A stretch of DNA of 64,000 bases from contig JAHJRQ010000002.1 of assembly GCA_018830485.1 (NCBI GenBank), positions 13,211-77,210 of the forward strand, written 5' to 3'. Below are positions 1 through 64,000 of this stretch, one piece after another. The translations under genes and the position numbers were made by a program. This DNA is from Pseudomonadota bacterium. GTDB taxonomy: Bacteria > Desulfobacterota > Desulfobulbia > Desulfobulbales > Desulfurivibrionaceae. Under the pieces are notes generated by a model. That model was not told where the DNA came from. It did not search any database and worked only from the letters and a program-made list of their open reading frames with translations. Each line of letters opens with the position of its first letter. Positions within the stretch are counted from its first letter, which is position 1.

Positions 1-246
1 GTGGGCGATGCCCTGGAGGTGAAGATCGACAGCGTGGACACCGAGAAAAAACGGTTATCCCTCTCTCTGCCCCTGCCTGCCAAGGCTGAGGGAACTGAGG
101 CCGGCAAGCCGGGCGGCAAAAAGGACAAAGCAACGGGCGAGGGCGAAAACCGGGACGATTTCCGTCAGTACATCGCGGAAAAGAAGAAGGACGCCAAGCC
201 CATGGGCACCTTTGCCGATCTGTTCGGCAAAGGGCAGGCAAAATAG
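1..246 (+). CDS. rpsA: C-terminal end of an S1-domain protein, most likely 30S ribosomal protein S1 (5' part lies outside the window)
   Basis: The ORF runs from the window edge. GDALEVKIDSVDTEKKRLSLSL is the typical end of an S1 OB-fold repeat, followed by a K/E/G-rich tail. Confidence 0.55.
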   Translation: MGDALEVKIDSVDTEKKRLSLSLPLPAKAEGTEAGKPGGKKDKATGEGENRDDFRQYIAEKKKDAKPMGTFADLFGKGQAK

Positions 247-325
247 ATCGGGGTGCGGTTTTGGCAAGAGCCAATGTGTGGCATTGACCTCTGCAATCCG
301 CAGGCGAAATTGTAGAGCCACCGCC

Positions 326-1072
326 TTACTGCCGCTGGCGGACGACCTCGAACAGGATGACCCCAGCGGCCACCGAGGCGTTGAGGGAGTTGAGGCTGCC
401 GGCCATGGGGATGGAGACCAGCTCGTCGCACTGCTCGCGAACCAGGGGGCGCATGCCCTTGTCCTCGCCGCCGATCACCAGGCAGACGGGGCCTGAGAAT
501 CTGGTTTCGTACACGGTGCGTTTGGCCTCGCCCGCCGCTCCATATACCCAAAAACTTTTTTCCTTAACGGCTTGCAGGCTGGTGACCAGATTGGTGACCA
601 GGCAGAGCTTGAGATGGGCCATGGCCCCGGCTGCGGATTTGGCCGCGGTGGCGTTGAGCGGGGCCGAACGGTCCTTGGGCAGGATGATGCCGGTTGCCCC
701 GGCTGCGGCGGCAGTGCGGATGATGGCCCCGAGATTGTGCGGGTCTTGGATGGAGTCCAGCGCCACGATGAGGGGCTGCTCCGATTCACCGGCTTTTTTC
801 AGCAGTTCGTGCAGGCTGCAGGTGGCGATGGGCGCTATCTTTGCCAGCACCCCCTGGTGGGTCTTGTCCGGGGAGCTGGGGAAGCGCTGGCTTGGCAGGA
901 AGCGGACCTTGACCCCCTGTTCCTGGGCCAGGGCGATGATCTCCTGAATCTTAGGGCCGCCCTTGCCCTGCTGGATCACGACCTCCCGCACCTTTTTGGG
1001 CTGGAGCCGCAGCATCTCAAGGATGGGATGGATGCCCCAGAGGATGTCGTCGTTGTCCGACTGGTTGTTCAT
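326..1072 (-). CDS. rlmB: TrmH/SpoU-family 23S rRNA 2'-O-methyltransferase (RlmB-like)
   Basis: 248 aa. N-terminal L30e-like substrate-binding region (GIHPILEML...VREV) and C-terminal SpoU motifs (LDSIQDPHNLGAIIRTA, LVIGGEDKGMR, IPMAGSLNSLNASVAAGVILFE). Confidence 0.85.
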   Translation of the reverse strand: MNNQSDNDDILWGIHPILEMLRLQPKKVREVVIQQGKGGPKIQEIIALAQEQGVKVRFLPSQRFPSSPDKTHQGVLAKIAPIATCSLHELLKKAGESEQPLIVALDSIQDPHNLGAIIRTAAAAGATGIILPKDRSAPLNATAAKSAAGAMAHLKLCLVTNLVTSLQAVKEKSFWVYGAAGEAKRTVYETRFSGPVCLVIGGEDKGMRPLVREQCDELVSIPMAGSLNSLNASVAAGVILFEVVRQRQ

Positions 1073-1095
1073 GGGGCCTCCTGGGATGTTCGGGG

Positions 1096-1722
1096 TTATT
1101 GTGGGGCAAAGCCCAAGGCAACGAGGTCGATGGGCCGGCCGTTCGGGCTGCGCCTTGCCTTGCAGCGTTCTGCGATGACCACGGCGCGCAGAACCTCCAC
1201 CGCCTCATCCAATTGGTCGTTGATCACCAGATAGTCGTAGCGACCGGCATCCTCCATCTCGCGGCGGGCATTGCTCAACCGCAGCTGCACGGTTTCCTCG
1301 GGATCGGTGCCCCTCCCCCGCAACCGTTTTTCCAGCTCGACCAAGGAGGGCGGCGCGATGAAGAGGAAGACGACTCCTGGGAGCCGCTGTTCCTGGAGTT
1401 GGTGTGCGCCCTGGACATCAATGTCGAGAAACACGTCAAGCCCTTGCGCCTGCTGGGTCTCGATGTCCGCCCGGCTGGTGCCGTAGAAATTGCCGTGTAC
1501 CTCGGCCCATTCGAGGAATGCCTGTTCTTCGCGCATCCCTTCAAAGGTGGCCCGATCGACAAAATGGTACTCCCGGCCGTTGCTCTCTCCGGGCCGCGGC
1601 GCCCGGGTGGTGTGCGACACGGAAAAGGCCAGGTTGTCCACCGCTGCCAGCAATTTTTTCAGGATGGTGGACTTGCCCGCCCCGGAGGGCGCGGAGATGA
1701 TAAAGAGATTGCCCCGGCTCAT
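1096..1722 (-). CDS. gmk: guanylate kinase
   Basis: 208 aa. P-loop [11 protein letters not shown], then [16 protein letters not shown] and the [15 protein letters not shown] motifs typical of Gmk. Confidence 0.95.
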
Positions 1723-2006
1723 TTGTCGGCCTTTTCCGGCTGCTCTTCATCGCGCCGGTCGTAGGAGGCCATGAAGCGCAGGGTGATGGTTTCCGGCTGC
1801 ACCGAGGAGAGCAAGACATGGTTGCTGTCCAGGATGATGATGGAGCGGGTCCGGCGGCCTTCGGTGACATCGATGAGCCGCCGCTGCTCCTTGGCCTCTT
1901 CCCGCAGCTTCTTCATGGGCGAGGATTTGGGGTTTACCACCGCCAGCACCCTGCTGGCAAGCACGGCGTTGCCGAATCCCACGTTGATCATTCTCTGGTC
2001 TGACAT
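1719..2006 (-). CDS. remA: RemA/DUF370-family regulatory protein
   Basis: 95 aa. INVGFGN...V.P.S.P.K.......LIDVT.GRRTRS.I..DS.H..LS.VQPET closely tracks Bacillus RemA as I recall it. It has a 4-nt overlap with gmk, which is the conserved yicC-remA-gmk neighbourhood. Confidence 0.88.
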
Positions 2007-2014
2007 GCTCTTCC

Positions 2015-2896
2015 CTATTCGATGTTCTGAATCTGTTCGCGGAGTTTTTCCACCTCGGTTTTCAACTCCACGGTGAGGTGGGCGGTGGGGGCGTCACTGA
2101 TCTTCGAGGCCAGGGTGTTGATCTCCCGGAGGAATTCCTGGAGGAGAAAATCAAGCCTGCGGCCCACGGGCTCGTCCGCGGCAAGAAAGCCGGAAAACTG
2201 GCTGATGTGGCTTCTCAGGCGCACCACCTCCTCGGTGACATCACCCTTGTCGGCCATCATCGCCACCTCTTGGGCCAAGCGGAGGGGGTCGAGGTCAACC
2301 CCTTGCAGGAGAACGGCCAGCCGTTCCTTGAGCTTCTCGGTTCTGCGCTGGACAATACCGGGGACATCCTGGGCAATGGTTTCCACGGTTTTTGCAAATT
2401 CCTGCAAGCGCTGGCTGAGTTCGGCCTTGAGTGCCGCGCCTTCCTGCTCCCGCATACCATGCGCCATGGTCAGCGCCTGGCTCAGGGCCTCGGAGACCTG
2501 CGGCCAGACAGCGTCCAGGTCTTCCTCCTCCTCGTGGGCAACGATGATCTCCTTGTAGTTCTGGATCATGGCCAGGGTCGGGGTGTCGGGCAGCGAGAGA
2601 TCCTGGCGGATCGCCTCCAGGCACTGGTAATAGTTGCGGGCCAGGGGCAGGTTGGGTGCCAACCGGATGTTGTCGCCGGCTTCCACGCCGGGGTTGACGT
2701 AGATATCCACATGGCCCCGGCTGTAGTAATTCCCGATCTCTTTTTTGATCCGCTCTTCCAGGCCGAGATACTTGCGGGGGATCTTAATGCTCAGGTCAAG
2801 GAACTTGTGGTTCACCGAGCGGACTTCCACGGTCCAGTTTTTGGCCCCGGTCGCTTCGCCCCGTCCGTAGCCGGTCATGCTCAACGGTCTTTTCAT
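2015..2896 (-). CDS. yicC: YicC-family stress-induced protein
   Basis: 293 aa. N-terminal [10 protein letters not shown]-terminal DV.EE..RL.SH...F and LDFL.QE..REINT..SK motifs of the YicC N/C domains. Confidence 0.9.
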
Positions 2897-3882
2897 CCGA
2901 TGGCCTCAAGCAGTTCGGCGGTGGAGGCGGTGGCCGTGCCCACCTTGCCAACGACGATGCCTGCGGCGAAATTGGCGATGGTGGCGGCGTCCGCGGCGGA
3001 AAGACCCACGGCCAAACCCAGGGCCAGGGTGGCGATCACGGTGTCCCCTGCGCCGGTGACATCGTACACCTCCTTGGCCATGGTGGGGATGGTGAACAGG
3101 GGCTGGCCCTTTTCGTACAGGGCCATGCCCGCCTCGCCCCGGGTGATGAGGACCGCGTCGCTGGCCAGTTTTTTCTGCATGAGATGGGCTGCGCTTTCAA
3201 GATCCTTCTCGTTTTTAATGGCCATGTCGGCCATGCGCTCGGCCTCGTGCAGGTTGGGGGTGATGATGGTGGCGCCGCGAAATCGTTCCGGGTGCTGGGG
3301 CTTTGGGTCAATGATCAGCGGGATGTCTCGTTTTTTGAGCCGGCTGCGCAGATGGTCCATCAAGGGCTGGTTGATCATGCCCTTGTTGTAGTCGGAAACG
3401 ATGACCGCGTCAAAGCTCGCCAGGTGGTCGTCGATGAAGCGGCAGATATCCGCCAGCCTCTCGGGGCTTGGCTCACCGGTTTTTTCCCGGTCGAAGCGCA
3501 CCACCTGCTGGTGCTGGGCTACGATCCTGGTTTTGAGGGTGGTGGGGCGGTTTCCGGTGCGGACGATGCCGGTGGCAGGGGAGCCGATCTCGGCCAGCAG
3601 GCCCAGGAGATGGTCGCCCATGGCATCGTTGCCGATCAGGCCGCAGAGGGAGGCGCGGCTGTTCTGGGCGTAGATGTTGTGCAGGACGTTGGCCGCCCCG
3701 CCGAGAAGCAGGTTTTCGTGGGTGACGTCCACCACCGGCACCGGCGCCTCCGGGGAGATCCGGGAAACCGAGCCCCAGATGAAGTGATCGACAATGATGT
3801 CGCCGAGCACCAGGATATTAGCGGAGCTGAATGTGCCGACGGCATCGCGCAGCTGTTTCTTCTTTGTGGTGGACAGGGTCAC
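2893..3882 (-). CDS. hldA: D-glycero-beta-D-manno-heptose-7-phosphate kinase (RfaE domain I only; no adenylyltransferase domain)
   Basis: PfkB ribokinase-fold motifs: ILVLGD.I.D.F..G...RISPEAPVPVV, TPN..EAE and DVTGAGDTVIA. I trimmed the start to GTG at 3882 because the listed 566-aa ORF extension overlaps treY and has no homology signal. 4-nt overlap with yicC. Confidence 0.8.
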   Translation of the reverse strand: MTLSTTKKKQLRDAVGTFSSANILVLGDIIVDHFIWGSVSRISPEAPVPVVDVTHENLLLGGAANVLHNIYAQNSRASLCGLIGNDAMGDHLLGLLAEIGSPATGIVRTGNRPTTLKTRIVAQHQQVVRFDREKTGEPSPERLADICRFIDDHLASFDAVIVSDYNKGMINQPLMDHLRSRLKKRDIPLIIDPKPQHPERFRGATIITPNLHEAERMADMAIKNEKDLESAAHLMQKKLASDAVLITRGEAGMALYEKGQPLFTIPTMAKEVYDVTGAGDTVIATLALGLAVGLSAADAATIANFAAGIVVGKVGTATASTAELLEAIG

Positions 3883-3966
3883 GGACCGGCTCCCGGGGTC
3901 AGGTTGTACAAGAAGGCCCGGTTGCCCGGACAAGGCGCAACCAGCCGTAAGGATACGAAAAAGGCA

Positions 3967-3995
3967 ATTATAGACTTCTTGGGAAGCTTGGGCAA
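3967..3995 (-). promoter_or_regulatory. sigma-70-like promoter for hldA (TTGCCC-N17-TATAAT on the minus strand)
   Basis: The reverse complement reads TTGCCCaagcttcccaagaagtcTATAAT, about 85 nt upstream of the GTG start, in the only sizeable gap between treY and hldA. Confidence 0.4.
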
Positions 3996-4060
3996 GCAAA
4001 GAAATGCGCTGAAACCCCGCAAAGTATAGTTGCGCGGGCGGCTTGATCCGGAGAGCCCTG

Positions 4061-6973
4061 TCAATGGCTCTTGTAGAGCAGGGCCAAGGGGAAGAAGCGC
4101 AGCACATCGGAGACCGGCAGAACATCCTGGCTGCCCTGGCGGATGGGGTGGTGCATCTCCCCGGTGAAAATGTCGCGGTAGCTTTCGGCCGCAGCCTTGT
4201 CCGGCAGGGAGATGCAGGTTTGTCCCCACACCGTCTCGGCAACATCCGAGTAAGGTGCATCGTGGCCGGAGAGGAGCGAGGCAAAAAAACGGGGCGCCAC
4301 GGCAATGAGCTGTTCTTCCGCCAGGGAACGGGCCAGCACGCACAGATGGCGCCCGGCTTCGCCGTGGACAGCGAGCCCTTCGTAAGCGCCTTCGGCAAAG
4401 AGGGCGGGGTGCTTGCGGCGAAAATGCAGAGTACGGCTGGTGACAAAGAGCTTGGCCCGCCCATCCGCCAGAGTCGCCAGCAGGGAGGCCAGCGCCGGTC
4501 CTGACAGGGGTTCCTCCGCAAAGATGCCCGCCAGGTCGCCGAGCAGATGCTGGGCCTGGAGGAAATCCACGGGGTGCCGGTTGTCCGGATCAACCAGGCT
4601 GAAATCCCAGAGCTCGTTGCCCTGATAGATATCCGGCACCCCGGGGGATGTCAGCTTGAGGAGCAGTTGGGACAGGGAATTGAGCAGGCCGAAGCGGCTG
4701 ATTCCTTCGCAAAACTCCGAAAAATCGGCAAGAAAGAGGTTGTCCCGGCCCGGACGCAACACGCTCGTGACAAACGAGGCAAGGGCCTCCTCGTAGTCGG
4801 GATCGGGATTGAGCCAGGAGGAATGTTCCTTGGCCTCCCGCACCGCCTTGAGCATATAGGCGGTGATCCGCTCCCGATACCGGGCCAGTTCCTGTTCCGC
4901 CGGATGCGGGATGGGCCAGGTGCCCAGCAGGGTCTGGTAGAGATGGTATTCCTCGTTGCGGCTTGGCGCCGCATGCCCGCGCAGGCGCCGGGCATGGCGG
5001 CGGTTGTGCCGTTGCCAGCGCCTGACCCGCTGTTTCCAGAGGTCGGGAATTTCACTGAGAAGGTTGATGCGGGCGCGGACATCCTCGCTGCGTTTGCTGT
5101 CATGGGTCGAGGTGGCGAGCATGGCCCGGGGCCAGTGTTGCCGCCGGGCCTGGTTGGCCTGGTGAAAGGCTGTTCTGGACACGCTGAAGCGCCGCGGGTC
5201 GCCCCCCACCTCATTCAAGGAGAGCAGACGGCAATCCCGGTAGAAAAGTGTGTCCTCCTGAGCCTTGGCCATGACCGGCGCCGTGTACTGTTGAAATTTC
5301 ATGGCGAAGCGGGCCATCTTGCTCCGCATGCCCCGCCGGTTGCTGAAGATCCTTGCCAGCAGGAGGCAGTCGCGGACAAAATCGAAGATGGCCGGGTCGG
5401 TCATGGGATTGCGCTGCTTGGCGTCGGCCACGGCCCAGTCCACATAGCGGCGGTCTTCCTCGCTCACTTTTGCCGGGGTCACATAGGTTCGATATACCGG
5501 AAAGCAGGCCACCACCTCGGTGAGCGCTTCCCTGAGGCCGGTGAGGGTGAAATCGCGGCTCTGGAAATCCTGCTCGGCGATCTGGCGCAAGAGGTTGGCC
5601 AGCACCGCCAGTTCTCCGGCAAGCTGCGCCTTGATGATCAGTCGTTTTGCCGCATAGAGATTCTCTTCATATGCGCTGTCCCGGCCGGTGCAGAGCTGGT
5701 AGGCGCGGGTGAGGGGCTTTTCCCCTTCCGGGCTTACGAACAGGCCATTGAGCAGGCTGGCGAAGTCGTAGCCCGTGGTGCCGTGGATTGGCCACTCCTT
5801 GGGCAAGCCTTCATAAATGGCGAGGATCTTTTCCGCCACCAGATAAAAGGAGGGGAGCAGGCTGCCTTGCGTCACGGCCTGCGGCAGGCGGCGCCGGATT
5901 TCGGCGCTCAGCCGGTCATAATAAGCCTGGGGATTGAAGAGGCCGTCCGGATGGTCGATGCGCAGGCCCTGAAGGAATCCCTGCTCGACGAGGGAGAAGA
6001 GGAAGCGGTGGGTTGCGGCAAAGACCTCGGCCTCCTCCTGGCGAAGGCCGGCCAGGGTGTTGATGTTGAAAAAACGGCGGTAGTTGATCTCGTCCGTTGC
6101 CACCTTCCAGAAGGCGAGCCGGTAAGGCTGCTTTTCCAGGAGACGGTGCAGCAGGGCATATTTTTCTCCGGAATCTTTGGGAGCATTGAAGAGAGCCAGG
6201 CTGAAGGCCAGGGCCTCCTGGATGGTTTTTTCCCGGGCGAGCAGGGCAAGCTCCCCTTTGCCCGCGGCCTGCCGCTCCCGCCGTTCAGCCCGACGGCGCC
6301 GGCTTGCCGTCTGCCGGCCCGGCAGATGCCGGCAGACGGCAAGCAGTTGCTGCAAGCGGGCAAGAATCTCCGTCCCAGCATCATGGTGTTGCTTGAGAAA
6401 GGAAAGGGCCGGGCCGAGGATCTGGGGATAGGTTTTCGGATCAATGGGCAGCCGGTGCCCATAGTAATGCGCGGCAAACTCTCCCTGTTCCGCGGCAAAG
6501 GCGAGTTCGATTTCTCCGCGGCTTAGAATATTGCCATAATAATCGCCAAGAATGGGCAGCAGCACCTTGCCGGAAAAAATCCGGGCAGCCTGCGGGTGCC
6601 AATCGATATCGAAATAGGCGGCATACGGCGAAGCCGGGCCGTTTTCGAGAACATCGAGCCACCAGCCGTTGTCGCTGCCGCCGATCCCCATGTGGTTGGG
6701 CACGAAGTCGAGAATGAGCCCCATGTCGTGGGCGTGCAGGGTTTCCACAAAACTCCGGAATTCCTCCGCAGTGCCCAGCTCCGGGTTGAGGGCGTTGTGA
6801 TCGACGATGTCATAGCAGTGGCTGCTGCCGCTGCGGGCCTTGAGCAGCAGGGAGGCATAACAGTGGCTGATCCCCAAGGCATGCAAATAGGGGACGATGC
6901 GCTCGGCATCGGCAAAGGTGAACCCGCTGTTGAACTGGAGGCGGTAGGTGGCCAGGGGAAGGGGCGGGATCAT
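4061..6973 (-). CDS. treY: malto-oligosyltrehalose synthase
   Basis: 970 aa. N-terminus ATYRLQFN..FTF.DA..IVPYL..LGISH.Y.S..L.A..GS.H.YD..DH...NPELG is the TreY signature, and the size fits. Confidence 0.9.
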   Translation of the reverse strand: MIPPLPLATYRLQFNSGFTFADAERIVPYLHALGISHCYASLLLKARSGSSHCYDIVDHNALNPELGTAEEFRSFVETLHAHDMGLILDFVPNHMGIGGSDNGWWLDVLENGPASPYAAYFDIDWHPQAARIFSGKVLLPILGDYYGNILSRGEIELAFAAEQGEFAAHYYGHRLPIDPKTYPQILGPALSFLKQHHDAGTEILARLQQLLAVCRHLPGRQTASRRRRAERRERQAAGKGELALLAREKTIQEALAFSLALFNAPKDSGEKYALLHRLLEKQPYRLAFWKVATDEINYRRFFNINTLAGLRQEEAEVFAATHRFLFSLVEQGFLQGLRIDHPDGLFNPQAYYDRLSAEIRRRLPQAVTQGSLLPSFYLVAEKILAIYEGLPKEWPIHGTTGYDFASLLNGLFVSPEGEKPLTRAYQLCTGRDSAYEENLYAAKRLIIKAQLAGELAVLANLLRQIAEQDFQSRDFTLTGLREALTEVVACFPVYRTYVTPAKVSEEDRRYVDWAVADAKQRNPMTDPAIFDFVRDCLLLARIFSNRRGMRSKMARFAMKFQQYTAPVMAKAQEDTLFYRDCRLLSLNEVGGDPRRFSVSRTAFHQANQARRQHWPRAMLATSTHDSKRSEDVRARINLLSEIPDLWKQRVRRWQRHNRRHARRLRGHAAPSRNEEYHLYQTLLGTWPIPHPAEQELARYRERITAYMLKAVREAKEHSSWLNPDPDYEEALASFVTSVLRPGRDNLFLADFSEFCEGISRFGLLNSLSQLLLKLTSPGVPDIYQGNELWDFSLVDPDNRHPVDFLQAQHLLGDLAGIFAEEPLSGPALASLLATLADGRAKLFVTSRTLHFRRKHPALFAEGAYEGLAVHGEAGRHLCVLARSLAEEQLIAVAPRFFASLLSGHDAPYSDVAETVWGQTCISLPDKAAAESYRDIFTGEMHHPIRQGSQDVLPVSDVLRFFPLALLYKSH

Positions 6974-8832
6974 GGCCGGAGTCCTTTCGTCCGGGCCGGA
7001 GCAAGAAACCAGAAGACCGACCAGGGCGGCAGCGCGGTTTCCTGCTCGTTTTCCGGCAAGTCATGGCTGGCAAAGAGCGGCGGCAGCTCAGGGAGTCTGA
7101 GCGCTGCATCCGGCCGCGGGCCGAGATTAGCAAAGAGCAGCAGGCTCTCTCCGGTTTGCAGGGGCCAATGCACCGAAAGGCCGGCTTGTCCGAGGGGGTG
7201 CCAGAGATTTTTTCCGGGTTGCAGCGCCGGAATCCTGGGGATGATCTCCCTGTGGCGGAGACGGAGGAGTTGGCGATAATAGCCATGCCAGGCGGCGCCT
7301 TCGCTCGTGTCGAGCCCCCGCCAGTCGAGTCTGGCCGAGAGGACGGTCTCCGCCGCAGCCGGGTCCGGGATGCGGGCGCGGTTTTCCGGGGTGCTGAATT
7401 CCGGGAATCCGGCAAACTCCCGGCGCCTGCCTTCGGCAACCTGTGCGGCAAGGTCCGGGGAAAAATCGCAGAAAAAAGGGAAAGGCTGCCGGCTGCCCCA
7501 TTCCTCGCCCATGAAGAGCAGGGGCGGCGAGGGCGCCAGCAGGAGCAGGGCCAGGGCGCTTCGCAACGCTTCCGGATCGGCGAGCAGGCTGAGGCGCTCG
7601 CCCAGGGCGCGGTTGCCGACCTGATCGTGGTTTTGCAGAAAACCGATAAAGGCGGCGGCGGGCAGTGTGCGGCTTGGCTCGCCCCGGGGAGCGTTGTCCC
7701 GCCAGGGGGAGGCTTCGCCCTGATAGGCAAACCCCTCTGCCAGGCAGCGGGCTAAATGGCGGTTCGGCGCTTCGGCATAGTCACGGTAATAGCCGTGTTT
7801 TTCGCCGGTGAGGAGAACATGCAGGGAATGGTGCAGATCATCGTTCCATTGCGCCGTATAGCAGCGCGGGCTGCCGGAGCTGTCCCGTTCAAGATAGCGG
7901 CTCTGGTTGCGGTCGTTTTCCAGAATCAGGTGAATGTGGCGTTGCGGCGGGAAATGGGTTCGTACCGCCAAGGCTATTTCCTCTAGGATATCCGGCCTGT
8001 TTCGGTCGTGGATGGCGTGCACCGCATCGAGGCGCAGACCGTCGAAATGGTACTCGTTGAGCCAGTAGAGGGCGTTTTCGATAAAAAACCGGCGAACCCA
8101 GTAATTTTCGGGGCCGTCGAAGTTGATGGCCTCCCCCCAGGGGGTCTGGTAGCGATCGGTGAAAAACTGCGGGGCATAGCCATGCAGATAATTGCCCTCC
8201 GGACCGAAGTGGTTGTAGACCACATCGAGCAACACCATGAGGCCTCTGGCATGCGCCGCGGCAACCAGGCTTTTGAGATCCTCCGGCCGGCCGTAGCTTG
8301 CGGCGGGAGCAAAGGGGAGGACGCCGTCGTAGCCCCAGTCGCAACGGCCGGGAAAGGCGGCCACCGGCATCAGTTCGATAGCGGTGATCCCCAGTTCGGC
8401 CAGATGATCGAGGCGCTGTTCCACCTCGGCAAAGGTGCCTTGCGCGCTGAAACTGCCCACGTGCAGTTCGTAGAGCACCGCCTCCTCCCAGGGCCGGCCT
8501 GGCCAGGCGGGTTCAGGCCAGGGGAAATCGGCCGGGGCGATCACCTCGCTCGGCCCGTGCACGCCTTCGGGCTGAAAGCGGGAAGCCGGGTCAGGTACCA
8601 GCCGGCCGGAGGCGAGCTGAAAGCTGTAGCGGCTGCCTTGTCCGGCATCCGCCGTTTGCCGCTCAAACCAGCCCGATTCCAGGCGGAGCATGGGAAGAAA
8701 TTTCTTTTTCCCCCGGCAGTCAAGACAGAGGGAAATCTTTTCGCTTTCCGGGGCCCAGAGGCGGAAGCGCACCGCGCCGGAAGGCAGGAGCGCAGCCCCG
8801 AATGCCATCCGGTGCTCACGGCGTCTGGTCAT
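6970..8832 (-). CDS. treZ: malto-oligosyltrehalose trehalohydrolase
   Basis: GH13 motifs ([47 protein letters not shown]) behind an N-terminal E-set domain. An alternative start MAFGA at 8808 would remove the overlap with glgX. Confidence 0.9.
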
Positions 8833-10975
8833 GGCGATCCGTTTCCCGCCCCCCGGACTCCATCAGGAGAGCCAGGCTGCGGCCGAGCAGCGGGTAGCGG
8901 TCTTTGGCAGTCCAGAGCCGCTTTTCTCCGGGGCTGCCGTCCGAGCTTCCGGTGTCCAGCCGGACTCGCCAGCGGGTTACTGGAGCCAGGTCCGGGATGG
9001 TAAAGGGGATGGTTTCGTGATGGGCGTTCACCAGCAGGAGAAACCTGTTGTCCATGATGGGGTTGCCTTTGTCGTCCTCTTCTTCCAGACGGTCGCCGGC
9101 CAGGAAGAGCCCCAGGCAACGGGCAAAGGCATGTTGCCATTCCTCGTCGGTCATTTCCGTACCCGCCGGAGTCAACCAGATGATATCCCTGACACCGCCG
9201 CCTGTGATCAGGCGGCTTTGGAAAAAGTGGCGGCGATGGAAGACGGGATGCTTCTTGCGCAGGGCGATCAGAAAACGAACGAAATTCATCTGCTCATCCT
9301 GTTCGGCTGCCAGGGTCCAGTCCAGCCAGCTTAAGGGGTTGTCCTGGCAATAGGTGTTGTTGTTGCCCTGCTGGCTTCTGCCCATCTCGTCTCCGGCAAG
9401 GAGCATGGGCACCCCCTGGGAGAGGAAGAGGCTGGCGAGGAAGTTGCGTTTCTGGCGAGCCCGCAGCGCCTTGATCTGCGGGTCGGCGCTTGGCCCTTCG
9501 GCGCCGCAGTTCCAGCTGTGGTTGTTTGTCTCGCCGTCCCGGTTTTCTTCGAAATTCGCTTCGTTGTGTTTCTGGTTGTAGCTGACCAGATCGTGCAGGG
9601 TGAAGCCGTCATGGCAGGTGACGAAGTTGATGCTGGCATAGGGGCGCCTGCCCCCATGTTCGTAGAGATCGCTGGAGCCGGTGAGCCGGTAGGCCAACTC
9701 GCCGATCTTGCCGCCTTCCCCTTTCCAATAGGCGCGCACCGTATCCCGGTATTTGGCGTTCCATTCTGTCCAGCCCGGGGGGAAGTTGCCCACCTGATAG
9801 CCGCCTTCCCCGAGATCCCAAGGCTCGGCGATCAGCTTGACCTGGGAAAGCACCGGATCCTGGTGGATGATATCGAAAAAAGCCCCCAGCCGGTCCACCT
9901 CGTACAGCTCCCTGGCCAGAGCCGAGGCCAGATCGAAGCGGAAGCCGTCCACGTGCATCTCCAGGACCCAGTAGCGCAGGCTGTCCATGATCAGTTGCAG
10001 CACCCGGGGGTGGAGCATGTTCAGGGTGTTGCCGCAGCCGGTAAAATCCATATAGTGGCGCTGGTTCTCGGGCTCCAGGCGGTAATAGGCAAGGTTGTCG
10101 ATGCCTCGGAAGCAGAGGGTCGGACCCAGCTGATTGCCTTCGGCGGTATGATTGTAAACCACGTCGAGAATGACCTCGATGCCCGCCGAGTGCAGGGTTT
10201 TCACCATGGTTTTGAATTCGCTGATCTGACCGTAGGCTGAATAGCGGCTGTCCGGGACAAAGAAGCCGATGGAGTTGTAGCCCCAATAATTGCCGAGCCC
10301 TTTTTCCACCAGATGACGTTCATCGACAAAGGCATGCACCGGCATCAGTTCCACCGCCGTAATGCCCAGCCGTTTGAGGTGATCGATTGCCGGCGCCGAG
10401 GAGAGTCCGGCGTAAGTGCCGCGCAACTCCTTGGGGATCCGGGGGTGGAGGCAGGTAAAGCCTTTGAGGTGCAGTTCGTAGATGATGGTATTGTGCCAGG
10501 AGGTGTGGGGCGGCCGGTCATCGCCCCAGGTGAAGGCCGGATCGATCACCTGGCATTTGGGCATGAACGAGGCGCTGCTGCGCCGGTCGCAGGAAAGATC
10601 GGCCAGAGGGCTGCCGATCCGGTAGCCGAACAAGGCGTCATGCCAGCGGAGCTTGCCGGCTATCGCTTTGGCATACGGATCAAGGAGCAGCTTGGCCGGG
10701 TTGAAGCGCAATCCCCGTTTCGGGGCATAAATGCCATGGACCCGGTAGCCGTAAAGAAGGCCGGGCCGCGCTTCGGGCAGGTAACAGTGCCACACCTGGT
10801 CGGTTTGCCAGGCCAGGTTGATGCGCTCGACTTCCGTCCGGCCACGTCGATCAAAAAGGCAGAGCTCCACCCGGTCGGCATGTTCGGAAAAAATGGCGAA
10901 GTTTACTCCCTCGCCGTCCCAAGTGGCGCCGAGCGGGTATGGATTGCCTGGCCAGACCGCCATTTTTCGATGCAT
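8816..10975 (-). CDS. glgX: glycogen debranching enzyme (GlgX/TreX)
   Basis: 719 aa. [25 protein letters not shown] start, then GH13 motifs ([41 protein letters not shown]). Confidence 0.9.
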
Positions 10976-11006
10976 ATGGTCCCCTCGCCGTTGTTGTCGC
11001 GGCGGC

Positions 11007-12248
11007 TCAGTTCAGTTCTATGCGGTACTCGTCCTTGTGGCGCAGTCCGACCATGAGAGTGAGGTATTCGCGGAGATGCCTGGTCAAGAGGAAATTTTCC
11101 CGGGCATACTCCTTGCCTTTGATCCCCATCTCCTGCATCCGCGTTTTCTGCCGCAGGAGGTAGCGGATGCGCAGGGCCGCCCCTTCCGGGGTGTGCACCA
11201 GAAAACCGGTGTGGTAGTTGATGACCTGCAGCCGGATGCCGCCAGTGTCGCCGCCGATCACCGGCTTGCTCTTCCACATGGCCTCAGTAACCGTGAGCCC
11301 GAAACCCTCCTTGGTCGATTTTTGCAGGACGATATCCGCGGCCCGCTGCAGGGCGTTGATGGTGCGGTGGGCGTCCGGCGCCAGCAGAAGGATGTGGACA
11401 TCCGGATCGTTGTTTGCCATCTCCCGTGCCTCGGCGAGGACGATGTCCCCTTCCGGGTCGTCGCTGGCCCCGCCGCCGGCAAGAACCAGCTGCAGGCTGG
11501 GGATGAATTTTTTGGCCAGCCGGTAAGCCTGGATGACGCCCACCGGATCCTTGAAACGGTCGAAGCGGGAGACCTGCACCAGGAGGGGCCGGGCCGGATC
11601 AAGATCGAACTCGGCCCTGACGCGGTTCACCTCCTCTTGCGACAGCTCGATATTTTTGTCGCTCAAGGGATCGATGCTGGGCGGGATGATGTATTGCGGA
11701 TGCTGCAGCGGCTGGGCAAAGGCCGGCAGGGAGAAGATGCTGGCATCGTACCGGTCCACCATTTTGCGCAGATATTTCCACACCGGGCGGTAGGGGTGGC
11801 TGGCATCAATGTGGCAGCGCCAGACCCATTTCCCGCGACGGTTCGGACAATGGGCGAGAAGGCCGGCAGGTTGCGGGTCGTGGATAAAAACGAAATCCGC
11901 CTCGGAAAGTTTTTCCCGCAGGATTTCGGCGTTGGCTTCATTGGCCTGCTCGTAAGCGGCCAGAAGGGCGGCGTTGATTTGCACCCGGTTGCCTTGCAGT
12001 CCATTGTGCATGGACTTGGTGCACTGGTAGAATTCCTCTCCCCCGCTAATCACCTCCCAGCTGGTATCAAGACCCAGTTCGTTGGAAAGCGGCGCTAATT
12101 TTTCCAGAATCTCGGCCACCCCGCCTCCGATCCGGGTGGAGTTGACATGGACAACCTTTGTGCCGCGCAAGGATTCCGCCAGCTGACGGAGATGATCGAT
12201 AACATCGGGACCGGTTATGGCGGCATAGGATTCGAGCAGGCTGCTCAT
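11007..12248 (-). CDS. treT: trehalose glycosyltransferring synthase (TreT-type GT4)
   Basis: 413 aa. [52 protein letters not shown] and [18 protein letters not shown] match archaeal TreT sequences as I remember them. Confidence 0.75.
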
Positions 12249-12916
12249 GCAACACCTCCCGCGAAATAGGCGCTGAAAAGTTCGGCCAGCTCCTGGCGGA
12301 TCTGACTGAGGCTGGAAAAGAAGGGATCGATGGCGGCCAGCTTCGCACAGAGGTCCTGGTATTCCGCCCCGTAGCCGGTCAGCCAGAAACGGAAATCGTC
12401 GCTGCTTTCCGGCATCCGGCTGCGGGCATCGATGAAATGGTAGAAGATGCTGCTGGTGGACATCTTGGGGATCTGCTCGGCCAGGTCGGCGGGTTTTTCC
12501 AGACGGCGGTGGGTGTCAAAAACCACCAGTTGGCCGCGGAGGAACTCGAACTGCCTGGCCGCAGGCATCCAGTGTGCGTTTTCACTTTGCTCCAGACACT
12601 CTTCGATGATCTCCAGGAGTTCCTGCCGGATCGCCTCCACGTTTTCGGCCTCCCCGGGATCGATGGCGGCCAACCGTTCGGCCAGTTCGGGTTCGCGCAG
12701 GCTGTGGCGGACCCAGCCGGCGAAATCGTTGTGGAATTCGCGCTCCTCAAAGCGGGGGACCAGGAGGCCGCCCCAGAAATGGTGGTAGATGCTGGCCGTG
12801 TTGACCAACTGCAGATTGTCCCGCAGTTCGGCAAGATTTACGGCCTTCCGACCGGTGGCGATGGTGATTAGTGCGCAATCCTTGACGGCAAAGAAGAGGG
12901 CTTTTTCCTTTTCCAT
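12245..12916 (-). CDS. conserved hypothetical protein made of two tandem ~105-aa repeats (possibly DUF5752-like), translationally coupled to treT
   Basis: Start set at MEKEK (ATG 12916), preceded by AAGAGG. Its stop overlaps the treT ATG (ATGA). Both halves share S.SI(Y/F)(H/Y)HF ... DF..W ... L...LAAIDP ... IRQEL.E. Confidence 0.6.
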   Translation of the reverse strand: MEKEKALFFAVKDCALITIATGRKAVNLAELRDNLQLVNTASIYHHFWGGLLVPRFEEREFHNDFAGWVRHSLREPELAERLAAIDPGEAENVEAIRQELLEIIEECLEQSENAHWMPAARQFEFLRGQLVVFDTHRRLEKPADLAEQIPKMSTSSIFYHFIDARSRMPESSDDFRFWLTGYGAEYQDLCAKLAAIDPFFSSLSQIRQELAELFSAYFAGGVA

Positions 12917-13001
12917 AGTTGTGCCTCTTGTTGGGGTGGGCACTCACAAGTGGAGTGAAACGGAGGGGAAAATCGACTAGTTCCTTCTTCAGCACTTTTT
13001 T

Positions 13002-13031
13002 AGTATCCCAGGAAGTGTTTTTCCTTGTCAA
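13002..13031 (-). promoter_or_regulatory. possible sigma-70 promoter of the trehalose operon (TTGACA-N18-GATACT)
   Basis: The minus-strand sequence has a perfect -35 and a 4/6 -10, about 85 nt upstream of ATG 12916. Confidence 0.3.
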
Positions 13032-13172
13032 GGAAAAGGCTGGGTTTATTAAGTGTAGGCGCAGTCATGGAAATGTTTCAATGCGGGATCTCGACAATTT
13101 TTTTAGCATATCCTAGTGTGGGCAATGTCCTTCTTTTTGCAGATAGCGAGGGTTTTTTGAGTAGATAGTTAT

Positions 13173-13208
13173 AAAAAAGGCCCTGCCGGAGATGGTTCCG
13201 GCAGGGCC
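13173..13208 (-). terminator. rho-independent terminator after the rhodanese gene
   Basis: 12-bp GC-rich stem GGCCCTGCCGGA/TCCGGCAGGGCC with a 6-nt loop, followed on the minus strand by TTTTTTAT. It lies about 55 nt after the stop at 13263. Confidence 0.8.
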
Positions 13209-13262
13209 TCGCACTGCAAAACAACTGCGGGGTAGCAGTTGTTTCTTAAGGAGCAGGGGGGA

Positions 13263-14582
13263 TTATTCGCTGATCACACAATCGCTTCCTGAGCATTCCA
13301 CATCGGAAAGCAGGAAGCGGCTCTTGAAGCCCGCTTTGTCCAGAGCGGCTCTGGCCATTTCCGCCCGGGCTCCGGTGGTGCAATGGATCAGTATCTCCTT
13401 GTCCTTGGGCAGTTCGCCGATCCGCTTTTCGATCTCATCCAGCGGAATGGTCAAGGCATTCTTGAAGGAGCATTCCTTCACTTCATCCTTGGTGCGGACA
13501 TCCAAGATCACTTGGTTGGAGCTGCCTTCCAATGCCTTTTTGAACTCGGCTGCGCTGACCTCGTTCTTGCCAAGTTTCCTGGTCCAGGAGATGGAGGCAG
13601 GGGTGTGGCCGGTGGCCAGCTTGTTGCCCTTGTTCGTCCAGGATGTAACCCCGCCCGGCCAGATGGAGCCGGATTTGACGCCCCATTTTTTCATTATGTC
13701 ATAGCCCTGCTGCGCCTCAAGAAATGAGTTGGCATAGACCACGACAGGGGCTTTGAGCGGGAGAGCGTCCTCCTTTGCGGCCAGAGAGGCCAGGGGGATG
13801 TTGTGCGCCCTAGGAATATGGCCCGCTTCGTATTCTTCCTTGGAGCGCAGATCCACCAGGACGATGTTGTCGGTTTTGACAAATTTTTCCGAGGCGGTGA
13901 CGCTCTTGCCGGCTTTTTTCCAGCCGGGGGTGCCTGCAAGGAATACGCGTACATCGGTGTGACCCATTTTTTTCGCCAGACCGGCGGATTTAGGGCTCAT
14001 GCCTCACGTGAAGCCCCCGCAATAGAAGATCAGGGTGGTCTTCTTCAGGCGGGCGTCGGCGGGCAGGTGGGCGTCGCCGGTTTCCATATGCACCGTGTCG
14101 GGAAGCGAGATGGCTGTGGGGATGTGTCCCTCGTGGTAGCGGGCGGCAGGACGGGAATCGATCAGCACATAATTGCCCTCTTCCGGGCCCATGGCAATGA
14201 GCTTGGCAAGCTCATCGACCTTCATCTCCGTTACTCCCGGCGGGAGAGTGGCGAGCTTGGGCTCGACGGAGGTGGCGAAGCGGTCAGCCCCGCGCAGTTC
14301 AAACTTGACGATCGCGGCCTCGCCTTCAACGGCGTGTTCCAGACCCTTGGTTGTGTCGTCGAATTTGAGGAATTCGTTCTTGCCCTTCACCTCGATGGAG
14401 ATGGTTTTGGCCTTGTTGGATTTGCCGGTGATCTTGCCGGTAAAGGCGTTGGCCTCCTGGGCTGCTGCCTGCGGGGCATGGCCGGCGGCAAAGGCCGGCG
14501 AGCCGGAAAGGCTCGGGCCGCCCGCGAGAAGCCCGGTAATGAGCAGGAACGGAATCCATCTGCGTAACGGTTTGTTGTGCAT
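13263..14582 (-). CDS. exported three-rhodanese-domain sulfurtransferase with an in-frame TGA (14004..14006), read here as candidate selenocysteine
   Basis: ATG 14582 is preceded by GGAGA, and the signal peptide is MHNKPLRRWIPFLLITGLLAGGPSLSGSPAFA. ORFs 14004..14870 and 13263..14000 share a frame and are separated only by TGA-GGC. The stop cuts rhodanese domain 1 inside its catalytic loop (LIFYCGGFT-TGA-GMSPKSAGLAKKMGH...GTPGWKKAG). Domain 2 lacks Cys. Domain 3 has the canonical HCTTGARA. Confidence 0.6.
13974..13986 (-). promoter_or_regulatory. SECIS-like hairpin apex downstream of the in-frame UGA
   Basis: The mRNA reads UGA GGC AUG AGC CCU AAA UCC GCC GGU CUG GCG. CGCC/GGCG forms a stem with a GGUCU loop. 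The GGUC starts 25 nt from the U of UGA, and a possible CCC...GGG lower stem flanks it. Confidence 0.4.
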
Positions 14583-14608
14583 AATCGTTCTCCTTGAAAT
14601 AATGATGA

Positions 14609-15070
14609 TTATCCGGGTTGGTTCGTGGGGCATTCGGTACTGGGTATCTCTGGTTTCCTCCCTGGTTGGTGTCCGTCTTGTTGTTTCAGTCGGTCCAGAG
14701 CCTCTTGCACACTCCGGAGCAGGGTTGCCGGTTCGAATGGCTTGGTGATGCAGGCCAGGCAGCCGTGTTTTTTTAAGGCATCGCCCGTTGTCTCGCGGAT
14801 ATCTTCCGCCAGGACGAGATAGGGGATGGCAATGGCGCTTCCGGACAGGGCATGCATGAAGGCGGCGCATGCCTCCGGCGAGGCCGAATCGAGATCAACG
14901 ATCAGCAAATCAACGGGATCCCGGGTGCAGGCCAAGGTCTTGAGCAGCGCAACGGCTGCCTCCGTGTTTTCCGCAAGGCTGACGCGGTAGTCCGCCTGTT
15001 TGAGCATGAGGCCGAGGCTGTGCTGCAGATTGAGCCTGTTTTCCGTGAGAAGGATGTGTTGTGTGGCCAT
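14609..15070 (-). CDS. stand-alone response-regulator receiver domain protein (partly degenerate acidic pocket)
   Basis: Start set at MATQH (GGAG 4 nt upstream). LLIVDLD phospho-acceptor and KPF lysine are present. The N-terminal acidic pair is replaced by TE, and the conserved T/S position is Ala. Confidence 0.7.
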   Translation of the reverse strand: MATQHILLTENRLNLQHSLGLMLKQADYRVSLAENTEAAVALLKTLACTRDPVDLLIVDLDSASPEACAAFMHALSGSAIAIPYLVLAEDIRETTGDALKKHGCLACITKPFEPATLLRSVQEALDRLKQQDGHQPGRKPEIPSTECPTNQPG

Positions 15071-15135
15071 GCGCTCCACAGTGTAAAATTGTTTTGCTCC
15101 CAAAAAGGGGCTTGCAATGCTTTGTGTAAGTAGAA

Positions 15136-15150
15136 GCAAGATAAGTGCCA
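15136..15150 (-). promoter_or_regulatory. sigma-54 (-24/-12) promoter: TGGCAC-TTATC-TTGC
   Basis: The reverse complement of gcaagataagtgcca is TGGCACTTATCTTGC, with exact GG-N10-GC spacing. It lies about 65 nt upstream of the receiver gene start and directly downstream of a sigma-54 activator gene. Confidence 0.7.
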
Positions 15151-15299
15151 GGGGTGGTGTTTTTGTGATATCTCTTTGGAATTATTCAGAATACTGTTTT
15201 CATCTGGCAGGGGATTGCGGACAATGGGGTGCAAGTAAATTTGCGCTGAAGAACTGAGTGCAGAGTGCTGAGAGCTGGGTGCTGACGGCGGCTATTTCC

Positions 15300-16721
15300 T
15301 CACTCACCCCGGTCCGCCTGTTTGAGTCGCCAGTTGAGGGCCTGACGGGTAATGCCGAGCATCTCCGCGGCAATGGCCTGATTGCCGTTGGCCCGGTTCA
15401 GCGCCTCCAGCACCAGGAGGTAGCTCGCCTCCTTGATGGAGGGGAGATGCGGGAGATCGGCAAACGGGGTCCTGGTTTCCGGGTGTTTTTTGACCTCCTC
15501 TTCCAGGTTGGGTCTTCTGAGCCGGAGGTAGTCCTTGAAGGCATCCATGGACAGGGTGCGATTCTTGTGGGTGCTCATGGCGTCAAAGACCATGTTCTGG
15601 AGCTCCCGGATATTGCCGGGGAAATCATAGGTGCCCAGCAGGGTGATCAGCTCCTTGGGAAAGCCTGGTTTTTTCTTATTGAGCCGGACCGCACCCTCCT
15701 CGAAGAAATGATCGACCAGCAGGGGCAGGTCGTCGAGCCTTTCCCTTAAGGGAGGGATATGGATGCGGTGGGCATGGAGCCGGTAGTAGAGGTCCTTGCG
15801 GAAACCGCCGTTTTCCTGCATCTCCTGGAGGTTCTGGTGGGTGGCGAAGATCATCCGGCAATCGGTGCGTTTGGGGATGTCCGAACCCAGGGGCAAAAAC
15901 TCCCGCTCCTGAAGGAGGCGGAGCAGCTTGGTTTGCGAAAGCTGGGAAAGGTCGCCGATTTCATCCAAAAACAGGGTGCCCCCCGCGGCCTGCTCGATGA
16001 GCCCCCTCCGGGTCTGGTCCGCCCCGGTGAAGGCCCCCTTCTTGTGGCCGAACAGCGTGTCGGAGAACATGGTGTCGTCGAGGCCCGCCACATTGACCGG
16101 GACAAACTCGCCTTTGCGGTTGCTCAACACATGCAGGGCCTGGGCGATGAGCTCCTTGCCCACCCCGGTTTCGCCGGAGATCAGCACCGGCTCGCTGGTG
16201 TCGGCAATGGATTCCATGTACTGAAAGATGGAGCGCATCCTCTTGTTGTGGGTGGTGATCCGGCTGAAGGCCTCGGGGCGGTCCAGCTTGTCCTTGAGGA
16301 AATGTTCCTTGAGCAGGTCGTTTTCCTGGCGCAACCGGCTCAGGTCGACGGCCCGTCGCACCCCGGCAATGAGGCGGGTCTCCTCGCTGACCTTGGTGTA
16401 GTAGTCGAAGGCCCCGAGTTTCATGCACCGCACCGCGGTGTCCACCAGATCGAGGCCGGTGATGATGATCACCGGGATCTGCGGGTGCTCGCGCACGATC
16501 CGGGGCAGCAATTCTTCTCCCGGAAGGTGGGGCATGGTGAGATCCAGGACGATCACCCCGATCTCCTCGTTGGCCAAAATCTCCATGACCTTGCTGCTGT
16601 CGGCGCAGCAGCGGATATTGCTCAAGCCCACGGAGCGCAGGGTCAGGCTGAAGCTGTGCAGCCAGGCCTCTTCATCGTCAACCAGCAGGATGGGCCGAAC
16701 CGGGGAGAGCTGTTTATCCAT
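15300..16721 (-). CDS. sigma-54-dependent response regulator (NtrC family: REC + AAA+ + Fis-type HTH)
   Basis: 473 aa. ILLVDDE...VLDL.MP receiver, Walker A GETGVGKE, GAFTGA sigma-54 contact loop, FLDEIGDL, RLN and R-finger region, and a C-terminal GNQ..AA.MLGI.RQAL..RLK HTH. Confidence 0.92.
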   Translation of the reverse strand: MDKQLSPVRPILLVDDEEAWLHSFSLTLRSVGLSNIRCCADSSKVMEILANEEIGVIVLDLTMPHLPGEELLPRIVREHPQIPVIIITGLDLVDTAVRCMKLGAFDYYTKVSEETRLIAGVRRAVDLSRLRQENDLLKEHFLKDKLDRPEAFSRITTHNKRMRSIFQYMESIADTSEPVLISGETGVGKELIAQALHVLSNRKGEFVPVNVAGLDDTMFSDTLFGHKKGAFTGADQTRRGLIEQAAGGTLFLDEIGDLSQLSQTKLLRLLQEREFLPLGSDIPKRTDCRMIFATHQNLQEMQENGGFRKDLYYRLHAHRIHIPPLRERLDDLPLLVDHFFEEGAVRLNKKKPGFPKELITLLGTYDFPGNIRELQNMVFDAMSTHKNRTLSMDAFKDYLRLRRPNLEEEVKKHPETRTPFADLPHLPSIKEASYLLVLEALNRANGNQAIAAEMLGITRQALNWRLKQADRGE

Positions 16722-16800
16722 GGGAAAAAATCCTCCTGAAATTTCCTGCCGAGCGGAGGGCTGGGCGAGCTGCTTACCCTACCCGGCTTGCGCCATTTTG

Positions 16801-19140
16801 TCACCCGGCTTTGGGGGGGGGCGGTGCCGATGCTTTCTCCCGCCAGACCGGAAAGGAGAGAGTCGCGGTGGTGCCTGCTTCCGGGCTTGAGGCAAAGCGC
16901 AGTCTGCCCTGGTGCTCCTTGATGATCCCGGCGGAAACCGAGAGGCCGAGGCCGGTGCCGCCATATGAACGCTTGGTGGTGAAGAAGGGGTCGGTTATCT
17001 GATTGATGATCTCTTGGGCGATGCCGGTGCCCTGATCGTGGACGCGCACCTCCACTTCGTCGTTGTCCGCGTCATGGCGGGAGGCGATGGATATGGCCGC
17101 CTCCGGATTGGTCAGGGCCTCGCAACTGTTCTGAATCAGGTTGATCAGTACCTGCTCCAGCCGCTGCCTGTTGCCCCGGATGGGCGGCAGGTTGGGTGCC
17201 AGATCGGTGCTGAATTTCCGGGTGGCGTTTTTGATTTTGTTGTGGTTGAGGCGCACCGCCGCTTTGGCGATCTCGTTGATCTCCACCGGTTCCATGTGGC
17301 GGCTGGTGTCCTGGCGGGCGTAATCCTTGAGATCATGGACAATATTCTTGATCCGCCGGGCGCTTTCCTCCAGTTCGAGGAAAAGGCGGGGGATCTGCTC
17401 GCACATCTCGCTGTATTGCAGCCCGGCAATGAGAAAGTCGCCGTGTTCGCGGTAGTATTCGTCGAGGATCGGCTTGGCGCTTTCCCAGGCCTTGAAGAGC
17501 ATGGAGGTGTTCAGCATGGCGATGCTGTTGGGGTTGTTGATCTCATGGGCCACCCCGGAGATGAGCACCCCCAGCGAGATCATCTTGTCCGCCTGGACCA
17601 ACTGCTGCTGCTGGAGCCTGGTTTCATCCTCGGCCCGCCTGCGTTCGGTGATGTCCCGGATGATCCAGATGGAGTTCCACTTATCCTTGATCCGGGCCTC
17701 GGAAAGCGAAAGCTCGATGGGCAGTTCCGAACCGTCCTTGCGTCTGGTGATCAGCTCGATGGTTTCGCGGATGGGCCCGTCGCTCATCGGCTTATCCGCG
17801 ACGGCGTCCCGCTGGCCGTATTCGGAAAGACGCGGGGAAATCAGGGTGTGGATCGGCTTGCCCAGGGCCTCGGCGGCGGAAAAGCCGAAGATCTCGGCGG
17901 CGGCCTCGTTCCAGTAGGAAATATTGCCGTGGTGGTCCATCATGGCGATGGCGTCCTGGGCGGAGGCGGTGAGGTTTCTGAACTTGTCCTCGCTCTGGCG
18001 CAGGTCGGCTTCCGCCTCCTGCTGCCGGGTGCGGGTGATCGCATAGCGGCTGGCCAGGGTGGTGAGCTCCTCGGCCAGGTTGACCACCTCGCGGGGGCCG
18101 GTCCAATTGAATTGCACGTTTTCCTGCCCCTTGTTCAGAATGGAGTCCAGGCCGGTGAGGATGGCGTCCTTGATCCGGTCGATTTTTTGGGCGATGGCGT
18201 TGGCAATGAGCGAAACGATGACCGCGATGGTGATTACGATCCCGACGATGTTATAAATCAGGGAAAGCTTCCATTCCCTGGCCGCGCTGCGATCCACCGG
18301 CGTGCCCAGCCACAGGGCCGGGGGAAGATTGTCGTTGAAAATGAGCGGCAGCCAGATAAGGCTTTGGCCGGAGCCGTTCTCCCAGACAAAGGGGCGGTTC
18401 TCCGCAAGATGGGAGGCAAGATCGGGGAAAAGGGCAAGGAGGTCGGCGCCGGGAGTGACCGGGTGCATCGGCTCCAGATCGGGAAAGGTGGCCGGGGCAT
18501 GGACAATGATGCCAGCGGGCGTTACCCGGCAGGCATCGACATGGGCATCGAGTAACAGATCCGGGGCAAGATCCAGGATGAGCACCCCGGCCGCGCCGTC
18601 CTCCGTTCCGGGAATCGGGGTCGCAAGACTCAGGCGGTTGGCGGCGGGATCGGCCTGATCCCCGGTCAGGAGCGTGTCGACCTCGGATGTTTTAAGCGCC
18701 AGCCCTTTCTGGAGGAGCTGGGATTGTGCTTCGGCATGTGCCGCTTCGGTGGGGGCGGCTTCCAGGGAATCGCTGTTTCTGCGGAGAGAAATCAGTTGGT
18801 TGCCCGAGGGATCGAGCAGACGAACGCCGAGGATCATCTTTTCCGTGTTCAACTGCCCCCGGAGCAACTCTGCAAGCCGTTGGCGACCGGCAGGGTCCAG
18901 GGAGGAGGGGGTGAGCCCGGCGCTCAAGGGGGTGGCGGCTGCCTGGAGGAGGCTTTTTTTGATGCATTTCACCCTGGCATTGAGGGAAACAAAGCTGCTT
19001 TCGGCAGCGGCGGCGGTCCGTTTTGTCTCCACTGTTTCGTGCTGGTTGATGTGGGCGCGGAGATTGACTCCCACCAGGCTGAGGATGGGCAGGATGCCAA
19101 GGGCAAGGAGGATGATGAAGATGATGGTCCGCAGTTTCAT
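16801..19140 (-). CDS. sensor histidine kinase (TM - ~300-aa extracytoplasmic domain - TM/HAMP - PAS - HisKA - HATPase)
   Basis: Start set at MKLRTIIFIILLALGILPIL. A second TM segment lies around LIYNIVGIVITIAVIVSLIANAI. PAS region (FRNLTASAQDAIAMMDHHGNISYWNEAA), H-box GVAHEINNP, N/G boxes (LINLIQNS, DQGTGI, GGTGLGLS). Confidence 0.85.
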   Translation of the reverse strand: MKLRTIIFIILLALGILPILSLVGVNLRAHINQHETVETKRTAAAAESSFVSLNARVKCIKKSLLQAAATPLSAGLTPSSLDPAGRQRLAELLRGQLNTEKMILGVRLLDPSGNQLISLRRNSDSLEAAPTEAAHAEAQSQLLQKGLALKTSEVDTLLTGDQADPAANRLSLATPIPGTEDGAAGVLILDLAPDLLLDAHVDACRVTPAGIIVHAPATFPDLEPMHPVTPGADLLALFPDLASHLAENRPFVWENGSGQSLIWLPLIFNDNLPPALWLGTPVDRSAAREWKLSLIYNIVGIVITIAVIVSLIANAIAQKIDRIKDAILTGLDSILNKGQENVQFNWTGPREVVNLAEELTTLASRYAITRTRQQEAEADLRQSEDKFRNLTASAQDAIAMMDHHGNISYWNEAAAEIFGFSAAEALGKPIHTLISPRLSEYGQRDAVADKPMSDGPIRETIELITRRKDGSELPIELSLSEARIKDKWNSIWIIRDITERRRAEDETRLQQQQLVQADKMISLGVLISGVAHEINNPNSIAMLNTSMLFKAWESAKPILDEYYREHGDFLIAGLQYSEMCEQIPRLFLELEESARRIKNIVHDLKDYARQDTSRHMEPVEINEIAKAAVRLNHNKIKNATRKFSTDLAPNLPPIRGNRQRLEQVLINLIQNSCEALTNPEAAISIASRHDADNDEVEVRVHDQGTGIAQEIINQITDPFFTTKRSYGGTGLGLSVSAGIIKEHQGRLRFASSPEAGTTATLSFPVWREKASAPPPPKAG

Positions 19141-19232
19141 GGGAGGCCTTGGCTCTGGTTTTTGTTGCGTAACGGGCGTTGCCCTGTTTTTCTGAGAGAA
19201 AGCGAGGCATTCTTCAACGGAGGGATAGTAGC

Positions 19233-19493
19233 ATGAAAGACATTTTGATTGCAATCACCGGGGCGGACCTTGATTTTGAAACGGCCCGGAGCATGGCGAA
19301 AATCATTGCCCGGCAAGAGAACGCTGAAACCGATTGCCTGGCCTGGTCCGATGCGCGCCGGCAAAGCCATTCTCCGGGCTGCGTGCAGTGCGAGATCAAG
19401 GGGAAGCCGGGATGGGAGGTGTATGGCGAGAATCATGGCGGGCGGCTGAAGATCATCTTCAACGACAGGGAATATGTGTTCATCCATAGCTAG
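19233..19493 (+). CDS. small conserved hypothetical protein (86 aa) with a CxxC motif
   Basis: ATG 19233 is preceded by GGAGGGA. It is followed by a clean terminator and is divergent from the kinase gene. I recognise no family. Confidence 0.45.
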   Translation: MKDILIAITGADLDFETARSMAKIIARQENAETDCLAWSDARRQSHSPGCVQCEIKGKPGWEVYGENHGGRLKIIFNDREYVFIHS

Positions 19494-19501
19494 CAGGATG
19501 T

Positions 19502-19527
19502 AAAAAAAAGCCGTCCTGGCTTTTTTT
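19502..19527 (+). terminator. rho-independent (potentially bidirectional) terminator
   Basis: AAAAAAAAGCC-GTCCT-GGCTTTTTTT, 9 nt after the stop at 19493. Confidence 0.7.
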
Positions 19528-19566
19528 ACCACGCTCGGCCAGAAGTGAATTCTGTTTGATCTCACG

Positions 19567-19600
19567 CAGGGTGTTGAAAAACGAATTTTTCAACACCCTG
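19567..19600 (-). terminator. 34-nt perfect palindrome (15-bp arms, 4-nt loop) just after the stop of the GHL10 gene; a hairpin without a U-tract
   Basis: CAGGGTGTTGAAAAA-CGAA-TTTTTCAACACCCTG, 6 nt from the stop codon at 19607. No T-run follows on either strand. Confidence 0.45.
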
Positions 19601-19606
19601 CTAGGG

Positions 19607-21460
19607 TTATAGTCCCCGTCCGGTTCCTGCTTCCAACATATCCCCCAGCCCCCGGCGGAAGAGGATTCGCTTCGCTTCCCAGGGCGCCTCCGCAAAGGTC
19701 ATCCCTCTGCCGAGTCCTTTGTCTTCGAGCCGGTAGCACCAGAAGCCGTTGGCAACCCGCATGACTCGGCTGATTTCCCGCGGGAGCAGTTGGGCAAGCT
19801 CCTGATCCTGGGGATCGAGCAGGTCGAGAAAACGGGGGGCAAGCAGGCCGCCCAAGGTTTTGCTGCTGTCCTGGGACAGCTCTTCAGCCACCGCGGCCAG
19901 CTCTTCCCCGGCCAGCAGCCTTTGCCGGGCTTTTTCACAGACGACTTCCTGCTCCTGCCAGCGGGCGGGGCTGTCCATGGGACTGGCGTAGCGGAAAATA
20001 CCGCCCAGGGTGAGGCGCTCCGGCACAGTGATCAGGCCGTTTTTCAGTTGGTTGAGGGTTTTGGGGATGCTGTGTTGCCGGGCGTGATCATACTCCTGCA
20101 AGCGCAAGGCCAGTTTGGCCTCCAGGCCCTTTTGGGGGGGAAATCCGCCCAGAGCCTTGCAGGCGATGCTTTTCAGGGCAGACATGTTCGGGGGGAGAAG
20201 TTCGGGCGGGGCGGAGGCAAGGAGTTTTGTATCGCCCGGCTCGGCTTTGCGGACAGGAGACAGGCGGGGAGCCCGCACCGCCTCGGCCCCGGCCAAAGCA
20301 GCATTTTTTTTCAGGAGATGCCCCAGGCTGAAGAGGGCGACCCCCTCATAGCCGTTTTCTCCGGCGATCCGCGCCTCCCTGCCGAGCTGGGCGGAGTTTT
20401 TGCCTAAAGCGCCCAGTCCGGCCCAGAGGCTGACCTGTGAGGGACGGGGGGTGGTCGCGGTAATCTCCCGGAGCTGGGCGTTCACCCGTTCGGCATCCCC
20501 GAAATAGGCCATTGGATACAGTCTGTCCACCAGCCCCTCCGCGGCCCAGGCCTGGTATTCCTGGCCGTTTTCCAGATAGGCGGCCGCGGGCTCGGGAAAG
20601 ACGGCAACGGAAAGGACTATCCCGGTTGCGCCGCTGTGGTCTACAGCCTGCCGGACCTCCCGAAGAAGCTGGGTGACCTGGCCTGCGCGGAACTCGTTCC
20701 AGAACAGCGCTGCCGTGGTAAGGACCCGGTCCGTTGGCGACTGTTTCCCTTCAAGCCAGTCGGTTACGGTTCCAGCGTGGATTCGCTCCGGCAGAAGCCT
20801 GGGGTCAACTCCATGGGATCGTTCAAATTGTTCGGCAAGCGGGTCGCTTTTCCCGTAGCCCGGGCCAGGGTAGCGGATGAAGTCAAGATGGATGCCGGCC
20901 ACGGGGTAACGGGCCAGCAATTCCCGGACCACTGCGACGAACAGGGCGCGGTATTCCGCGGAAGCCGGGTCGGCATAGCTGCCTTCGATCCAGCCCAGCC
21001 GTTTTTCCCGGGCGGAATAGCCGGAAACCGGCCGCCCGGTGTTGTCGGAGAGGATCCAGGGCTGGCCGGGGTGTCCGGGGTGGTCCGGGGATTCCGGCGG
21101 GGTGTCGCCGCCCCAGAGATAAAAAACATTGAGCCATGCATGGAGGGACAGGGGAGCGCACTCCGTGAGCAACTGCGCCAGGGGGTCGAAATCCGTTGGG
21201 GCCTGGGCCAGATTCCCGGCCCGAGGCGCGAGCTCGCTTCGGTACAGGGCGTCGGCCCGCCCCCGGACCTGCACCAGCAGGTGGTCAAGCCCTGCCTGCT
21301 TCGCCTGCGGGCAGAGGGCGGCAATCTTCGCCGGGCTGTCCAGATCGAAACGGACCACCCAGGCCGCGGTCCGCAGCCTTGGGGCGCAGGCCGAGACAAG
21401 CAGCAGCAGGGCCAGGGCTGGAAGCAGGGCGCGCAGGGAACAGGGTTGTGGTTGTGGCAT
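19607..21460 (-). CDS. lipoprotein: glycoside-hydrolase-like GHL10 (DUF187/YngK-like) domain fused to a C-terminal parvulin-type PPIase-like domain
   Basis: Lipobox LLLVSAC. The N-terminal 350 aa carry VQVRGRADALY.S, LHAW.NVF and IHLDFIRYP, typical of GHL10. The C-terminal ~100 aa show the parvulin pattern (L.AGE.LA.VA...SQD..S...GG.L......L..EIS.V......W). Confidence 0.65.
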   Translation of the reverse strand: MPQPQPCSLRALLPALALLLLVSACAPRLRTAAWVVRFDLDSPAKIAALCPQAKQAGLDHLLVQVRGRADALYRSELAPRAGNLAQAPTDFDPLAQLLTECAPLSLHAWLNVFYLWGGDTPPESPDHPGHPGQPWILSDNTGRPVSGYSAREKRLGWIEGSYADPASAEYRALFVAVVRELLARYPVAGIHLDFIRYPGPGYGKSDPLAEQFERSHGVDPRLLPERIHAGTVTDWLEGKQSPTDRVLTTAALFWNEFRAGQVTQLLREVRQAVDHSGATGIVLSVAVFPEPAAAYLENGQEYQAWAAEGLVDRLYPMAYFGDAERVNAQLREITATTPRPSQVSLWAGLGALGKNSAQLGREARIAGENGYEGVALFSLGHLLKKNAALAGAEAVRAPRLSPVRKAEPGDTKLLASAPPELLPPNMSALKSIACKALGGFPPQKGLEAKLALRLQEYDHARQHSIPKTLNQLKNGLITVPERLTLGGIFRYASPMDSPARWQEQEVVCEKARQRLLAGEELAAVAEELSQDSSKTLGGLLAPRFLDLLDPQDQELAQLLPREISRVMRVANGFWCYRLEDKGLGRGMTFAEAPWEAKRILFRRGLGDMLEAGTGRGL

Positions 21461-21575
21461 CCGGGTTGACCTTTTGGCGGCGGGATGGTACTTTGCGCGA
21501 TCGTTTCAGGCATGGGAAAGCCATGCCGCCCACTGTATTGTTACCGCGCTGCCCGCATATTGCACCAGGAAAAAA

Positions 21576-22349
21576 ATGATGACCGACCTGAAAAAATTCC
21601 CCGAAGGCATGCAGCCCCTGGGCGACTCCCCGTTTCCCTTTGCCTGCAACCCCGAGGTTCCCTGCTTCACCCGCTGCTGCCGGAAGCTGATCCTGTTTCT
21701 CTATCCCTACGATCTCATCCGCTTGAAAAAAAGGCTGGGGATCACCTCGGAGGAGTTGCTCAACACATACACCGGCGTGGCCCAGGGGGCCAACCCGCTC
21801 TTTCCCGCCATTGTCATGCGGATGCGGGATGACGCGGAAAACAGTTGCCCGTTTCTCGATCCGGAACGGGGGTGCCTCGTCTATGAGGACCGTCCTTCCG
21901 CCTGCCGCACCTATCCCCTGGAACGGGCCATTGACCGCAACCCGGAGCGGGGCCAGCCCCGTGCCTATTATTTTATGACCGATCACTCCTACTGTCTGGG
22001 GCATCAGGAGCAGAAGGAGTGGACGGTGAAGGAATGGCTCCGCGATCAGCAGTTGGTCTACTACAACGCCATGGATGATCTCTGGGCCGAGATGGACACC
22101 CTTTTTTCCTCAAACCCCTGGCAGAGCGAGGGCGCGGCTGGCCCCAGGCAGCAGTTGGCCTTCATGGTCTGCTACAATATCGATCGTTTCCGCCGGTATG
22201 TGGCCGAGCACAACCTGCTCAATCTCTACCGGTTGGACAAATCCCGCAAACGCCTCATCGAGACCGATGACGAGGCCCTGCTCACCTTCGGCTACGACTG
22301 GCTCAAGCTGGTGCTCGGCAACAAGCCCACCCTGCAGTTGAAGCGATAG
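21576..22349 (+). CDS. YkgJ-family cysteine-cluster protein (CxxCxxCC, putative Fe/Zn-binding)
   Basis: Start trimmed to ATGATG at 21576. FACNPEVPCFTRCC and CPFLDPERGCLVYEDRPSACRTYP match the UPF0153/YkgJ pattern. Confidence 0.75.
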   Translation: MMTDLKKFPEGMQPLGDSPFPFACNPEVPCFTRCCRKLILFLYPYDLIRLKKRLGITSEELLNTYTGVAQGANPLFPAIVMRMRDDAENSCPFLDPERGCLVYEDRPSACRTYPLERAIDRNPERGQPRAYYFMTDHSYCLGHQEQKEWTVKEWLRDQQLVYYNAMDDLWAEMDTLFSSNPWQSEGAAGPRQQLAFMVCYNIDRFRRYVAEHNLLNLYRLDKSRKRLIETDDEALLTFGYDWLKLVLGNKPTLQLKR

Positions 22350-22370
22350 GGCAACGGGCAATTCCTTGCC

Positions 22371-23465
22371 GTGCTGCGGGACGTATTCGTGAAAACCAGA
22401 TTTGCACATCTCCGCGCCTATCTTCCGGTCCTCGCCTTTTTCGGCGGATTTTCGTGGGATGCGCTCACCATCGGCCGGGCTGTAACGCCCCTGGATCTCT
22501 GGCTCCTCTCCGGCTACCTCGCCTGTGCAGCCGTAATCCTCTGGTGGCTGGGGCACCGGCGTCACATTCTGGGCGCAACTGCCTCTACAGATAGCGTGCA
22601 GGATGCATCTTCTTTTTCCTCCTGGCTGGAACGCGCGCCGTACCTGTTGCTCCAGTTTCTTTTCGGCGGGCTGTTCAGCGCGCTGTTCATCCTCTATTTC
22701 CAGAGTTCCAGCCATCTGGCCGCCATGCTGTGGTCCCTTGGCCTTGGCGGGCTGCTGGTGGCCAACGAATTTTTTGACGGCAAGTACAGCCGTTTTACCC
22801 TCACCTGGGCGCTGTTCGGGCTCTGCGCCATGCTGCTGTTCAATTTTCTCCTGCCGTTTCTGGCCGGCAGCATCAGTATGGTCTGGTTTTATCTCAGCAC
22901 CCTTGCCGGGGCGGGTCTCACCCACTGGCTGCGCAAGAAAACGCCCGGGTGTCCCGGCCGGGCGGCGCCGGTTTGGGTTATAGCCGTTATGCTGGCGGTG
23001 GCGTATCCCCTGGATATGATCCCGCCGGTTCCCCTGGTGAAGCGGGATATTCAGGTGGGGCGAAATTTTGAGCGGGTGGCGGACGAGTATCGCCTCACCC
23101 TGGAAAAAGCACCCTGGTGGGTATTCTGGCGGGATTTGTCGCACCAGGTGCATCTTGCCCCGGGAGAGCGGCTGTACTGCGTTTCCTCGGTTTTTGCGCC
23201 GGGAGGGTTAAGCACCCGCCTCTATCACCGCTGGGAGCATTATGATCCCTTTCGCGGTTGGGTTACTGTTTCCCGCATGGGATTCGGCCTCTTTGGCGGG
23301 CGTGATGGCGGTTTTCGCGGCTACACCTACAAGCAGGAAGTGGCTCCGGGGCAATGGCGGGTGAATGTGGAAACCGAAAGCGGCCACACGGTTGTCGTCC
23401 ATGCTTTCAGTGTGGTGACCGATGCGCCGGTTGAACCGGACCGGGAGACGGTGCTGGGTTTGTGA
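22371..23465 (+). CDS. polytopic membrane protein with a C-terminal DUF2914-like beta domain
   Basis: GTG start. About 7 hydrophobic helices in the first 230 aa. The C-terminus has RLYHRWEHYD...GW......F...GGR..GFRGY..K....G.WRV.VET..G, as I remember for DUF2914. Confidence 0.6.
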   Translation: MLRDVFVKTRFAHLRAYLPVLAFFGGFSWDALTIGRAVTPLDLWLLSGYLACAAVILWWLGHRRHILGATASTDSVQDASSFSSWLERAPYLLLQFLFGGLFSALFILYFQSSSHLAAMLWSLGLGGLLVANEFFDGKYSRFTLTWALFGLCAMLLFNFLLPFLAGSISMVWFYLSTLAGAGLTHWLRKKTPGCPGRAAPVWVIAVMLAVAYPLDMIPPVPLVKRDIQVGRNFERVADEYRLTLEKAPWWVFWRDLSHQVHLAPGERLYCVSSVFAPGGLSTRLYHRWEHYDPFRGWVTVSRMGFGLFGGRDGGFRGYTYKQEVAPGQWRVNVETESGHTVVVHAFSVVTDAPVEPDRETVLGL

Positions 23466-23546
23466 GGATATTTTTTCTTTTTCCCGGCCGTTCCCATGTG
23501 GTACTCTTCGTCTGCAGCCCTGACCTCTTTTGGGATCAATCTTTGG

Positions 23547-24224
23547 ATGAAAAAGATATTTTTTCTTATTCTGTTTGGCGCCGCAGCCCTCATGACCAAT
23601 GGTTGCGCCCCGGTGCGATCGGTCCCGCCCGAGACAATGGGACCCGATGTGTACCGGATCAGTGCCTGGGGCACCTCTAAAAAAATTATTCGCGAAACAG
23701 TGCAAAGGGCCACTGATCGTTGTGCGCAAGAGAAGAAACAGTACCTTTTCGTGAAGAATATTTTTCAGTACGGCAGCAGCCTGGGCATCGACATGGTCTC
23801 CTATGAACTCTATTTTACCTGTGTCGAAGCCGAGGATCCACGCCTGAAGGCCCGGAAATCCCCGCTGGGCCTTTCGGAAGAAAAGGCGGAGGAACCACCG
23901 ATACAGATGGTCGTCCCGGACAGGGAGCCCCCTGTGCGGGAGCAGCCAAGCCCTGTCAAGAAACCGGCGGAGGAGACGGGTGTAATCACCCCCGGCAAGG
24001 AAGCGGCTCCCGTGCCACAGAAGGCAAGCCCTGCCCGGGAGCCGGCTGGCGAGAAGCCCGTTGTCGGCCCCGCAGGGGAGGCGAAGCCCAAGGTTTCCGA
24101 AGAGCAGGTGCGCACGGAGATGCCCGGAGTGGGCGAACCCGAGAACCTGCGGAAGGACGGCTCCGCCCTTACTAACGAAGCCGAGCGGGACATCCCCGTC
24201 ATTGTGGAGCCCTTGTCCAAATAA
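23547..24224 (+). CDS. lipoprotein with a folded N-domain and a Pro/Glu/Lys-rich low-complexity C-terminal half
   Basis: Start set at MKKIFFLILFGAAALMTNGC (lipobox). The C-terminal ~130 aa are rich in P, E, K, A and V. Confidence 0.55.
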   Translation: MKKIFFLILFGAAALMTNGCAPVRSVPPETMGPDVYRISAWGTSKKIIRETVQRATDRCAQEKKQYLFVKNIFQYGSSLGIDMVSYELYFTCVEAEDPRLKARKSPLGLSEEKAEEPPIQMVVPDREPPVREQPSPVKKPAEETGVITPGKEAAPVPQKASPAREPAGEKPVVGPAGEAKPKVSEEQVRTEMPGVGEPENLRKDGSALTNEAERDIPVIVEPLSK

Positions 24225-24359
24225 CCTGATTTTGTGCCCGGCGCCGGACGGAAATGCATCAGCGGAAGAAGGGCCGGGAAGGGTGGAATCCCTTGTGGCG
24301 TCCGGACGTTGAAGTGTGTGATAGGCTGACAGGAAACACGAACTATATGGAGGTATGTC

Positions 24360-26708
24360 ATGCGATCCTCTCTTGCCGCGCTCCTGGTTTTGCTGGCTCT
24401 CATTTCCGCCCCGCCGCTTTTTGCCGCCACCGTTGAATATGACCTCTTCATTGCCGAACAGGAGGTCAATATCACCGGTCAGCCCACCAAGGCCATGACC
24501 ATCAACACCGCCATTCCCGGCCCGGTTCTGCGCTTCACCGAGGGCGACCTTGCCCGCATCCGGGTCCATAACCGCCTGGCGACCGAGACCTCGATCCACT
24601 GGCACGGCCTGCTGGTGCCGCCGGGCATGGACGGCGTGCCCTACGTCAGTTTCCCGCCCATTGGGCCCGGCGCCACCTTTACCTACGAATTTCCCCTCCG
24701 TCAAAGCGGCACCTACTGGTACCATTCCCACTCCGGTCTCCAGGAGCAGCGCGGCCTCTACGGCGCCATTGTCATCGCCCCGCGCGGAAGCGTCGCCCCG
24801 GAGGCGCCGGAACAGGTGATTCTTTTTTCCGACTGGACCGACGAGGATCCCCATGCGGTGCTGCGCACCCTGAAGCGCGGCAGCGACTGGTACGCGGTGG
24901 CCAAGGGCAGCGGCCAGAGTCTGTTGGGCGCCGCTCGGCTCGGCATGCTGGGGGATTTTCTGAAGCGCGAACTCCAGCGCATGCCGCCCATGGACATCGC
25001 CGATGTGGCCTATGACCGCTTCCTTGCCAACGGCCAGCAGGAAATCGCGCTTCCGGCCGCGCCGGAGCAGACCCTGCGGCTGCGGCTGGTGAACGGCTCC
25101 GCCACCACCTATTTCCACCTCGAATTTGCCGGGGGGCCGATGACCATTGTCGCGGCCGACGGCCTGGCGGTGGAGCCGCTGGGCGAACAGCGGCTGCTCA
25201 TGGCCGTGGCTGAAACCTACGATGTGCTGATCACGGTGCCGGCCGACGGGGCCTACGAGTTCCGGGCCACGGCCCACGACGGTTCCGGCTTCGCCTCGGT
25301 CTGGCTCGGCGAAGGCTCGCTCCGCCCGGCGCCGGACGTGCCCAGGCCGAACCTGTATCAGACCATGGGCCATCTCGGTCTCAAGGAGGTGTTCGCCCTC
25401 ACACCGGCCGGGGGAATGGGCATGGCTGATGAGGCGGTGGCAGCCGGCCGCTTTGATCAGCCCGGCATGATGAATATGCATGACATGGCACCCATGGCTG
25501 AACCCTCGGATCACGGGGCCATGGACCATTCTTCTGCCGCGCCGGCCAGCGAGACGGATCACGGAGTCTTGCACGGAGGACCGCCCTCGCCGGCCATGGA
25601 GCACGGCCACGGCGGCCATGGGATGCCGGCGCCGCTATCCGTGATGAACCCCAACGGCAAGAAGGGCGCGACCGACTTCACCCTGCTCGGCGCCGATGCC
25701 GCCGGCGCCTCGGCCCTGGCCATGGACGGCATGGCCCCCGACCGCCCCTGGCCGCCCTACGAGCGCCTTCGCGCCGCCCAGCCCACCGCCTTCGCGCAGG
25801 ACAAGCCCGTCCGCGAGATCCGCCTCACCCTGGACGGCGACATGGAGCGCTATGTCTGGGAGATGAACAATGTTGCCCTCACCCCGGACGACACCATCAC
25901 GATCCGGGGAGGCGAAGTGACCCGTTTCATCATGATCAACCGCACCATGATGCATCACCCCATGCACCTGCACGGTCACTTTTTCCGGGTGCTCAACGGC
26001 CGGGATGATGCGCGGGCGCCGCTCAAGCACACCGTGGATGTGGCGCCGATGGCCACCACGGTCATTGAATTCTATACCGACGAGCCCGGCGACTGGCTCT
26101 TCCACTGCCACTTGCTCTACCATATGGAAAGCGGCATGGCGCGGATCGTCCACTACGAGGATTTTGCAGCCGATCCGGCATTGCTCGCCGGCCGGGCCAA
26201 GCTGCACCAGAATACCTGGTTCGCCTGGGGTGAGGCTGTGCTGCTCAACACCATGACCGAGGGTGGTCTCACCCTCGCCGACCGGCATCAGATCTTCAGC
26301 GCATCGTGGGAGGCGGGATGGGAGCGGGTGGAGGAGACCGAATGGGAGACGCTTTTCACCTGGGAGCGTCCGTTGAACACCTTCTTCGGCCTCTTTGTCG
26401 GCCTCGATCTCCTTGGCGAGCGGGATGAAATCGAGCACCATCGCGGGGTGGCCGGAATCAGCGCGCTGCTGCCGCTCATGGTGGAGTCGCGGGCCTGGCT
26501 CGATGTGGACGGCGGGGCTCGGTTCAGTCTTGAAAAAAATCTCCCCTTGACCCCGCGCCTGAAGCTGACGGGTGAGGCTGAGTACGACACCCACGAAAAA
26601 TGGGAAGGGAGTGTCGGCCTCGCCTACCTGATCAATCAGCCGCTTTCCTTGGTGGGCCGCTGGCATTCGGCGTATCAGTGGGGAGTGGGCCTGGAACTGC
26701 GGTTCTGA
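24360..26708 (+). CDS. copA: multicopper oxidase (CopA/PcoA type) fused to a C-terminal CopB/PcoB-like outer-membrane beta-barrel domain
   Basis: RBS GGAGG. Cu-site motifs HWHG, WYHSH, HPMHLHGH and HCHLLYHMESGM. A Met/His-rich insert (GMMNMHDMAPMAEPSDHGAMDH...MEHGHGGHGM). The last ~190 aa resemble CopB (GISALLPLMVES.AWLD.DG.ARF.LE..L.LT.RL.L.GEAEYD) and end in ...GLELRF. Confidence 0.85.
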   Translation: MRSSLAALLVLLALISAPPLFAATVEYDLFIAEQEVNITGQPTKAMTINTAIPGPVLRFTEGDLARIRVHNRLATETSIHWHGLLVPPGMDGVPYVSFPPIGPGATFTYEFPLRQSGTYWYHSHSGLQEQRGLYGAIVIAPRGSVAPEAPEQVILFSDWTDEDPHAVLRTLKRGSDWYAVAKGSGQSLLGAARLGMLGDFLKRELQRMPPMDIADVAYDRFLANGQQEIALPAAPEQTLRLRLVNGSATTYFHLEFAGGPMTIVAADGLAVEPLGEQRLLMAVAETYDVLITVPADGAYEFRATAHDGSGFASVWLGEGSLRPAPDVPRPNLYQTMGHLGLKEVFALTPAGGMGMADEAVAAGRFDQPGMMNMHDMAPMAEPSDHGAMDHSSAAPASETDHGVLHGGPPSPAMEHGHGGHGMPAPLSVMNPNGKKGATDFTLLGADAAGASALAMDGMAPDRPWPPYERLRAAQPTAFAQDKPVREIRLTLDGDMERYVWEMNNVALTPDDTITIRGGEVTRFIMINRTMMHHPMHLHGHFFRVLNGRDDARAPLKHTVDVAPMATTVIEFYTDEPGDWLFHCHLLYHMESGMARIVHYEDFAADPALLAGRAKLHQNTWFAWGEAVLLNTMTEGGLTLADRHQIFSASWEAGWERVEETEWETLFTWERPLNTFFGLFVGLDLLGERDEIEHHRGVAGISALLPLMVESRAWLDVDGGARFSLEKNLPLTPRLKLTGEAEYDTHEKWEGSVGLAYLINQPLSLVGRWHSAYQWGVGLELRF

Positions 26709-26781
26709 TGGCGGTATAGGCAGGGAGGAAACGGGGGAGAACTTTCGGTGTGCGCGGCGCGAGGCATGCGCTGGCACACCT

Positions 26782-29700
26782 TCACCCCTGTCCGCTCTGC
26801 CGCCAGCGCCCGCCTTTGCCGCCGTTTCGGGGCTGGATCTCTGCCTTGGTTTTCAGATACATCACCGCCGCATAGCCCAGCAGCCCTTCCACTGCCGCAT
26901 CGAATTCCTTGCAGGGCCGGACGGTGAAATCCGAGGGCGGCTCGATATCCACCTCGCCTCGGCCGGTAAAATGCAGGGTCAGGGAAACCGGGCAGGTGCC
27001 GTGGAACTCGCGCACCTTGGTTTTCAGGTATTCCAGTTTCTGTCGGCTCACCTGATCGGACTTGAGCAGGATGCGGGCGCCGTTGGTGTATTTGCTCCGC
27101 GCCTCGCTTAAGCTGTCCACGGATTCGGCGATGATCTTGGCGCCCTGTTCCTCCTGCTTGACCGTGCCCAGGACGATGAGCGGCTCGTCGGAGTTGAGGA
27201 GATGGCCGGATTTGGCAAAGGCCTCGGGGAAGACTACCACCTCGGCGGCTCCGGCCCGGTCTTCGAGGACGATGAAGGCCATGCGGTCGCCTTTCTTGCT
27301 GCGGTGATCCTTGTACTCCCGCACTAACCCGCCCACGCGCACCGGCTGGTTGTCGCCCCAATCGCCAAGGCCGGTGAGGTCGGTGTCGGCCACGGCCATG
27401 ATCTCCTGATGGAAGTTGTCCAGGGGGTGGCCGGTGAGGTAGAAGCCCACGGTCTCTTTTTCAAAACCGAGCCGTTCTTTCTCGGTCCATTCCGGGATGT
27501 TGGGCAGGTCGATGGCGTTGGCCTTGCTGCCCTGCGTTTGCGGCATGGCTGAGAACAGCGAAATCTGGCCGCTTAACCGATCCCGTTGCGCGGACTGGGC
27601 CTGTTCCATGGCCATGTCCAGGATGGCAAAGAGCTGGGAGCGCTTGGCGCCCAAGGAATCGAAGGCCCCGGCCTTGATCAGGCTTTCTATGACCCGCCGG
27701 TTCACCTTGCGGGAATCCACCCGGTCGCAGAAATCCTCCAGCCCCCCATAAGGACCGTCCGCGGCCCGCACCTCCATGATGGAGTCCAGGGCCGCGCCAC
27801 CTACGTTCTTGACCGCGGCCAAGCCGAAGCGGATGCGGTCGTTGACCACGGCAAAGTCCTTGTCCGACTCGTTGATGTCCGGCGGCAACACCTCGATCTC
27901 GTGGTCCCGGCACTCGGTGATGTAGCGCACCACCTTGTCGGTGTTGCCCACATCGCAGGAGAGCAGGGCGGCCATGAACTGGGCAGGGTAGTGGGCCTTG
28001 AGCCAGGCGGTCTGGTAGGCGATCAGGGCGTAGGCCGCGCTGTGGCTCTTGTTGAAGCCGTAGCCCGCGAACTTGGCCATCAGGTCGAAAACGTACTCGG
28101 CCTTGTCAGCCGGGATACTGTTCTTCTTGGCCCCGGCCAGGAATTTCTCCTTCTCCGCCTCCATGACCTCGGCCTTTTTCTTGCCCATGGCCCGGCGCAG
28201 GTTGTCGGCGTCGCCCAGGGAATAGCCTGCCAGGACATTGGCGATCTTCATGACCTGTTCCTGGTAGACGATAACTCCGTAGGTTTCCTTGAGGATCGGC
28301 TCCAACTGGGGCAACGGATAGATGGCCTGCATCCTCCCGTGCTTGGTGTCCACGAACTGATCCACCATGCCGGATTCAAGCGGACCGGGCCGGTAGAGGG
28401 CCACCAGGGCGATGAGGTCGGAAAAGACCTCGGGCTTCATCTTCATCAGCAACCCGCGCATCCCTGAGCTTTCCAACTGAAAAATCCCCAGGGCGTCGCC
28501 CTTGGCCAACAGGTCGTAGGTCTTGGTGTCGTCCAGGGGGATGCGGTTGATGTCGGGCTTATGCCCGATATCCGCCGCGATCAGCTTGAGGGCCCGGTCG
28601 ATGACGGTGAGGGTCTTGAGGCCCAGAAAGTCGAACTTGATCAACCCGGTCATCTCGGTGTGGATCATGTCGTACTGGGTGAGCACCTCGCCCTTTGGGC
28701 CCTTGCAGACCGGCAGATATTCCACCATGGGGCGTGGCGAGATGACCACGCCCGCAGCATGGATGGAGGTGTGGCGGTTGAGGCCTTCCAGGGTTTGGGC
28801 GATCCGGAGAAGTTCCTCCACCTGGGGGTCGCGTTTGATCAGCTCCTGGAGGCGGGCCTCGGCCTCGATGGCCTTCTTGATCGTGATCTTCAGCTCTTCC
28901 GGGATGAGCTTGGCGATGCGGTCGACGTCGCCGTAGGCCATGCCCAGGGCGCGGCCCACGTCGCGGATCACGGCCCGGGCCTTCATGGAGCCGTAGGTGA
29001 CGATCTGGGCGACATGCGCCTCGCCGCCGTAACGTTGGTGCACGTATTCGATGACCTCGCCGCGCCGCTCCTGGCAGAAATCCACGTCAAAGTCGGGCAT
29101 GGACTTGCGCTCGATGTTCAGGAACCGCTCGAAGATCAGGCCGTAGGGGATGGGGTCGATATCGGTGATCCGCAGGGAATAGGCGGCCAGACTGCCCGCG
29201 CCGGAGCCGCGACCGGGCCCGACGGGGATATCATGGTCCTTGGCCCAGTTGATGAAGTCGGCCACGATGAGGAAATAGCCGGGAAAGCCCATCTTGATGA
29301 TGACGTCGATCTCGTGGGTCAACCGGTCGCGGTAGGTTTTTTCAATCTCCGGGGTGAGTTCGCCGATCTCCCGCATGTCGTTGAACCGCTCTTCCAGTCC
29401 GGCCAGGGCGGATTTCTCGAACAGGGAGTCAAGGGTCTCGCCCTCGGGCACCGGGAAGATGGGGAAGTGGGACTCGCCAAAACTCAGCTCCACATTGCAG
29501 CGTTCGGCCAGGCGGACGGTCTCGGCGATGGCTTCCGGCGAGTGGGCAAAACCCCTTTTCATCTCGTCGGGCGACTTGAAGAAGAGCTCGTCGGTGGAGA
29601 AGCGGAAGCGGCTGGCATCGTGCATGGTTTTGCCGGTCTGGATGCAGAGCAGCACCTCGTGGGCCTGGGCCTCTTCCCGGTTGAGGTAATGGCAGTCGTT

Positions 29701-30327
29701 GGTGGCGACCAGCGGGATGCCCATCTCCTTGGAAAGCTCCTTGAGCCCCTGGTTGACCACCGTCTGTTCCGGGATATTGTTTTCCTGCATCTCCAGATAG
29801 AGGCGGTCGCCGAACAGGGCCATGAGCTGGCGAGCCTCTTCCCGGGCGCCTTCCATGTCGCCGGCGGTGATGCGCATGGGGATGCCGCCGTGCAGGCAGG
29901 CGGTGAGGGCGATGAGCCCTTCGGCATGGGCCTCCAGCACCTCCAGGTCGATGCGCGGCTTGTAGTGGAACCCCTCCAATTGGGCCAGGCTGGCCAGCTT
30001 GAGCAGGTTCTGGTAGCCGGTATTGTCCATGGCCAGGAGCACGAGGTGGAAGGCGGCCTTACCCGCGCTTTTTGCCGACTTGTCGAAGCGGTGGCTGGGG
30101 GAGACATAAAACTCGCAGCCGATGATGGGCTTGATTCCGGCCTTTTTGGCCTGGACGTAGAACTCCAGCGCCCCGAACATGGAGCCGTGGTCGGTGATGG
30201 CCACGGCGTCCATCCCGTATTCCTTGCACTTGGCCAGCAGGTCGCCGACCCGGATGGCGCCGTCGAGCAGGCTGTACTGGGTGTGGACGTGGAGGTGGAC
30301 GAAATTGGCTGGCGGGGTTTCCGACAT
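26782..30327 (-). CDS. dnaE: DNA polymerase III alpha subunit
   Basis: 1181 aa. PHP domain start FVHLHVHTQYSLLDGA, the polymerase core (GPGRGSGAGSLVAY-like, PDFDVDF) and an OB fold. The length is typical. Confidence 0.97.
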   Translation of the reverse strand: MSETPPANFVHLHVHTQYSLLDGAIRVGDLLAKCKEYGMDAVAITDHGSMFGALEFYVQAKKAGIKPIIGCEFYVSPSHRFDKSAKSAGKAAFHLVLLAMDNTGYQNLLKLASLAQLEGFHYKPRIDLEVLEAHAEGLIALTACLHGGIPMRITAGDMEGAREEARQLMALFGDRLYLEMQENNIPEQTVVNQGLKELSKEMGIPLVATNDCHYLNREEAQAHEVLLCIQTGKTMHDASRFRFSTDELFFKSPDEMKRGFAHSPEAIAETVRLAERCNVELSFGESHFPIFPVPEGETLDSLFEKSALAGLEERFNDMREIGELTPEIEKTYRDRLTHEIDVIIKMGFPGYFLIVADFINWAKDHDIPVGPGRGSGAGSLAAYSLRITDIDPIPYGLIFERFLNIERKSMPDFDVDFCQERRGEVIEYVHQRYGGEAHVAQIVTYGSMKARAVIRDVGRALGMAYGDVDRIAKLIPEELKITIKKAIEAEARLQELIKRDPQVEELLRIAQTLEGLNRHTSIHAAGVVISPRPMVEYLPVCKGPKGEVLTQYDMIHTEMTGLIKFDFLGLKTLTVIDRALKLIAADIGHKPDINRIPLDDTKTYDLLAKGDALGIFQLESSGMRGLLMKMKPEVFSDLIALVALYRPGPLESGMVDQFVDTKHGRMQAIYPLPQLEPILKETYGVIVYQEQVMKIANVLAGYSLGDADNLRRAMGKKKAEVMEAEKEKFLAGAKKNSIPADKAEYVFDLMAKFAGYGFNKSHSAAYALIAYQTAWLKAHYPAQFMAALLSCDVGNTDKVVRYITECRDHEIEVLPPDINESDKDFAVVNDRIRFGLAAVKNVGGAALDSIMEVRAADGPYGGLEDFCDRVDSRKVNRRVIESLIKAGAFDSLGAKRSQLFAILDMAMEQAQSAQRDRLSGQISLFSAMPQTQGSKANAIDLPNIPEWTEKERLGFEKETVGFYLTGHPLDNFHQEIMAVADTDLTGLGDWGDNQPVRVGGLVREYKDHRSKKGDRMAFIVLEDRAGAAEVVVFPEAFAKSGHLLNSDEPLIVLGTVKQEEQGAKIIAESVDSLSEARSKYTNGARILLKSDQVSRQKLEYLKTKVREFHGTCPVSLTLHFTGRGEVDIEPPSDFTVRPCKEFDAAVEGLLGYAAVMYLKTKAEIQPRNGGKGGRWRQSGQG

Positions 30328-30406
30328 GGGTAGTTCCAGGTAAATTTTAAAAGGTTAAGCCAACGGCAATAGGGTGCAACTAAGAAAAAATGGAGCGGTG
30401 CAGGGT

Positions 30407-31204
30407 TTAGGTCGCGCCAAAAAACTGCATCCGGTCCATGGCGGCCAGGCTTTCCCACAGATCATCCTCGGTGTGGGGCTCCAGGGTGACCAGGGGCTGC
30501 AACCGCTGCGCCTTAAGATAGCCGAACAGGCCGGAAAAATCAAAACTCCCCCGGCCCGGGGCAAGGTGAGCGTCCCGGTCGCCGTGGTTGTCGTGCAGAT
30601 GGATATGGCCGAGCCAGGGGGTCAGGGCGGGCAGCCAGTCCTGCAAGGTGTTTTTGGAAAAGGCCGAAACATGGCCCACGTCGAGGCAGAATCTGGCCAG
30701 GGGCGAGTTCAGGGCGGCGAGCATTTTGGCATGTTGCTCCGGCCCGGTTTCATAGGTGTTTTCCAGCATCAGCGGAACCTGATGCGCGGCGGCTTTTGCC
30801 AGCAGTGCCTGCCAGGTTGCGAGGGAGGTGTTGAACCAGGCAGCCTGTTTGTAGCCGTGTTTGTTTTCTTCGTAGTTCAGGTGGCAGACCACCGCCGCCG
30901 GACGGAATATCTCGATGAGGTCAAAACCCTTGCCCAGCTTGGTACGGGTGGCTGCCAGAATATGCTCATCCAGAGCGCCCGGAGCGAGATCGAAAAAAGG
31001 GGCGTGCAGGGTGCAGCCAAGCCCGGCACGAGCCAGTGCCTCGGCAACCTCCCGGTATTCGGCCTCGGTGGCGGTGTAGAGCGTATCGCCTTCCAAGCTG
31101 ATTTCCGGCTGGAAACGGTGGGCGAGAACAGCGTCCAGCTCCCGCTGGAGCCGGCGAAACGGAAAATTGATAAAACAGCGCGAGGTGATATGTTTGTAGT
31201 TCAT
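30407..31204 (-). CDS. xylose-isomerase-like TIM-barrel protein (sugar phosphate isomerase/epimerase family)
   Basis: 265 aa. HAPF, LENT, CLDVGH and HLHDN metal-ligand pattern of the AP-endonuclease-2/TIM-barrel family. Confidence 0.65.
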   Translation of the reverse strand: MNYKHITSRCFINFPFRRLQRELDAVLAHRFQPEISLEGDTLYTATEAEYREVAEALARAGLGCTLHAPFFDLAPGALDEHILAATRTKLGKGFDLIEIFRPAAVVCHLNYEENKHGYKQAAWFNTSLATWQALLAKAAAHQVPLMLENTYETGPEQHAKMLAALNSPLARFCLDVGHVSAFSKNTLQDWLPALTPWLGHIHLHDNHGDRDAHLAPGRGSFDFSGLFGYLKAQRLQPLVTLEPHTEDDLWESLAAMDRMQFFGAT

Positions 31205-31265
31205 GGGGCTGAAAGCCGAGTTCTGAGTCCTGAGTTCCGAGTGCGGATCTTTTTCTCAGCACTCA

Positions 31266-31445
31266 CTACTCAGCACTTTCTGTTAATTTCTTGGCCTCGT
31301 CAATGAGCATGATGGGGATATCTTCGCGGATCTCATAGAGAAGCTTGCAGCTCTCGCAGACCAGGCCGTCTTTTGTTTCGGTGAGCTTTACCTCTCCCTT
31401 GCATTTGGGGCAGGCAAGGATATCTAGCAGTTCCTGGCTGATCAT
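31266..31445 (-). CDS. Trm112-family zinc-ribbon protein
   Basis: 59 aa from MISQELLDILACPKCKG.....L.C..C...Y.I.D.IP.ML..EA. The listed longer ORF was trimmed to this ATG. Confidence 0.8.
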   Translation of the reverse strand: MISQELLDILACPKCKGEVKLTETKDGLVCESCKLLYEIREDIPIMLIDEAKKLTESAE

Positions 31446-31677
31446 GGCACGGCTCCGGCTGATGGTAATCGAGGGGGTGTGGTTGTTCTTCGCGGCGAAC
31501 AACACGGGGCGTCGGCACTCTTCATAAAACTTTCTATTTCTTGCAAAATGCGCTAGGATATCGGACCTTTTCAGGTGGCCGGATAATGCTGGCCAGATCC
31601 TGTGTGAAGATAAAATGACCCGCCAAGAAAAGCAAGCCTTTCCGTTGGCGTGGTGTTTGCTTGGGAGAAGAGCGAAA

Positions 31678-32556
31678 GTGAAGGGAATAATCCTGGCAGG
31701 TGGCTCCGGTACGCGGCTCTATCCGTTGACCCGTTCGGTGAGCAAGCAACTGTTGCCGGTCTATGACAAGCCCATGATTTATTACCCCCTGTCCACCCTC
31801 ATGCTGGCTGGGATTCGGGAGGTTTTGCTCATCACCACCCCCGAGGATCAAGGGCAGTTCATGGAGCTATTGGGCGATGGCCGTCAGTGGGGCATTACTT
31901 TGGAGTATGCGGTGCAGCCCAGGCCCGAGGGCATTGCCCAGGCCTTTGTGATCGGGGAGAAGTTTATTGCCAACGAGCCGGTCTGCCTCATTCTTGGGGA
32001 TAATATCTTCTATGGGCACGGTCTCGCCAAGACCCTTCTGGATAAAGGGGCCGATCCGCAAGGCGGGATGGTTTTCGGCTACTATGTGCGTGATCCCGAG
32101 CGCTATGGGGTGATCTCCTTTGCTCCGGACCGCACCGTGCTTGATATCGAGGAAAAGCCGGCCAATCCCAGGTCCCGCTACGCCGTGACCGGCCTCTATT
32201 TCTACGATAGCCAGGTGGTGGAGATTGCCCGAAATCTTAAGCCTTCGGCCCGGGGAGAGCTGGAGATAACCGATGTCAACCGCGCCTATCTTGCCAAGGG
32301 ACAACTGCAGGTTGAACTCCTGGGGCGGGGCACGGCCTGGCTCGACACCGGCACCCATAATTCCCTGCTCGATGCGGCCAACTTCATCAAGGTCGTGGAA
32401 GACCGGCAGGGGCTGAAGATCGCCTGTCTCGAGGAAATCGCTTTCCGGATGGGCTATATCGATGGCAAGCAGTTGGCGCGGCTGGCCGAGCCCCTTAAGA
32501 AAAACGGCTATGGCCAGTATCTGTTGCAGATTCTCGATGAGGGCCCGGTACGATGA
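31678..32556 (+). CDS. rfbA: glucose-1-phosphate thymidylyltransferase
   Basis: GTG 31678 after [25 protein letters not shown]...[25 protein letters not shown]. Confidence 0.95.
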
Positions 32557-33098
32557 GGTTCGTGCCCTCCGAGGTTCCCGGGGTGTTGCTCGTCGAACCC
32601 CAGGTTTTTGGGGATAGTCGCGGATTTTTCATGGAGACCTGGCATGCCGGGAAGTTTGCCGCGGCCGGGCTTGATTGTAGTTTTGTCCAGGACAACCACA
32701 GCAAGTCCGTGCAGGGAACCCTGCGCGGGCTGCACTACCAGATCAAAAAGCCCCAGGGCAAGCTGGTGCGGGTGATCAGCGGCGAGGTGTTTGACGTGGC
32801 CGTGGATTTGCGGAAAAGCTCTCCTTTTTTCGGCCGATGGGTCGGCGAGATTCTCTCCGCGGAAAACAAGAAGATGCTCTGGGTGCCGCCGGGATTTGGC
32901 CATGGCTTTTACGTGTTGAGCCCCGAGGCCGAATTTGTGTACAAGTGCACGGAATTCTATGCCCCGGAAGATGAACGTTGCATCCGTTGGGATGATCCCG
33001 AGTTGGCTATCGCCTGGCCGTTGCTGGGGCAGCCCCCCCTGCTTTCGGCCAAGGATCTGGCAGGGGTCTCGCTGGCCGAGGCGGAGTTGTATCCATGA
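32553..33098 (+). CDS. rfbC: dTDP-4-dehydrorhamnose 3,5-epimerase
   Basis: 181 aa. F.D.RG.F.E......F......F.Q.N.S.S..G.LRGLH.Q. 4-nt overlap with rfbA. Confidence 0.95.
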
Positions 33099-33970
33099 GG
33101 GTTTTGCTTGTCGGCGGCAATGGCCAGTTGGGCAGGGAGCTGCAGCACTGCAAACCGGCCGACGTGGAGATGCTGGCCTTGGGTTCCGCTGATCTGGAAC
33201 TTCGGGAGGCCGAAGCTGTGGCGGCCAAGGTGTGCGGATTCCGGCCCCGGGTGATCATCAATGCCGCCGCCTATACCGCAGTGGACCTAGCGGAAAGCGA
33301 GCGGGAAGCAGCCTTTGGTGTCAACGGTCAGGGCGCGGCAAACCTGGCCCAGGCGGCCGGTGCGGCGGGGGCATATTGCCTGCAGGTGTCCACGGATTTT
33401 GTTTTTGACGGAACGCAATCCCGCCCCTATCTGCCCACGGACCGGACAAACCCCTTGGGGGTCTACGGGGCCAGCAAACTGGCCGGCGAGCAGTTGGCTC
33501 TGGCGGCCTACCCGGAAGGGGTGGCCATTGTCCGCACCGCCTGGCTCTATTCCGCTTGTGGCAATAATTTTGTCACCACCATGCTGCGGCTCATGGGAGA
33601 CCGGGAAACCATAGGGGTGGTGGCGGATCAGGTCGGCACTCCGACCTGGGCACGCGGCCTGGCCGAGGCCCTCTGGCAGATGTGCCGGGTGCAGCCAAAG
33701 GGCATCTATCACTGGACCGATGCCGGGGTGGCCAGTTGGTATGATTTTGCCGTGGCCGTCCAGGAAGAAGGCTTTTCCTGTGGGCTGCTTGACCGGGTGA
33801 TTCCCATTCTGCCCATCAATACCGTAGATTATCCGACTCCGGCCAAGCGACCGGCCTACAGTGTGCTGGACAAGGCCGGGACCTGGGCTGTTCTTGGGAT
33901 GACGCCCTGCCATTGGCGGGTTGCCCTGCGGCGGATGTTGCATGAATACAAGGAGAATCGTGGTGCATGA
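33095..33970 (+). CDS. rfbD: dTDP-4-dehydrorhamnose reductase
   Basis: 291 aa. GG.GQLG..L, NAAAYTAVD.AE, STD.VFDG, YG.SKL.GE. Confidence 0.9.
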   Translation: MRVLLVGGNGQLGRELQHCKPADVEMLALGSADLELREAEAVAAKVCGFRPRVIINAAAYTAVDLAESEREAAFGVNGQGAANLAQAAGAAGAYCLQVSTDFVFDGTQSRPYLPTDRTNPLGVYGASKLAGEQLALAAYPEGVAIVRTAWLYSACGNNFVTTMLRLMGDRETIGVVADQVGTPTWARGLAEALWQMCRVQPKGIYHWTDAGVASWYDFAVAVQEEGFSCGLLDRVIPILPINTVDYPTPAKRPAYSVLDKAGTWAVLGMTPCHWRVALRRMLHEYKENRGA

Positions 33971-35111
33971 AGCTGAGTTGAGCAGCTCGTCTGCTCAAAC
34001 GAAACCTATACCCCCTGGGCGCAAGCTGCTGGTTACCGGCGGGGCAGGTTTTATAGGGGCCAATTTTTCCCATTACTGGCTGGCCCAGTATCCCCAGGAC
34101 CGGCTGGTGGTGCTCGATGCCCTGACCTATGCCGGGAACATGGCCAGCCTGGCCGGTTGTCTGGAGCAGGAGAACTTCCGCTTTGTCCACGGCGACATCG
34201 GGGATCAGGACCTGGTCGAGACCCTGCTGGCAGAAGAAGGGCTTGACACGGTGGTCAATTTCGCCGCCGAATCCCATGTGGACCGTTCCATCCATGGCCC
34301 GGATCCCTTCGTGACCACCAACGTGGTCGGCACCCACAGCCTGCTCAAGGCCGTGAAAAAGGTCTGGCTGGACGGGGGCGGGCGGCCGCACCGGTTTCAC
34401 CACGTTTCCACCGATGAGGTTTATGGCTCGTTGAAACCGGAGGAGCCGCCCTTTACGGAAACCTCTGCCTATGCACCCAACTCACCCTATTCGGCGAGCA
34501 AGGCGGCCTCGGACCATCTGGTGCGGGCCTATCACCACACCTACGGGTTGGAAGTCACCACCAGCAACTGCTCCAACAACTACGGCCCCTACCAGTTTCC
34601 GGAAAAGCTGATCCCGCTGATTATCCTCAATATCCTGGAGGCCAAACCGCTGCCCATTTACGGCGACGGCCTGAATATCCGCGACTGGCTCTATGTGGAG
34701 GATCATTGCCGGGGCATCGACCTGGTTTTGCGCAAGGGCAGGGTCGGGGAGGTGTACAATATCGGGGGCAACAACGAGTGGCGCAATATCGAGATTGTCC
34801 GGCTGGTCTGCAGTCTGGTGGACGAACGGCTTGCCGCTTCCGAGAGCCTGCGGCAGCGTTTTCCGCGCTCTCCGGTCTGCCAGGGCCACACGGCGGAATC
34901 ACTTATCACCTTTGTTAAAGACCGGCCCGGCCATGATCGGCGTTACGCCATCGATGCCGCGAAAGGCCGGAGCGAGTTGGGCTATATTCCTTTGGAGTCC
35001 TTTGAAACCGGCATCCGAAAGACCATTGACTGGTATCTGGCTAACGAGGCATGGTGGCGGGGCGTGATGAACGGCAGCTATCGGGATTGGCTGGAAAAGC
35101 AGTATGACTAG
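33942..35111 (+). CDS. rfbB: dTDP-glucose 4,6-dehydratase
   Basis: LVTGGAGFIGANF, DALTYAGN, STDEVYG, YSASKAASDHLVRAY, NCSNNYGPYQFPEKLIP. The start is uncertain: ATG 33942, or GTG 33960/33963 after AAGGAGA. Confidence 0.9.
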   Translation: MNTRRIVVHEAELSSSSAQTKPIPPGRKLLVTGGAGFIGANFSHYWLAQYPQDRLVVLDALTYAGNMASLAGCLEQENFRFVHGDIGDQDLVETLLAEEGLDTVVNFAAESHVDRSIHGPDPFVTTNVVGTHSLLKAVKKVWLDGGGRPHRFHHVSTDEVYGSLKPEEPPFTETSAYAPNSPYSASKAASDHLVRAYHHTYGLEVTTSNCSNNYGPYQFPEKLIPLIILNILEAKPLPIYGDGLNIRDWLYVEDHCRGIDLVLRKGRVGEVYNIGGNNEWRNIEIVRLVCSLVDERLAASESLRQRFPRSPVCQGHTAESLITFVKDRPGHDRRYAIDAAKGRSELGYIPLESFETGIRKTIDWYLANEAWWRGVMNGSYRDWLEKQYD

Positions 35112-35880
35112 TGCCAAGCTGCCACTCTCCGTGGCCATCATCACCAAGAACGAGGAGGATCGCCTGGCCGAGTGTCTGGCCAGCGTTGCCTTTGCCTCGG
35201 AGGTGGTGGTGGTGGATACGGACAGCACGGACAGGACCGTGGAGATTGCCCGCGAGTTCGGCGCCGCGGTGCATGTCGAGCCCTGGCAGGGGTTTGGCCG
35301 TCAGAAGCAGTTGGCCATTGACCGCTGCCGCCACGACTGGGTGCTGGTGCTGGATGCCGATGAGCGGGTCAGCCCGGAGGCAGAAACGGAGATCAGGGAG
35401 GCTTTGGCCACGGGTTCAAGTGTCGCCTATAGCTTCCCTCGCAAGAATTACTTCTGCGGCCGGTGGCTGAAGCATGCCGGTTGGTGGCCGGACCGGGTTG
35501 TCCGGTTGTTCCGCAAGGATTGCGCCCGGATGTCCGAGCGCTCGGTGCATGAGTCCTTGGAGGCGCATGGCCCGATCGGGGCGCTGCGCCATCCCCTGAT
35601 ACATTATGCCAACAAAGGGTTGGAACAGACCCTGGACAAGGTGAACCACTATTCCTCTGCCGGTGCCGAGGAGCTTTTTGCCCAAGGGAAAAGCGCTTCG
35701 GTGGCCAAGGCGTTGCTGCGGGCTGCCTGGGCTTTTCTGCACGGCTATGTTTTCCGGGGCGGGTTCCTCGACCGGGGCGAAGGCTTTATCATGGCTGTTT
35801 CCGATTTTATGAACGTATTTTTCAAGTATGCCAAGCTGCGCGAGTTGCAGAGGCAAAAAGAAAAAGATTCGTTGTCCTGA
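35104..35880 (+). CDS. GT2 LPS-core glycosyltransferase (WaaE/KdtX-like)
   Basis: LSVAIITKNEEDRLAECLASV.FA.EVVVVD..STDRTVEIA, GFG.Q...A......DWVL.LDADE. Confidence 0.8.
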   Translation: MTSAKLPLSVAIITKNEEDRLAECLASVAFASEVVVVDTDSTDRTVEIAREFGAAVHVEPWQGFGRQKQLAIDRCRHDWVLVLDADERVSPEAETEIREALATGSSVAYSFPRKNYFCGRWLKHAGWWPDRVVRLFRKDCARMSERSVHESLEAHGPIGALRHPLIHYANKGLEQTLDKVNHYSSAGAEELFAQGKSASVAKALLRAAWAFLHGYVFRGGFLDRGEGFIMAVSDFMNVFFKYAKLRELQRQKEKDSLS

Positions 35881-35890
35881 TGCCGATTCC

Positions 35891-36958
35891 GTGAATATCC
35901 TCATTGTCAAAACCAGCGCCATCGGCGATGTCATCCATACCCTTCCTGCCCTGAATGCCCTGCGCCGCAAATATCCGGAAGCCCGGATCGATTGGCTGGT
36001 GGAGGAGGCTGCGGCGGATCTGGTTATCGGTCATAAGGCCCTTGATACCGTGCTGGTTTCCCGGCGCAAGGCCTGGGCCCGGGACTTGAAACAGGGCAGG
36101 GTGGGGGCAGCCTGGAGGGGCTTTGCCGACTTTGTCAGAGAACTGCGGGCGATAGAATACGACTTGCTCCTTGATTTTCAGGGGCTGCTGAAAAGCGGAA
36201 TTTTCGTCGGGCTGGCCCGGGCCAAAAGAAAGGTCGGTTTCGGCAAAGGCATGGAGCATGCCGAATGCAGCTACCTCTTTCTCAACGAGTCCATCCCGCC
36301 GGTGAGCATGGACCAGCATGCAGCAATCCGGGAATTGTTGCTGCTCAAGGCAATCGGTATTGAAAGCGAGGAGATTGTCTTTGATCTGCCGGTTACCGAT
36401 GAACAGCGGGAAACAATAGGGCATTTGCTTGCGGATGAAGGAATCGACCCGGCCAAGCCCCTGGTGGCGATCAACCCCATGACCACCTGGGAAACCAAGC
36501 ACTGGCGCAATGACCGTTTTGCCCGGGTTGCGGACGCCCTGCTTGACAAGGGCATGGCGGTTGTTTTCAGCGGTGGCCCGCAGGACGTGCGGGGCATCGA
36601 AGATATCCGCGCCGCCATGAGCGGCAAAGCCGCGAGCCTGGCCGGCAGGACAACCCTGAAAGAATTGGCCGCGCTCTATGAAAAGGTGGCTGTGCTCATT
36701 ACCACCGACACCGGCCCCATGCATCTTGCCGCCGCAACAGGCGCGCCGGTGGTCGCCCTGTTCGGGCCGACCGCACCCTGGCGGACCGGGCCTTTCGGTG
36801 AGGGGCACAGGATTCTGCGGGCGGATATTGGTTGCAGTCCCTGTCTGAAGAGGCAGTGCGACCGCGATCATGCCTGCATGACCCGGATCACCGTGGATCA
36901 GGTAGTGCAGGCGGCCCAGGCTGTCTTGGCTGGGCGACAACCTCAGCAAAAAGATTAA
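35891..36958 (+). CDS. waaC: ADP-heptose:LPS heptosyltransferase I (GT9)
   Basis: GTG 35891. ILIVKTSAIGDVIHTLPAL.......P.A.IDWLVEE closely parallels E. coli WaaC. C-terminal TTDTGPMHLAAA.G.P.V.LFGPT. Confidence 0.8.
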   Translation: MNILIVKTSAIGDVIHTLPALNALRRKYPEARIDWLVEEAAADLVIGHKALDTVLVSRRKAWARDLKQGRVGAAWRGFADFVRELRAIEYDLLLDFQGLLKSGIFVGLARAKRKVGFGKGMEHAECSYLFLNESIPPVSMDQHAAIRELLLLKAIGIESEEIVFDLPVTDEQRETIGHLLADEGIDPAKPLVAINPMTTWETKHWRNDRFARVADALLDKGMAVVFSGGPQDVRGIEDIRAAMSGKAASLAGRTTLKELAALYEKVAVLITTDTGPMHLAAATGAPVVALFGPTAPWRTGPFGEGHRILRADIGCSPCLKRQCDRDHACMTRITVDQVVQAAQAVLAGRQPQQKD

Positions 36959-37072
36959 GGGAACTTTGCACAATTCGTCACACCGGTGAAAGCCGGTATG
37001 ACGGAAAACATATTCGAGACGATTTTTTCAAGGTTTCCTTAAAATAAAACATTGAGAGCTGGGGCCGACTTT

Positions 37073-37831
37073 ATGAGGTATTGGAATTTAATAAGGAATT
37101 TGTCAAACTGGTGGCTGCATTTTGCCGTAAAGTTTCGCCTGACCGAGGCGGACCCCTTAATTTTTAAGGCTCGTAATGGAATCACCATTGAAACCCCGAG
37201 AAGGCTTTTGCACGAATTTAAAGAGATTTTCCTGGAAAATGCTTATTTCTCCGGTTTCGCGACCTCTTTGCCGCGAAACCCTACGATTATAGATATCGGA
37301 GCGAATGCCGGATTTTTTACGCTTTTTGCCGCCTCCTCGTTTCCCAGGGCAAGCATCTATTCTTTTGAGCCTGTCCCTGAGAATTTCCAGCAGCTTCTGC
37401 GGAATAGGGAGCGAAACAGTCAGGCTGATATTTCCTGCTTTCCTGTGGCTGTTTGCGGGTCTGACGGTGAAATTTTTTTGAATTTTGAGCTGGAAGATAA
37501 TTTTACCACGGCAGCGACAATATTAAACAGCTTAGAGTCCGGCGGTAAAGGGCTCACGGTGCCCTGTGTGTCCTTGGCGACTATTTTTCAAAACAATTCG
37601 CTGGACACCTGTGATTTGTTGAAGCTTGATTGTGAAGGGGCAGAGTTTGAAATCCTCTACAGTTGCCCTCCGGAGACTATCGCCAAAGTGCAGCGACTGG
37701 CCATGGAGGTTCATGCAGGGAAAGAAGAAGGCAATAATATGCAGGCGTTGGCAGCATGGCTGGGCAACCATGGCTTTGCGGTGCGTCACAGAAAACAGAT
37801 GTTGTGGGCTTGGCGTCCCGGGCAACTTTAA
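37073..37831 (+). CDS. FkbM-family methyltransferase
   Basis: IIDIGANAGFFTL...FP.A.IYSFEP.P.NF..L..N and LLKLDCEGAE.E.L motifs. Confidence 0.8.
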   Translation: MRYWNLIRNLSNWWLHFAVKFRLTEADPLIFKARNGITIETPRRLLHEFKEIFLENAYFSGFATSLPRNPTIIDIGANAGFFTLFAASSFPRASIYSFEPVPENFQQLLRNRERNSQADISCFPVAVCGSDGEIFLNFELEDNFTTAATILNSLESGGKGLTVPCVSLATIFQNNSLDTCDLLKLDCEGAEFEILYSCPPETIAKVQRLAMEVHAGKEEGNNMQALAAWLGNHGFAVRHRKQMLWAWRPGQL

Positions 37832-37849
37832 TTGCGGGTGTGAGGTCTG

Positions 37850-38971
37850 ATGTCTGCCCAACCTAAAAAAATTGCGATTGTGGTGCCCAAATACGGCCTG
37901 GTGGGCGGGGGGGAGCGGTTTGTCTTTGAATTGACCGAACGGCTGGCCGAGAATCCGCAATACGATATTCATGTCCTCGCCAACAAGTGGCATTCGCGGA
38001 ATGCGAAAATATCTTTTCATAAAATTCCGATCATTTTTTTCCCTAAGTGGCTCACCACCCTCAGCTTTGCTTTTTTTGTGCAAAAAAAAATAAAGCAATT
38101 GCAGCCGGATATTGTCCACACCCATGATCGTATTTTTAAAGCCGACATCGCCTCGGTACACAGCATTCCCCACTTGGCCTGGGTGAAAAAAATTCGCGGA
38201 AAGAGCTTTCCCAGTCTGTATGATTTGGTTACCGGGTGGGTGGAAAGGCGATTATATGTCAAGGGAGGATGTCAGAAAATTCTTCCGGTTTCGGAGCTTG
38301 CCGCCCAGGAAATCTGTCAAGAATATCCTTTTGTTCGAGAAAAGATGGAGATAATGCCGCCGGGTATTGATTTGGAAAAATTCGGTCGGCGAAGCCCGGA
38401 ATGGCGTGCGCAAGCTCGTCAGGAGTTTGGCGTCAAAGAGGATGATATACTGGTGCTCTTTGTCGGGATGAATTTTGAGCTCAAAGGGCTTGATCAGCTT
38501 CTCGCTTCGATATCCCGCGCCCAGGGAATCATTAAGAAAAAGAGGTTTCGGCTGCTTGTTGCAGGCAAGGGGAATGCGGATAAATACGGGGCTCTTGTTA
38601 AAAAAATAGGCCTTGAGAAAGATGTCTTTTTTGCCGGTGTGCGCAAGGATATGGAGCGCTTGTATCAGGCCGGCGATATTTTCTGCCTGCTGTCGCAGTT
38701 TGATACCTTCGGCATGGTGGTCGTTGAGGCTCTTGCTGCCGGGCTCCCGGTAATTGTCAGTACTCAGGTCGGCGCAAAAGATTTGATTCGGGAGGGAGAA
38801 AACGGGTTCGTGGTCAACCGGCTGGAGGTGGAGAGGATAAGTTCCTTGCTGCTGAGCATGGCAGAAGACAGCGGGCGTGCGCTCATGGCTGAAAAGGCCA
38901 AGGAAAGCGTATCCGGTTGTGGTTGGCAAACTTTGGTGCGAAGGGTTGGGGAGTTGTATGACCGCCTCTGA
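37850..38971 (+). CDS. GT4-family glycosyltransferase
   Basis: 373 aa. C-terminal E..FG.V.VEALA.GLPVI.S...G..D.I..G.NGF.V signature. Confidence 0.8.
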   Translation: MSAQPKKIAIVVPKYGLVGGGERFVFELTERLAENPQYDIHVLANKWHSRNAKISFHKIPIIFFPKWLTTLSFAFFVQKKIKQLQPDIVHTHDRIFKADIASVHSIPHLAWVKKIRGKSFPSLYDLVTGWVERRLYVKGGCQKILPVSELAAQEICQEYPFVREKMEIMPPGIDLEKFGRRSPEWRAQARQEFGVKEDDILVLFVGMNFELKGLDQLLASISRAQGIIKKKRFRLLVAGKGNADKYGALVKKIGLEKDVFFAGVRKDMERLYQAGDIFCLLSQFDTFGMVVVEALAAGLPVIVSTQVGAKDLIREGENGFVVNRLEVERISSLLLSMAEDSGRALMAEKAKESVSGCGWQTLVRRVGELYDRL

Positions 38972-39944
38972 TTGGCCGACGGGAGAAGAAGTGGTGCCGG
39001 GTGTGGTGCTCGACAAGGAGCAAGCGGATCGACTGGATATCTCCATCGTCATCGTGAACTGGAACACCAGGGAGTTGCTGCTGGATTGCCTGGCCTCGGT
39101 GTATGCCATGGCCGGGGATCTGCGCTTCGAGGTTTTCGTGGTGGATAACGCCTCAAGCGATGGCAGCGTTTCCGCGGTGCAGGCCCAGTATCCCCAGGTC
39201 AAAATCATCCAAAACGAGAAAAACCTCGGCTTTGCCGCCGCAAACAATAAGGCCTTGCGGATCATGCAGGGAAAGTATGCGTTGCTGCTTAACACCGACA
39301 CGGTATTGACGGAAGGGGCCATTGCCAAACTTTTTGCATACCTGGAAAACCATGGGGAGGCAGGCATGGCCTGCGGCCAGTTGCTCAACGCGGACGGCTC
39401 CAAGCAGAACTCCATTGCCAATTTCCCGGGTTTGTTGGGCCTGCTCTGCAATGAAACCGTACTGCGGTTGCTGTGGCCGCGAAGATTTCCCAGTAAAAGG
39501 CAGGAATATCGGGCGCCCATTGAGGTGGAATCCTGTATCGGCGCCTGCCTGATGGTGCGCAAGGCGGCCATGGATGCGGTGGGACTGCTGGACGAGCGTT
39601 ATTTTTTCTTCATGGAAGAGACTGACTGGGCTCTGGCCATGCGCAGGGGGGGGTGGAAATCAATTTTTGTCCCTGATGCCCATATTTACCATTTGCAGGG
39701 GCAAAGCGCCGGGCATAATGTCCGGGCCAGGATCATGTTTTACCGGGCCCGGTATCTCTATCTCCGCAAGTGGTTTCCGTACCTCTGGCCGCTCCATGGC
39801 CTGTTGCTTGTGACGCGTCTGCTCATCAATGTCCTGTTGAACGGGCTTGGCCTGATCATGACCCTGGGATTGCATGGGGGTATCCGGGGGAGATTGGCGC
39901 TGTATCTGCAACTGCTTTCATGGCATGTGCGGGGGTGCCCCTGA
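38958..39944 (+). CDS. GT2-family glycosyltransferase
   Basis: ISIVIVNWNT..LL..CL.S........EV.VVDNAS.DGS......YP.V..I.N..NLGFA.ANN. Start at ATG 38958, overlapping the preceding stop. Confidence 0.8.
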   Translation: MTASDWPTGEEVVPGVVLDKEQADRLDISIVIVNWNTRELLLDCLASVYAMAGDLRFEVFVVDNASSDGSVSAVQAQYPQVKIIQNEKNLGFAAANNKALRIMQGKYALLLNTDTVLTEGAIAKLFAYLENHGEAGMACGQLLNADGSKQNSIANFPGLLGLLCNETVLRLLWPRRFPSKRQEYRAPIEVESCIGACLMVRKAAMDAVGLLDERYFFFMEETDWALAMRRGGWKSIFVPDAHIYHLQGQSAGHNVRARIMFYRARYLYLRKWFPYLWPLHGLLLVTRLLINVLLNGLGLIMTLGLHGGIRGRLALYLQLLSWHVRGCP

Positions 39945-39951
39945 GGCCTTT

Positions 39952-41043
39952 ATGGAGATCCCCTTGATTACAGGCAAGACAACGATAACCGGTTCACCGC
40001 GCAGCATTCTGCTTGTGCAGCTCGGCGATATCGGCGATGTTGTCCTCTCCACCCCCTGCATCAGGGCGTTGCGGGAAAATTATCCGCAGGCCAGGATCGT
40101 GGTTGCCGTCTGGGACAAGGCTGCCGAGCTGTTGGAGGATTGTCCCTGGCTTGATCAGGTTATCGCGGTTACGAAGCGGTCCCGGCCGCTTCGGGAAGAA
40201 TTCCGCTTTCAGCTCGATTTTTTTCGCAACCTGCGCAGCCTGCATTGTGATCTGGCCATTGACCTGCGAACCGGAACGCGCGGGGCCATAATGGCCTTTC
40301 TTTCCGGGGCGTCCCTGCGGCTCGGTTTTTATGCCGGGGATGGCAGGCTGTGGCGGAATCGCCTTTTTACCGGTCTTCTGCAGCGGGAATACACCCCTGA
40401 TCTGCATGTTGTCGACTATCTCCTCGGATTGCTCTCCGCCTTCGGGATTACCACCGGACAGAGAACCCCGGAGCTTGCCGTTGCCGGGGGTAAACAGGAG
40501 AAAATCCGGCTTCTTTTCGAGCGAGAGGGGATTTTTCAGGATAAAAAGCTTGTTGCCGTGCAGCCGTTTTCCCTCTGGCAATACAAGGAGTGGGGCAAGG
40601 AGAAATATATCGCCCTTATCCAATGGCTGGTAACGGAACACGGGGCAGCGGTGCTTGTCACCGGCTCGGTTGCGGAAAAAGACCGGGCCGAGGAAATTGT
40701 CCGGGGCTGTGGCGCGGGATGTTATAATTTTGCCGGCAAGACCTCCATCGCCATGTATGCCGCTCTGTTGCAAGAATGCCGGTTGTTCATAGGGGTTGAT
40801 AGCGCCGGCCTGCATATCGCTGCGGCGGTGGGAACCCCGACAGTGGCCATATTCGGGCCGTCCTCTCCGGTGTCCTGGGCGCCGAGGGGCAAGCAGCACC
40901 TCACCGTTCGGAAAAACCTGCCATGTGTCCCTTGCAGACAGAAGGGGTGTCATGGCAGCGAGAAGAGCACCTGTCTGGATGAATTGACGCTGGAAGAGGT
41001 TAGGGCTGGGGTGGAGTCGCACCTGCGCAATACGTTGCTGTAA
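39952..41043 (+). CDS. GT9 heptosyltransferase-family protein (second copy, WaaF/WaaQ-like)
   Basis: ILLVQLGDIGDVVLSTPCIRALRENYP.A.I, and C-terminal GVDSAGLHIAAAVGTPTVAIFGPS. Confidence 0.75.
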   Translation: MEIPLITGKTTITGSPRSILLVQLGDIGDVVLSTPCIRALRENYPQARIVVAVWDKAAELLEDCPWLDQVIAVTKRSRPLREEFRFQLDFFRNLRSLHCDLAIDLRTGTRGAIMAFLSGASLRLGFYAGDGRLWRNRLFTGLLQREYTPDLHVVDYLLGLLSAFGITTGQRTPELAVAGGKQEKIRLLFEREGIFQDKKLVAVQPFSLWQYKEWGKEKYIALIQWLVTEHGAAVLVTGSVAEKDRAEEIVRGCGAGCYNFAGKTSIAMYAALLQECRLFIGVDSAGLHIAAAVGTPTVAIFGPSSPVSWAPRGKQHLTVRKNLPCVPCRQKGCHGSEKSTCLDELTLEEVRAGVESHLRNTLL

Positions 41044-41126
41044 TCGTTCGGACTAGCTGCCCGCGCTTTTTTAGGAACAATCATAAAACGCAAGAGAAGA
41101 GGGGGCCCTGGAAAGGGTGGAATGCA

Positions 41127-42407
41127 ATGGAGTTGAATGCGGCATCAACGGATAATCCCAGTAAAATTGTTTCTTTTTTAGCCGCAAGTATTCCTGTACT
41201 TCTCGGGATTTTTGTTTTTCTGGTCCCGTTTCCCCACACAACGACGATCAAGGAGATCTGCTATTATTTGTCGGTGTTCTTAGTTGTTGGCCTGCTCCTG
41301 TTTAGAAAAATACAATTTTCTTTTCAGACCCCCCTGGCTGTTCCAGGGATTCTTTTTGTGGTCTGGTGTTTTGTTGGTCTTTTTTTCGCTCTGAACCCGG
41401 CAAACAGCATTCATGATTTTTATTCGCATTTGGTAAAATACATTATTCTTTATTTCATTGTGGTTAATTTCGTTGACTCCATAAGAAAATTAGCGATTTT
41501 CTCCTGGATTATTATCTGTTCCGCTTCAATTCTCTTTGTCTGGCGTCTGCACGATTTTTACGTGACCCTTGGGAACCCCCTTACTACGAGATTCGGTGCA
41601 TGTGTCACCGAGGTGACAACCAATCTGATTGGAATCATCGCCGTAGTTTCCGTTGTTTTCAGCATACACAACATCTCCCAGGCAAAGAGGTGGCCCGGGA
41701 GGATATTTTTTGCAAGCTGTATTCTGCCTGCCCTTGCAGTAATTTTTCTGGCGCAAACCCGAAGCGTGCTGCTCGCGTTAGTTGTTGCCTTGCTGGTTGT
41801 TATTTCTGCGCAAAAGAAGGTTCTCGCCGGAGTTTTGTTGTTGCTTGGGGTGATCCTGTTTGTCAGTCCTGTCGGGGGAAGATTTACAAGCAATATGGCG
41901 GACAATCTGAGAATTAAACAGGGACTGCTTGTCTGGGAGGTTGTGAAGGATTATCCCGTAACCGGGATCGGTTTTGGCATGCAGACATTTGGTTCAGATC
42001 TGGATTTGCAACGCTACAATGCCAGGTTGCCGGAAAGGTTTCAGGGGCAGGAGATCTTGCTGAATCCCCACAATATGTATGCCGACATTGCGGTGCGTAC
42101 CGGTATTCCGGGTATCATTCTTTTCCTTGGAATCATATTTTCTTTTTTTCGGATGCTGTGGCAGCTCCGGAAAAATAACGAAAGCGACAACACTGTCTCA
42201 TGGGTGAATGCCGTTATTGCAGCAGGGCTGTCATTTTTTATAATCGGTTTTTTTGAGCCGGTTTTTAGTCATTATCCCGAGTCGGTTCTCTGCGTGATTT
42301 TTGCCATGGGAACAATATTGTGGCGAATCAACAGGGACAAGCGGACCTCTAATGACAGAATAGGATTTGTGATGGGACCGGGCGAAATAAAGAGGAAGAT
42401 ATCGTAA
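41127..42407 (+). CDS. waaL: O-antigen ligase family membrane protein (Wzy_C/WaaL-like)
   Basis: 426 aa, about 10-12 TM segments. QTRS..LA......, a large loop with GIGFG.......L.......HN.Y......GIPG. AT-rich gene. Confidence 0.7.
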   Translation: MELNAASTDNPSKIVSFLAASIPVLLGIFVFLVPFPHTTTIKEICYYLSVFLVVGLLLFRKIQFSFQTPLAVPGILFVVWCFVGLFFALNPANSIHDFYSHLVKYIILYFIVVNFVDSIRKLAIFSWIIICSASILFVWRLHDFYVTLGNPLTTRFGACVTEVTTNLIGIIAVVSVVFSIHNISQAKRWPGRIFFASCILPALAVIFLAQTRSVLLALVVALLVVISAQKKVLAGVLLLLGVILFVSPVGGRFTSNMADNLRIKQGLLVWEVVKDYPVTGIGFGMQTFGSDLDLQRYNARLPERFQGQEILLNPHNMYADIAVRTGIPGIILFLGIIFSFFRMLWQLRKNNESDNTVSWVNAVIAAGLSFFIIGFFEPVFSHYPESVLCVIFAMGTILWRINRDKRTSNDRIGFVMGPGEIKRKIS

Positions 42408-42604
42408 TCGATGGCGAGCATGGTTTTATTGTTGCCAAGGAGGATGCGGAAACAGTGAGCATCCATTTGGTGTCGTTGTGCGATGAGCAGCGGAGGGCAA
42501 GGATGGGCAAGGCCGCGCGCCAGCGGGCTGCGGAGCATTCCTGGGATGAGGTTGCAGGGAAGGTTGTCACCATCTACGAGGAGATATTGTCCGCATCCCC
42601 CTGA
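42398..42604 (+). pseudogene. 3'-terminal remnant of a GT4 glycosyltransferase gene (no start codon, no N-terminal domain)
   Basis: The frame starting at 42407 translates to IDGEHGFIVAKEDAETVSIHLVSLCDEQRRARMGKAARQRAAEHSWDEVAGKVVTIYEEILSASP*, the canonical last ~65 aa of GT4 enzymes. It abuts the waaL stop, and a stop lies in the same frame at 42353. Confidence 0.6.
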
Positions 42605-43556
42605 GGTAATAATCCCACAAGGTGCCAGAGGTTTCCGGCACCAGGTGGATTTTGACGCGTTTGCCCGTGCCGCGGTCTTGTTGCGCCAACCTCTCAAGGT
42701 GCGAGGCGAGCATGGGAAAGAGGTTGTATCGGTTCAGCACGGCATCCCGAGCTTCCTGGATTTCCTGCCGGGACTCTTCGTAGCGTTTGCGTGCGAGGCA
42801 TTCTTCGATGATGGCTATGGCCTGTTCCGGTTGTTGGAGGTCAATCCTGGTGAGAGATTTTTCGGGGAAATATTTTTCGATATTGGGGCAGCCGTAATAG
42901 ATGGGGTGGCAGCCGGCCAGAAACGGGTCGGAGATCTTTTCCGTCCAATAATCGTTGACTGCGCAATTTTCAATGGCGATATGATATCTGTACGGGGCAA
43001 GGGCGTCCCATTTGTCCTCTATCTCCTTGATTCCGCGTCCGAACACGTCAATGCGGTCGCCGAAATGATTTTGCAGGGCGCTGACAAAGGCAAGGCGTAG
43101 CCGATGCCCGTCACTGAAGGCCTTGGTGGAAGAGATGACGGACAGTTCTTTTCTTTTTTCATACTGGGTGGTGGCCGAGAGTTCGTCATAATCCTTTGAC
43201 CACGACAGATTCACATGGTCCTTTTGGCGTCGGCCGACATGCCAGGGGAGCCCGGGTTGGTCGATGATTATGCCGGGATGGTTGAGATCGGCGCGGCAGG
43301 TGATGACAGTGGCAAATTGGTCGAGGAATGCGGGGCGGTACTGCTTGAGGGTGGGGGGTTCCGCTGTGATCAGGATGGTGTTTTCCTTCGGGCAGTAGGC
43401 GGATTCCCCATGGGGCATCCCTTCAAATACCACCCAGTAATCACAGGTTTTTTCTGTGTGATCCAGAATAAACTGGTAATTGCCCCAAATGCCCCCCTGG
43501 TGAGGAGTCTGTCTTGCTATTGGCCAATTCGGGTATGTGAGCTTTATTTTTAGCAT
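42567..43556 (-). CDS. GT10-like (alpha-1,3/4-fucosyltransferase family) glycosyltransferase, copy A
   Basis: 329 aa. YRYHIAIENCAVNDYWTEKISDPFLAGCHPIYYGCPN matches the GT10 C-terminal motif (Y.F.L.FEN....DY.TEK......G..P.Y.G). Confidence 0.65.
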   Translation of the reverse strand: MLKIKLTYPNWPIARQTPHQGGIWGNYQFILDHTEKTCDYWVVFEGMPHGESAYCPKENTILITAEPPTLKQYRPAFLDQFATVITCRADLNHPGIIIDQPGLPWHVGRRQKDHVNLSWSKDYDELSATTQYEKRKELSVISSTKAFSDGHRLRLAFVSALQNHFGDRIDVFGRGIKEIEDKWDALAPYRYHIAIENCAVNDYWTEKISDPFLAGCHPIYYGCPNIEKYFPEKSLTRIDLQQPEQAIAIIEECLARKRYEESRQEIQEARDAVLNRYNLFPMLASHLERLAQQDRGTGKRVKIHLVPETSGTLWDYYLRGMRTISPRRW

Positions 43557-43638
43557 GATTTTTTTGGGTTCGCGTCCAATATGTACATCTTCTGAGAATA
43601 TTCGAGGATAATTTAATAGGGGATTATATACGATTCGT

Positions 43639-44601
43639 ATGATTATTGTGAAATTATCAACCCCTCTGTTTGGGATGCCGCAGGAGGTGTTGGCTAATAT
43701 TTTAAAGCAGACTCCTTCGTGCCTCGGAAGGTGGGAGGGGATTCAATTGTATGCAAATACCGATATCGAGTCATGCGATTTTTATATCGTATTTGAGGGC
43801 TTGGAAAAAAAAGAAAAAGTACTATGTCCTCCTCAAAACACGGTTTTTGTGGCGGCTGAGCCATCCTCGCTGAAGCGCTATGATGAGTCATTTCTTGCGC
43901 AATTCGCAACAGTAATTACCTGCCAACGCGGGATGAAACATTCCAATAAACATTACAGCCAGCCAGGCCACACCTGGTTTATCAAGAAAAACTATGATGA
44001 GTTGATGCGGACTGCATCCGTGCAAAAAAATAAATTGTTGTCAATCGTAACCAGTAATAAGCAGGAGAGTGAAGGGCACAAAAAAAGATATGAGTTTTGC
44101 CTGAAGCTCAAGGAGTATTTCGGCGAGGCAGCGGATTTGTATGGCCGGGGGATACATGAGTTTGAAGACAAATGGGATGTTCTGGCTCCTTATAAATATT
44201 CTGTCGCCATAGAAAACTACATTGAGCCGGATTGGGTAACGGAAAAGATTGGGGATTGTTTTTTGGCGCATACTTTCCCTTTTTATTCCGGGGCGCCAAA
44301 TGTGTCAAAATATTATAAGGAAGAAAGTTTCGTAACTATTGATATAGATAATTTCGCATTGTCGTCCGGAAAGATTGAAGAAGTTGTTGCTGATGAATTT
44401 CATTATGAAAATAGTTTTCCTGCTTTGCTTGACTCAAAAACAAGATATCTGAATAATGTCAGCCTCGTCCCCATGCTGCATAATTTTATTATGTCTGGGA
44501 TTTGCAAGGGAAAACAACACAAAGAACCGATGGTTTTTTATCCGGAAAAGAGCAAGGCTTTTTTGTTCTTTAAAAAGATGTTCAAGCCCCGGAGTAATTG
44601 A
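43639..44601 (+). CDS. GT10-like glycosyltransferase, copy B (divergent paralogue of copy A)
   Basis: 320 aa. YKYSVAIENYIEPDWVTEKIGDCFLAHTFPFYSGAPN. Collinear with copy A along its length (CD.Y.VFEG, AEP..LK.Y...FL.QFATVITC, GRGI.E.EDKWD.LAPY). Confidence 0.65.
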   Translation: MIIVKLSTPLFGMPQEVLANILKQTPSCLGRWEGIQLYANTDIESCDFYIVFEGLEKKEKVLCPPQNTVFVAAEPSSLKRYDESFLAQFATVITCQRGMKHSNKHYSQPGHTWFIKKNYDELMRTASVQKNKLLSIVTSNKQESEGHKKRYEFCLKLKEYFGEAADLYGRGIHEFEDKWDVLAPYKYSVAIENYIEPDWVTEKIGDCFLAHTFPFYSGAPNVSKYYKEESFVTIDIDNFALSSGKIEEVVADEFHYENSFPALLDSKTRYLNNVSLVPMLHNFIMSGICKGKQHKEPMVFYPEKSKAFLFFKKMFKPRSN

Positions 44602-44604
44602 GCC

Positions 44605-45561
44605 GTGAATCCCAAGGTGTCAATCTGTATTCCTGCTTACAAGCAGCCTGATTCCATTGTGAGAACATTGGAATCGATAAAGAGTCAGGATTTTTTGGAT
44701 TTTGAAGTCGTGGTGAGCGATGACACCCCGGATGAATCCGTATACAGGGCGTGTGAGAGATTTCGCACATGTTTCCCGATCCAATATCTGAAAAATGACA
44801 AGAGTCTTGGCTCCCCAGGAAACTGGAATAGGGCCGTTGATGCGGCATCGGGAAAATATATCAAGATCATGCATCATGATGATTATTTTTCGGATAACGC
44901 CAGTTTGGGAGCCTTTGTCGCGTTGCTTGATGACCATCCCGGGGCAGGTTTTGCCTTTAGCGGTTCGAACAATGTTGACCAGAACGGGCAGCTTCGTTTT
45001 GTGCATTCTGCCAAGAAAAAACAGGTGGAAACGTTGCGCCGCAATCAGAATGTGTTGTTCTTCGGGAATTTTATCGGGGCGCCGAGCGCAACGATTTACA
45101 GGAAGGATTTAGGCGTTCGGTTTGACGAAAATTTGAAATGGGTCGTTGATCTGGATTTTTATTATTCAATAGTAAGATTGAACAGCCATTTTTGTTATAC
45201 GGAAAAGCCTCTGGTGTCGGTCTGTATTGGTGGTGATGACCGGGTGACATCTGCCTGTGAAAATAATAAATGTGTAGAGATCTATGAGTGGTTCTATTTT
45301 CATAAGAAATTACGCAATATCGAGTCTTCTTGTTTTTGTTATTTTAATTTTTTTTGGAACTTATTGAAAAAGTATAAAATTTATTCGTCTAAGGAGATCT
45401 TCTCCTGCGGCGTCAATTTTCAGGTGCCGGGATATGTGGAACATATCTTGTATTGCTTTGGTGTTTTTAGACGGATTGCAGACGTTAAAGTTGTGAATAC
45501 GGTATTGCGCGTTATGTGTTTTTGGTGCTGGGTGTTTCGGGAGCGTTATTTGCTTAAATAA
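44605..45561 (+). CDS. GT2-family glycosyltransferase
   Basis: GTG start after GGAG. VSICIPAYKQPDSIVRTLESIKSQDF.DFEVVVSDD. Confidence 0.8.
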   Translation: MNPKVSICIPAYKQPDSIVRTLESIKSQDFLDFEVVVSDDTPDESVYRACERFRTCFPIQYLKNDKSLGSPGNWNRAVDAASGKYIKIMHHDDYFSDNASLGAFVALLDDHPGAGFAFSGSNNVDQNGQLRFVHSAKKKQVETLRRNQNVLFFGNFIGAPSATIYRKDLGVRFDENLKWVVDLDFYYSIVRLNSHFCYTEKPLVSVCIGGDDRVTSACENNKCVEIYEWFYFHKKLRNIESSCFCYFNFFWNLLKKYKIYSSKEIFSCGVNFQVPGYVEHILYCFGVFRRIADVKVVNTVLRVMCFWCWVFRERYLLK

Positions 45562-46508
45562 AAACACGCTTGGTCCCCATTGTGTTCGTTGTTCAACCTT
45601 TTGGCTAATTCCCTGTATGCTATAATTTTTTCTTTGGTGAAGATGTTTTTCTCTGGGGAATTGGTAAAGGACCGGCTCGCGTTCAGGGGGATATCCTGTT
45701 TGTATTGCTCGCTTCCTAAAAATTGAAATTCGTTGGAATCGTACACAATTTTGGTAATCCGCAATCCTGCTTTGTCCGCCAACAAAGAGATGCTTTTTTT
45801 GGTATGCAAGAAAAAATGCCTCGGCGCATCCAACTGCACCCAGTGCTCGCCGTATGTTCTCCAAGCATAACTATCACACAGCGGGATTCGCAGCAGGATG
45901 CGCCCGTTGTCCGCAAGGGCTTCTTTAATCTTGGCCAATAAGGCAAGCGGATTTGCTGCATGTTCGAAAGAGTGGTGCATCATGATACAGTCAAATTGTG
46001 ACTGTAATTCGGCAATATCGCATTTGTGAATTGTTACATTGTTTTCGTGGTGGATATCGTGGGCGATGAAGGGGTCCACTCCGGTAAGATTTGTAAAGCC
46101 TTCTTTATGCATGCTGAGAAGAAGATCCCCAGAACCACACCCCACATCAAGAATTTTCGAAGTTGTGGTTAGGTTCAATCCCTTGAACCACTCGAAATAT
46201 TGAGGAGGCTTGTAAATCTTCGTTAATATTTTTTTTATAACATTGCTTTCCCCAAGACAGTATTGTAGCCGTTGTTTTTTTAGAAGCTTTTTCAGGGGAG
46301 AAGTTTTTTTATTCTTCTGCGATTGCAGCGAGTAGTAAGTGTCCGGGTAGTACCGAGCCATATCCTCAGGGATGTTTGTAATCTGCAGGCAACCGCAATT
46401 GGCACATGCAAAATAGTCGAATTCATCTCTGGTGCCGAGCATCATTTCTCTGAAAACGTAATTTTTGTTGCCCGAGATGTTTTGGCAGATTCCGCAGATG
46501 TTCATCAT
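45546..46508 (-). CDS. class I SAM-dependent methyltransferase with an N-terminal CxxC...CxxC zinc-ribbon
   Basis: CGIC...(31 aa)...CANCGC, then ILDVGCGSGDLL (motif I) and IMMHHSFEH. Its 3' end overlaps the convergent GT2 gene by 16 nt. Confidence 0.8.
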   Translation of the reverse strand: MMNICGICQNISGNKNYVFREMMLGTRDEFDYFACANCGCLQITNIPEDMARYYPDTYYSLQSQKNKKTSPLKKLLKKQRLQYCLGESNVIKKILTKIYKPPQYFEWFKGLNLTTTSKILDVGCGSGDLLLSMHKEGFTNLTGVDPFIAHDIHHENNVTIHKCDIAELQSQFDCIMMHHSFEHAANPLALLAKIKEALADNGRILLRIPLCDSYAWRTYGEHWVQLDAPRHFFLHTKKSISLLADKAGLRITKIVYDSNEFQFLGSEQYKQDIPLNASRSFTNSPEKNIFTKEKIIAYRELAKRLNNEHNGDQACFYLSK

Positions 46509-46517
46509 GGATTCGCG

Positions 46518-47354
46518 TCAGTTATTCCCTTTTTGCCAATACACTCCAGAGTTGTCGATCCGGAGGAGTGGTGCGTCAATATTTTCTTTTGCCCTGTAGT
46601 CATCAGTTGCTTTTTTGCATCCCGGGAGGACATAGTCGTCGATTATGCAGAATCCGCCCTTGGACAATTTAGGATAGAGATGTATGAGTGCATCCATTGT
46701 TGAGCCATACATGTCGCCATCAAGTCTGAGGATGGATAATTGTGTTATTGGGGCATGTGGCAAAGTGTCTTTGAACCACCCCTTGAGAAAGACGACTTTG
46801 CTGTCGAGCAAGTTGTATCTTCTGAAATTTTCTTCTACATTTTCTTGGGAAACAGCAAGGAAATTTTCCGTGTGATGTGAATCCCCTTTGTCTGCAGGGA
46901 AATTGGTTGCGTCGGGCTTGGGAAGTCCTTCAAATGAGTCTGCAACAAATACGGTTCTTTCGTTTTCTTCATAGGCACTCAGTACTGCTTTCATGAAAAT
47001 GCACGCGCCACCCCGCCAAACGCCAGTTTCAATAAGATCGCCTTCGATTTTGTTTTTCAAAACCTCCTCGATGCAGTATTGGATATTGTCCAGTCTTTTC
47101 AAGCCAATCATGGTTTCCGCATACATGGGCCAGATGATCCCTTCCTCGCGGTCTTTTTCTTTGTAGTTGGCAATTTCTACTATCTGCAGCTTGAACCGGC
47201 GAAGAATTTTTGTAAGGTTGTGTATGAAATAGCGTTTTGCCGTGGATCTTTTATAGTTGAATGTTTCGAGAGGGATGCCGGGTTCTGGCCATAAAGTGAA
47301 CGAGAGTGTTTTCTTGATGAGGTCAAGATAGAGTGATATGGATGCATTTTTCAT
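46518..47354 (-). CDS. TylF/MycF-family (macrocin-O-methyltransferase-like) sugar O-methyltransferase
   Basis: GDLIETGVWRGGACIFMKAVL, VFVADSFEGLP, LRLDGDMY.ST.DAL..LYPKLS.GGF.IIDDY. Start trimmed to MKNAS. Confidence 0.85.
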   Translation of the reverse strand: MKNASISLYLDLIKKTLSFTLWPEPGIPLETFNYKRSTAKRYFIHNLTKILRRFKLQIVEIANYKEKDREEGIIWPMYAETMIGLKRLDNIQYCIEEVLKNKIEGDLIETGVWRGGACIFMKAVLSAYEENERTVFVADSFEGLPKPDATNFPADKGDSHHTENFLAVSQENVEENFRRYNLLDSKVVFLKGWFKDTLPHAPITQLSILRLDGDMYGSTMDALIHLYPKLSKGGFCIIDDYVLPGCKKATDDYRAKENIDAPLLRIDNSGVYWQKGNN

Positions 47355-47473
47355 AATTGTTCTCTTTAGTTGTATGTTTGTTTCTTTTTGTGTCCACACT
47401 GGATGAACCAATAGTCCACGTCTTGATTACCGAGGATGTTTCAGTAATCGTATTCGCTAATTCATTGAGTTAG

Positions 47474-48349
47474 TTATAGTTTGTGCCAAGTTGAAGGGAT
47501 TAGATCTTTAGTGTTCAATTTTTCCTCTTTAAACCATCTTTCGGGGGACAAAACCAATTTGTCCGGATATCGGTTCAACCACGCTCCCCACCAAGAAAAG
47601 CTGCTGTTGGCAATGATATGATGTCTGCACTGACTCATCAGGCGCAAATCTTCGTAATTTTTTTTGGGGCCGTTATGGCTGATGAATGCGACCGGGTGTG
47701 GGATTTTTAAATTTTTCTCCGCCCAGTCAGGCTCATCGCTGAAGATGAAAAAATAAGGGTGACGAGTTGTGCGGGAGAAAAATTCGATACAGCGGGCATA
47801 ATAGTCAAGATCGCATGTGCCGTGAATTGTATTGGTTTTTTCATCGGTCACATAATCCCCGCGGCGGACATGCAGGCTTATTGATTCACAGGAAGCCATT
47901 TGTTGTGCCAGCGCCAGATTTTTGCCTGTTTGCGGCAATGTTACCGTGAAATCATTTCTGATAATCCCCGAGATGTCTAAAAAATATTTTTCGCTTTGCC
48001 AGTAGCCGTCCAGGTATACGGAATCGTGCATGGTGAGTATTGCCGGGTCGAAATGATACTGGCTTTCCCGGATATGGGTTATTCCCAATTTGTTTGGAAA
48101 TCCCAAAAGTTTCTTGATTTTCTTTTGCAAAGAGCGTGTGTCGGGTTCTTTAAAAAGTTGGATTTCTTCTTGGGTTGCGATGGCTTGTTGTATGTTGAAC
48201 GCGGATAAACCGTAGTTGTGCAGAGTGTAATTTTTGAAATCCGATATATCCAGTTTCAGCACGGTGTTGTGGATTGCGGCAAGCCGCCTGCCTGCCGCAT
48301 ATTGGAACATCTGGTTCCCAAGCCCGCCCATTATTCTGACGATAATCAT
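47474..48349 (-). CDS. GT11-family alpha-1,2-fucosyltransferase-like protein
   Basis: MIIVRIMGGLGNQMFQYAAGRRLA, HVRRGDYV, FIFSDEPDW, IANSSFSWWGAWL. Start trimmed to ATG 48349 (ATGA overlap with the upstream GT2). Confidence 0.85.
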   Translation of the reverse strand: MIIVRIMGGLGNQMFQYAAGRRLAAIHNTVLKLDISDFKNYTLHNYGLSAFNIQQAIATQEEIQLFKEPDTRSLQKKIKKLLGFPNKLGITHIRESQYHFDPAILTMHDSVYLDGYWQSEKYFLDISGIIRNDFTVTLPQTGKNLALAQQMASCESISLHVRRGDYVTDEKTNTIHGTCDLDYYARCIEFFSRTTRHPYFFIFSDEPDWAEKNLKIPHPVAFISHNGPKKNYEDLRLMSQCRHHIIANSSFSWWGAWLNRYPDKLVLSPERWFKEEKLNTKDLIPSTWHKL

Positions 48350-49215
48350 TGTGCTGGAGCAACAATCGATTTGAGTTTTTCGGATACTGTTTTGCGGAAT
48401 CTGTCCAGGAAATGGGGGCCGGCGTGGTAGAAATCCCTTTGGGCCCGGCAGAGATCCGCATAGTGTTTTTTTGCCGGGTCGGCAAGAGGGCTTGGGGTAT
48501 CGGGCGTGCCTTGCAGGGCTGCGGAATAGATGCCAGCTCTGATCTGGTACTTTGCGGCGCGGTCCATTTTTTTTACATAGTACGTGGAAGCGGTTTCGCG
48601 ATAGATCAGCAGAGGGTCTGCCAGCATCCAAGCCTCGCCCAGGGCGCCGAGGCGGAGCCATAATTCATAATCCTCCCCGACCGGGGGAGCAAGGCTTTCG
48701 CTGAATGCTCCTGCCTTGATGATGTGTTCCCGTCTGGTCATGACCGAGGAGATAATGAATATGTTTTCCTGCACCAGCTTCTCGTAGGGAATCAGACCAA
48801 AGGAGATTTTCTGGTGGTAAACGGGAGCGTCTTCTTTGGGGCCGATTCCCTCCCAGCGGAAGGCGTTGGTGCCGAGGAGAACGCACGCCGTATTGCGCTC
48901 AAGAAATTCCACCTGCCGCGCCAGCTTTTCAGGAAGCCAGAGATCATCGTCATCGAGAAAGGCGACAAATTGGGCAGTGCCTTGACCAATGGCGCGATTT
49001 CTTGGGGCGGACGGATAGCCGGCATGCCGGCCCGGTAAATGAATAAAACGGTTGTCGGCCAGAAAAGGCTTGATCGCCTCCTTTGTTTCCCGGCTTTCCC
49101 CATCTTCCGCAATCCAGCAGAGCCAGTCCGTATAGGTCTGGCTCTGAATGCTTTTCAGTGTTTCGGCCAAGAGGGCTGCCCGGTTGTAGGTGGGGATGAT
49201 AATGTCGACGGTCAT
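48346..49215 (-). CDS. GT2-family glycosyltransferase
   Basis: VDIIIPTYNRAALLAETLKSIQSQTY.DW...I.EDG, FLDDDD.W.P.KL. Confidence 0.8.
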   Translation of the reverse strand: MTVDIIIPTYNRAALLAETLKSIQSQTYTDWLCWIAEDGESRETKEAIKPFLADNRFIHLPGRHAGYPSAPRNRAIGQGTAQFVAFLDDDDLWLPEKLARQVEFLERNTACVLLGTNAFRWEGIGPKEDAPVYHQKISFGLIPYEKLVQENIFIISSVMTRREHIIKAGAFSESLAPPVGEDYELWLRLGALGEAWMLADPLLIYRETASTYYVKKMDRAAKYQIRAGIYSAALQGTPDTPSPLADPAKKHYADLCRAQRDFYHAGPHFLDRFRKTVSEKLKSIVAPAQ

Positions 49216-50945
49216 TGTTCAACGAATTGCATGGTGTAGAGCATATGGTATACGCCGTTTTGGGCAAGGAGTGTATCGTGGGTGCCCTCTTCCGCAATCA
49301 ACCCATCCTTGATGACGATGATCCGGTCTGCTTTTTTGATGGTGGAAAGCCGATGCGCGATGATGAAGGTGGTTCTGCCTTTCATCAGGTTTTCCAAGGC
49401 TTTTTGCACCTCGCGTTCAGATTCGGCATCAAGGGCTGAGGTCGCTTCGTCCAGAATGAGGATGGGCGCGTCCTTTGCCAGCGCCCTGGCGATGGAGATG
49501 CGTTGCTGCTGTCCCCCGGAAAGTCTTGCCCCGGACTCGCCGATTATTGTTTCAAATCCCTCGGGCAATTCGTTGATAAAATCCAGAGCGTGTGAAGCCC
49601 GGGCAACGGCGGCCAGCTCTTCTTCGGATTTTTCCAGATCGCCGTAGGCGATATTGTTCCGGACCGTGTCATTAAAAAGAATGGTCTGCTGGGTTACCAT
49701 GGCGATCTGACCGCGCAGGGATTTCAAGGTTACCTCGCGAATGTCCCGGCCGTCAATGGAGATGTTGCCCCTGGTAACATCAAGGAAGCGGGGGATGAGA
49801 TTGGCAAGGGTGGTCTTGCCTCCGCCGCTGGTGCCGACCAGGGCAATAACCTCGCCGGGGGTTACGGTAAGGTTGATCCCTTTGAGAATTTCAGTAACGC
49901 CATCGTAGCTGAAATGGACATCCTTGAAAACAATCTCTTTTTGCACCGGCGGGAGTGCAACGGCGCCCGGTTTGTCGGCGATTTCCGGTTTGATGTCGAG
50001 CACGCTGAAGACGCGGGTGGCGGCGGCAAGGCCATGCTGGATGGGGTTGTTGACCTTGCTTATGTTTTTAATCGGTTCATAGATCATGATCAGCGCCGTG
50101 AGAAACGAAAAAAATGTGCCGGGAGTCGAGTGGCCGTTAAGAACTTGATTGCCGCCATACCACATGATCAGGGCGATGCCGACTCCACCCAACAGCTCCA
50201 TCAGCGGGTGATTCAGGCTTTTCAACTGCACATCCTTCATGGTGATGCGGAAGAGCTTTCCCGCTCTTTCCGAAAAACGTTTGGACTCATATGGTTCCAT
50301 ACCGAAGGCCTTGACGATCCGGTTGCCCTGGATGGTTTCCTGGAGGATGTTGGCGATGGAGGCGGTGGTGCGTTGACTGCTGAAACTCAGTTCGCGGAAT
50401 TTTTTGCCGAATCGATAAATCGGCAGACTGGCAAGGGGGAGGAAAATAAGAGACATCAGGGCAAGTTTCCAGTCTTGGTAAAAAATGACGGTCAGCAGGC
50501 CAAGGGCCTGGAAGAGGTCCTTCAGGGTTCCGACAAGGGCGGAAGAAACGGCGCCCTGCATGAGCGTGACATCCGAAATAATCCTTGAGATAAGCTCTCC
50601 GGTGGGGGTTTTGGTAAAAAAGGAGAGGGGCAGATTTTGGATGTGGTCATAGAGCTTTTTGCGAAGATCAAGAATGATCCCCTGGCCAACTCTTTCCATG
50701 AAATATGAATAGCCATAATAAAATACCCCTTTGACCAGAAAAAGCAGCATAAGGGCGAGGGGCAGCAGGTTGAGCATCAACCGGTCTTTCTTGAAGAAGA
50801 TTTCGTCGAGAAGCGGTTTGACCATATAGGCTTGCAGGGCGCTCAGGCCGGCAACGATGATCATGCTGATCATGGCCAGGATAAGCCGGTTCCGATAGGG
50901 TTTGACGGTCTGGAGGATGCGGAAAATAATCGTCTTGTCAGGCAT
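49212..50945 (-). CDS. msbA: ABC transporter permease/ATPase, MsbA-like lipid A-core flippase
   Basis: 577 aa. Six-helix ABC exporter TMD, Walker A GTSGGGKTT, signature LSGGQQQR, Walker B ILILDEATSALD. It sits inside the LPS locus. Confidence 0.8.
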   Translation of the reverse strand: MPDKTIIFRILQTVKPYRNRLILAMISMIIVAGLSALQAYMVKPLLDEIFFKKDRLMLNLLPLALMLLFLVKGVFYYGYSYFMERVGQGIILDLRKKLYDHIQNLPLSFFTKTPTGELISRIISDVTLMQGAVSSALVGTLKDLFQALGLLTVIFYQDWKLALMSLIFLPLASLPIYRFGKKFRELSFSSQRTTASIANILQETIQGNRIVKAFGMEPYESKRFSERAGKLFRITMKDVQLKSLNHPLMELLGGVGIALIMWYGGNQVLNGHSTPGTFFSFLTALIMIYEPIKNISKVNNPIQHGLAAATRVFSVLDIKPEIADKPGAVALPPVQKEIVFKDVHFSYDGVTEILKGINLTVTPGEVIALVGTSGGGKTTLANLIPRFLDVTRGNISIDGRDIREVTLKSLRGQIAMVTQQTILFNDTVRNNIAYGDLEKSEEELAAVARASHALDFINELPEGFETIIGESGARLSGGQQQRISIARALAKDAPILILDEATSALDAESEREVQKALENLMKGRTTFIIAHRLSTIKKADRIIVIKDGLIAEEGTHDTLLAQNGVYHMLYTMQFVEQ

Positions 50946-50972
50946 GTTTATGTGGTTGTGTCCTTGGGTTGT

Positions 50973-52004
50973 TCAGTTTCCGCAGGGGGAATTCTTTTCC
51001 CAGTGAAAAGCGGTGGCGCAAATGGTCTCCAGGTCCTGGTGACTCGGCTTCCAAGGCAAAAGAGTTCTGATTTTGTCGGTATTCGCCACCAGTGCGGGAG
51101 GGTCTCCATCCCGCCGTCCTGCGGAAACAATCTCGAAATCAACCTTACTTACCCGGCGCACGGTTTCAAGAACTTCCTTGACGCTGAAACCATATCCATA
51201 CCCGCAATTCAGGGTTTCAGAGGAGCCCCCTTTAAGGAGATACGCCAAAGCGAGAAGGTGGGCTGTGGCCAAATCCTCGACATGGATATAATCGCGGACG
51301 CAGGTGCCGTCCGGGGTCGGGTAATCGGTTCCGTAAATGGCGACTTTTTCTCTTTTTCCGCAGGCAGCTTGGCAGGCAATATGGATGAGGTGCGTTGCCT
51401 CGGGGGTGGCTTCGCCCAGCATCCCATCCAAACTTGCCCCGGCGACGTTGAAGTACCGCAGGGCGACGTAACGGAAGGCGTTTTTCGGAGAGGCTGCGGC
51501 CGAGCTGTTCGCCGCATCCTCCAGCATCCATTCCGTCATCAGTTTTGAACGGCCGTATGGGTTTATGGGAGAGACACGCGTTGTTTCCCGGATCGGGCCA
51601 TCTTCGGGAACGCCATATACCGCGGCGGACGATGAAAAAATGAAATGCTGTACCCCTGTTAGCAGGCAGGCGGCAATAAGGTTCCTGGAGCCGCTGGTGT
51701 TGTTGCCGTAATATTTCAAGGGGTCGGTAACTGATTCCGAAACAACGATATGTCCGGCAAAATGGATCACGGCCTCAATACGGTGCCGGCGAATTACCTG
51801 GCACATCAGCGCAAAATCTCCGGCATCGCCTTCGACCAAATGTGCCCGGGCTGGAACAGCCCAACGGTTTCCGGAGTAGAAATTGTCAACCACCACCACG
51901 TTGCAGCCGGCATTGACCAGCTGTCGGCTCGTATGGGAACCGATATAGCCGGCTCCTCCGGTGACGAGGATATTCCGGGCGGGTAAGAGGTTTTTGGTGT
52001 TCAT
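50973..52004 (-). CDS. galE: UDP-glucose 4-epimerase
   Basis: ILVTGGAGYIGSH, SSSAAVYG, YG.SK, LRYFN.AGA, DYPTPDGTC.RDYIHV.DLA.AH. Confidence 0.9.
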   Translation of the reverse strand: MNTKNLLPARNILVTGGAGYIGSHTSRQLVNAGCNVVVVDNFYSGNRWAVPARAHLVEGDAGDFALMCQVIRRHRIEAVIHFAGHIVVSESVTDPLKYYGNNTSGSRNLIAACLLTGVQHFIFSSSAAVYGVPEDGPIRETTRVSPINPYGRSKLMTEWMLEDAANSSAAASPKNAFRYVALRYFNVAGASLDGMLGEATPEATHLIHIACQAACGKREKVAIYGTDYPTPDGTCVRDYIHVEDLATAHLLALAYLLKGGSSETLNCGYGYGFSVKEVLETVRRVSKVDFEIVSAGRRDGDPPALVANTDKIRTLLPWKPSHQDLETICATAFHWEKNSPCGN

Positions 52005-52256
52005 GGAGATTTTTTCACGGGGAAGACGGGGTTCCTGCTCGTATTTTCAGAGAAGATCGTGGCTTGCTGGCCATCTTCCGGGCATTATGGGGCAGCGGGG
52101 GACGGTGTCAAAAATAATCGCAATTACTATATGATCCTCCGCGGTTTGTCAAACAAATGTTGGCACATGCAGGCGGGGAGGGGGAGGCCAAAAAGTTTTC
52201 TGCTGAGCGCTCATCTTACGCAAGACGTAATTTATACAAGCGGGGAGCCTGCGATC

Positions 52257-52333
52257 TCTCCCTCTCCCCGCTTCAGTGGGGGAGAGGGCCGGGGTGAGGG
52301 GGTAAACGGTGGCGTCCCACCCTCTCCCTCAAG
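52257..52333. repeat. GC-rich palindromic intergenic element (CTCCCTCTCCCC / GGGGAGAGGG arms, plus a third CCCTCTCCCTC copy)
   Basis: tctctccctctcccc-gcttcagt-gggggagaggg hairpin, then ggggtgaggggg and ccaccctctccctc. It sits between cysK (3' end) and galE (5' end). The overlapping 99-aa ORF (PSPRFSGGEGRGEGV) looks like an artefact of this repeat. Confidence 0.4.
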
Positions 52334-52354
52334 GGCGAAGGAATTTGCGGAAGA

Positions 52355-53296
52355 TTAGCGCTCATCAGTAAGGGTTTTGACTAGTTCGGTGCTCAAATAC
52401 CTTTCCCCTGTGTCGCAGAGGGGAAACACGATCTGCTTGCCCCGGTTTTCCGGGCGGGCGGCGATCTGCATGGCGGCCCAGGCGTTGGCGCCGGAGGAGA
52501 TTCCGCAGAGAATGCCTTCCTCCTTGGCGATTCTGCGGGCGGTTTCCATGGCCTGATCGTTGGTCACCGTGATGACTTCGTCGATGATCTCCCGGTTCAG
52601 TATCGTGGGGACAAAGCCCGCGCCGATGCCTTGAATTTTGTGGGGACCCGGTTTGCCACCGGATAAAACCGGGGAATCGGCAGGCTCCACCGCCACCACA
52701 TGCAGGGAGGGATTCTTCGTCTTGAGCACCTCGCCCACTCCGGTGATGGTGCCGCCGGTGCCCACCCCGGCCACGAAGATATCGATGCCCCCTTCGGTGT
52801 CTTCCCATATTTCCAGGGCGGTGGTTTCGCGATGGATCTCCGGATTGGCCGGGTTGCCGAACTGGTTGGGCATGAAGCTGTCCGGGGTTTTGGCGAGAAG
52901 TTCCTCCGCCCTGGCTATTGCTCCCCGCATGCCCTCGCTGCCCGGGGTAAGCACCAGTTCGGCGCCCAGGTGTTTGAGCAGTGTTCGCCGTTCCAGGCTC
53001 ATGGTTTCCGGCATGGTCAGGACAAGCCGGTATTTTCTCGCCGCGCAGACAAAGGCCAGGGCGATGCCGGTATTGCCGCTGGTTGGCTCTATGATGGTGG
53101 TTGTCGGCTTCAACAGTCCCTGTTCTTCGGCGGCCTTGATCATGGCCAGGCCGATGCGGTCCTTGACGCTCCCCAGCGGGTTTTGGAATTCCAGCTTGGC
53201 AAGCAACCGAGCCTCTATCCCCGCGCCGAGGCGAGACAGGGTGAGCATGGGGGTGTTGCCGATGATGGCGGTGATGTCAGGGGAAATTCGCGGCAT
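52355..53296 (-). CDS. cysK: cysteine synthase A (O-acetylserine sulfhydrylase)
   Basis: 313 aa. IGNTP...[33 protein letters not shown]. Confidence 0.92.
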
Positions 53297-53398
53297 TGGG
53301 AGCGCCTCCTGTGATGAATGGGGAAAAAGAGTGTGTCCTGTTGCGTTGCCGGCAGAGTAGGAAAGGGTTCAGTACAGTATACCTTCCGGTCTGGGTGA

Positions 53399-53776
53399 TC
53401 AGAGAAAAGGGGTGAGCACTTCGCAATCCCGGCAGATATTCATTTTTCCTTCCCAGTTTTTCTGGGCCTTGCACTCGCAAATGGTGCCGTTGATGAACCA
53501 GCATAATTCTCCGGCTTGAAACTCCCAGGCCGGACATTGGTTCCGCCTCTCCGCTGGGCAGTTTTTCACCTCCCAGCAGGGAGAAGGGCCGTTTTTGTCC
53601 TTTTGTTGCTGGCGGGAGAGCAGGAAGAAAACCTGCCGTTCGACGTGGGGGGGAACGGTGCGCCAGCCCTGTTCGTAGCCTTGGATCGCCTTTATGGACG
53701 AGCCGAGAAGTTCGGCAAGCTGTTTTTGGGTCTTGCCCAGTTTCTTGCGCGCCAACAAAAAACTCTGTTTGTCCAT
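53399..53776 (-). CDS. XRE-type HTH domain fused to a C-terminal cysteine-rich (two 'CW'-motif) module
   Basis: N-terminal LGKTQKQLAELLGSSIKAIQGYEQG. C-terminal CWEVKNCPAERRNQCPAWEFQAGELCWFINGTICECK......NICRDC carries 9 Cys in 55 aa. Confidence 0.7.
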   Translation of the reverse strand: MDKQSFLLARKKLGKTQKQLAELLGSSIKAIQGYEQGWRTVPPHVERQVFFLLSRQQQKDKNGPSPCWEVKNCPAERRNQCPAWEFQAGELCWFINGTICECKAQKNWEGKMNICRDCEVLTPFL

Positions 53777-53960
53777 CGGTTGCTCCTGGCTGAAAAATCG
53801 ATACGTTTGCGTTATGATCGCACATTATAAGTACCACATAGTGGCAGTTGGTTGTCAAGGGAAGAATACTCGGAGTAGTGCCGGTACGGACCGGGGGATT
53901 GCTGTTGTGCATGGTGGCAATGCCGGTTCCGCGCAAGGGTTTCCGGTACCGGGCTTGTCT

Positions 53961-54920
53961 TCAGTTCACACGGATCCAGCGCCCGGAGGAGTCCTTGGAG
54001 ACGGTAACTTGGCTGGAACGGCCTTTCTGTATCTTATCCAGGCCGTCGCGCATGGCTTTAGAGTAGTTTTCACAGACAGCGAGGCTTCTGTCCACAAGGG
54101 TGATGGCCTCCTCCTGACCGATTTCGAACATGCCGCCGAATTTATAAATGAGGTCGGCAAGCTCGAGTTTGGTGCCGTTGAAAAAAGCAGAGGTCAGCTT
54201 GTTGCTGAAAACAACAAGGTTTTGGAGAAAGAGGAAAGAGTCTTTGCTTTTTTCGGGTTTGGGCGGGCTTGTGTCCATGCAATCGACAATGCGCTTGGAA
54301 AAATTCCAAAACGTCGAGATTTCCCGGCCAATCTGGCTGTAGGTCAGGCCTTTGAGCACAAGACGGCTGGAGTGCTCCTCCGAGTATCCCTTTTGCATCT
54401 CTCGTTCAATGGCCTGATATTGAGCAGGCAGGTACACCAGGACAACTAGCTTGCCCAGGTTGTGCAGCAGGCTGCACACGTAAGCCTCTTCCGGAGAGAT
54501 GCGGTTTTTTTTAAGTTCACAGTAGATTCTGCTCTGGGTGGCGCTGATGAGGGACATGGTGAAGATCCCGGCGATTTCATCTTTCTCGGTGCCGGTGCGG
54601 ATGAATTCCTCAAACAATGCCATGGCGGCGGCGATCTGACGCAGGGTGTCAAAGCCGACCACGGTTATGGCCCGCGATATGGTGCTGACCGGGGTGCCTC
54701 GGGAATAGTAGGCGGAGTTCACCACCTGGAGAATCCTGGTGGTGAGGGAATAATCCTTGAGGATGGTGTCGGCCACGTCCTGGGCCGTGGCCCGGCTGCT
54801 GCCCAGCAACGAGATGAGTTCCGTCACATGGTCGGACATGGCCGGCAGGGAGTCCATGTTGACCATGGAAAAGATTTCCAGCAACCTTTGACGGGTTTGA
54901 TTTTCCGGTGTCTCTGTCAT
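53961..54920 (-). CDS. HDOD-domain signalling protein
   Basis: LP.......L..L.......A.D.A..I..D.SLT.R.LQ.VNSA.Y.......TI..A...VGF..L and a later H.LG. region. Confidence 0.8.
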   Translation of the reverse strand: MTETPENQTRQRLLEIFSMVNMDSLPAMSDHVTELISLLGSSRATAQDVADTILKDYSLTTRILQVVNSAYYSRGTPVSTISRAITVVGFDTLRQIAAAMALFEEFIRTGTEKDEIAGIFTMSLISATQSRIYCELKKNRISPEEAYVCSLLHNLGKLVVLVYLPAQYQAIEREMQKGYSEEHSSRLVLKGLTYSQIGREISTFWNFSKRIVDCMDTSPPKPEKSKDSFLFLQNLVVFSNKLTSAFFNGTKLELADLIYKFGGMFEIGQEEAITLVDRSLAVCENYSKAMRDGLDKIQKGRSSQVTVSKDSSGRWIRVN

Positions 54921-55060
54921 GGGCCTTCGGCGCTGGATTGAAGAACGTGGACTATTTCACCACAAATATACTTGCTCACCCTAAAATGTTTTCATCCCTT
55001 TCGCAAGTATCTTGAGGGGTTCCCCCCGTTCCGGAGTGGTTGCTCCGGCAGGGGGGGCTG

Positions 55061-56584
55061 TTACTGATTTGGCAGGCGGCGGTATTGGATGGCTTCGGCA
55101 AGGTGGCTTGCCTGGATGTGCGGGCTTTCCTCCAGGTCGGCAATGGTTCTGGCGATCTTCAGGATGCGGTGATAGGCCCTGGCGGAAAGGCCGAGCCGGG
55201 TTGTGGCCTGCACCAGCAGCTTCTGGCCCTGGTGGTCGAGGAAACAATACCTTTTGAGGTCAACCGGGCCCATCTGGCTGTTGAAATACACCGCGGTTCT
55301 CTCGGCAAACCGTGACTGCTGGATGCCATGGGCCTTGCTTACCCTGGCCTTGATCGCCGCCGAGGTCTCACCTGCCTGCAAGGCCGTAAGTTCATGCACC
55401 TTGACGGCAGGCACCTCCAGATGGATATCTATCCGGTCAAGCAGGGGGCCGGAGAGTTTGCCCCGGTAGCGCTGGATTTGCGGGGGCGTGCAGAGGCACT
55501 CCTTGTCCGAGCCCAGGAAGCTGCAGGGGCAGGGGTTCATCGCCGAAACCAGCATGAAATCCGCGGGAAAGCGGAGCGACTGCGAGGCCCGGGCAATGGT
55601 GACCTGCCCGTCTTCCAGGGGCTGCCGCAAAACCTCAAGGACATTGCGCTTGAATTCCGGCAGCTCATCAAGAAAAAGCACGCCGTTGTGGGCAAGGGAG
55701 ACCTCGCCGGGCCTGGGGATCTGCCCGCCTCCGATGAGTCCGGCATCGGAAATGGTATGGTGCGGGGCGCGGAAGGGCCTGGTGGTGATCAGGCTTTTCT
55801 CCTTGGGGATGAGCCCCATGGTGGAATAGATCTTTGTGGTTTCCAGGGCCTCGGCAAAGGAAAGATCGGGCAGGATGGAGGGCAGCCTGCGGGCCAGCAT
55901 GGTCTTCCCTGACCCTGGCGGTCCGGAAAGCAGAAGGTTGTGCCTTCCCGCCGCGGCAACCTCCAGCGCCCGTTTCACATGGGCGTGTCCCTTGACCTCG
56001 GAAAAGTCATTTTCCGGAGTGTCTGCCTGGTGGAACAGATCGGCGTGGCGTATGGTTATCGGGGAGAGTTCCTTCTTTCCGGCCAGGAGTTCCACCGCTT
56101 CATGCAGGGCGGCCGCGCTTACCGTGGAGATTCCATCCACCACTCCCCCTTCGGCGCCGTTGGCCTCGGGCACCAGGTAGTAGGCCAAACCCGCGTTTCG
56201 AGCAGCCAGGGCAATGGGCAGGATGCCCGGAGTGGGGCGCAATCCGCCATCCAGGGAAAGCTCCCCGGTGACGCAGGTCCGGGCGAGTATTTCCGTGTTG
56301 ATCACTCCGGCGGAGGCGAGGATTCCCAGGGCGATGGGCAGGTCAAAACCGGTGCCTGACTTCTTGAGATCGGCCGGGGCGAGGTTTACGGTGATGCGCC
56401 GGTTGGGAAAATCATAACCGCTGTTCTTGATGGCCGCCTTGACCCGATCCTTGCTTTCCCGCACCGCGCCTTCGGCAAGACCGACAATGGTGAAGGTCGG
56501 CAATCCCATGGCGATATCAACCTCCACGTCAACGAGATGTCCGTCAACGCCCAATACTGTTCCGCTGATAACCTTGGCAAGCAT
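55061..56584 (-). CDS. comM: YifB/ComM-family Mg-chelatase-like AAA+ ATPase
   Basis: Start trimmed to MLAKV. LGVDGHLVDVEVDI, GLP.F.IVGL, DF..VKG, GPPGSGKTMLA, PFRAPHH, GVLFLDELPEF, and a C-terminal ChlI region. Confidence 0.9.
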   Translation of the reverse strand: MLAKVISGTVLGVDGHLVDVEVDIAMGLPTFTIVGLAEGAVRESKDRVKAAIKNSGYDFPNRRITVNLAPADLKKSGTGFDLPIALGILASAGVINTEILARTCVTGELSLDGGLRPTPGILPIALAARNAGLAYYLVPEANGAEGGVVDGISTVSAAALHEAVELLAGKKELSPITIRHADLFHQADTPENDFSEVKGHAHVKRALEVAAAGRHNLLLSGPPGSGKTMLARRLPSILPDLSFAEALETTKIYSTMGLIPKEKSLITTRPFRAPHHTISDAGLIGGGQIPRPGEVSLAHNGVLFLDELPEFKRNVLEVLRQPLEDGQVTIARASQSLRFPADFMLVSAMNPCPCSFLGSDKECLCTPPQIQRYRGKLSGPLLDRIDIHLEVPAVKVHELTALQAGETSAAIKARVSKAHGIQQSRFAERTAVYFNSQMGPVDLKRYCFLDHQGQKLLVQATTRLGLSARAYHRILKIARTIADLEESPHIQASHLAEAIQYRRLPNQ

Positions 56585-56730
56585 GGCTGGCTCCGGGCAG
56601 GCTGTTCTGGGTGCTGGGCAGTTCTGCCCGGTAGTAGTGTTCTGGCTGGCGGATTGAAAAACACGCACGGCCAAGAATACACAATCGGTCAGGCTTTTCC
56701 AAGGGATGTTTCAGCCCGGCTGCGAACCGC

Positions 56731-58932
56731 TTACCCTTCGTAGAAGATGTAGCTGGTTGTGCCGGATTTTTTTGCCAGGTACATGGCCTTGTCCGCCTTA
56801 TGGAGCAGGGCGTCAATCTGTTTGTCGTCATCGGGATAGATGCTGATGCCGACGCTGGCCGTGATGGTGAGCCGGAGATCATGGAAGGGAATGGGGTCCG
56901 CCAGGGAGGCGATGATTTTTGTCGCTACATGCTGTACCGCTGTTTTGCTGGAGATATCGTGGAGAATCACCACGAATTCATCCCCGCCCATGCGGGCGAC
57001 CGTGTCGGATTCGCGCAGCAGGGTGCGCAATCTGGCGGCTACCTCGATCAGGACGGCATCTCCTGCCAGGTGCCCGTGTGCGTCGTTGATCTGCTTGAAC
57101 TTGTCCAGGTCCACATAGAGGAGGGCGATTTTTTTGCGGTGGCGTTGGCTCAGAATCATGGCCTGGGCCAACCGGTCCGGGAAAATATGTCTGTTGATCA
57201 ATCCGGTGAGGGGGTCATGGTGGGCCAGGTGGGCAATGTGGTCCTGGGCCTGTTTTTTTTGTGCGGCCAGGGCAAAAAGGGAAGCGAAGTGTTCAAGGGT
57301 TTCGAGATCCCGTTTTTCATAGGCATTGGGGCTGTTGGCAACGGAAATGATGCCGAGAAAATCGTGGTTGAACATGGCTGGAACCGCAACAAGGCGGATG
57401 AGGGAGGCCGGGCCGGGAGGAAGGCCCTGTGCCCTGTAGTCGGTGAGCGGCGTGTTTGACAGGATTGCGGTTTTGTTTTCAAGAACCCAACTGACAAGGC
57501 CCTGGGGGGCATGCACACAGGAGCCGCTCTCCTCGCGCATGGTGCACATGTCCCGGATCTCCGGGGAAAAGGCCATGGCCAGCAGGTTGTTGGTCTGCGG
57601 GTCCACCAGGTCTATGATGCCGTATTTGCTTCCGGTCAGCGTCAGGATTTCTTCAAGCAGGGCGCCGGAAATGTCCTTTAAGGAATCCGAGGAGATGATC
57701 ATCCGGGAAATTCTGGCCACGGCCGCGTTCATGGCCGATTCGGCGGCCAGCTTTTTTTCCGCCTGTTTCCGGGCGGTGACATCCTCGAAGATGGCGACCA
57801 CCTCCCCGGATGGCAGCTTGTACAGGTAATTTTCCCGCCAGCCGCTGAGCCGGTTGTCGGTATACAGGGAAATCGGGTGATACTCCGGCCTGCCAGTCTG
57901 CCAGACTCGCTGCAGCGCGGCAAGAAGGCCGAAATCCCTCACCCCGGGGAAGACCTCTTGGAGCGACCTGCCGATCACCTGCTCTTTGCGGATTTTCTCG
58001 ATGCGCTCCGCGGCCCGGTTGAAATCGACAAAAACAAAATCGTTTGCCCCGAGATCTGTTGCCTCATAGACCGCAACCCCGGAGCTCATGTTGTTGAACA
58101 GTTCTCGGAAGCGTGTTTCGTTGGCAAGCAAGGCTTGTTCCGTCTCGCGCCTGTCGCTGACATCCTTGGCCATGAGGATTATGGTCGGGTGGTCTTTCTG
58201 GTGAAGTTCCAGGAAATGGAGGATGACCTGTTTGCCGTTCAGCAGGGTGGGAGGATCGTCTTCGATGAGTTGGGGCAGGCGTTCCGGGTGTGCCAGCAGG
58301 GTGGTAATTCTTTCCTGTGCTTCCGCGCTGAAAAGCGTCACGATGTTTACGGCCAGCAGCTTTTCCTCGGCAAGGTTGCACAGGTCAAGGGCGGCAAGAT
58401 TGACAAAGATTATGGCGCCGTCGGCGGTCAGCTCGAAAACCGCCTCGGACATGTTGTTGATGATGGCTTCAAAATGATTTTTCGAGGAGAGCAGCTCCCT
58501 GGTAATGCTCCGGTATTGAATATCTTCAAGATTCGCCACCGGCTCAAGGGCGGCCGGGGATTTGTCCGTATGGTGGCGGATGATCTCCAGGACGTGTTTC
58601 TGGATGGACTTGATCGATCCCTTGGCGATGCAGGCGTTGGCGCCGAATTCCTTGCAATCGATGTCATTCTCGGCGGCAATGGCGGAAAGAATGACGATGA
58701 ACAGGTCGGTAAATCTGGGGATGCCTCGGATAATCCGGCAGAGCTTGTCGCCGCCGATGTTGGGCATGACCAGATCGACAAAGATGATGTCCGGCGCATA
58801 GACCTCCAGCACGCTGAGGGCCGCCAGGCCATCGCTTGCCGTCATCACCTCGTGGCCTTCCTTTTCCAGGAAATTGGCCAGGAGCTTGAGGATCATCGGG
58901 TGATTGTCCACCACGAGAATTTTTAAGGTCAT
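56731..58932 (-). CDS. response regulator with PAS, PAS/GAF and GGDEF (diguanylate cyclase) domains
   Basis: ILVVDNHP...D.IFVDLVMP receiver, two sensory regions, a C-terminal DPLTGL.NR, RESD I-site and GGDEF active site. Confidence 0.85.
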   Translation of the reverse strand: MTLKILVVDNHPMILKLLANFLEKEGHEVMTASDGLAALSVLEVYAPDIIFVDLVMPNIGGDKLCRIIRGIPRFTDLFIVILSAIAAENDIDCKEFGANACIAKGSIKSIQKHVLEIIRHHTDKSPAALEPVANLEDIQYRSITRELLSSKNHFEAIINNMSEAVFELTADGAIIFVNLAALDLCNLAEEKLLAVNIVTLFSAEAQERITTLLAHPERLPQLIEDDPPTLLNGKQVILHFLELHQKDHPTIILMAKDVSDRRETEQALLANETRFRELFNNMSSGVAVYEATDLGANDFVFVDFNRAAERIEKIRKEQVIGRSLQEVFPGVRDFGLLAALQRVWQTGRPEYHPISLYTDNRLSGWRENYLYKLPSGEVVAIFEDVTARKQAEKKLAAESAMNAAVARISRMIISSDSLKDISGALLEEILTLTGSKYGIIDLVDPQTNNLLAMAFSPEIRDMCTMREESGSCVHAPQGLVSWVLENKTAILSNTPLTDYRAQGLPPGPASLIRLVAVPAMFNHDFLGIISVANSPNAYEKRDLETLEHFASLFALAAQKKQAQDHIAHLAHHDPLTGLINRHIFPDRLAQAMILSQRHRKKIALLYVDLDKFKQINDAHGHLAGDAVLIEVAARLRTLLRESDTVARMGGDEFVVILHDISSKTAVQHVATKIIASLADPIPFHDLRLTITASVGISIYPDDDKQIDALLHKADKAMYLAKKSGTTSYIFYEG

Positions 58933-59017
58933 GGTCCCCCCGGCCTTGATTCTTCTGATTCAATTCTCTGTTGTGTAAGTGTAAGCGGCTGGTCTGTCAA
59001 CAGATATCATTGGCGGC

Positions 59018-59953
59018 TCAGCCGATGATCCAGATCGCCACCTCTTCGGCCATGAGCAGCACCCGGTCCGATACCCCCCGGAAAAGGCCCTTGCTGGCAT
59101 CTTCTCCCCTGCGGCCCATGACGATGGTGCCGAAATCATCGATCAGGGCCTGGCGGAGAATCTGGCGGCTGGGGTCGATGCCCATGAAGGTTTCCAGCCA
59201 GAATATGCGCTCCGCCGGAAAGCCGTTGTCGATGAGGAGTTGCTTAGGGGCATGGAAAAGGCTGTCCTCCCGGCGCAGGTGTTCTTCGCACCACGCTTCG
59301 CCCCAGAGGGAATAGAACTCCTTGGGCTCGATTGTGGGATGGCTGCCCAGCAGGGCCTTTGAATAAAACAGGGTCACTTCGGCTTCGGGGTTGCCGGCAA
59401 GGATAAAGGCCAGATGGTCGATGGCTTTCAGGGAATGGAAGGTGCCGTCCACCGGCACCAGGAATTTATGGGAGTTGACCTGTCCATCGATGATCCACAG
59501 AGGGACATCATGGCATTTCTCCAGGATGGTTGCGGAGACACTGCCCATGATCATCTCTTCCAGCTTGCCGATGCCGCGGCGGCCGATGAGCAGGGCGTCG
59601 TACGTCCCTTGCCGGGCCTCATGGATGATGTCGTGGGGGACGCCCCGCTGGGAGATCCGGACGGAGGTGTGGATCTGCTCTTCGGCAATGCCGAGCCGCT
59701 TGAGGGTGTCCGTGGCCTGAAGCATGTATTTTTTTTGGGCGACCAGCAGTTTTTGTGTGGATGGGCTTACAGCGTTGAGGAGTTCCGCTTCGGTCAGCCA
59801 GTCCTTGGCCGCGGAACCGGCGCTGCTTGCCGGGATGAGGGAGAGAAGGTGAAAGTGGATGTCGGGGAGCTGGTGGAAAAGCCGGCCGAGGTAGCGCAGG
59901 GCGTTGGTGCTGTAGGGTGAGCCGTCAACGGCGATGAGGATTTTTTTCTGCAT
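59018..59953 (-). CDS. tandem universal stress protein (2 x UspA domains)
   Basis: Start ATG 59953 after AGGAGG. KILIAVDGSPYS and FLVPVDGT starts, two G.RG......GSV / GRRG motifs. Confidence 0.8.
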   Translation of the reverse strand: MQKKILIAVDGSPYSTNALRYLGRLFHQLPDIHFHLLSLIPASSAGSAAKDWLTEAELLNAVSPSTQKLLVAQKKYMLQATDTLKRLGIAEEQIHTSVRISQRGVPHDIIHEARQGTYDALLIGRRGIGKLEEMIMGSVSATILEKCHDVPLWIIDGQVNSHKFLVPVDGTFHSLKAIDHLAFILAGNPEAEVTLFYSKALLGSHPTIEPKEFYSLWGEAWCEEHLRREDSLFHAPKQLLIDNGFPAERIFWLETFMGIDPSRQILRQALIDDFGTIVMGRRGEDASKGLFRGVSDRVLLMAEEVAIWIIG

Positions 59954-60037
59954 GCGGGGCCTCCTTGTGCCATGGTCCTGGATAAATGGTACCAAACCTG
60001 GCCGGCAGAGGCAATCTCTCCGTAGGCAAACAGGGAT

Positions 60038-61081
60038 TTAATCAAGATCGTTGTGATAGCCGCACGGGGCGCCGAGATAATTTTTCAAGGTGACGGTTTT
60101 GCCCAGGCTGGTGAGGTAGTTGGGGGTAAGGGGGATCTTGCCCCCCCCGCCCGGGGCGTCAATGGCGAAGGTGGGCACGGCCAGGCCGGAGGTGTGGCCG
60201 ATCAGGGATTGCATGATCCCGATCCCCGTCTCCACCCGGGTTCTGAAATGGTTGGCGCCCAGGGTCATGTCCGCCTGGAAAAGATAATAGGGCTTTACCC
60301 GGATCATGAGCAGCCGGTGCATAAGCTCGGTGATGGTGGCGGCATTGTCGTTGACCCCTTTCAGCAGGACGGTCTGGCTGCCCAGGGGGATTCCGGCCCC
60401 GGCCAGGCGGGCGCACGCCTTGGCCGCTTCGGGGGTTACTTCGTCGGGGTGGTTGAAGTGGGTGTTGAGATAGAGCGGGTGATATCGCTTGAGGATCCCG
60501 GCCAACCGAGAGGTGATCCGCATGGGCAGGGTGCAGGGAACCCGGCTGCCGATGCGGATGATCTGGACCGAGGGGATGGCGCGCAGGTTGTCCAGCAGCC
60601 AGGCCAGGGTTTCGTCGTTCAGGAGCAGCGGATCGCCGCCGGAAATGAGTACATCGCGGATCTGCTTGTTTTTGCGCAGATAGGCAAAGGCGGCCTCCAT
60701 TGTCTTCCGGCTGACGAGCATGCGGCTGGTGCCCACCTTTCTTTTTCTGGTGCAGAACCGGCAGTACATGGCGCACTGGTTTGTCACCAGAAAGAGGACG
60801 CGATCCGGATAGGTATGGACCAGATTTTCCACCGGCGAGCGGTTTTCCTCATCCAGGGGATCGTCAAGGCAGATGGTATCCTCAAGTTCCCGCGGGTCGG
60901 GCACGGCCTGCCGCCACAGAGGGTCACCCGGGGCCTTGATCAGCCCGAGGTAGTAGGGGTTGATCCGCATGGGAAACTGTTCGCTCACGCCCCTTAGGGC
61001 GGAAAAATCGAAGTCGAAATGCCGGGCCAATTGCTCCGGGACGGTTATGCTGCGGGCCAGCAGGTTTTGCCAGTGTGTCAT
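60038..61081 (-). CDS. KamA-family radical SAM protein (lysine 2,3-aminomutase / EpmB-like)
   Basis: Start trimmed to MTHWQ. CAMYCRFCTRKR radical-SAM cluster, DVLISGGDPL, and a PLGSQTVLLKGVND PLP-region pattern. 347 aa is EpmB-sized. Confidence 0.8.
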   Translation of the reverse strand: MTHWQNLLARSITVPEQLARHFDFDFSALRGVSEQFPMRINPYYLGLIKAPGDPLWRQAVPDPRELEDTICLDDPLDEENRSPVENLVHTYPDRVLFLVTNQCAMYCRFCTRKRKVGTSRMLVSRKTMEAAFAYLRKNKQIRDVLISGGDPLLLNDETLAWLLDNLRAIPSVQIIRIGSRVPCTLPMRITSRLAGILKRYHPLYLNTHFNHPDEVTPEAAKACARLAGAGIPLGSQTVLLKGVNDNAATITELMHRLLMIRVKPYYLFQADMTLGANHFRTRVETGIGIMQSLIGHTSGLAVPTFAIDAPGGGGKIPLTPNYLTSLGKTVTLKNYLGAPCGYHNDLD

Positions 61082-61349
61082 TGTCGCAATCCGGTCGAGA
61101 AAAGGGAAGAGGCAGCATGGCAAGGCTGGGGAGCTGTCAAGAAGCACCCGGCGCTGTGCGTTGTTTTGCCGCCGTTGCCGCCGTGCCGGTTCATCGTGCC
61201 GTTTTTTTCACCTAAAAACGAAGGTATGGTGTGAGAGCGGTTTGCCCAAGATCGGGCGGAGCCATACTGGCCCTTTACCGCAAAGAGATACGCGTTTCAA
61301 GCTATATTGCCTCCGCGTGCGGAAGGACCGCGTTAAAAAAATAGATAAA

Positions 61350-61394
61350 GGGAGCCGTGAAAAATCAACAGGAAGTTGATTTTTCACGGCTCCC
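61350..61394 (-). terminator. orphan 20-bp perfect inverted repeat (5-nt loop) with a T-tract on the minus strand; terminator-like
   Basis: GGGAGCCGTGAAAAATCAAC-aggaa-GTTGATTTTTCACGGCTCCC. On the minus strand it is followed by TTTATCTATTTTTTTAAC. It lies in a divergent intergenic region where no annotated gene needs a terminator. Confidence 0.45.
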
Positions 61395-61523
61395 TAAAGA
61401 GAAAAATACTGGTCAGGGTGGAGGCGGAAATGGTATGAAATTTGGTTAGCCTCGGCGCCGGAAAAAGATGATCATGTGTATTGACTGTGACAGTGTTCCA
61501 ATCTCAGCTCGGGTAGCGCATCC

Positions 61524-63260
61524 ATGCCGCAAAACAACTTCCGTTTTCAGTACGATCCCTATGGCAACACCAAGGCGATCGAAGTCTTCAGCCGCTGGCT
61601 CGGAGTGTATGACAACCAGTTCACCAACAAGGGCACCGCCTTTACCCGGGACGAACGGGAACAGCTTCAGTTGGAAGGGACCCTGCCGCCCAGCGTCCGC
61701 ACCCTGGAGCAGCAGGTGGACAATTGTCTGGAAACGCTGGCGCGGAAAACCGGTGATCTGGAGCAGTTTGTCTATCTGCGCTCCCTCTACGACCGGAATG
61801 TGACCCTGGCCCATGCCGTTATCGCCAGCGATATCGAGCGGTTCATGCGGATAATCTACACGCCCACCGTGGGCGAGGCCTGCAAGCAGTATTCTTCCAT
61901 GTTTCGCAAGGCAAACGGGCTGCATTTTTTCCCCGGCAACATCGACCGGGCCGAGGAAATCCTGCGCCGCTTCAAAACCCGGCAGATCCGGGTGGCGGTT
62001 GTCACCGACAATCAAGGCATTCTCGGCATCGGCGATCAGGGGGTGGGCGGGATCTCCATCTGTCTCGGCAAGCTCATGCTCTACACCCAGGGGGCCGGAG
62101 TTGCCCCATGGCATTGTCTTCCCATCTCCCTTGATGTGGGCACGGACAACGCCGCGCTCTTGAACGATCCGAACTATCTCGGCTGGTGGCATCCCCGTTT
62201 GGTGGGGGAGGAGTATCTCGCTTTTGTCCGAAGCTTTGCCAAGGCCTTCAGCGCGGTCTTTCCCCATGCCCTCTGCCAGTGGGAGGATTTTTCCAAGCAG
62301 AAGGCCTTTGCCGTCCGCGACACCTATCTGCATGACCTTGTCTCGTTCAATGACGATATCCAGGGCACCGGGGCCGTGACCCTGGCGGCCTTGCTCAACG
62401 CCATGCAGATCAAGAAGGAACCGCTCACCAAGCAGGTCTATCTGGTGTATGGCGCGGGCGCGGGCGGAGTCGGTATTGCCGAACAGATCGAGACCGCGCT
62501 TGTTGAGGCAGGGCTCGGCCGGGAAGAGGCGAGGGCCAGGATTTTCACCGTGGACAGCAAGGGACTGGTAACCACGGAGCGGGAGCTTGAACCATACAAG
62601 CAGAAATTTGCCAAGGACCCTGCCGCCCTGGATTGGTACCTCGCCAAAACGGACGGCAACCTGTTGAACGTGATCCAGAAAGCGCGGGTTACGGTGCTGA
62701 TCGGCACCTCGGGCCAGCTTGGCGCCTTCAGCAGGTATATTGTTCAGGCCATGCAGGGCAATGCCCGGCGGCCCGTCATTCTGCCGCTCAGCAATCCAAC
62801 GGCCCAGGCGGAGGCGCATCCCGCCGATATCCATAAGTGGACCTCCGGCAGTGCTTTGGTCGCCACGGGCAGCCCCTTTGAGCCGGTGGTCGCCGGAGGG
62901 CTGCCGGTCAGGGTGGGGCAGTGCAACAATGTGTTTATCTTTCCCGGGGTGGGTCTGGGAGTCTTGGCCTCGGGAGCGCAGGAGGTGCTGCCCCAGTTTT
63001 TCACCGCCGCGGCCCAGGCGGTGGCCGGACAGGTGTCGGCAGCGGACCTAAAAAAGGGCATCCTGCTCCCCTCGGTGGCCATGCTGCGTGAGGTGAGCCT
63101 CGCCGTGTCCCTGGCCGTGGGCGAGTCGGCCATCAACCTGGGGGTGGCCCGCCCCTGCGTGTACAGCACCTATCAGCATGATTACAAGCGGGAACGGTTG
63201 CAGCGTCTGGTGGAGATGATGGGCTGGCAGCCCGGGTATCTCCCCCTTGTGCCCCGGTGA
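61524..63260 (+). CDS. maeA: NAD(P)-dependent malic enzyme (large-subunit type)
   Basis: 578 aa. NKGTAFT..ER..L.L.G.LPP, YTPTVG.AC, V.VVTD...ILG.GD.G..G..I..GK, FNDDIQGT, G.GAGG.GIA. Confidence 0.9.
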   Translation: MPQNNFRFQYDPYGNTKAIEVFSRWLGVYDNQFTNKGTAFTRDEREQLQLEGTLPPSVRTLEQQVDNCLETLARKTGDLEQFVYLRSLYDRNVTLAHAVIASDIERFMRIIYTPTVGEACKQYSSMFRKANGLHFFPGNIDRAEEILRRFKTRQIRVAVVTDNQGILGIGDQGVGGISICLGKLMLYTQGAGVAPWHCLPISLDVGTDNAALLNDPNYLGWWHPRLVGEEYLAFVRSFAKAFSAVFPHALCQWEDFSKQKAFAVRDTYLHDLVSFNDDIQGTGAVTLAALLNAMQIKKEPLTKQVYLVYGAGAGGVGIAEQIETALVEAGLGREEARARIFTVDSKGLVTTERELEPYKQKFAKDPAALDWYLAKTDGNLLNVIQKARVTVLIGTSGQLGAFSRYIVQAMQGNARRPVILPLSNPTAQAEAHPADIHKWTSGSALVATGSPFEPVVAGGLPVRVGQCNNVFIFPGVGLGVLASGAQEVLPQFFTAAAQAVAGQVSAADLKKGILLPSVAMLREVSLAVSLAVGESAINLGVARPCVYSTYQHDYKRERLQRLVEMMGWQPGYLPLVPR

Positions 63261-63275
63261 TGCAGGAGCGCACGC

Positions 63276-64000
63276 TCAGAGGAACCCTTTTTCCTTCCAG
63301 AATTTGATGGCGCCTGGATGCATGGGAATGATGATCCCCTTGGCTCCGGAACGCGGGGTCATGTTTTTCAGGGCGGGGCTGAATTTCTCCATGTGGTGTA
63401 ACCCATTTTGGTTGTAAATACTGGAGAGCAGGCGGTAGACCACTTCGTCCGGCACCTCGGCATTGGCCACCCAGAGGGTGGAATCCTGGAAGGACGGGGT
63501 GTTGCGGCTTACCCCCCTATAGGTTCCCTTGGGTACGGCGCGGGGGGTGAAGTAGGGGTATTTTTTGTAAAAGCCGCTGGCTCTGGCTTCGGCATCGAGA
63601 TTAATAAGGTCGATTTTTCCGGTTCTGGCAGCCAGTTCGATGGCGCTGTTGGGGAAGCCGGTAAACAGCCAGAACGCGTCGAGCTGTTTATTGGCAAAGG
63701 CGATGGCAACCTCATTGTAGCCGACATGGCTGGGGATGATGGTGTCCCAGATGCCCAGATGCCTGAAAAAAAGCTCGCAGTTGGCAAGGGCTCCTGAACC
63801 GGGGCTGCCGACCCCCACCCTTTTACCCTTGAGATCCTTGACCCTGCGTATGCCGGAACCTTTGCGGACCACGAGCTGGGCCGGCGCGCCATAGAGGGAG
63901 GCCACGGCCAGGACCTTGTCATAGCGATTGCCGTCGTCTTGCAGCAGGCCGTTGCGTCCGAGATAGGCATGGCCGGAATAGACCAGGCCGAAATCGGCTT
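63276..64000 (-). CDS. TAXI-family TRAP transporter solute-binding protein (5' end outside the window)
   Basis: The reading frame stays open to the window edge (..FGLVYSGHAYLGRNGL...VLAVASLYG). DLKGKRVGVG.PGSG, D.FW.....P..A..EL, and C-terminal HPGA.KFWKEKG are typical of the TAXI family. Confidence 0.75.
   Translation of the reverse strand, partial: ADFGLVYSGHAYLGRNGLLQDDGNRYDKVLAVASLYGAPAQLVVRKGSGIRRVKDLKGKRVGVGSPGSGALANCELFFRHLGIWDTIIPSHVGYNEVAIAFANKQLDAFWLFTGFPNSAIELAARTGKIDLINLDAEARASGFYKKYPYFTPRAVPKGTYRGVSRNTPSFQDSTLWVANAEVPDEVVYRLLSSIYNQNGLHHMEKFSPALKNMTPRSGAKGIIIPMHPGAIKFWKEKGFL

Follow-up and report, generated by a model that had tools for sequence, protein, structure and literature searches.

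This locus raises two linked questions: whether the kinase and activator encoded here switch on the gene for a neighboring exported rhodanese, and what that predicted selenoprotein does in the periplasm. The genes lie among trehalose/glycogen and housekeeping genes in the window, i.e., the whole 64-kb stretch of DNA that was analyzed. All feature coordinates in a preliminary description of the locus stood up to rechecking; the features are given below in transcriptional order, with their basis in parentheses.

16801..19140, minus strand: sensor histidine kinase gene (open reading frame and Pfam)
15300..16721, minus strand: NtrC-family sigma-54 activator gene (Pfam)
15257..15285, minus strand: two TCAGCAC repeats and CTGCACT, doubtful auxiliary site (sequence reading)
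15231..15244, no strand assigned: GCAA-N6-TTGC dyad, probable activator site (alignment)
15166..15183, minus strand: conserved A+T-rich element of ATTTCAnnAAGATAC type (conserved alignment columns)
15135..15150, minus strand: sigma-54 -24/-12 promoter TGGCACTTATCTTGCT (exact consensus match)
15081..15098, minus strand: conserved element of the 5' leader, AGCAAAACAATTTTACAC, a degenerate dyad copy (alignment)
14609..15070, minus strand: atypical receiver gene, 153 aa, single domain, conserved CxxC (Pfam)
13263..14582, minus strand: gene for an exported tri-rhodanese, predicted selenoprotein (translation and Pfam)
14004..14006, minus strand: in-frame TGA, very probable selenocysteine codon for residue 192 (alignment with Cys)
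13974..13986, minus strand: SECIS-like hairpin CGCC-GGUCU-GGCG (locus comparison)
13177..13210, minus strand: intrinsic terminator, end of the receiver-rhodanese operon (stem and T-run)

The exported tri-rhodanese that had been proposed 26 nt past the receiver stop codon was confirmed, with an AAGGAG ribosome-binding site ahead of its start at 14582. The protein comprises a signal peptide, an N-terminal beta domain, three rhodanese domains (three Pfam rhodanese stretches, 4.3e-43), and a C-terminal CxxxxC; its homologues likewise carry signal peptides or lipoboxes. The first domain contains C187-x4-U192, the second has no Cys, and the third carries HCTTGARA. A structure model (pLDDT 86) matched the multi-rhodanese proteins 1yt8, EanB, and YnjE in Foldseek. 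The strong terminator reported 3' of the gene was also recovered, as a 14-bp stem that contains 10 G-C pairs and precedes a T-run (13210..13177).

Comparison of related loci supports the earlier reading of this protein as a (seleno)rhodanese. The TGA aligns with the invariant Cys of full-length homologues, within the motif C-G-G-x-T-[U/C]-G-M-S; among the 73 loci where this motif was found, the codon is TGA in 62 and TGC in 11. The SECIS-like hairpin begins 20 nt past the U of the UGA and is present in 61 of the 62 TGA loci, compared to one of the 11 TGC (Cys) loci, though by folding energy alone it is not significant (z = 0.42). Its GGUC loop is similar to that of E. coli fdhF. Taken from the alignments, decoding of the TGA as selenocysteine appears very likely. 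The rhodanese gene of Thiovibrio frasassiensis is annotated in its deposited assembly as two ORFs that are divided by the TGA.

Several known proteins resemble the product in part. Sud, the periplasmic polysulfide-sulfur transferase of Wolinella succinogenes, is likewise an exported rhodanese and has a catalytic Cys; the third domain of the window protein matches it (PDB 1qxn, 4.6e-6), and both presumably pass polysulfide sulfur to a periplasmic reductase. However, Sud is a single-domain homodimer, whereas the window protein has three rhodanese domains, the N-terminal beta domain, and a Cys-x4-Sec pair, and neither a psr nor an MccSep gene was found near it in the window. E. coli YnjE shares the exported three-rhodanese architecture (2wlr/3ipo, Foldseek E about 1e-10, identity 15%, global TM about 0.22); in YnjE the last domain alone is active. 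PspE, the periplasmic rhodanese of E. coli, is a precedent for sigma-54 (PspF) control. In contrast to the window protein, YnjE and PspE lack both Sec and a dedicated two-component system.

Two further comparisons link the protein to selenoproteins and polysulfide reduction. Rhodanese-like selenoproteins have been catalogued as form 1 (UxxS), forms 2-4, and TsoB (UxxxxU) (PMC13188914); in them, Sec occupies the rhodanese active-site loop, as here. The U-G-M-S of the window protein fits form 1 (representative WP_010941598.1) at the level of the UxxS motif, and its C-x4-U parallels the U-x4-U of TsoB (PMC13188914); nevertheless, it falls below the TsoB and LYCAU NCBIfam cutoffs. Geobacter ExtH is an exported rhodanese encoded beside ExtKL, i.e., MccSep, a pentaheme selenoprotein polysulfide reductase (PMC6148476, PMC13510729). 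The same pairing occurs in nine Desulfocapsaceae loci, where MccSep with an in-frame TGA (AGHVIPDG*PTPNR) lies immediately 5' of the rhodanese. The window and its close relatives differ in having no MccSep nearby and a two-component system instead, and the window protein does not reach the ExtH model cutoff (15.4 against 200 bits). MccSep is periplasmic, and the authors describing it left additional periplasmic sulfur-transfer components possible (PMC13510729); the Psr operon of Desulfurivibrio dismutans includes a secreted three-rhodanese sulfurtransferase (PMC12142623).

We tentatively suggest periplasmic handling of polysulfide or other sulfane sulfur as the function of the rhodanese, short of calling it probable. 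Instead of a respiratory sulfur carrier, the rhodanese could be a periplasmic thiol/selenol redox or detoxification enzyme that protects the envelope against sulfide, cyanide, or oxidants in the manner of PspE or DsbD-linked rhodaneses, an unlikely but not negligible reading. E. coli pspE sits in the sigma-54/PspF-dependent psp operon, the Cys-x4-Sec pair looks like redox motifs, and in related loci with a divergent gene order the kinase-activator operon includes an exported di-rhodanese paralogue with C-x4-C. TsoB, a rhodanese/DsbD-fusion selenoprotein, has U-x4-U in the equivalent loop (PMC13188914), and its NCBIfam model matches aa 123-232 of the rhodanese; yet the score of this match, 46, is below the cutoff of 805, the rhodanese neighborhood holds no Dsb or thioredoxin partner, and the adjacency to MccSep suggests energy metabolism.

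Less probable still is that the same circuit serves selenium or tellurium oxyanions, with the kinase sensing selenite and the rhodanese acting in selenite reduction or selenium trafficking. The rhodanese is itself a predicted selenoprotein and weakly matches the NCBIfam model of ExtH (E 0.007). Two Geobacter proteins, ExtH (a rhodanese-like lipoprotein) and ExtI (a porin), are linked to selenite/tellurite reduction (PMC5877670, PMC6148476), and MccSep also reduces selenite (PMC13510729). This must be set against the large shortfall of the ExtH match from its cutoff, the frequency of Cys forms of the rhodanese (11 loci), hosts that are sulfur disproportionators or reducers, and a neighborhood in which no selenium-specific genes were found.

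Both regulators had been recognized correctly. Pfam identified PAS, HisKA (with the H-box HEINNP), and HATPase_c domains in the kinase (19140..16801), which is arranged as TM1, periplasmic double-Cache (~aa 27-292), TM2, linker, PAS, HisKA, and HATPase_c. The extracytoplasmic sensor, put earlier at ~300 aa, kept its periplasmic location, but its size was refined to about 265 aa, and its fold is predicted to be a double-Cache: the AlphaFold model of aa 1-345 (pLDDT 88.5) matched the dCache sensors 2p7j, 3lid, and 5wbf (Foldseek E 4e-10, TM up to 0.65). Sensors of this type are rare: 1.84 billion proteins yielded 95 representative clusters. The activator (16721..15300) has the REC, AAA+, and Fis-type HTH order described before, with an intact GAFTGA within KGAFTGA (Response_reg PF00072; Sigma54_activat PF00158, 1.3e-58; AAA_lid_14 PF25601; HTH_8 PF02954). 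Its closest NCBIfam models were AtoC/NtrC, every one under its own cutoff (AtoC, 326 bits against 714).

The -24/-12 element TGGCACTTATCTTGC (15150..15136, minus strand) proved to be the sole exact TGGCAC-N5-TTGC match on either strand of the 64-kb window. By chance, about 0.25 matches would be expected per window and about 5e-4 on the minus strand of the 230-bp gap. Neither rpoN nor sel genes, nor an RpoN box, were found within the window.

We then compared 80 related loci (about 1.35 Mb). Orthologues of the kinase and activator (43-97% identity) adjoin the rhodanese gene in 35 of them, in either a collinear or a divergent order; counted singly, the kinase does so in 31 loci and the activator (60-96% identity) in about 35. 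The strict promoter TGGCA[CT]-N5-TTGC[AT] occurs 35 times on both strands of the 80 loci, 31 times directly 5' of the rhodanese or receiver-rhodanese genes. Where the pair is present (35 loci), 28 have the strict promoter in this position and the other seven have near-consensus promoters only; among the 36 loci without the pair, one has it. In 27 of these 28 loci, a [G/T]CAA-N6-TTGC dyad lies farther upstream.

This dyad, which in the window starts 94 nt ahead of the promoter TGG, is invariant across a 14-locus alignment and is the probable binding site of the activator. It lies at -92 to -95 from the TGG at 22 of the 31 promoters. The eight-locus L021/L022 group has it at -127 to -130 (divergent order confirmed in five, the other three being on contigs too short to show the order); in the remaining locus, L019, dyads occur at -70 and -157, and more distant loci carry a second dyad about 82 nt farther upstream. 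Of the candidate upstream activator sites offered earlier, only the dyad survived. The GTGCTGA copies (15265..15271 and 15279..15285) and AGTGCAG (15257..15263) were rejected as a conserved site, being kept among the closest relatives only, with the first repeat within an indel in most loci. The A+T-rich element, which lies past the upstream site and ahead of the promoter, is possibly a bending or IHF-like site; by inspection, its sequence departs from the IHF consensus. The leader element is nearly invariant across the 14 aligned loci, and in the receiver-less loci L014/L015 a perfect GCAA-N6-TTGC stands in its place.

Because the linkage spans two gene orders and about 35 genomes, and the promoter and dyad are tied to the kinase/activator pair, the proposed circuit from pair through promoter to receiver-rhodanese is supported, and it is highly probable from these comparisons that the pair switches on the rhodanese gene. 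That their adjacency is incidental, the pair having other targets and the promoter match being fortuitous or non-functional, draws on the frequency of such matches (at least one in 21 of 100 shuffled windows) but is scarcely credible and already contradicted, since promoter and dyad keep a fixed spacing in about 30 loci amid diverged intergenic DNA, track the rhodanese gene in both orders, and are nearly absent without the pair.

The architecture is an ordinary one. As in NtrB/NtrC, AtoS/AtoC, and ZraS/ZraR, a PAS-HisKA-HATPase kinase and a REC-AAA+(GAFTGA)-Fis-HTH activator adjoin the target operon, and the -24/-12 promoter has a dyad roughly 100 bp upstream. Unlike those systems, this one meets no NCBIfam equivalog cutoff and combines a rare double-Cache sensor, an exported seleno-rhodanese target, and an extra CxxC receiver inside the target operon. 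Sigma-54 control of sulfur-handling genes is shared with FisR-type activators, which are one-component, cytoplasmic proteins that lack a receiver domain and sense sulfide or sulfane sulfur; here, sensing would instead be periplasmic, through the kinase. In keeping with the earlier reading, our literature search found no described system so composed.

The stand-alone receiver (15070..14609) had been called degenerate, which holds for its switch residues (Ala and Cys at the equivalents of Thr87 and Tyr106) but not as a sign of decay. It scores 28.6 bits with Pfam Response_reg, slightly below the 30.2 cutoff, and retains the phospho-acceptor Asp59, Lys110, and Glu10. Sixty homologues were found; in the receiver alignment, D59, C104, P111, and F112 are invariant, and E10, C68, C107, and K110 nearly so, as is the CxxC; by this pattern the receiver appears specialized, not decaying. 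It is an optional part of the module, carried by 15 of the 80 loci plus Thiovibrio and confined to the closest subclade. A role as a feedback element or phosphate sink is a possibility we put forward with some doubt.

As for the signal, a sulfur ligand does not follow from the sensor fold, since the usual ligands of double-Cache domains are small organic compounds. Sulfur is a better guess than selenium because the hosts disproportionate sulfur and MccSep can adjoin the rhodanese. Cultured T. frasassiensis, an S0/thiosulfate disproportionator, carries the full module (bioRxiv 10.1101/2022.10.27.514068).

Overall, a sigma-54 two-component regulon with a sulfane-sulfur rhodanese as its output is a reasonably likely explanation of the locus, and about 35 genomes of sulfur-cycling Desulfobulbales share the circuit. 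The membrane kinase would detect a small periplasmic ligand through its double-Cache sensor and phosphorylate the adjacent activator, which would bind the dyad and remodel the sigma-54 holoenzyme so that the two-gene receiver-rhodanese operon is transcribed. The receiver, with its Asp kept, its Thr/Tyr switch residues absent, and its CxxC, would most likely feed back on phosphate flow. The rhodanese, with a Cys-x4-Sec pair in its first domain and a classical catalytic Cys in its third, would most likely bind and pass on, or reductively process, sulfane sulfur (polysulfide). It would do so in the periplasm of Desulfobulbales that reduce or disproportionate sulfur and would supply periplasmic reductases, for example MccSep or Psr.

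The components of the putative sigma-54 circuit lie in transcriptional order on the minus strand of the window, which derives from a metagenome assembly:

19140..16801, minus strand: sensor kinase with PAS, HisKA and HATPase_c domains
16721..15300, minus strand: NtrC-family activator with Response_reg, Sigma54_activat, AAA_lid_14 and HTH_8 domains
15231..15244, no strand assigned: dyad GCAA-N6-TTGC, invariant in the alignment of related loci
15150..15136, minus strand: sigma-54 promoter TGGCACTTATCTTGC, an exact TGGCAC-N5-TTGC
15081..15098, minus strand: leader element AGCAAAACAATTTTACAC between the promoter and the receiver start, conserved and resembling a degenerate dyad
15070..14609, minus strand: small receiver, scoring 28.6 bits against Response_reg, just under the cutoff of 30.2
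14582..13263, minus strand: tri-rhodanese reading frame with three PF00581 stretches and an AAGGAG ribosome-binding site, starting 26 nt after the receiver
14006..14004, minus strand: in-frame TGA, the sole interruption of the rhodanese reading frame
13210..13177, minus strand: 14-bp, G+C-rich terminator 3' of the rhodanese gene

These placements confirm what the preliminary description had read from the sequence, namely the kinase, an activator with an intact GAFTGA, the exact promoter, the receiver followed 26 nt on by the rhodanese, the strong terminator, and the dyad and GTGCTGA/AGTGCAG heptamer repeats between the activator stop and the promoter. Its interpretation is supported for the wiring and for selenocysteine, as judged by comparison of sequences; a function in sulfur metabolism and a role for the receiver are what we infer beyond this.

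The domain composition of the activator assigns it to the NtrC family of bacterial enhancer-binding proteins, and sigma-54-dependent transcription of its target is predicted. The AAA+ sigma-54 interaction domain (PF00158, 1.3e-58) carries the GAFTGA loop within KGAFTGA and is flanked by an N-terminal receiver (PF00072, 9.8e-22) and a C-terminal Fis-type HTH (PF02954, 1e-6). This receiver retains the acidic pair (LLVDDEE) as well as the phospho-acceptor Asp, the Thr and the Lys (VLDLTMP, IIITG and YYTK). For the kinase, the structural model of the sensor (pLDDT 88.5) contains a long N-terminal helix and two PAS-like alpha/beta modules, flanked by two transmembrane helices. Foldseek matched it to 2p7j, 3lid, 5wbf and TlpA (E 4e-10 to 1e-8), and Pfam dCache_1 matched weakly in 16 of 31 kinase orthologues (best 1.2e-6). 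The model and its structural matches identify the sensor as a double-Cache (dCache) extracytoplasmic domain. The type is rare: an exhaustive HMMER search of 1.84 billion proteins recovered 95 representative clusters. Such a search was needed, as a word-indexed search with the sensor domain gave only four matches.

We compared 80 related loci. The closest genomes were those of Hydrosulfovibrio ferrireducens CB1MN and an uncultured Desulfurivibrio, with identities of 95-97% for the kinase, 96% for the activator and 86-87% for the rhodanese. Against Hydrosulfovibrio, the rhodanese is far more diverged (86% identity) than the kinase and activator (96-97%). Orthologues of the kinase and activator, with identities down to ~43% and ~60%, respectively, flank the rhodanese gene in 35 of the 80 loci. 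Two layouts occur, a collinear one (kinase > activator > (receiver) > rhodanese) and a divergent one (activator < kinase | > rhodanese). Conservation of the neighbourhood, which the preliminary description had proposed to test, was found. The module also occurs in cultured strains, namely H. ferrireducens and Thiovibrio frasassiensis, the latter containing all of it: the promoter is preceded by a dyad at -94, and the receiver gene, the TGA and the hairpin described below are likewise present.

The promoter TGGCACTTATCTTGC is the sole exact TGGCAC-N5-TTGC on either strand of the 64 kb, where ~0.25 matches would be expected per window. Extended by one position (15150..15135, minus strand), it reads as an exact TGGCAC-N5-TTGCW with GG and GC doublets 10 nt apart, and the receiver ATG follows 65 nt on. 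The strict pattern TGGCA[CT]-N5-TTGC[AT] precedes the rhodanese or receiver-rhodanese genes in 28 of the 35 loci with the kinase/activator pair, compared to only one of the 36 loci that lack the pair and have enough flanking sequence. Across both strands of all 80 loci the pattern matched 35 times, and 31 of these matches are rhodanese or receiver-rhodanese promoters. Two islands, the dyad and the promoter, stand out as invariant in an intergenic alignment of 14 loci. For 22 of the 31 promoters, the start of the dyad falls 92-95 nt 5' of the TGG. It takes the form TCAA-N6-TTGC and starts at about -128 in the eight loci of the group around L021 and L022; the divergent order is visible in five of these, and the contigs of the other three are too short to reveal it. 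In a further locus, L019, dyads stand at -70 and -157, and more distant loci have a second dyad ~82 nt further 5'. A conserved sigma-54 promoter at the orthologous position, with the dyad as its predicted upstream activator site, is what this comparison supports. Together with the linkage in 35 of 80 loci, it also supports the proposed wiring from kinase and activator through the promoter to the rhodanese.

Both the dyad and the heptamer repeats had been put forward as upstream activator sites; the dyad proved to be conserved across loci, whereas the repeats are kept among the closest relatives only and we rejected them. An A+T-rich element is also conserved between the dyad and the promoter, and on inspection it did not fit the IHF consensus. 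Downstream of the promoter, relatives without a receiver carry a perfect copy of the upstream dyad at the position of the leader element AGCAAAACAATTTTACAC, which may serve as an operator downstream of the promoter or as a signal within a leader RNA.

Of the 80 loci, 15 encode the small receiver, as does Thiovibrio in addition, and it is therefore accessory to the circuit. It is under selection: D59, C104, P111 and F112 show no variation across 36 homologues, and E10, C68, C107 and K110 almost none. The acidic pocket had been called degenerate. The pair equivalent to D12/D13 of CheY is [T/A/V]-E; D59 and K110, the equivalents of Asp57 and Lys109, are retained. At the switch positions, Thr87 and Tyr106 in CheY numbering, the receiver has Ala and Cys107, and C104-x-x-C107 lies in strand beta5. 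Retained D59 and K110 alongside replaced switch residues suggest a protein that can be phosphorylated yet lacks the customary switch of output, in keeping with a phosphate sink or with a feedback element modulated by thiols.

The predicted output of the circuit is an exported tri-rhodanese. Its model (pLDDT 86) comprises a signal peptide, replaced by a lipobox in distant homologues, an N-terminal beta domain matching no Pfam family even at E 0.5, and three rhodanese domains. The active-site loop of domain 1 is longer, extended and carries C187-x4-U192; no Cys occurs in domain 2, and domain 3 has the classical HCTTGARA, in which C400 and R405 are invariant; two further Cys are conserved at the C-terminus. 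The fold and the catalytic Cys in the active-site loop are those of rhodanese sulfurtransferases, and the corresponding activity is predicted. Structural neighbours are multi-rhodanese proteins, YnjE included, and domain 3 matches Sud at 4.6e-6.

Several lines of comparison support the earlier reading of the TGA as selenocysteine. Full-length homologues (~438 aa) have Cys at this position within the motif F-Y-C-G-G-x-T-[C/U]-G-M-S, and conservation runs on past the UGA codon. We located the motif in 73 of the 80 loci, 62 with TGA and 11 with TGC. The hairpin CGCC-GGUCU-GGCG stands 20 nt after the U of the UGA in 61 of the 62 TGA loci and is kept in one of the 11 Cys loci, the others differing at synonymous positions. 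Such a pattern of retention and loss is what one would expect of a bacterial SECIS. The GGUC loop resembles that of the E. coli fdhF SECIS. An Rfam scan of the window at the gathering threshold returned nothing, hence no curated SECIS or leader RNA, and when the stretch 3' of the UGA was folded as a single sequence, its energy was no better than that of shuffled sequences (z = 0.42); the case for a SECIS rests on comparative conservation. There is no tRNA gene in the window. Selenium in the protein is a prediction. The single Cys locus with the full hairpin (GCCGCC-GGUCU-GGCGGC; L018, about 10560-10610) suggests a recent Sec-to-Cys conversion.

Gene callers have split these genes at the TGA, which has left many of the homologues in databases as C-terminal fragments of 245 aa. 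The tri-rhodanese of T. frasassiensis (assembly GCA_029607905.1, locus L082:8483-9799) is called as two reading frames of 191 and 245 aa, so selenocysteine has not been recognised in this family. Rhodanese selenoproteins as such have been catalogued bioinformatically, as form 1 'UxxS' and TsoB 'UxxxxU' (PMC13188914). An exported di-rhodanese paralogue (~240 aa) shares the FYC-x4-C-x-KS loop and is encoded in related loci (L025:5234-5959, minus strand; L017:6672-7403, plus strand). In divergent loci it lies just after the activator in the kinase-activator operon, and in L017 it follows the tri-rhodanese and precedes genes for an MCP-signalling protein and a MauE-like protein. A further paralogue with C-GGPS-C, in L026 from the same MAG as locus L001, adjoins neither psr nor the two-component system.

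Window neighbours gave no functional partner. The surrounding genes encode unrelated proteins (GHL10 lipoprotein, trehalose/glycogen enzymes and DnaE), and searches of the window for rpoN and MccSep found neither. Recurrent 3' neighbours in other loci (rfaE-like kinase, YicC, RemA, Gmk and an RNA methyltransferase) were rejected as partners and attributed to housekeeping synteny. Past the rhodanese terminator, ~9 kb (3263..12943) encode DUF5752, a TreT-like trehalose synthase, GlgX and alpha-amylase-family proteins. These genes are missing at the same position in Hydrosulfovibrio (L004) and Thiovibrio, where the housekeeping synteny follows directly, and the segment looks like a lineage-specific insertion or rearrangement. 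Separately, 44000..48000 has a G+C content of 0.42-0.43 versus ~0.6 elsewhere in the window and could be a horizontally acquired island.

Associations in other genomes hint at a role in handling sulfane sulfur in the periplasm. In nine Desulfocapsaceae loci the rhodanese gene directly follows a pentaheme cytochrome c gene with its own in-frame TGA, within AGHVIPDG*PTPNR (L064:8122-9465; also L051, L053, L056, L061, L063, L067, L068 and L074); an ORF scan splits this cytochrome into pieces of 319 and 118 aa. This sequence agrees with the Sec peptide of MccSep, a recently described polysulfide reductase of the periplasm that Geobacter requires for S0 respiration (PMC13510729); there, the MccSep cytochrome and the rhodanese-like lipoprotein ExtH are encoded in one cluster (PMC6148476). 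The Psr operon of Desulfurivibrio dismutans, induced during sulfur disproportionation, includes a secreted three-rhodanese sulfurtransferase (PMC12142623), and T. frasassiensis disproportionates S0 and thiosulfate (bioRxiv 10.1101/2022.10.27.514068). These three observations lead us to favour a Sud-like role for the tri-rhodanese, as a carrier or activator of polysulfide sulfur, to which the Cys-x4-Sec pair may contribute reductive chemistry. A role in selenium handling is possible, as is one in envelope redox reactions; it is the MccSep adjacency, the D. dismutans operon and the Thiovibrio lifestyle that incline us to the polysulfide carrier.

A more far-reaching model, which we hold tentatively and think unlikely to be right in all its parts, would combine these elements. 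The dCache kinase would be dedicated to detecting zero-valent sulfur (polysulfide) in the periplasm of Desulfobulbales that disproportionate or reduce sulfur. The one target it has locally, the tri-rhodanese with its Cys-x4-Sec pair, would be the periplasmic partner still missing for polysulfide reductases of the MccSep/Psr type, transferring or activating sulfur, and the co-induced CxxC receiver would be a persulfide-sensitive feedback module tuning phosphate flow.

Compared with known systems, the circuit is architecturally standard and resembles the sigma-54 regulons of the NtrBC/AtoSC type; the surprise therefore lies in the target rather than the mechanism. None of the four proteins (kinase, activator, receiver and rhodanese) reaches an NCBIfam equivalog cutoff. 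The rhodanese scores 46.2 bits against TsoB (NF045694, cutoff 805), 15.4 against ExtH (NF040901, cutoff 200) and 52.5 against the LYCAU rhodanese (NF041203, cutoff 115). Sud-type proteins are single periplasmic domains coupled to Psr, whereas the window protein is exported with three domains and the window has no psr gene; it therefore falls outside the Sud type, though it may work similarly. Our literature search for a sigma-54/rhodanese regulon or a tri-rhodanese of this kind yielded nothing specific, and no paper on the kinase/activator system or its link to a rhodanese, in keeping with the preliminary description, which knew of no described system of such composition.

Little is understood of how anaerobes detect and process sulfur that is insoluble or zero-valent beyond the cytoplasm, and the step that initiates sulfur disproportionation has yet to be identified. 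The kinase/activator pair and the rhodanese are a candidate for a well-defined, experimentally approachable sensor/output pair for extracytoplasmic sulfur. With a defined sensor, an activator site and promoter, and a single exported selenoprotein as output, the locus offers a compact handle on both questions, and it flags a widespread selenoprotein family.

Follow-up and report, generated by a model that had tools for sequence, protein, structure and literature searches.

Selenoproteins with rhodanese domains have been catalogued before (PMC13188914), where they fall into forms 1-5, which carry the motifs UxxS, UxxG, CxU (NF041203, 'LYCAU'), UxxG and, in TsoB (NF045694), UxxxxU. Secreted sulfurtransferases with three rhodanese domains are known from Desulfurivibrio dismutans, where they are proposed as carriers of polysulfide sulfur (PMC12142623). 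A third system of interest is MccSep of Geobacter sulfurreducens, a periplasmic multihaem selenoenzyme that reduces polysulfide (PMC13510729). Selenocysteine (Sec) usage is also on record for Desulfurivibrio alkaliphilus, which is credited with 13 selenoproteins in supplementary material belonging to PMC5029168.

In the window, i.e. the whole 64-kb stretch of DNA that was analysed, we found a gene on the minus strand (13263..14582) with 439 codons plus TAA and one in-frame UGA. Its reading frame runs from ATG at 14582 to TAA at 13265..13263 and is interrupted solely by TGA at 14006..14004, after which follow GGC and then ATG (14000). An initial sequence-only reading of this DNA had described two same-frame minus-strand ORFs parted by TGA and one Gly codon, the upstream part ending in KKTTLIFYCGGFT and the downstream part starting with GMSPKSAGLAKKMGH, and had derived a product of 439 aa by reading through the UGA. 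Our ORF analysis agreed exactly with this description and reproduced the length; full-length Cys-type homologues comprise 438-443 aa. The UGA at 14006..14004 is very probably a true selenocysteine codon, residue 193 (14004..14006, minus strand), in a predicted secreted three-rhodanese sulfur carrier. Other UGA-split ORFs in the 64-kb window were discarded as off-frame noise or adjacent genes.

The encoded protein showed a modular architecture. Residues 1-32 (14487..14582) are predicted to form a signal peptide with a basic N-terminal end, a hydrophobic core and cleavage after A-F-A (an AxA site). N-termini were conserved across all orthologues, and the protein appears to be periplasmic on the basis of these sequence features. 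For structural interpretation we used the AlphaFold model of a natural Cys orthologue (74% identical, pLDDT 87), in which the signal peptide region is predicted as a helix (7-20) that gives way to a linker modelled with low confidence. An N-terminal all-beta domain with five strands in the model (about residues 45-108; 14259..14450) had no match in Pfam. The Pfam rhodanese profile (PF00581) matched the protein in three stretches (E=4e-43, 146 bits against a gathering score of 22.2). Rhodanese domain 1 (about residues 118-227; 13902..14231) carries C188-G-G-F-T-U193, domain 2 (about residues 228-325; 13608..13901) is without an active-site Cys and shows no conserved Cys column in a 51-sequence alignment, and domain 3 (about residues 338-426; 13305..13571) contains C401-T-T-G-A-R with invariant C401, G404 and R406. 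A C430-x4-C435 pair (13278..13295) is conserved in 41/51 and 46/51 sequences, respectively, and according to the model would sit on a C-terminal beta hairpin (strands 426-430 and 433-437). This layout of a Cys-less second rhodanese, a canonical third one and a Cys tail had been anticipated from the sequence and agreed with Pfam, model and alignment.

The best Pfam stretch (residues 134-224, in domain 1) spans residue 193, and the TGA thus cuts a single rhodanese domain, as the sequence-only reading had proposed. Cys188 (codon 14019..14021) occupies the canonical catalytic position five residues before Sec193 and was invariant (51/51). In the orthologue model the equivalent C187 closes a strand, followed by the loop C-G-G-P-T-C-G and a helix from 194, so that the predicted geometry is that of a rhodanese with a strand-end Cys, a six-residue loop and a helix. 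By this model, U193 would close the canonical six-residue loop that starts at C188, with the helix coming next, and the earlier suggestion that U-GMSPK-S forms a loop of its own had to be given up.

That rhodanese proteins figure in lists of selenoprotein families, as stated in the sequence-only reading, is confirmed by the catalogue (PMC13188914). Its members resemble the protein described here in having Sec in or beside the active-site loop, and in being computational predictions in anaerobes, especially Desulfobacterota. They differ in the position of Sec: the canonical Cys is retained here with Sec at +5, while the motif of the UxxG forms suggests that Sec takes the place of the catalytic Cys there. 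The combination of signal peptide, beta domain and three rhodanese domains without a DsbD fusion also sets our protein apart. The two Sec residues of TsoB have the same spacing as C188 and U193, and the TsoB model (NF045694) aligned to domain 1 (residues 123-232). However, only this domain aligned, with 46 bits against a cut-off of 805, and our protein has no membrane domain, a single UGA and Cys at the first position, which places it outside TsoB. LYCAU (NF041203) scored 52.5 bits against a cut-off of 115, with the match on domain 3 rather than the Sec domain, and the motif here is C-x4-U and not C-x-U; neither of these two curated models of rhodanese selenoproteins reached its cut-off. The sequence U-G-M-S would fit the motif of form 1 (UxxS; WP_010941598.1 from Geobacter sulfurreducens), a comparison by motif alone. 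We conclude that the tri-rhodanese selenoprotein is a new, unannotated addition to the computationally catalogued rhodanese selenoproteins.

Similarities to Escherichia coli YnjE (PDB 2wlr, 3ipo) and to the D. dismutans proteins, the latter compared by their described domain content only, include a signal peptide, three rhodanese domains with at least one that is non-catalytic, and a proposed role as periplasmic carrier of sulfane sulfur. YnjE, EanB and 1yt8 were among the best fold matches, although identity was only 15-18% and global TM-scores were low. In contrast to our protein, YnjE and the D. dismutans proteins are not reported to have Sec or a C-x4-C loop. MccSep is comparable in that its gene consists of a UGA-split ORF pair with a short downstream hairpin and that, in a member of the Desulfobacterota, a periplasmic Sec is proposed to act together with Cys on S-S bonds of polysulfide. 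It has an unrelated pentahaem cytochrome c fold and uses haem redox catalysis, and the analogy is thus one of chemistry and setting only.

Among the best 120 matches, all 98 full-length homologues encoded Cys at the UGA column, within a motif C-G-G-x-T-C-G-[ML]-S, and the column was invariant in the 51-sequence alignment. At the nucleotide level the same codon was TGA in 15 other genomes (63-87% protein identity), TGC in 7, and TAA or TAG in none. Carriers of the TGA form include Thiovibrio frasassiensis GCA_029607905.1, Thiovibrio sp. JS02 GCA_053485635.1, Hydrosulfovibrio ferrireducens CB1MN and the MAG GCA_018820705.1, and it was recovered from 113 metagenome contigs, a recurrence well beyond chance; altogether, the Sec-type forms of the 15 genomes and 113 contigs ranged over 33-99% identity. 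Both sides of the UGA were equally conserved (61-97% for the N-terminal half, 63-84% for the C-terminal half), and frameshifts or further stops were absent. This is the pattern by which selenoprotein genes are recognized, i.e. an in-frame UGA that aligns with Cys and is kept as UGA with coding conservation on either side. Homologues that naturally end at CGGFT, which had been named as a possible refutation, were not found as finished proteins. Of the 148 nearest domain-1 representative clusters 40 ended exactly four residues after Cys, and 83 continued as C-x4-C. A scenario of one Cys-to-Sec gain and one reversion, based on an NJ tree of the close clade, was dropped; the history of the Sec form must be broader, because Sec forms were found down to 33% identity.

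Downstream of the UGA we identified a hairpin CGCC-GGUCU-GGCG (13974..13986, minus strand; nt 21-33 with the U of UGA as nt 1) that begins 18 nt past the UGA. The CGCC/GGCG stem and GGUCU loop noticed in the sequence-only reading are present at 13986..13974. Comparison of 15 distinct Sec-type genes showed that third-position entropy is lowest for the whole gene in codons +5 to +13 (0.09 against a mean of 0.92). The hairpin region also holds the longest nucleotide run of the gene that is invariant in Sec-type genes, CCGCCGGTCTGGCG. In Cys-type genes there was no such dip and the stem cannot form. In some relatives the stem gains up to 3 extra pairs (7 bp in all), and in more distant subfamilies a hairpin was found at the same distance from the UGA. 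The loop of the element begins 21 nt past the UGA, with the sequence GGUCU, GGUCA or AGGUU. Bacterial SECIS elements as searched for by bSECISearch consist of a stem-loop soon after the UGA with an apical G (typically GU) and a loop about 16-37 nt from the UGA, and the hairpin shows all of these features.

Covariation was assessed in 90 distinct metagenome sequences that had been retrieved with a pattern leaving the hairpin out. The 4-bp core was paired in 360/360 cells, against only 30-52% pairing in slid registers. At synonymous third positions one pair occurred as CG, UA or AU and the other as CG, AU, GC or UG. Stem covariation was 0.101 versus 0.041 +/- 0.009 in shuffled alignments (0/500), with compensatory changes confined to about 8/90 sequences and with only two informative pairs, since the two middle pairs are dictated by Ala codons regardless. 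A 13-sequence alignment showed no covariation because the hairpin is invariant there. The hairpin is real and covaries, while the single-sequence fold of the RNA 3' of the UGA was unremarkable (z=+0.76) and the consensus fold reached only -6.4 kcal/mol. The support for a SECIS is therefore comparative and not thermodynamic. No Rfam family matched around the UGA site, either at gathering score or at E<=10, which carries little weight because bacterial SECIS elements are evidently not covered by Rfam. A larger lower stem (CCC with GGG around AAAATGGG), inspected by eye, was rejected as it is lost in clade B.

The SECIS of E. coli fdhF is a structure of about 40 nt with a bulged U. It shares with our hairpin an intragenic position just 3' of the UGA and an apical loop GGUC followed by U, and GGU CUG stands in the same codon phase, as the sequence-only reading had correctly stated. 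Differences are that the loop here lies one codon (3 nt) further from the UGA and that the conserved stem comprises only 4 bp, or up to 7 in some relatives. The hairpin probably is the SECIS of the tri-rhodanese gene and would act by the SelB route.

Four other explanations were considered for the in-frame UGA. Low-level read-through of UGA is common in bacteria, and the codon might be decoded without selenium, either by near-cognate Trp or Cys insertion or by a lineage-specific reassignment of UGA. This would be in line with the absence of selA, selB, selD and tRNA-Sec from the 64-kb window. In the fetched flanks of relatives, sel genes were likewise absent except for SelA, which scored 625 bits on TIGR00474 (cut-off 268), is encoded beside a Sec-type copy on one and the same contig (L047) and speaks against decoding without selenium. 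Moreover, UGA is an ordinary stop here, with 6/72 complete Sec-type family genes ending in TGA, homologues always align Cys, the usual counterpart of Sec, at this position, and a selenium-free mechanism has no need for a conserved, covarying hairpin with a GGU-containing loop at SECIS distance. We therefore consider such decoding very unlikely.

Even less credence can be given to a split gene, in which translation would stop at the UGA and restart at the ATG four bases on, with two polypeptides forming one rhodanese domain. An ATG does stand one codon past the UGA in the window and in close relatives, preceded by GAGG, and gene callers report a 245-aa product from ATG 14000. Yet this GAGG is a mere 1 nt from the ATG, and the same Met occurs in Cys-type genes, which makes it an ordinary residue of the protein. 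The divergent Sec-type relative L138 has Leu (TTG) in its place; the fetched loci had been collected with a pattern that requires ATG at this position. Because only the first polypeptide has a signal peptide, the halves of one fold would end up in different compartments, and the stop is invariably TGA and aligned with an invariant Cys.

A pseudogene, in which a nonsense change from TGC to TGA inactivated an ordinary Cys-type tri-rhodanese gene, would account for the two fragments called by annotation pipelines and for a codon only one base away from the TGC of Cys-type orthologues. It is extremely improbable given that the TGA has been kept over the whole identity range of the 15 genomes and 113 metagenome contigs, which do not represent one recent clonal lineage, that the two halves are conserved alike and intact, and that the RNA hairpin is conserved solely in TGA forms. 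The sequence-only reading of a recoded exported tri-rhodanese rather than a pseudogene was upheld by every proposed comparative test that was run. A sequencing or assembly error at 14004..14006 can practically be dismissed, because the identical junction TTCACG TGA GGC ATG occurs in the independent public assembly GCA_018820705.1, and also the exact downstream ORF is present on 5 contigs and the codon is TGA in many other species. We thus hold with good confidence that the gene encodes a 439-residue exported protein in which UGA is decoded as Sec via the standard bacterial SelB/SECIS route.

The transcriptional context pointed to a regulated unit. An intrinsic terminator with a 14-bp stem and T run (13177..13210, minus strand) follows the gene 3', and a lone response-regulator receiver gene (14609..15070, minus strand; Pfam Response_reg) lies upstream, a position it also has in most close relatives, and is predicted to be co-transcribed. 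Further upstream we found a sigma-54 promoter element, TGGCAC-N5-TTGC (15136..15150, minus strand), the lone exact match in the 64-kb window. This element was present at a fixed position in 21/23 loci and is located directly upstream of the rhodanese gene in loci without the receiver gene. Next to it are encoded an NtrC-type sigma-54 activator with receiver, AAA+ and HTH_8 domains (15300..16721, minus strand), which is syntenic and 77-96% identical in relatives, and a PAS histidine kinase (16801..19254, minus strand), also syntenic. The sigma-54 control suggested by the sequence-only reading is hence backed by a conserved -24 GG/-12 GC element and an adjacent cognate AAA+ enhancer-binding protein. 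These sequence features support transcription of the tri-rhodanese gene from a sigma-54 promoter, which may be driven by the gene's own PAS kinase and NtrC-type regulator encoded alongside.

With respect to possible functions, a DsrE gene was located immediately upstream in 35 loci of distant relatives, and a YeeE/YedE-type gene immediately downstream in 30 loci (Pfam Sulf_transp in L130), with Hdr-like genes beyond. Sulfur genes are not among the downstream neighbours in the window, where trehalose and glycogen genes follow. From sequence, orthologue model and gene neighbourhood we infer a possible mechanism as follows. The protein would be exported by the Sec pathway. In the periplasm the Cys188/Sec193 pair could then cleave S-S bonds, with polysulfide, elemental sulfur or thiosulfate as the substrate, and retain the sulfane sulfur in the form of a persulfide, a selenopersulfide or a bridged S-S(n)-Se species. 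Sulfur might then be handed from domain 1 to Cys401 of domain 3, possibly aided by C430/C435, and passed on to membrane or periplasmic acceptors, e.g. YeeE/YedE-type transporters or polysulfide reductase. A more far-reaching proposal, which we regard as rather unlikely, is that the C-x4-U loop represents a distinct catalytic type, a selenenylsulfide-forming redox rhodanese that attacks zero-valent sulfur of low reactivity (S8 or polysulfide) in the periplasm and feeds an Hdr-like complex through YeeE and DsrE. The C-terminal Cys pair would in this view be a mobile resolving arm of the kind found in thioredoxin reductase. If this were true, the C-x4-U rhodanese would be the missing sulfur-activating and entry step of S0 disproportionation and oxidation in Desulfobacterota.

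The tri-rhodanese selenoprotein gene is widespread among sulfur-cycling bacteria and systematically mis-annotated. Gene calls in RefSeq, JGI, ENA and Logan yield fragments of about 192 aa and 245 aa, or the latter alone. Roughly one in three of the nearest protein clusters is a truncation of this kind, with no selenoprotein annotation in the cluster names of the truncated fragments. The real protein is therefore overlooked in proteomic and comparative work on sulfur disproportionators. The family further represents an unusually clean natural experiment on a minimal bacterial SECIS, in which the synonymous sites of a 13-nt hairpin are frozen among Sec-type genes, the hairpin having decayed in the close Cys-type genes examined. 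It also brings a Cys/Sec pair into the active-site cradle of a predicted periplasmic sulfurtransferase, one with genetic links to DsrE, YeeE and Hdr-like genes. This is in keeping with recent work on MccSep showing that periplasmic selenium chemistry drives polysulfide reduction (PMC13510729), and makes the tri-rhodanese selenoprotein a concrete and testable candidate for the mobilisation of zero-valent sulfur in these bacteria.

The tri-rhodanese gene runs on the minus strand from an ATG at 14582 to a TAA at 13265..13263, with a single interruption, an in-frame TGA at 14006..14004 (residue 193) that is followed by GGC and then ATG. Re-reading the ORF on this strand returned the flanking peptides ...LIFYCGGFT and GMSPKSAGLAKKMGH... 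precisely as given in the sequence-only reading, which had proposed a recoded selenocysteine (Sec) codon. The read-through product comprises 439 residues with three rhodanese stretches (Pfam, E=4e-43), the best of which (residues 134-224) spans the stop. A read or assembly error at the TGA was ruled out because an independent public assembly, GCA_018820705.1, has a base-for-base identical junction and five contigs contain the exact downstream ORF.

A protein search in a 5.8-billion-protein collection gave 1362 matches, and the best 120 were examined. Full-length proteins accounted for 98 of these 120 (most of 423-456 aa), and all 98 carried Cys at the UGA column within the motif F-Y-C-G-G-x-T-C-G-[ML]-S. 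The remaining 22 were proteins of 244-247 aa beginning at the Met right after this column. The DNA of their loci and of genome relatives showed TGA at exactly codon 193 in 15 loci (Sec-type genes; 63-87% protein identity), including the isolates Thiovibrio frasassiensis, Thiovibrio sp. JS02 and Hydrosulfovibrio ferrireducens, and TGC in seven (Cys-type genes), while neither TAA nor TAG was found at this codon among these fetched loci. The "245-aa" protein P0081 was rejected as a Sec-type fragment, as its locus has TGC and the gene had simply been called too short. Decay of the gene following a nonsense mutation was also ruled out, since identity to the window protein was 61-97% in the N-terminal and 63-84% in the C-terminal half, and such equal conservation is incompatible with it. 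The Sec-type genes (loci L001-L135) truly terminate at TAA in 47, TAG in 19 and TGA in just 6 cases, and none of those in the close clade ends in TGA.

Sec-type genes of the close clade all carried CC GCC GGT CTG GCG at nt 20-33 after the UGA, which can form the hairpin CGCC-GGUCU-GGCG (13986..13974, minus strand). Cys-type orthologues used other synonymous codons at this site (e.g. TCG GCG GGC ATG GCC), with which, by sequence comparison, the stem cannot form. In an alignment of 15 distinct Sec-type genes (364 codons), the entropy of third positions had its gene-wide minimum at codons +5 to +13 (0.09 vs a mean of 0.92), and the 14-nt hairpin string exceeded every other invariant run of the gene in length; no dip was found at the site in six Cys-type genes (0.47-0.62 vs a mean of 0.54). 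A second run, AAAATGGG (13963-13970, minus strand; UGA +37 to +44), lies just 3' of the hairpin behind an A-rich spacer and is invariant in the close Sec-type clade, but not conserved in the wider sample described below.

Because an invariant hairpin cannot show covariation, an unbiased sample was needed, and a metagenome collection was scanned with the pattern C-G-G-x-T-UGA-G-M-S only. The resulting 113 contigs together with the earlier loci gave 90 distinct family sequences, in which all 360 cells of the four-pair core were paired. The outer pair was C-G in 87, U-A in two and A-U in one sequence, and the loop-closing pair C-G in 84, A-U in four, G-C in one and U-G in one. The covariation score was 0.101 vs 0.041 +/- 0.009 in shuffles (reached by 0 of 500), and pairing fell to 30-52% when the partner was slid by 1-3 columns. 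Both covarying pairs connect synonymous third positions (those of codons +6 and +10, and of +7 and +9), and the constraint therefore acts on the RNA and not on the protein; the two middle pairs, being dictated by Ala codons, are uninformative. Loops were GGUCU in the majority, otherwise GGUCA or AGGUU, and two divergent Sec-type subfamilies had CCGCC-AGGAA-GGCGG (L136) or GGCC-8 nt-GGCC (L138) at the same distance from the UGA. The stem is short, with a consensus fold of only -6.4 kcal/mol; a single-sequence fold of the RNA downstream of the UGA was unremarkable, and Rfam contained no matching family around the site. The likeness to the E. coli fdhF SECIS was borne out, as the fdhF SECIS string matched E. 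coli at 100%; GGU CUG lies at codons +7/+8 in fdhF but at +8/+9 in the window gene. The UGA is kept by selection and paired with Cys, and a structured element confined to the UGA form goes along with it; the gene very probably encodes selenocysteine at this codon with a minimal but well-supported SECIS.

Neither a tRNA nor a homologue of E. coli SelA, SelB or SelD was found in the window, although 64 kb of a genome is uninformative in this respect. Among about 1 Mb of fetched loci, one contig with a Sec-type gene (L047) also encoded a SelA equivalog about 2.5 kb past the gene end (3393-4904; TIGR00474, 625 bits vs a cut-off of 268). On this contig a tRNA-His gene lies between selA and the Sec-type tri-rhodanese with its YeeE gene, and selA is followed not by selB but by a gmhA-like gene and one for a GSU2086-family protein. 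For Desulfurivibrio alkaliphilus, whose genus is the nearest one with a name, 13 selenoproteins are listed (PMC5029168 supplement), and recoding per se is unsurprising in such a selenoprotein-rich lineage.

An AlphaFold model of a Cys orthologue (P0002, 74% identical; 51-sequence family alignment, mean pLDDT 87) showed an N-terminal helix corresponding to the signal peptide, then a disordered linker and a beta domain of five strands (about residues 45-108), and three rhodanese domains. The protein is probably exported, as suggested by a basic N-end, a hydrophobic core and an A-F-A cleavage motif conserved across orthologues; neither a lipobox nor a conserved twin arginine was read from the N-terminal sequence. 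The all-beta domain (14259-14450, minus strand) had no Pfam match, and the JGI name of one relative's UGA-truncated N-fragment, "Cu/Ag efflux protein CusF", hints at a CusF/OB-like fold. Fold matches were multi-domain rhodaneses, among them EanB, 1yt8 and periplasmic YnjE, at 15-20% identity. In domain 1 of the model the first Cys (C188 in window numbering) terminates the central strand, the loop C-G-G-x-T-[C/U]-G follows and a helix begins directly after it. C188 is therefore predicted to occupy the canonical catalytic position and Sec193 to be the sixth and last residue of the active-site cradle, so that U193 would close the C188 loop and not start a loop of its own, as had been suggested before. 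Invariant residues of the family alignment were C188, G189, G190, C/U193, C401, G404 and R406, and no conserved Cys was found in domain 2. A C-terminal pair, C430-x4-C435 (13278-13295, minus strand), of which 41 of 51 sequences keep the first Cys and 46 the second, lies in a beta hairpin and might serve the Cys-Sec site as a mobile resolving or relay pair.

With Sec placed in the catalytic loop next to the canonical Cys, the selenolate, more acidic and nucleophilic than a thiol, might work together with C188 in opening S-S bonds of polysulfide, S8 or thiosulfate. Sulfur would be carried on this pair as a persulfide, selenopersulfide or bridged species, and C401 of domain 3, perhaps with the C-terminal Cys pair, would relay it to acceptors. 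Within the same frame, a reductase-like cycle might equally well operate, in which Sec attacks the C188 persulfide, sulfide is released and the resulting selenenylsulfide would need re-reduction.

Upstream on the same strand lie genes for a PAS histidine kinase, an NtrC-type sigma-54 activator and a lone receiver, an order common to Sec-type and Cys-type genes in the Desulfurivibrionaceae/Thiovibrio clade. The only exact match in the window to the sigma-54 element TGGCAC-N5-TTGC (15150..15136, minus strand) is about 65 nt ahead of the receiver ATG; 21 of 23 loci have the element at the same fixed place, and it directly precedes the rhodanese gene where the receiver is missing. A GHL10 glycosyl-hydrolase-like gene (19607-21460) is conserved upstream of the kinase, in most relatives together with a small DUF5619 gene, and both may belong to the same neighbourhood. 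A strong terminator follows the tri-rhodanese gene, and the genes downstream vary. In the window these encode DUF5752, the trehalose synthase TreT and three alpha-amylase/CBM48 proteins (4061-12943, minus strand), a block separating the rhodanese gene from a PfkB-YicC-RemA-Gmk-SpoU string that in relatives follows directly or after other inserted genes. DUF5752 and TreT also occur downstream of a Cys-type gene (L013), and in Thiovibrio sp. JS02 (L003, 7013-9781) the Sec-type gene is directly followed by genes for a 242-aa rhodanese, a methyl-accepting chemotaxis protein and a MauE-family protein.

Distant Sec-type lineages (33-56% identity) encoded the tri-rhodanese in a different, highly recurrent gene string of MvhD, two HdrA-like proteins, an HdrC-like ferredoxin, an HdrB-like CCG protein, DsrE, the tri-rhodanese, a YeeE/YedE transporter and a disulfide oxidoreductase (L130, 14-10655; also L025, L070, L095 and L099). 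DsrE directly preceded the tri-rhodanese in 35 loci and YeeE directly followed it in 30, short contigs being the main limit on these counts. Clusters of the L130 type also contain a 103-aa ORF lacking a Pfam match between the HdrA-like pair and HdrC-like gene, and are accompanied by a divergent PAS sigma-54 activator. The cluster appears to be a dedicated sulfur-import and Hdr-like module, and this neighbourhood would link the tri-rhodanese to sulfane-sulfur trafficking across the inner membrane. A matching sulfane-sulfur role has been proposed in Desulfurivibrio dismutans for YeeE and for three-rhodanese proteins that are secreted (PMC12142623).

Predictions of selenoproteins with a rhodanese domain date back to 2004 (PMC13188914, PMC9312934), and a 2026 review lists five forms: UxxS, UxxG, CxU (NF041203), UxxG and TsoB UxxxxU (NF045694) (PMC13188914). 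The window protein reached no cut-off of the curated NCBIfam models. Membership in TsoB (46 vs 805 bits, domain 1 only) and LYCAU (NF041203; 52.5 vs 115 bits, on domain 3) was rejected on these scores, and the protein therefore falls outside both families. The two Sec of TsoB have the spacing of its C and U. Its U-G-M-S fits the UxxS motif of form 1, to which the gene possibly belongs. No selenoprotein annotation of Sec-type members was found in public sources. Among the best 120 of the 1362 matches, full-length proteins stop at 74% identity and are all Cys-type, and Sec-type relatives of 75-99% identity are present only as fragments; clusters are labelled "hypothetical", "rhodanese-like" or even "CusF". 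The size of the class can be gauged from an exhaustive search with the domain-1 fragment against 1.84 billion cluster representatives: among the 148 nearest clusters, 83 had C-x4-C and 40 ended exactly four residues past the Cys. The gene is a new, unannotated addition to the already catalogued rhodanese selenoproteins. It makes a good experimental target in view of how broad the family is and how systematically it is mis-annotated, and given clean SECIS evidence and a link to DsrE, YeeE and Hdr-like proteins.
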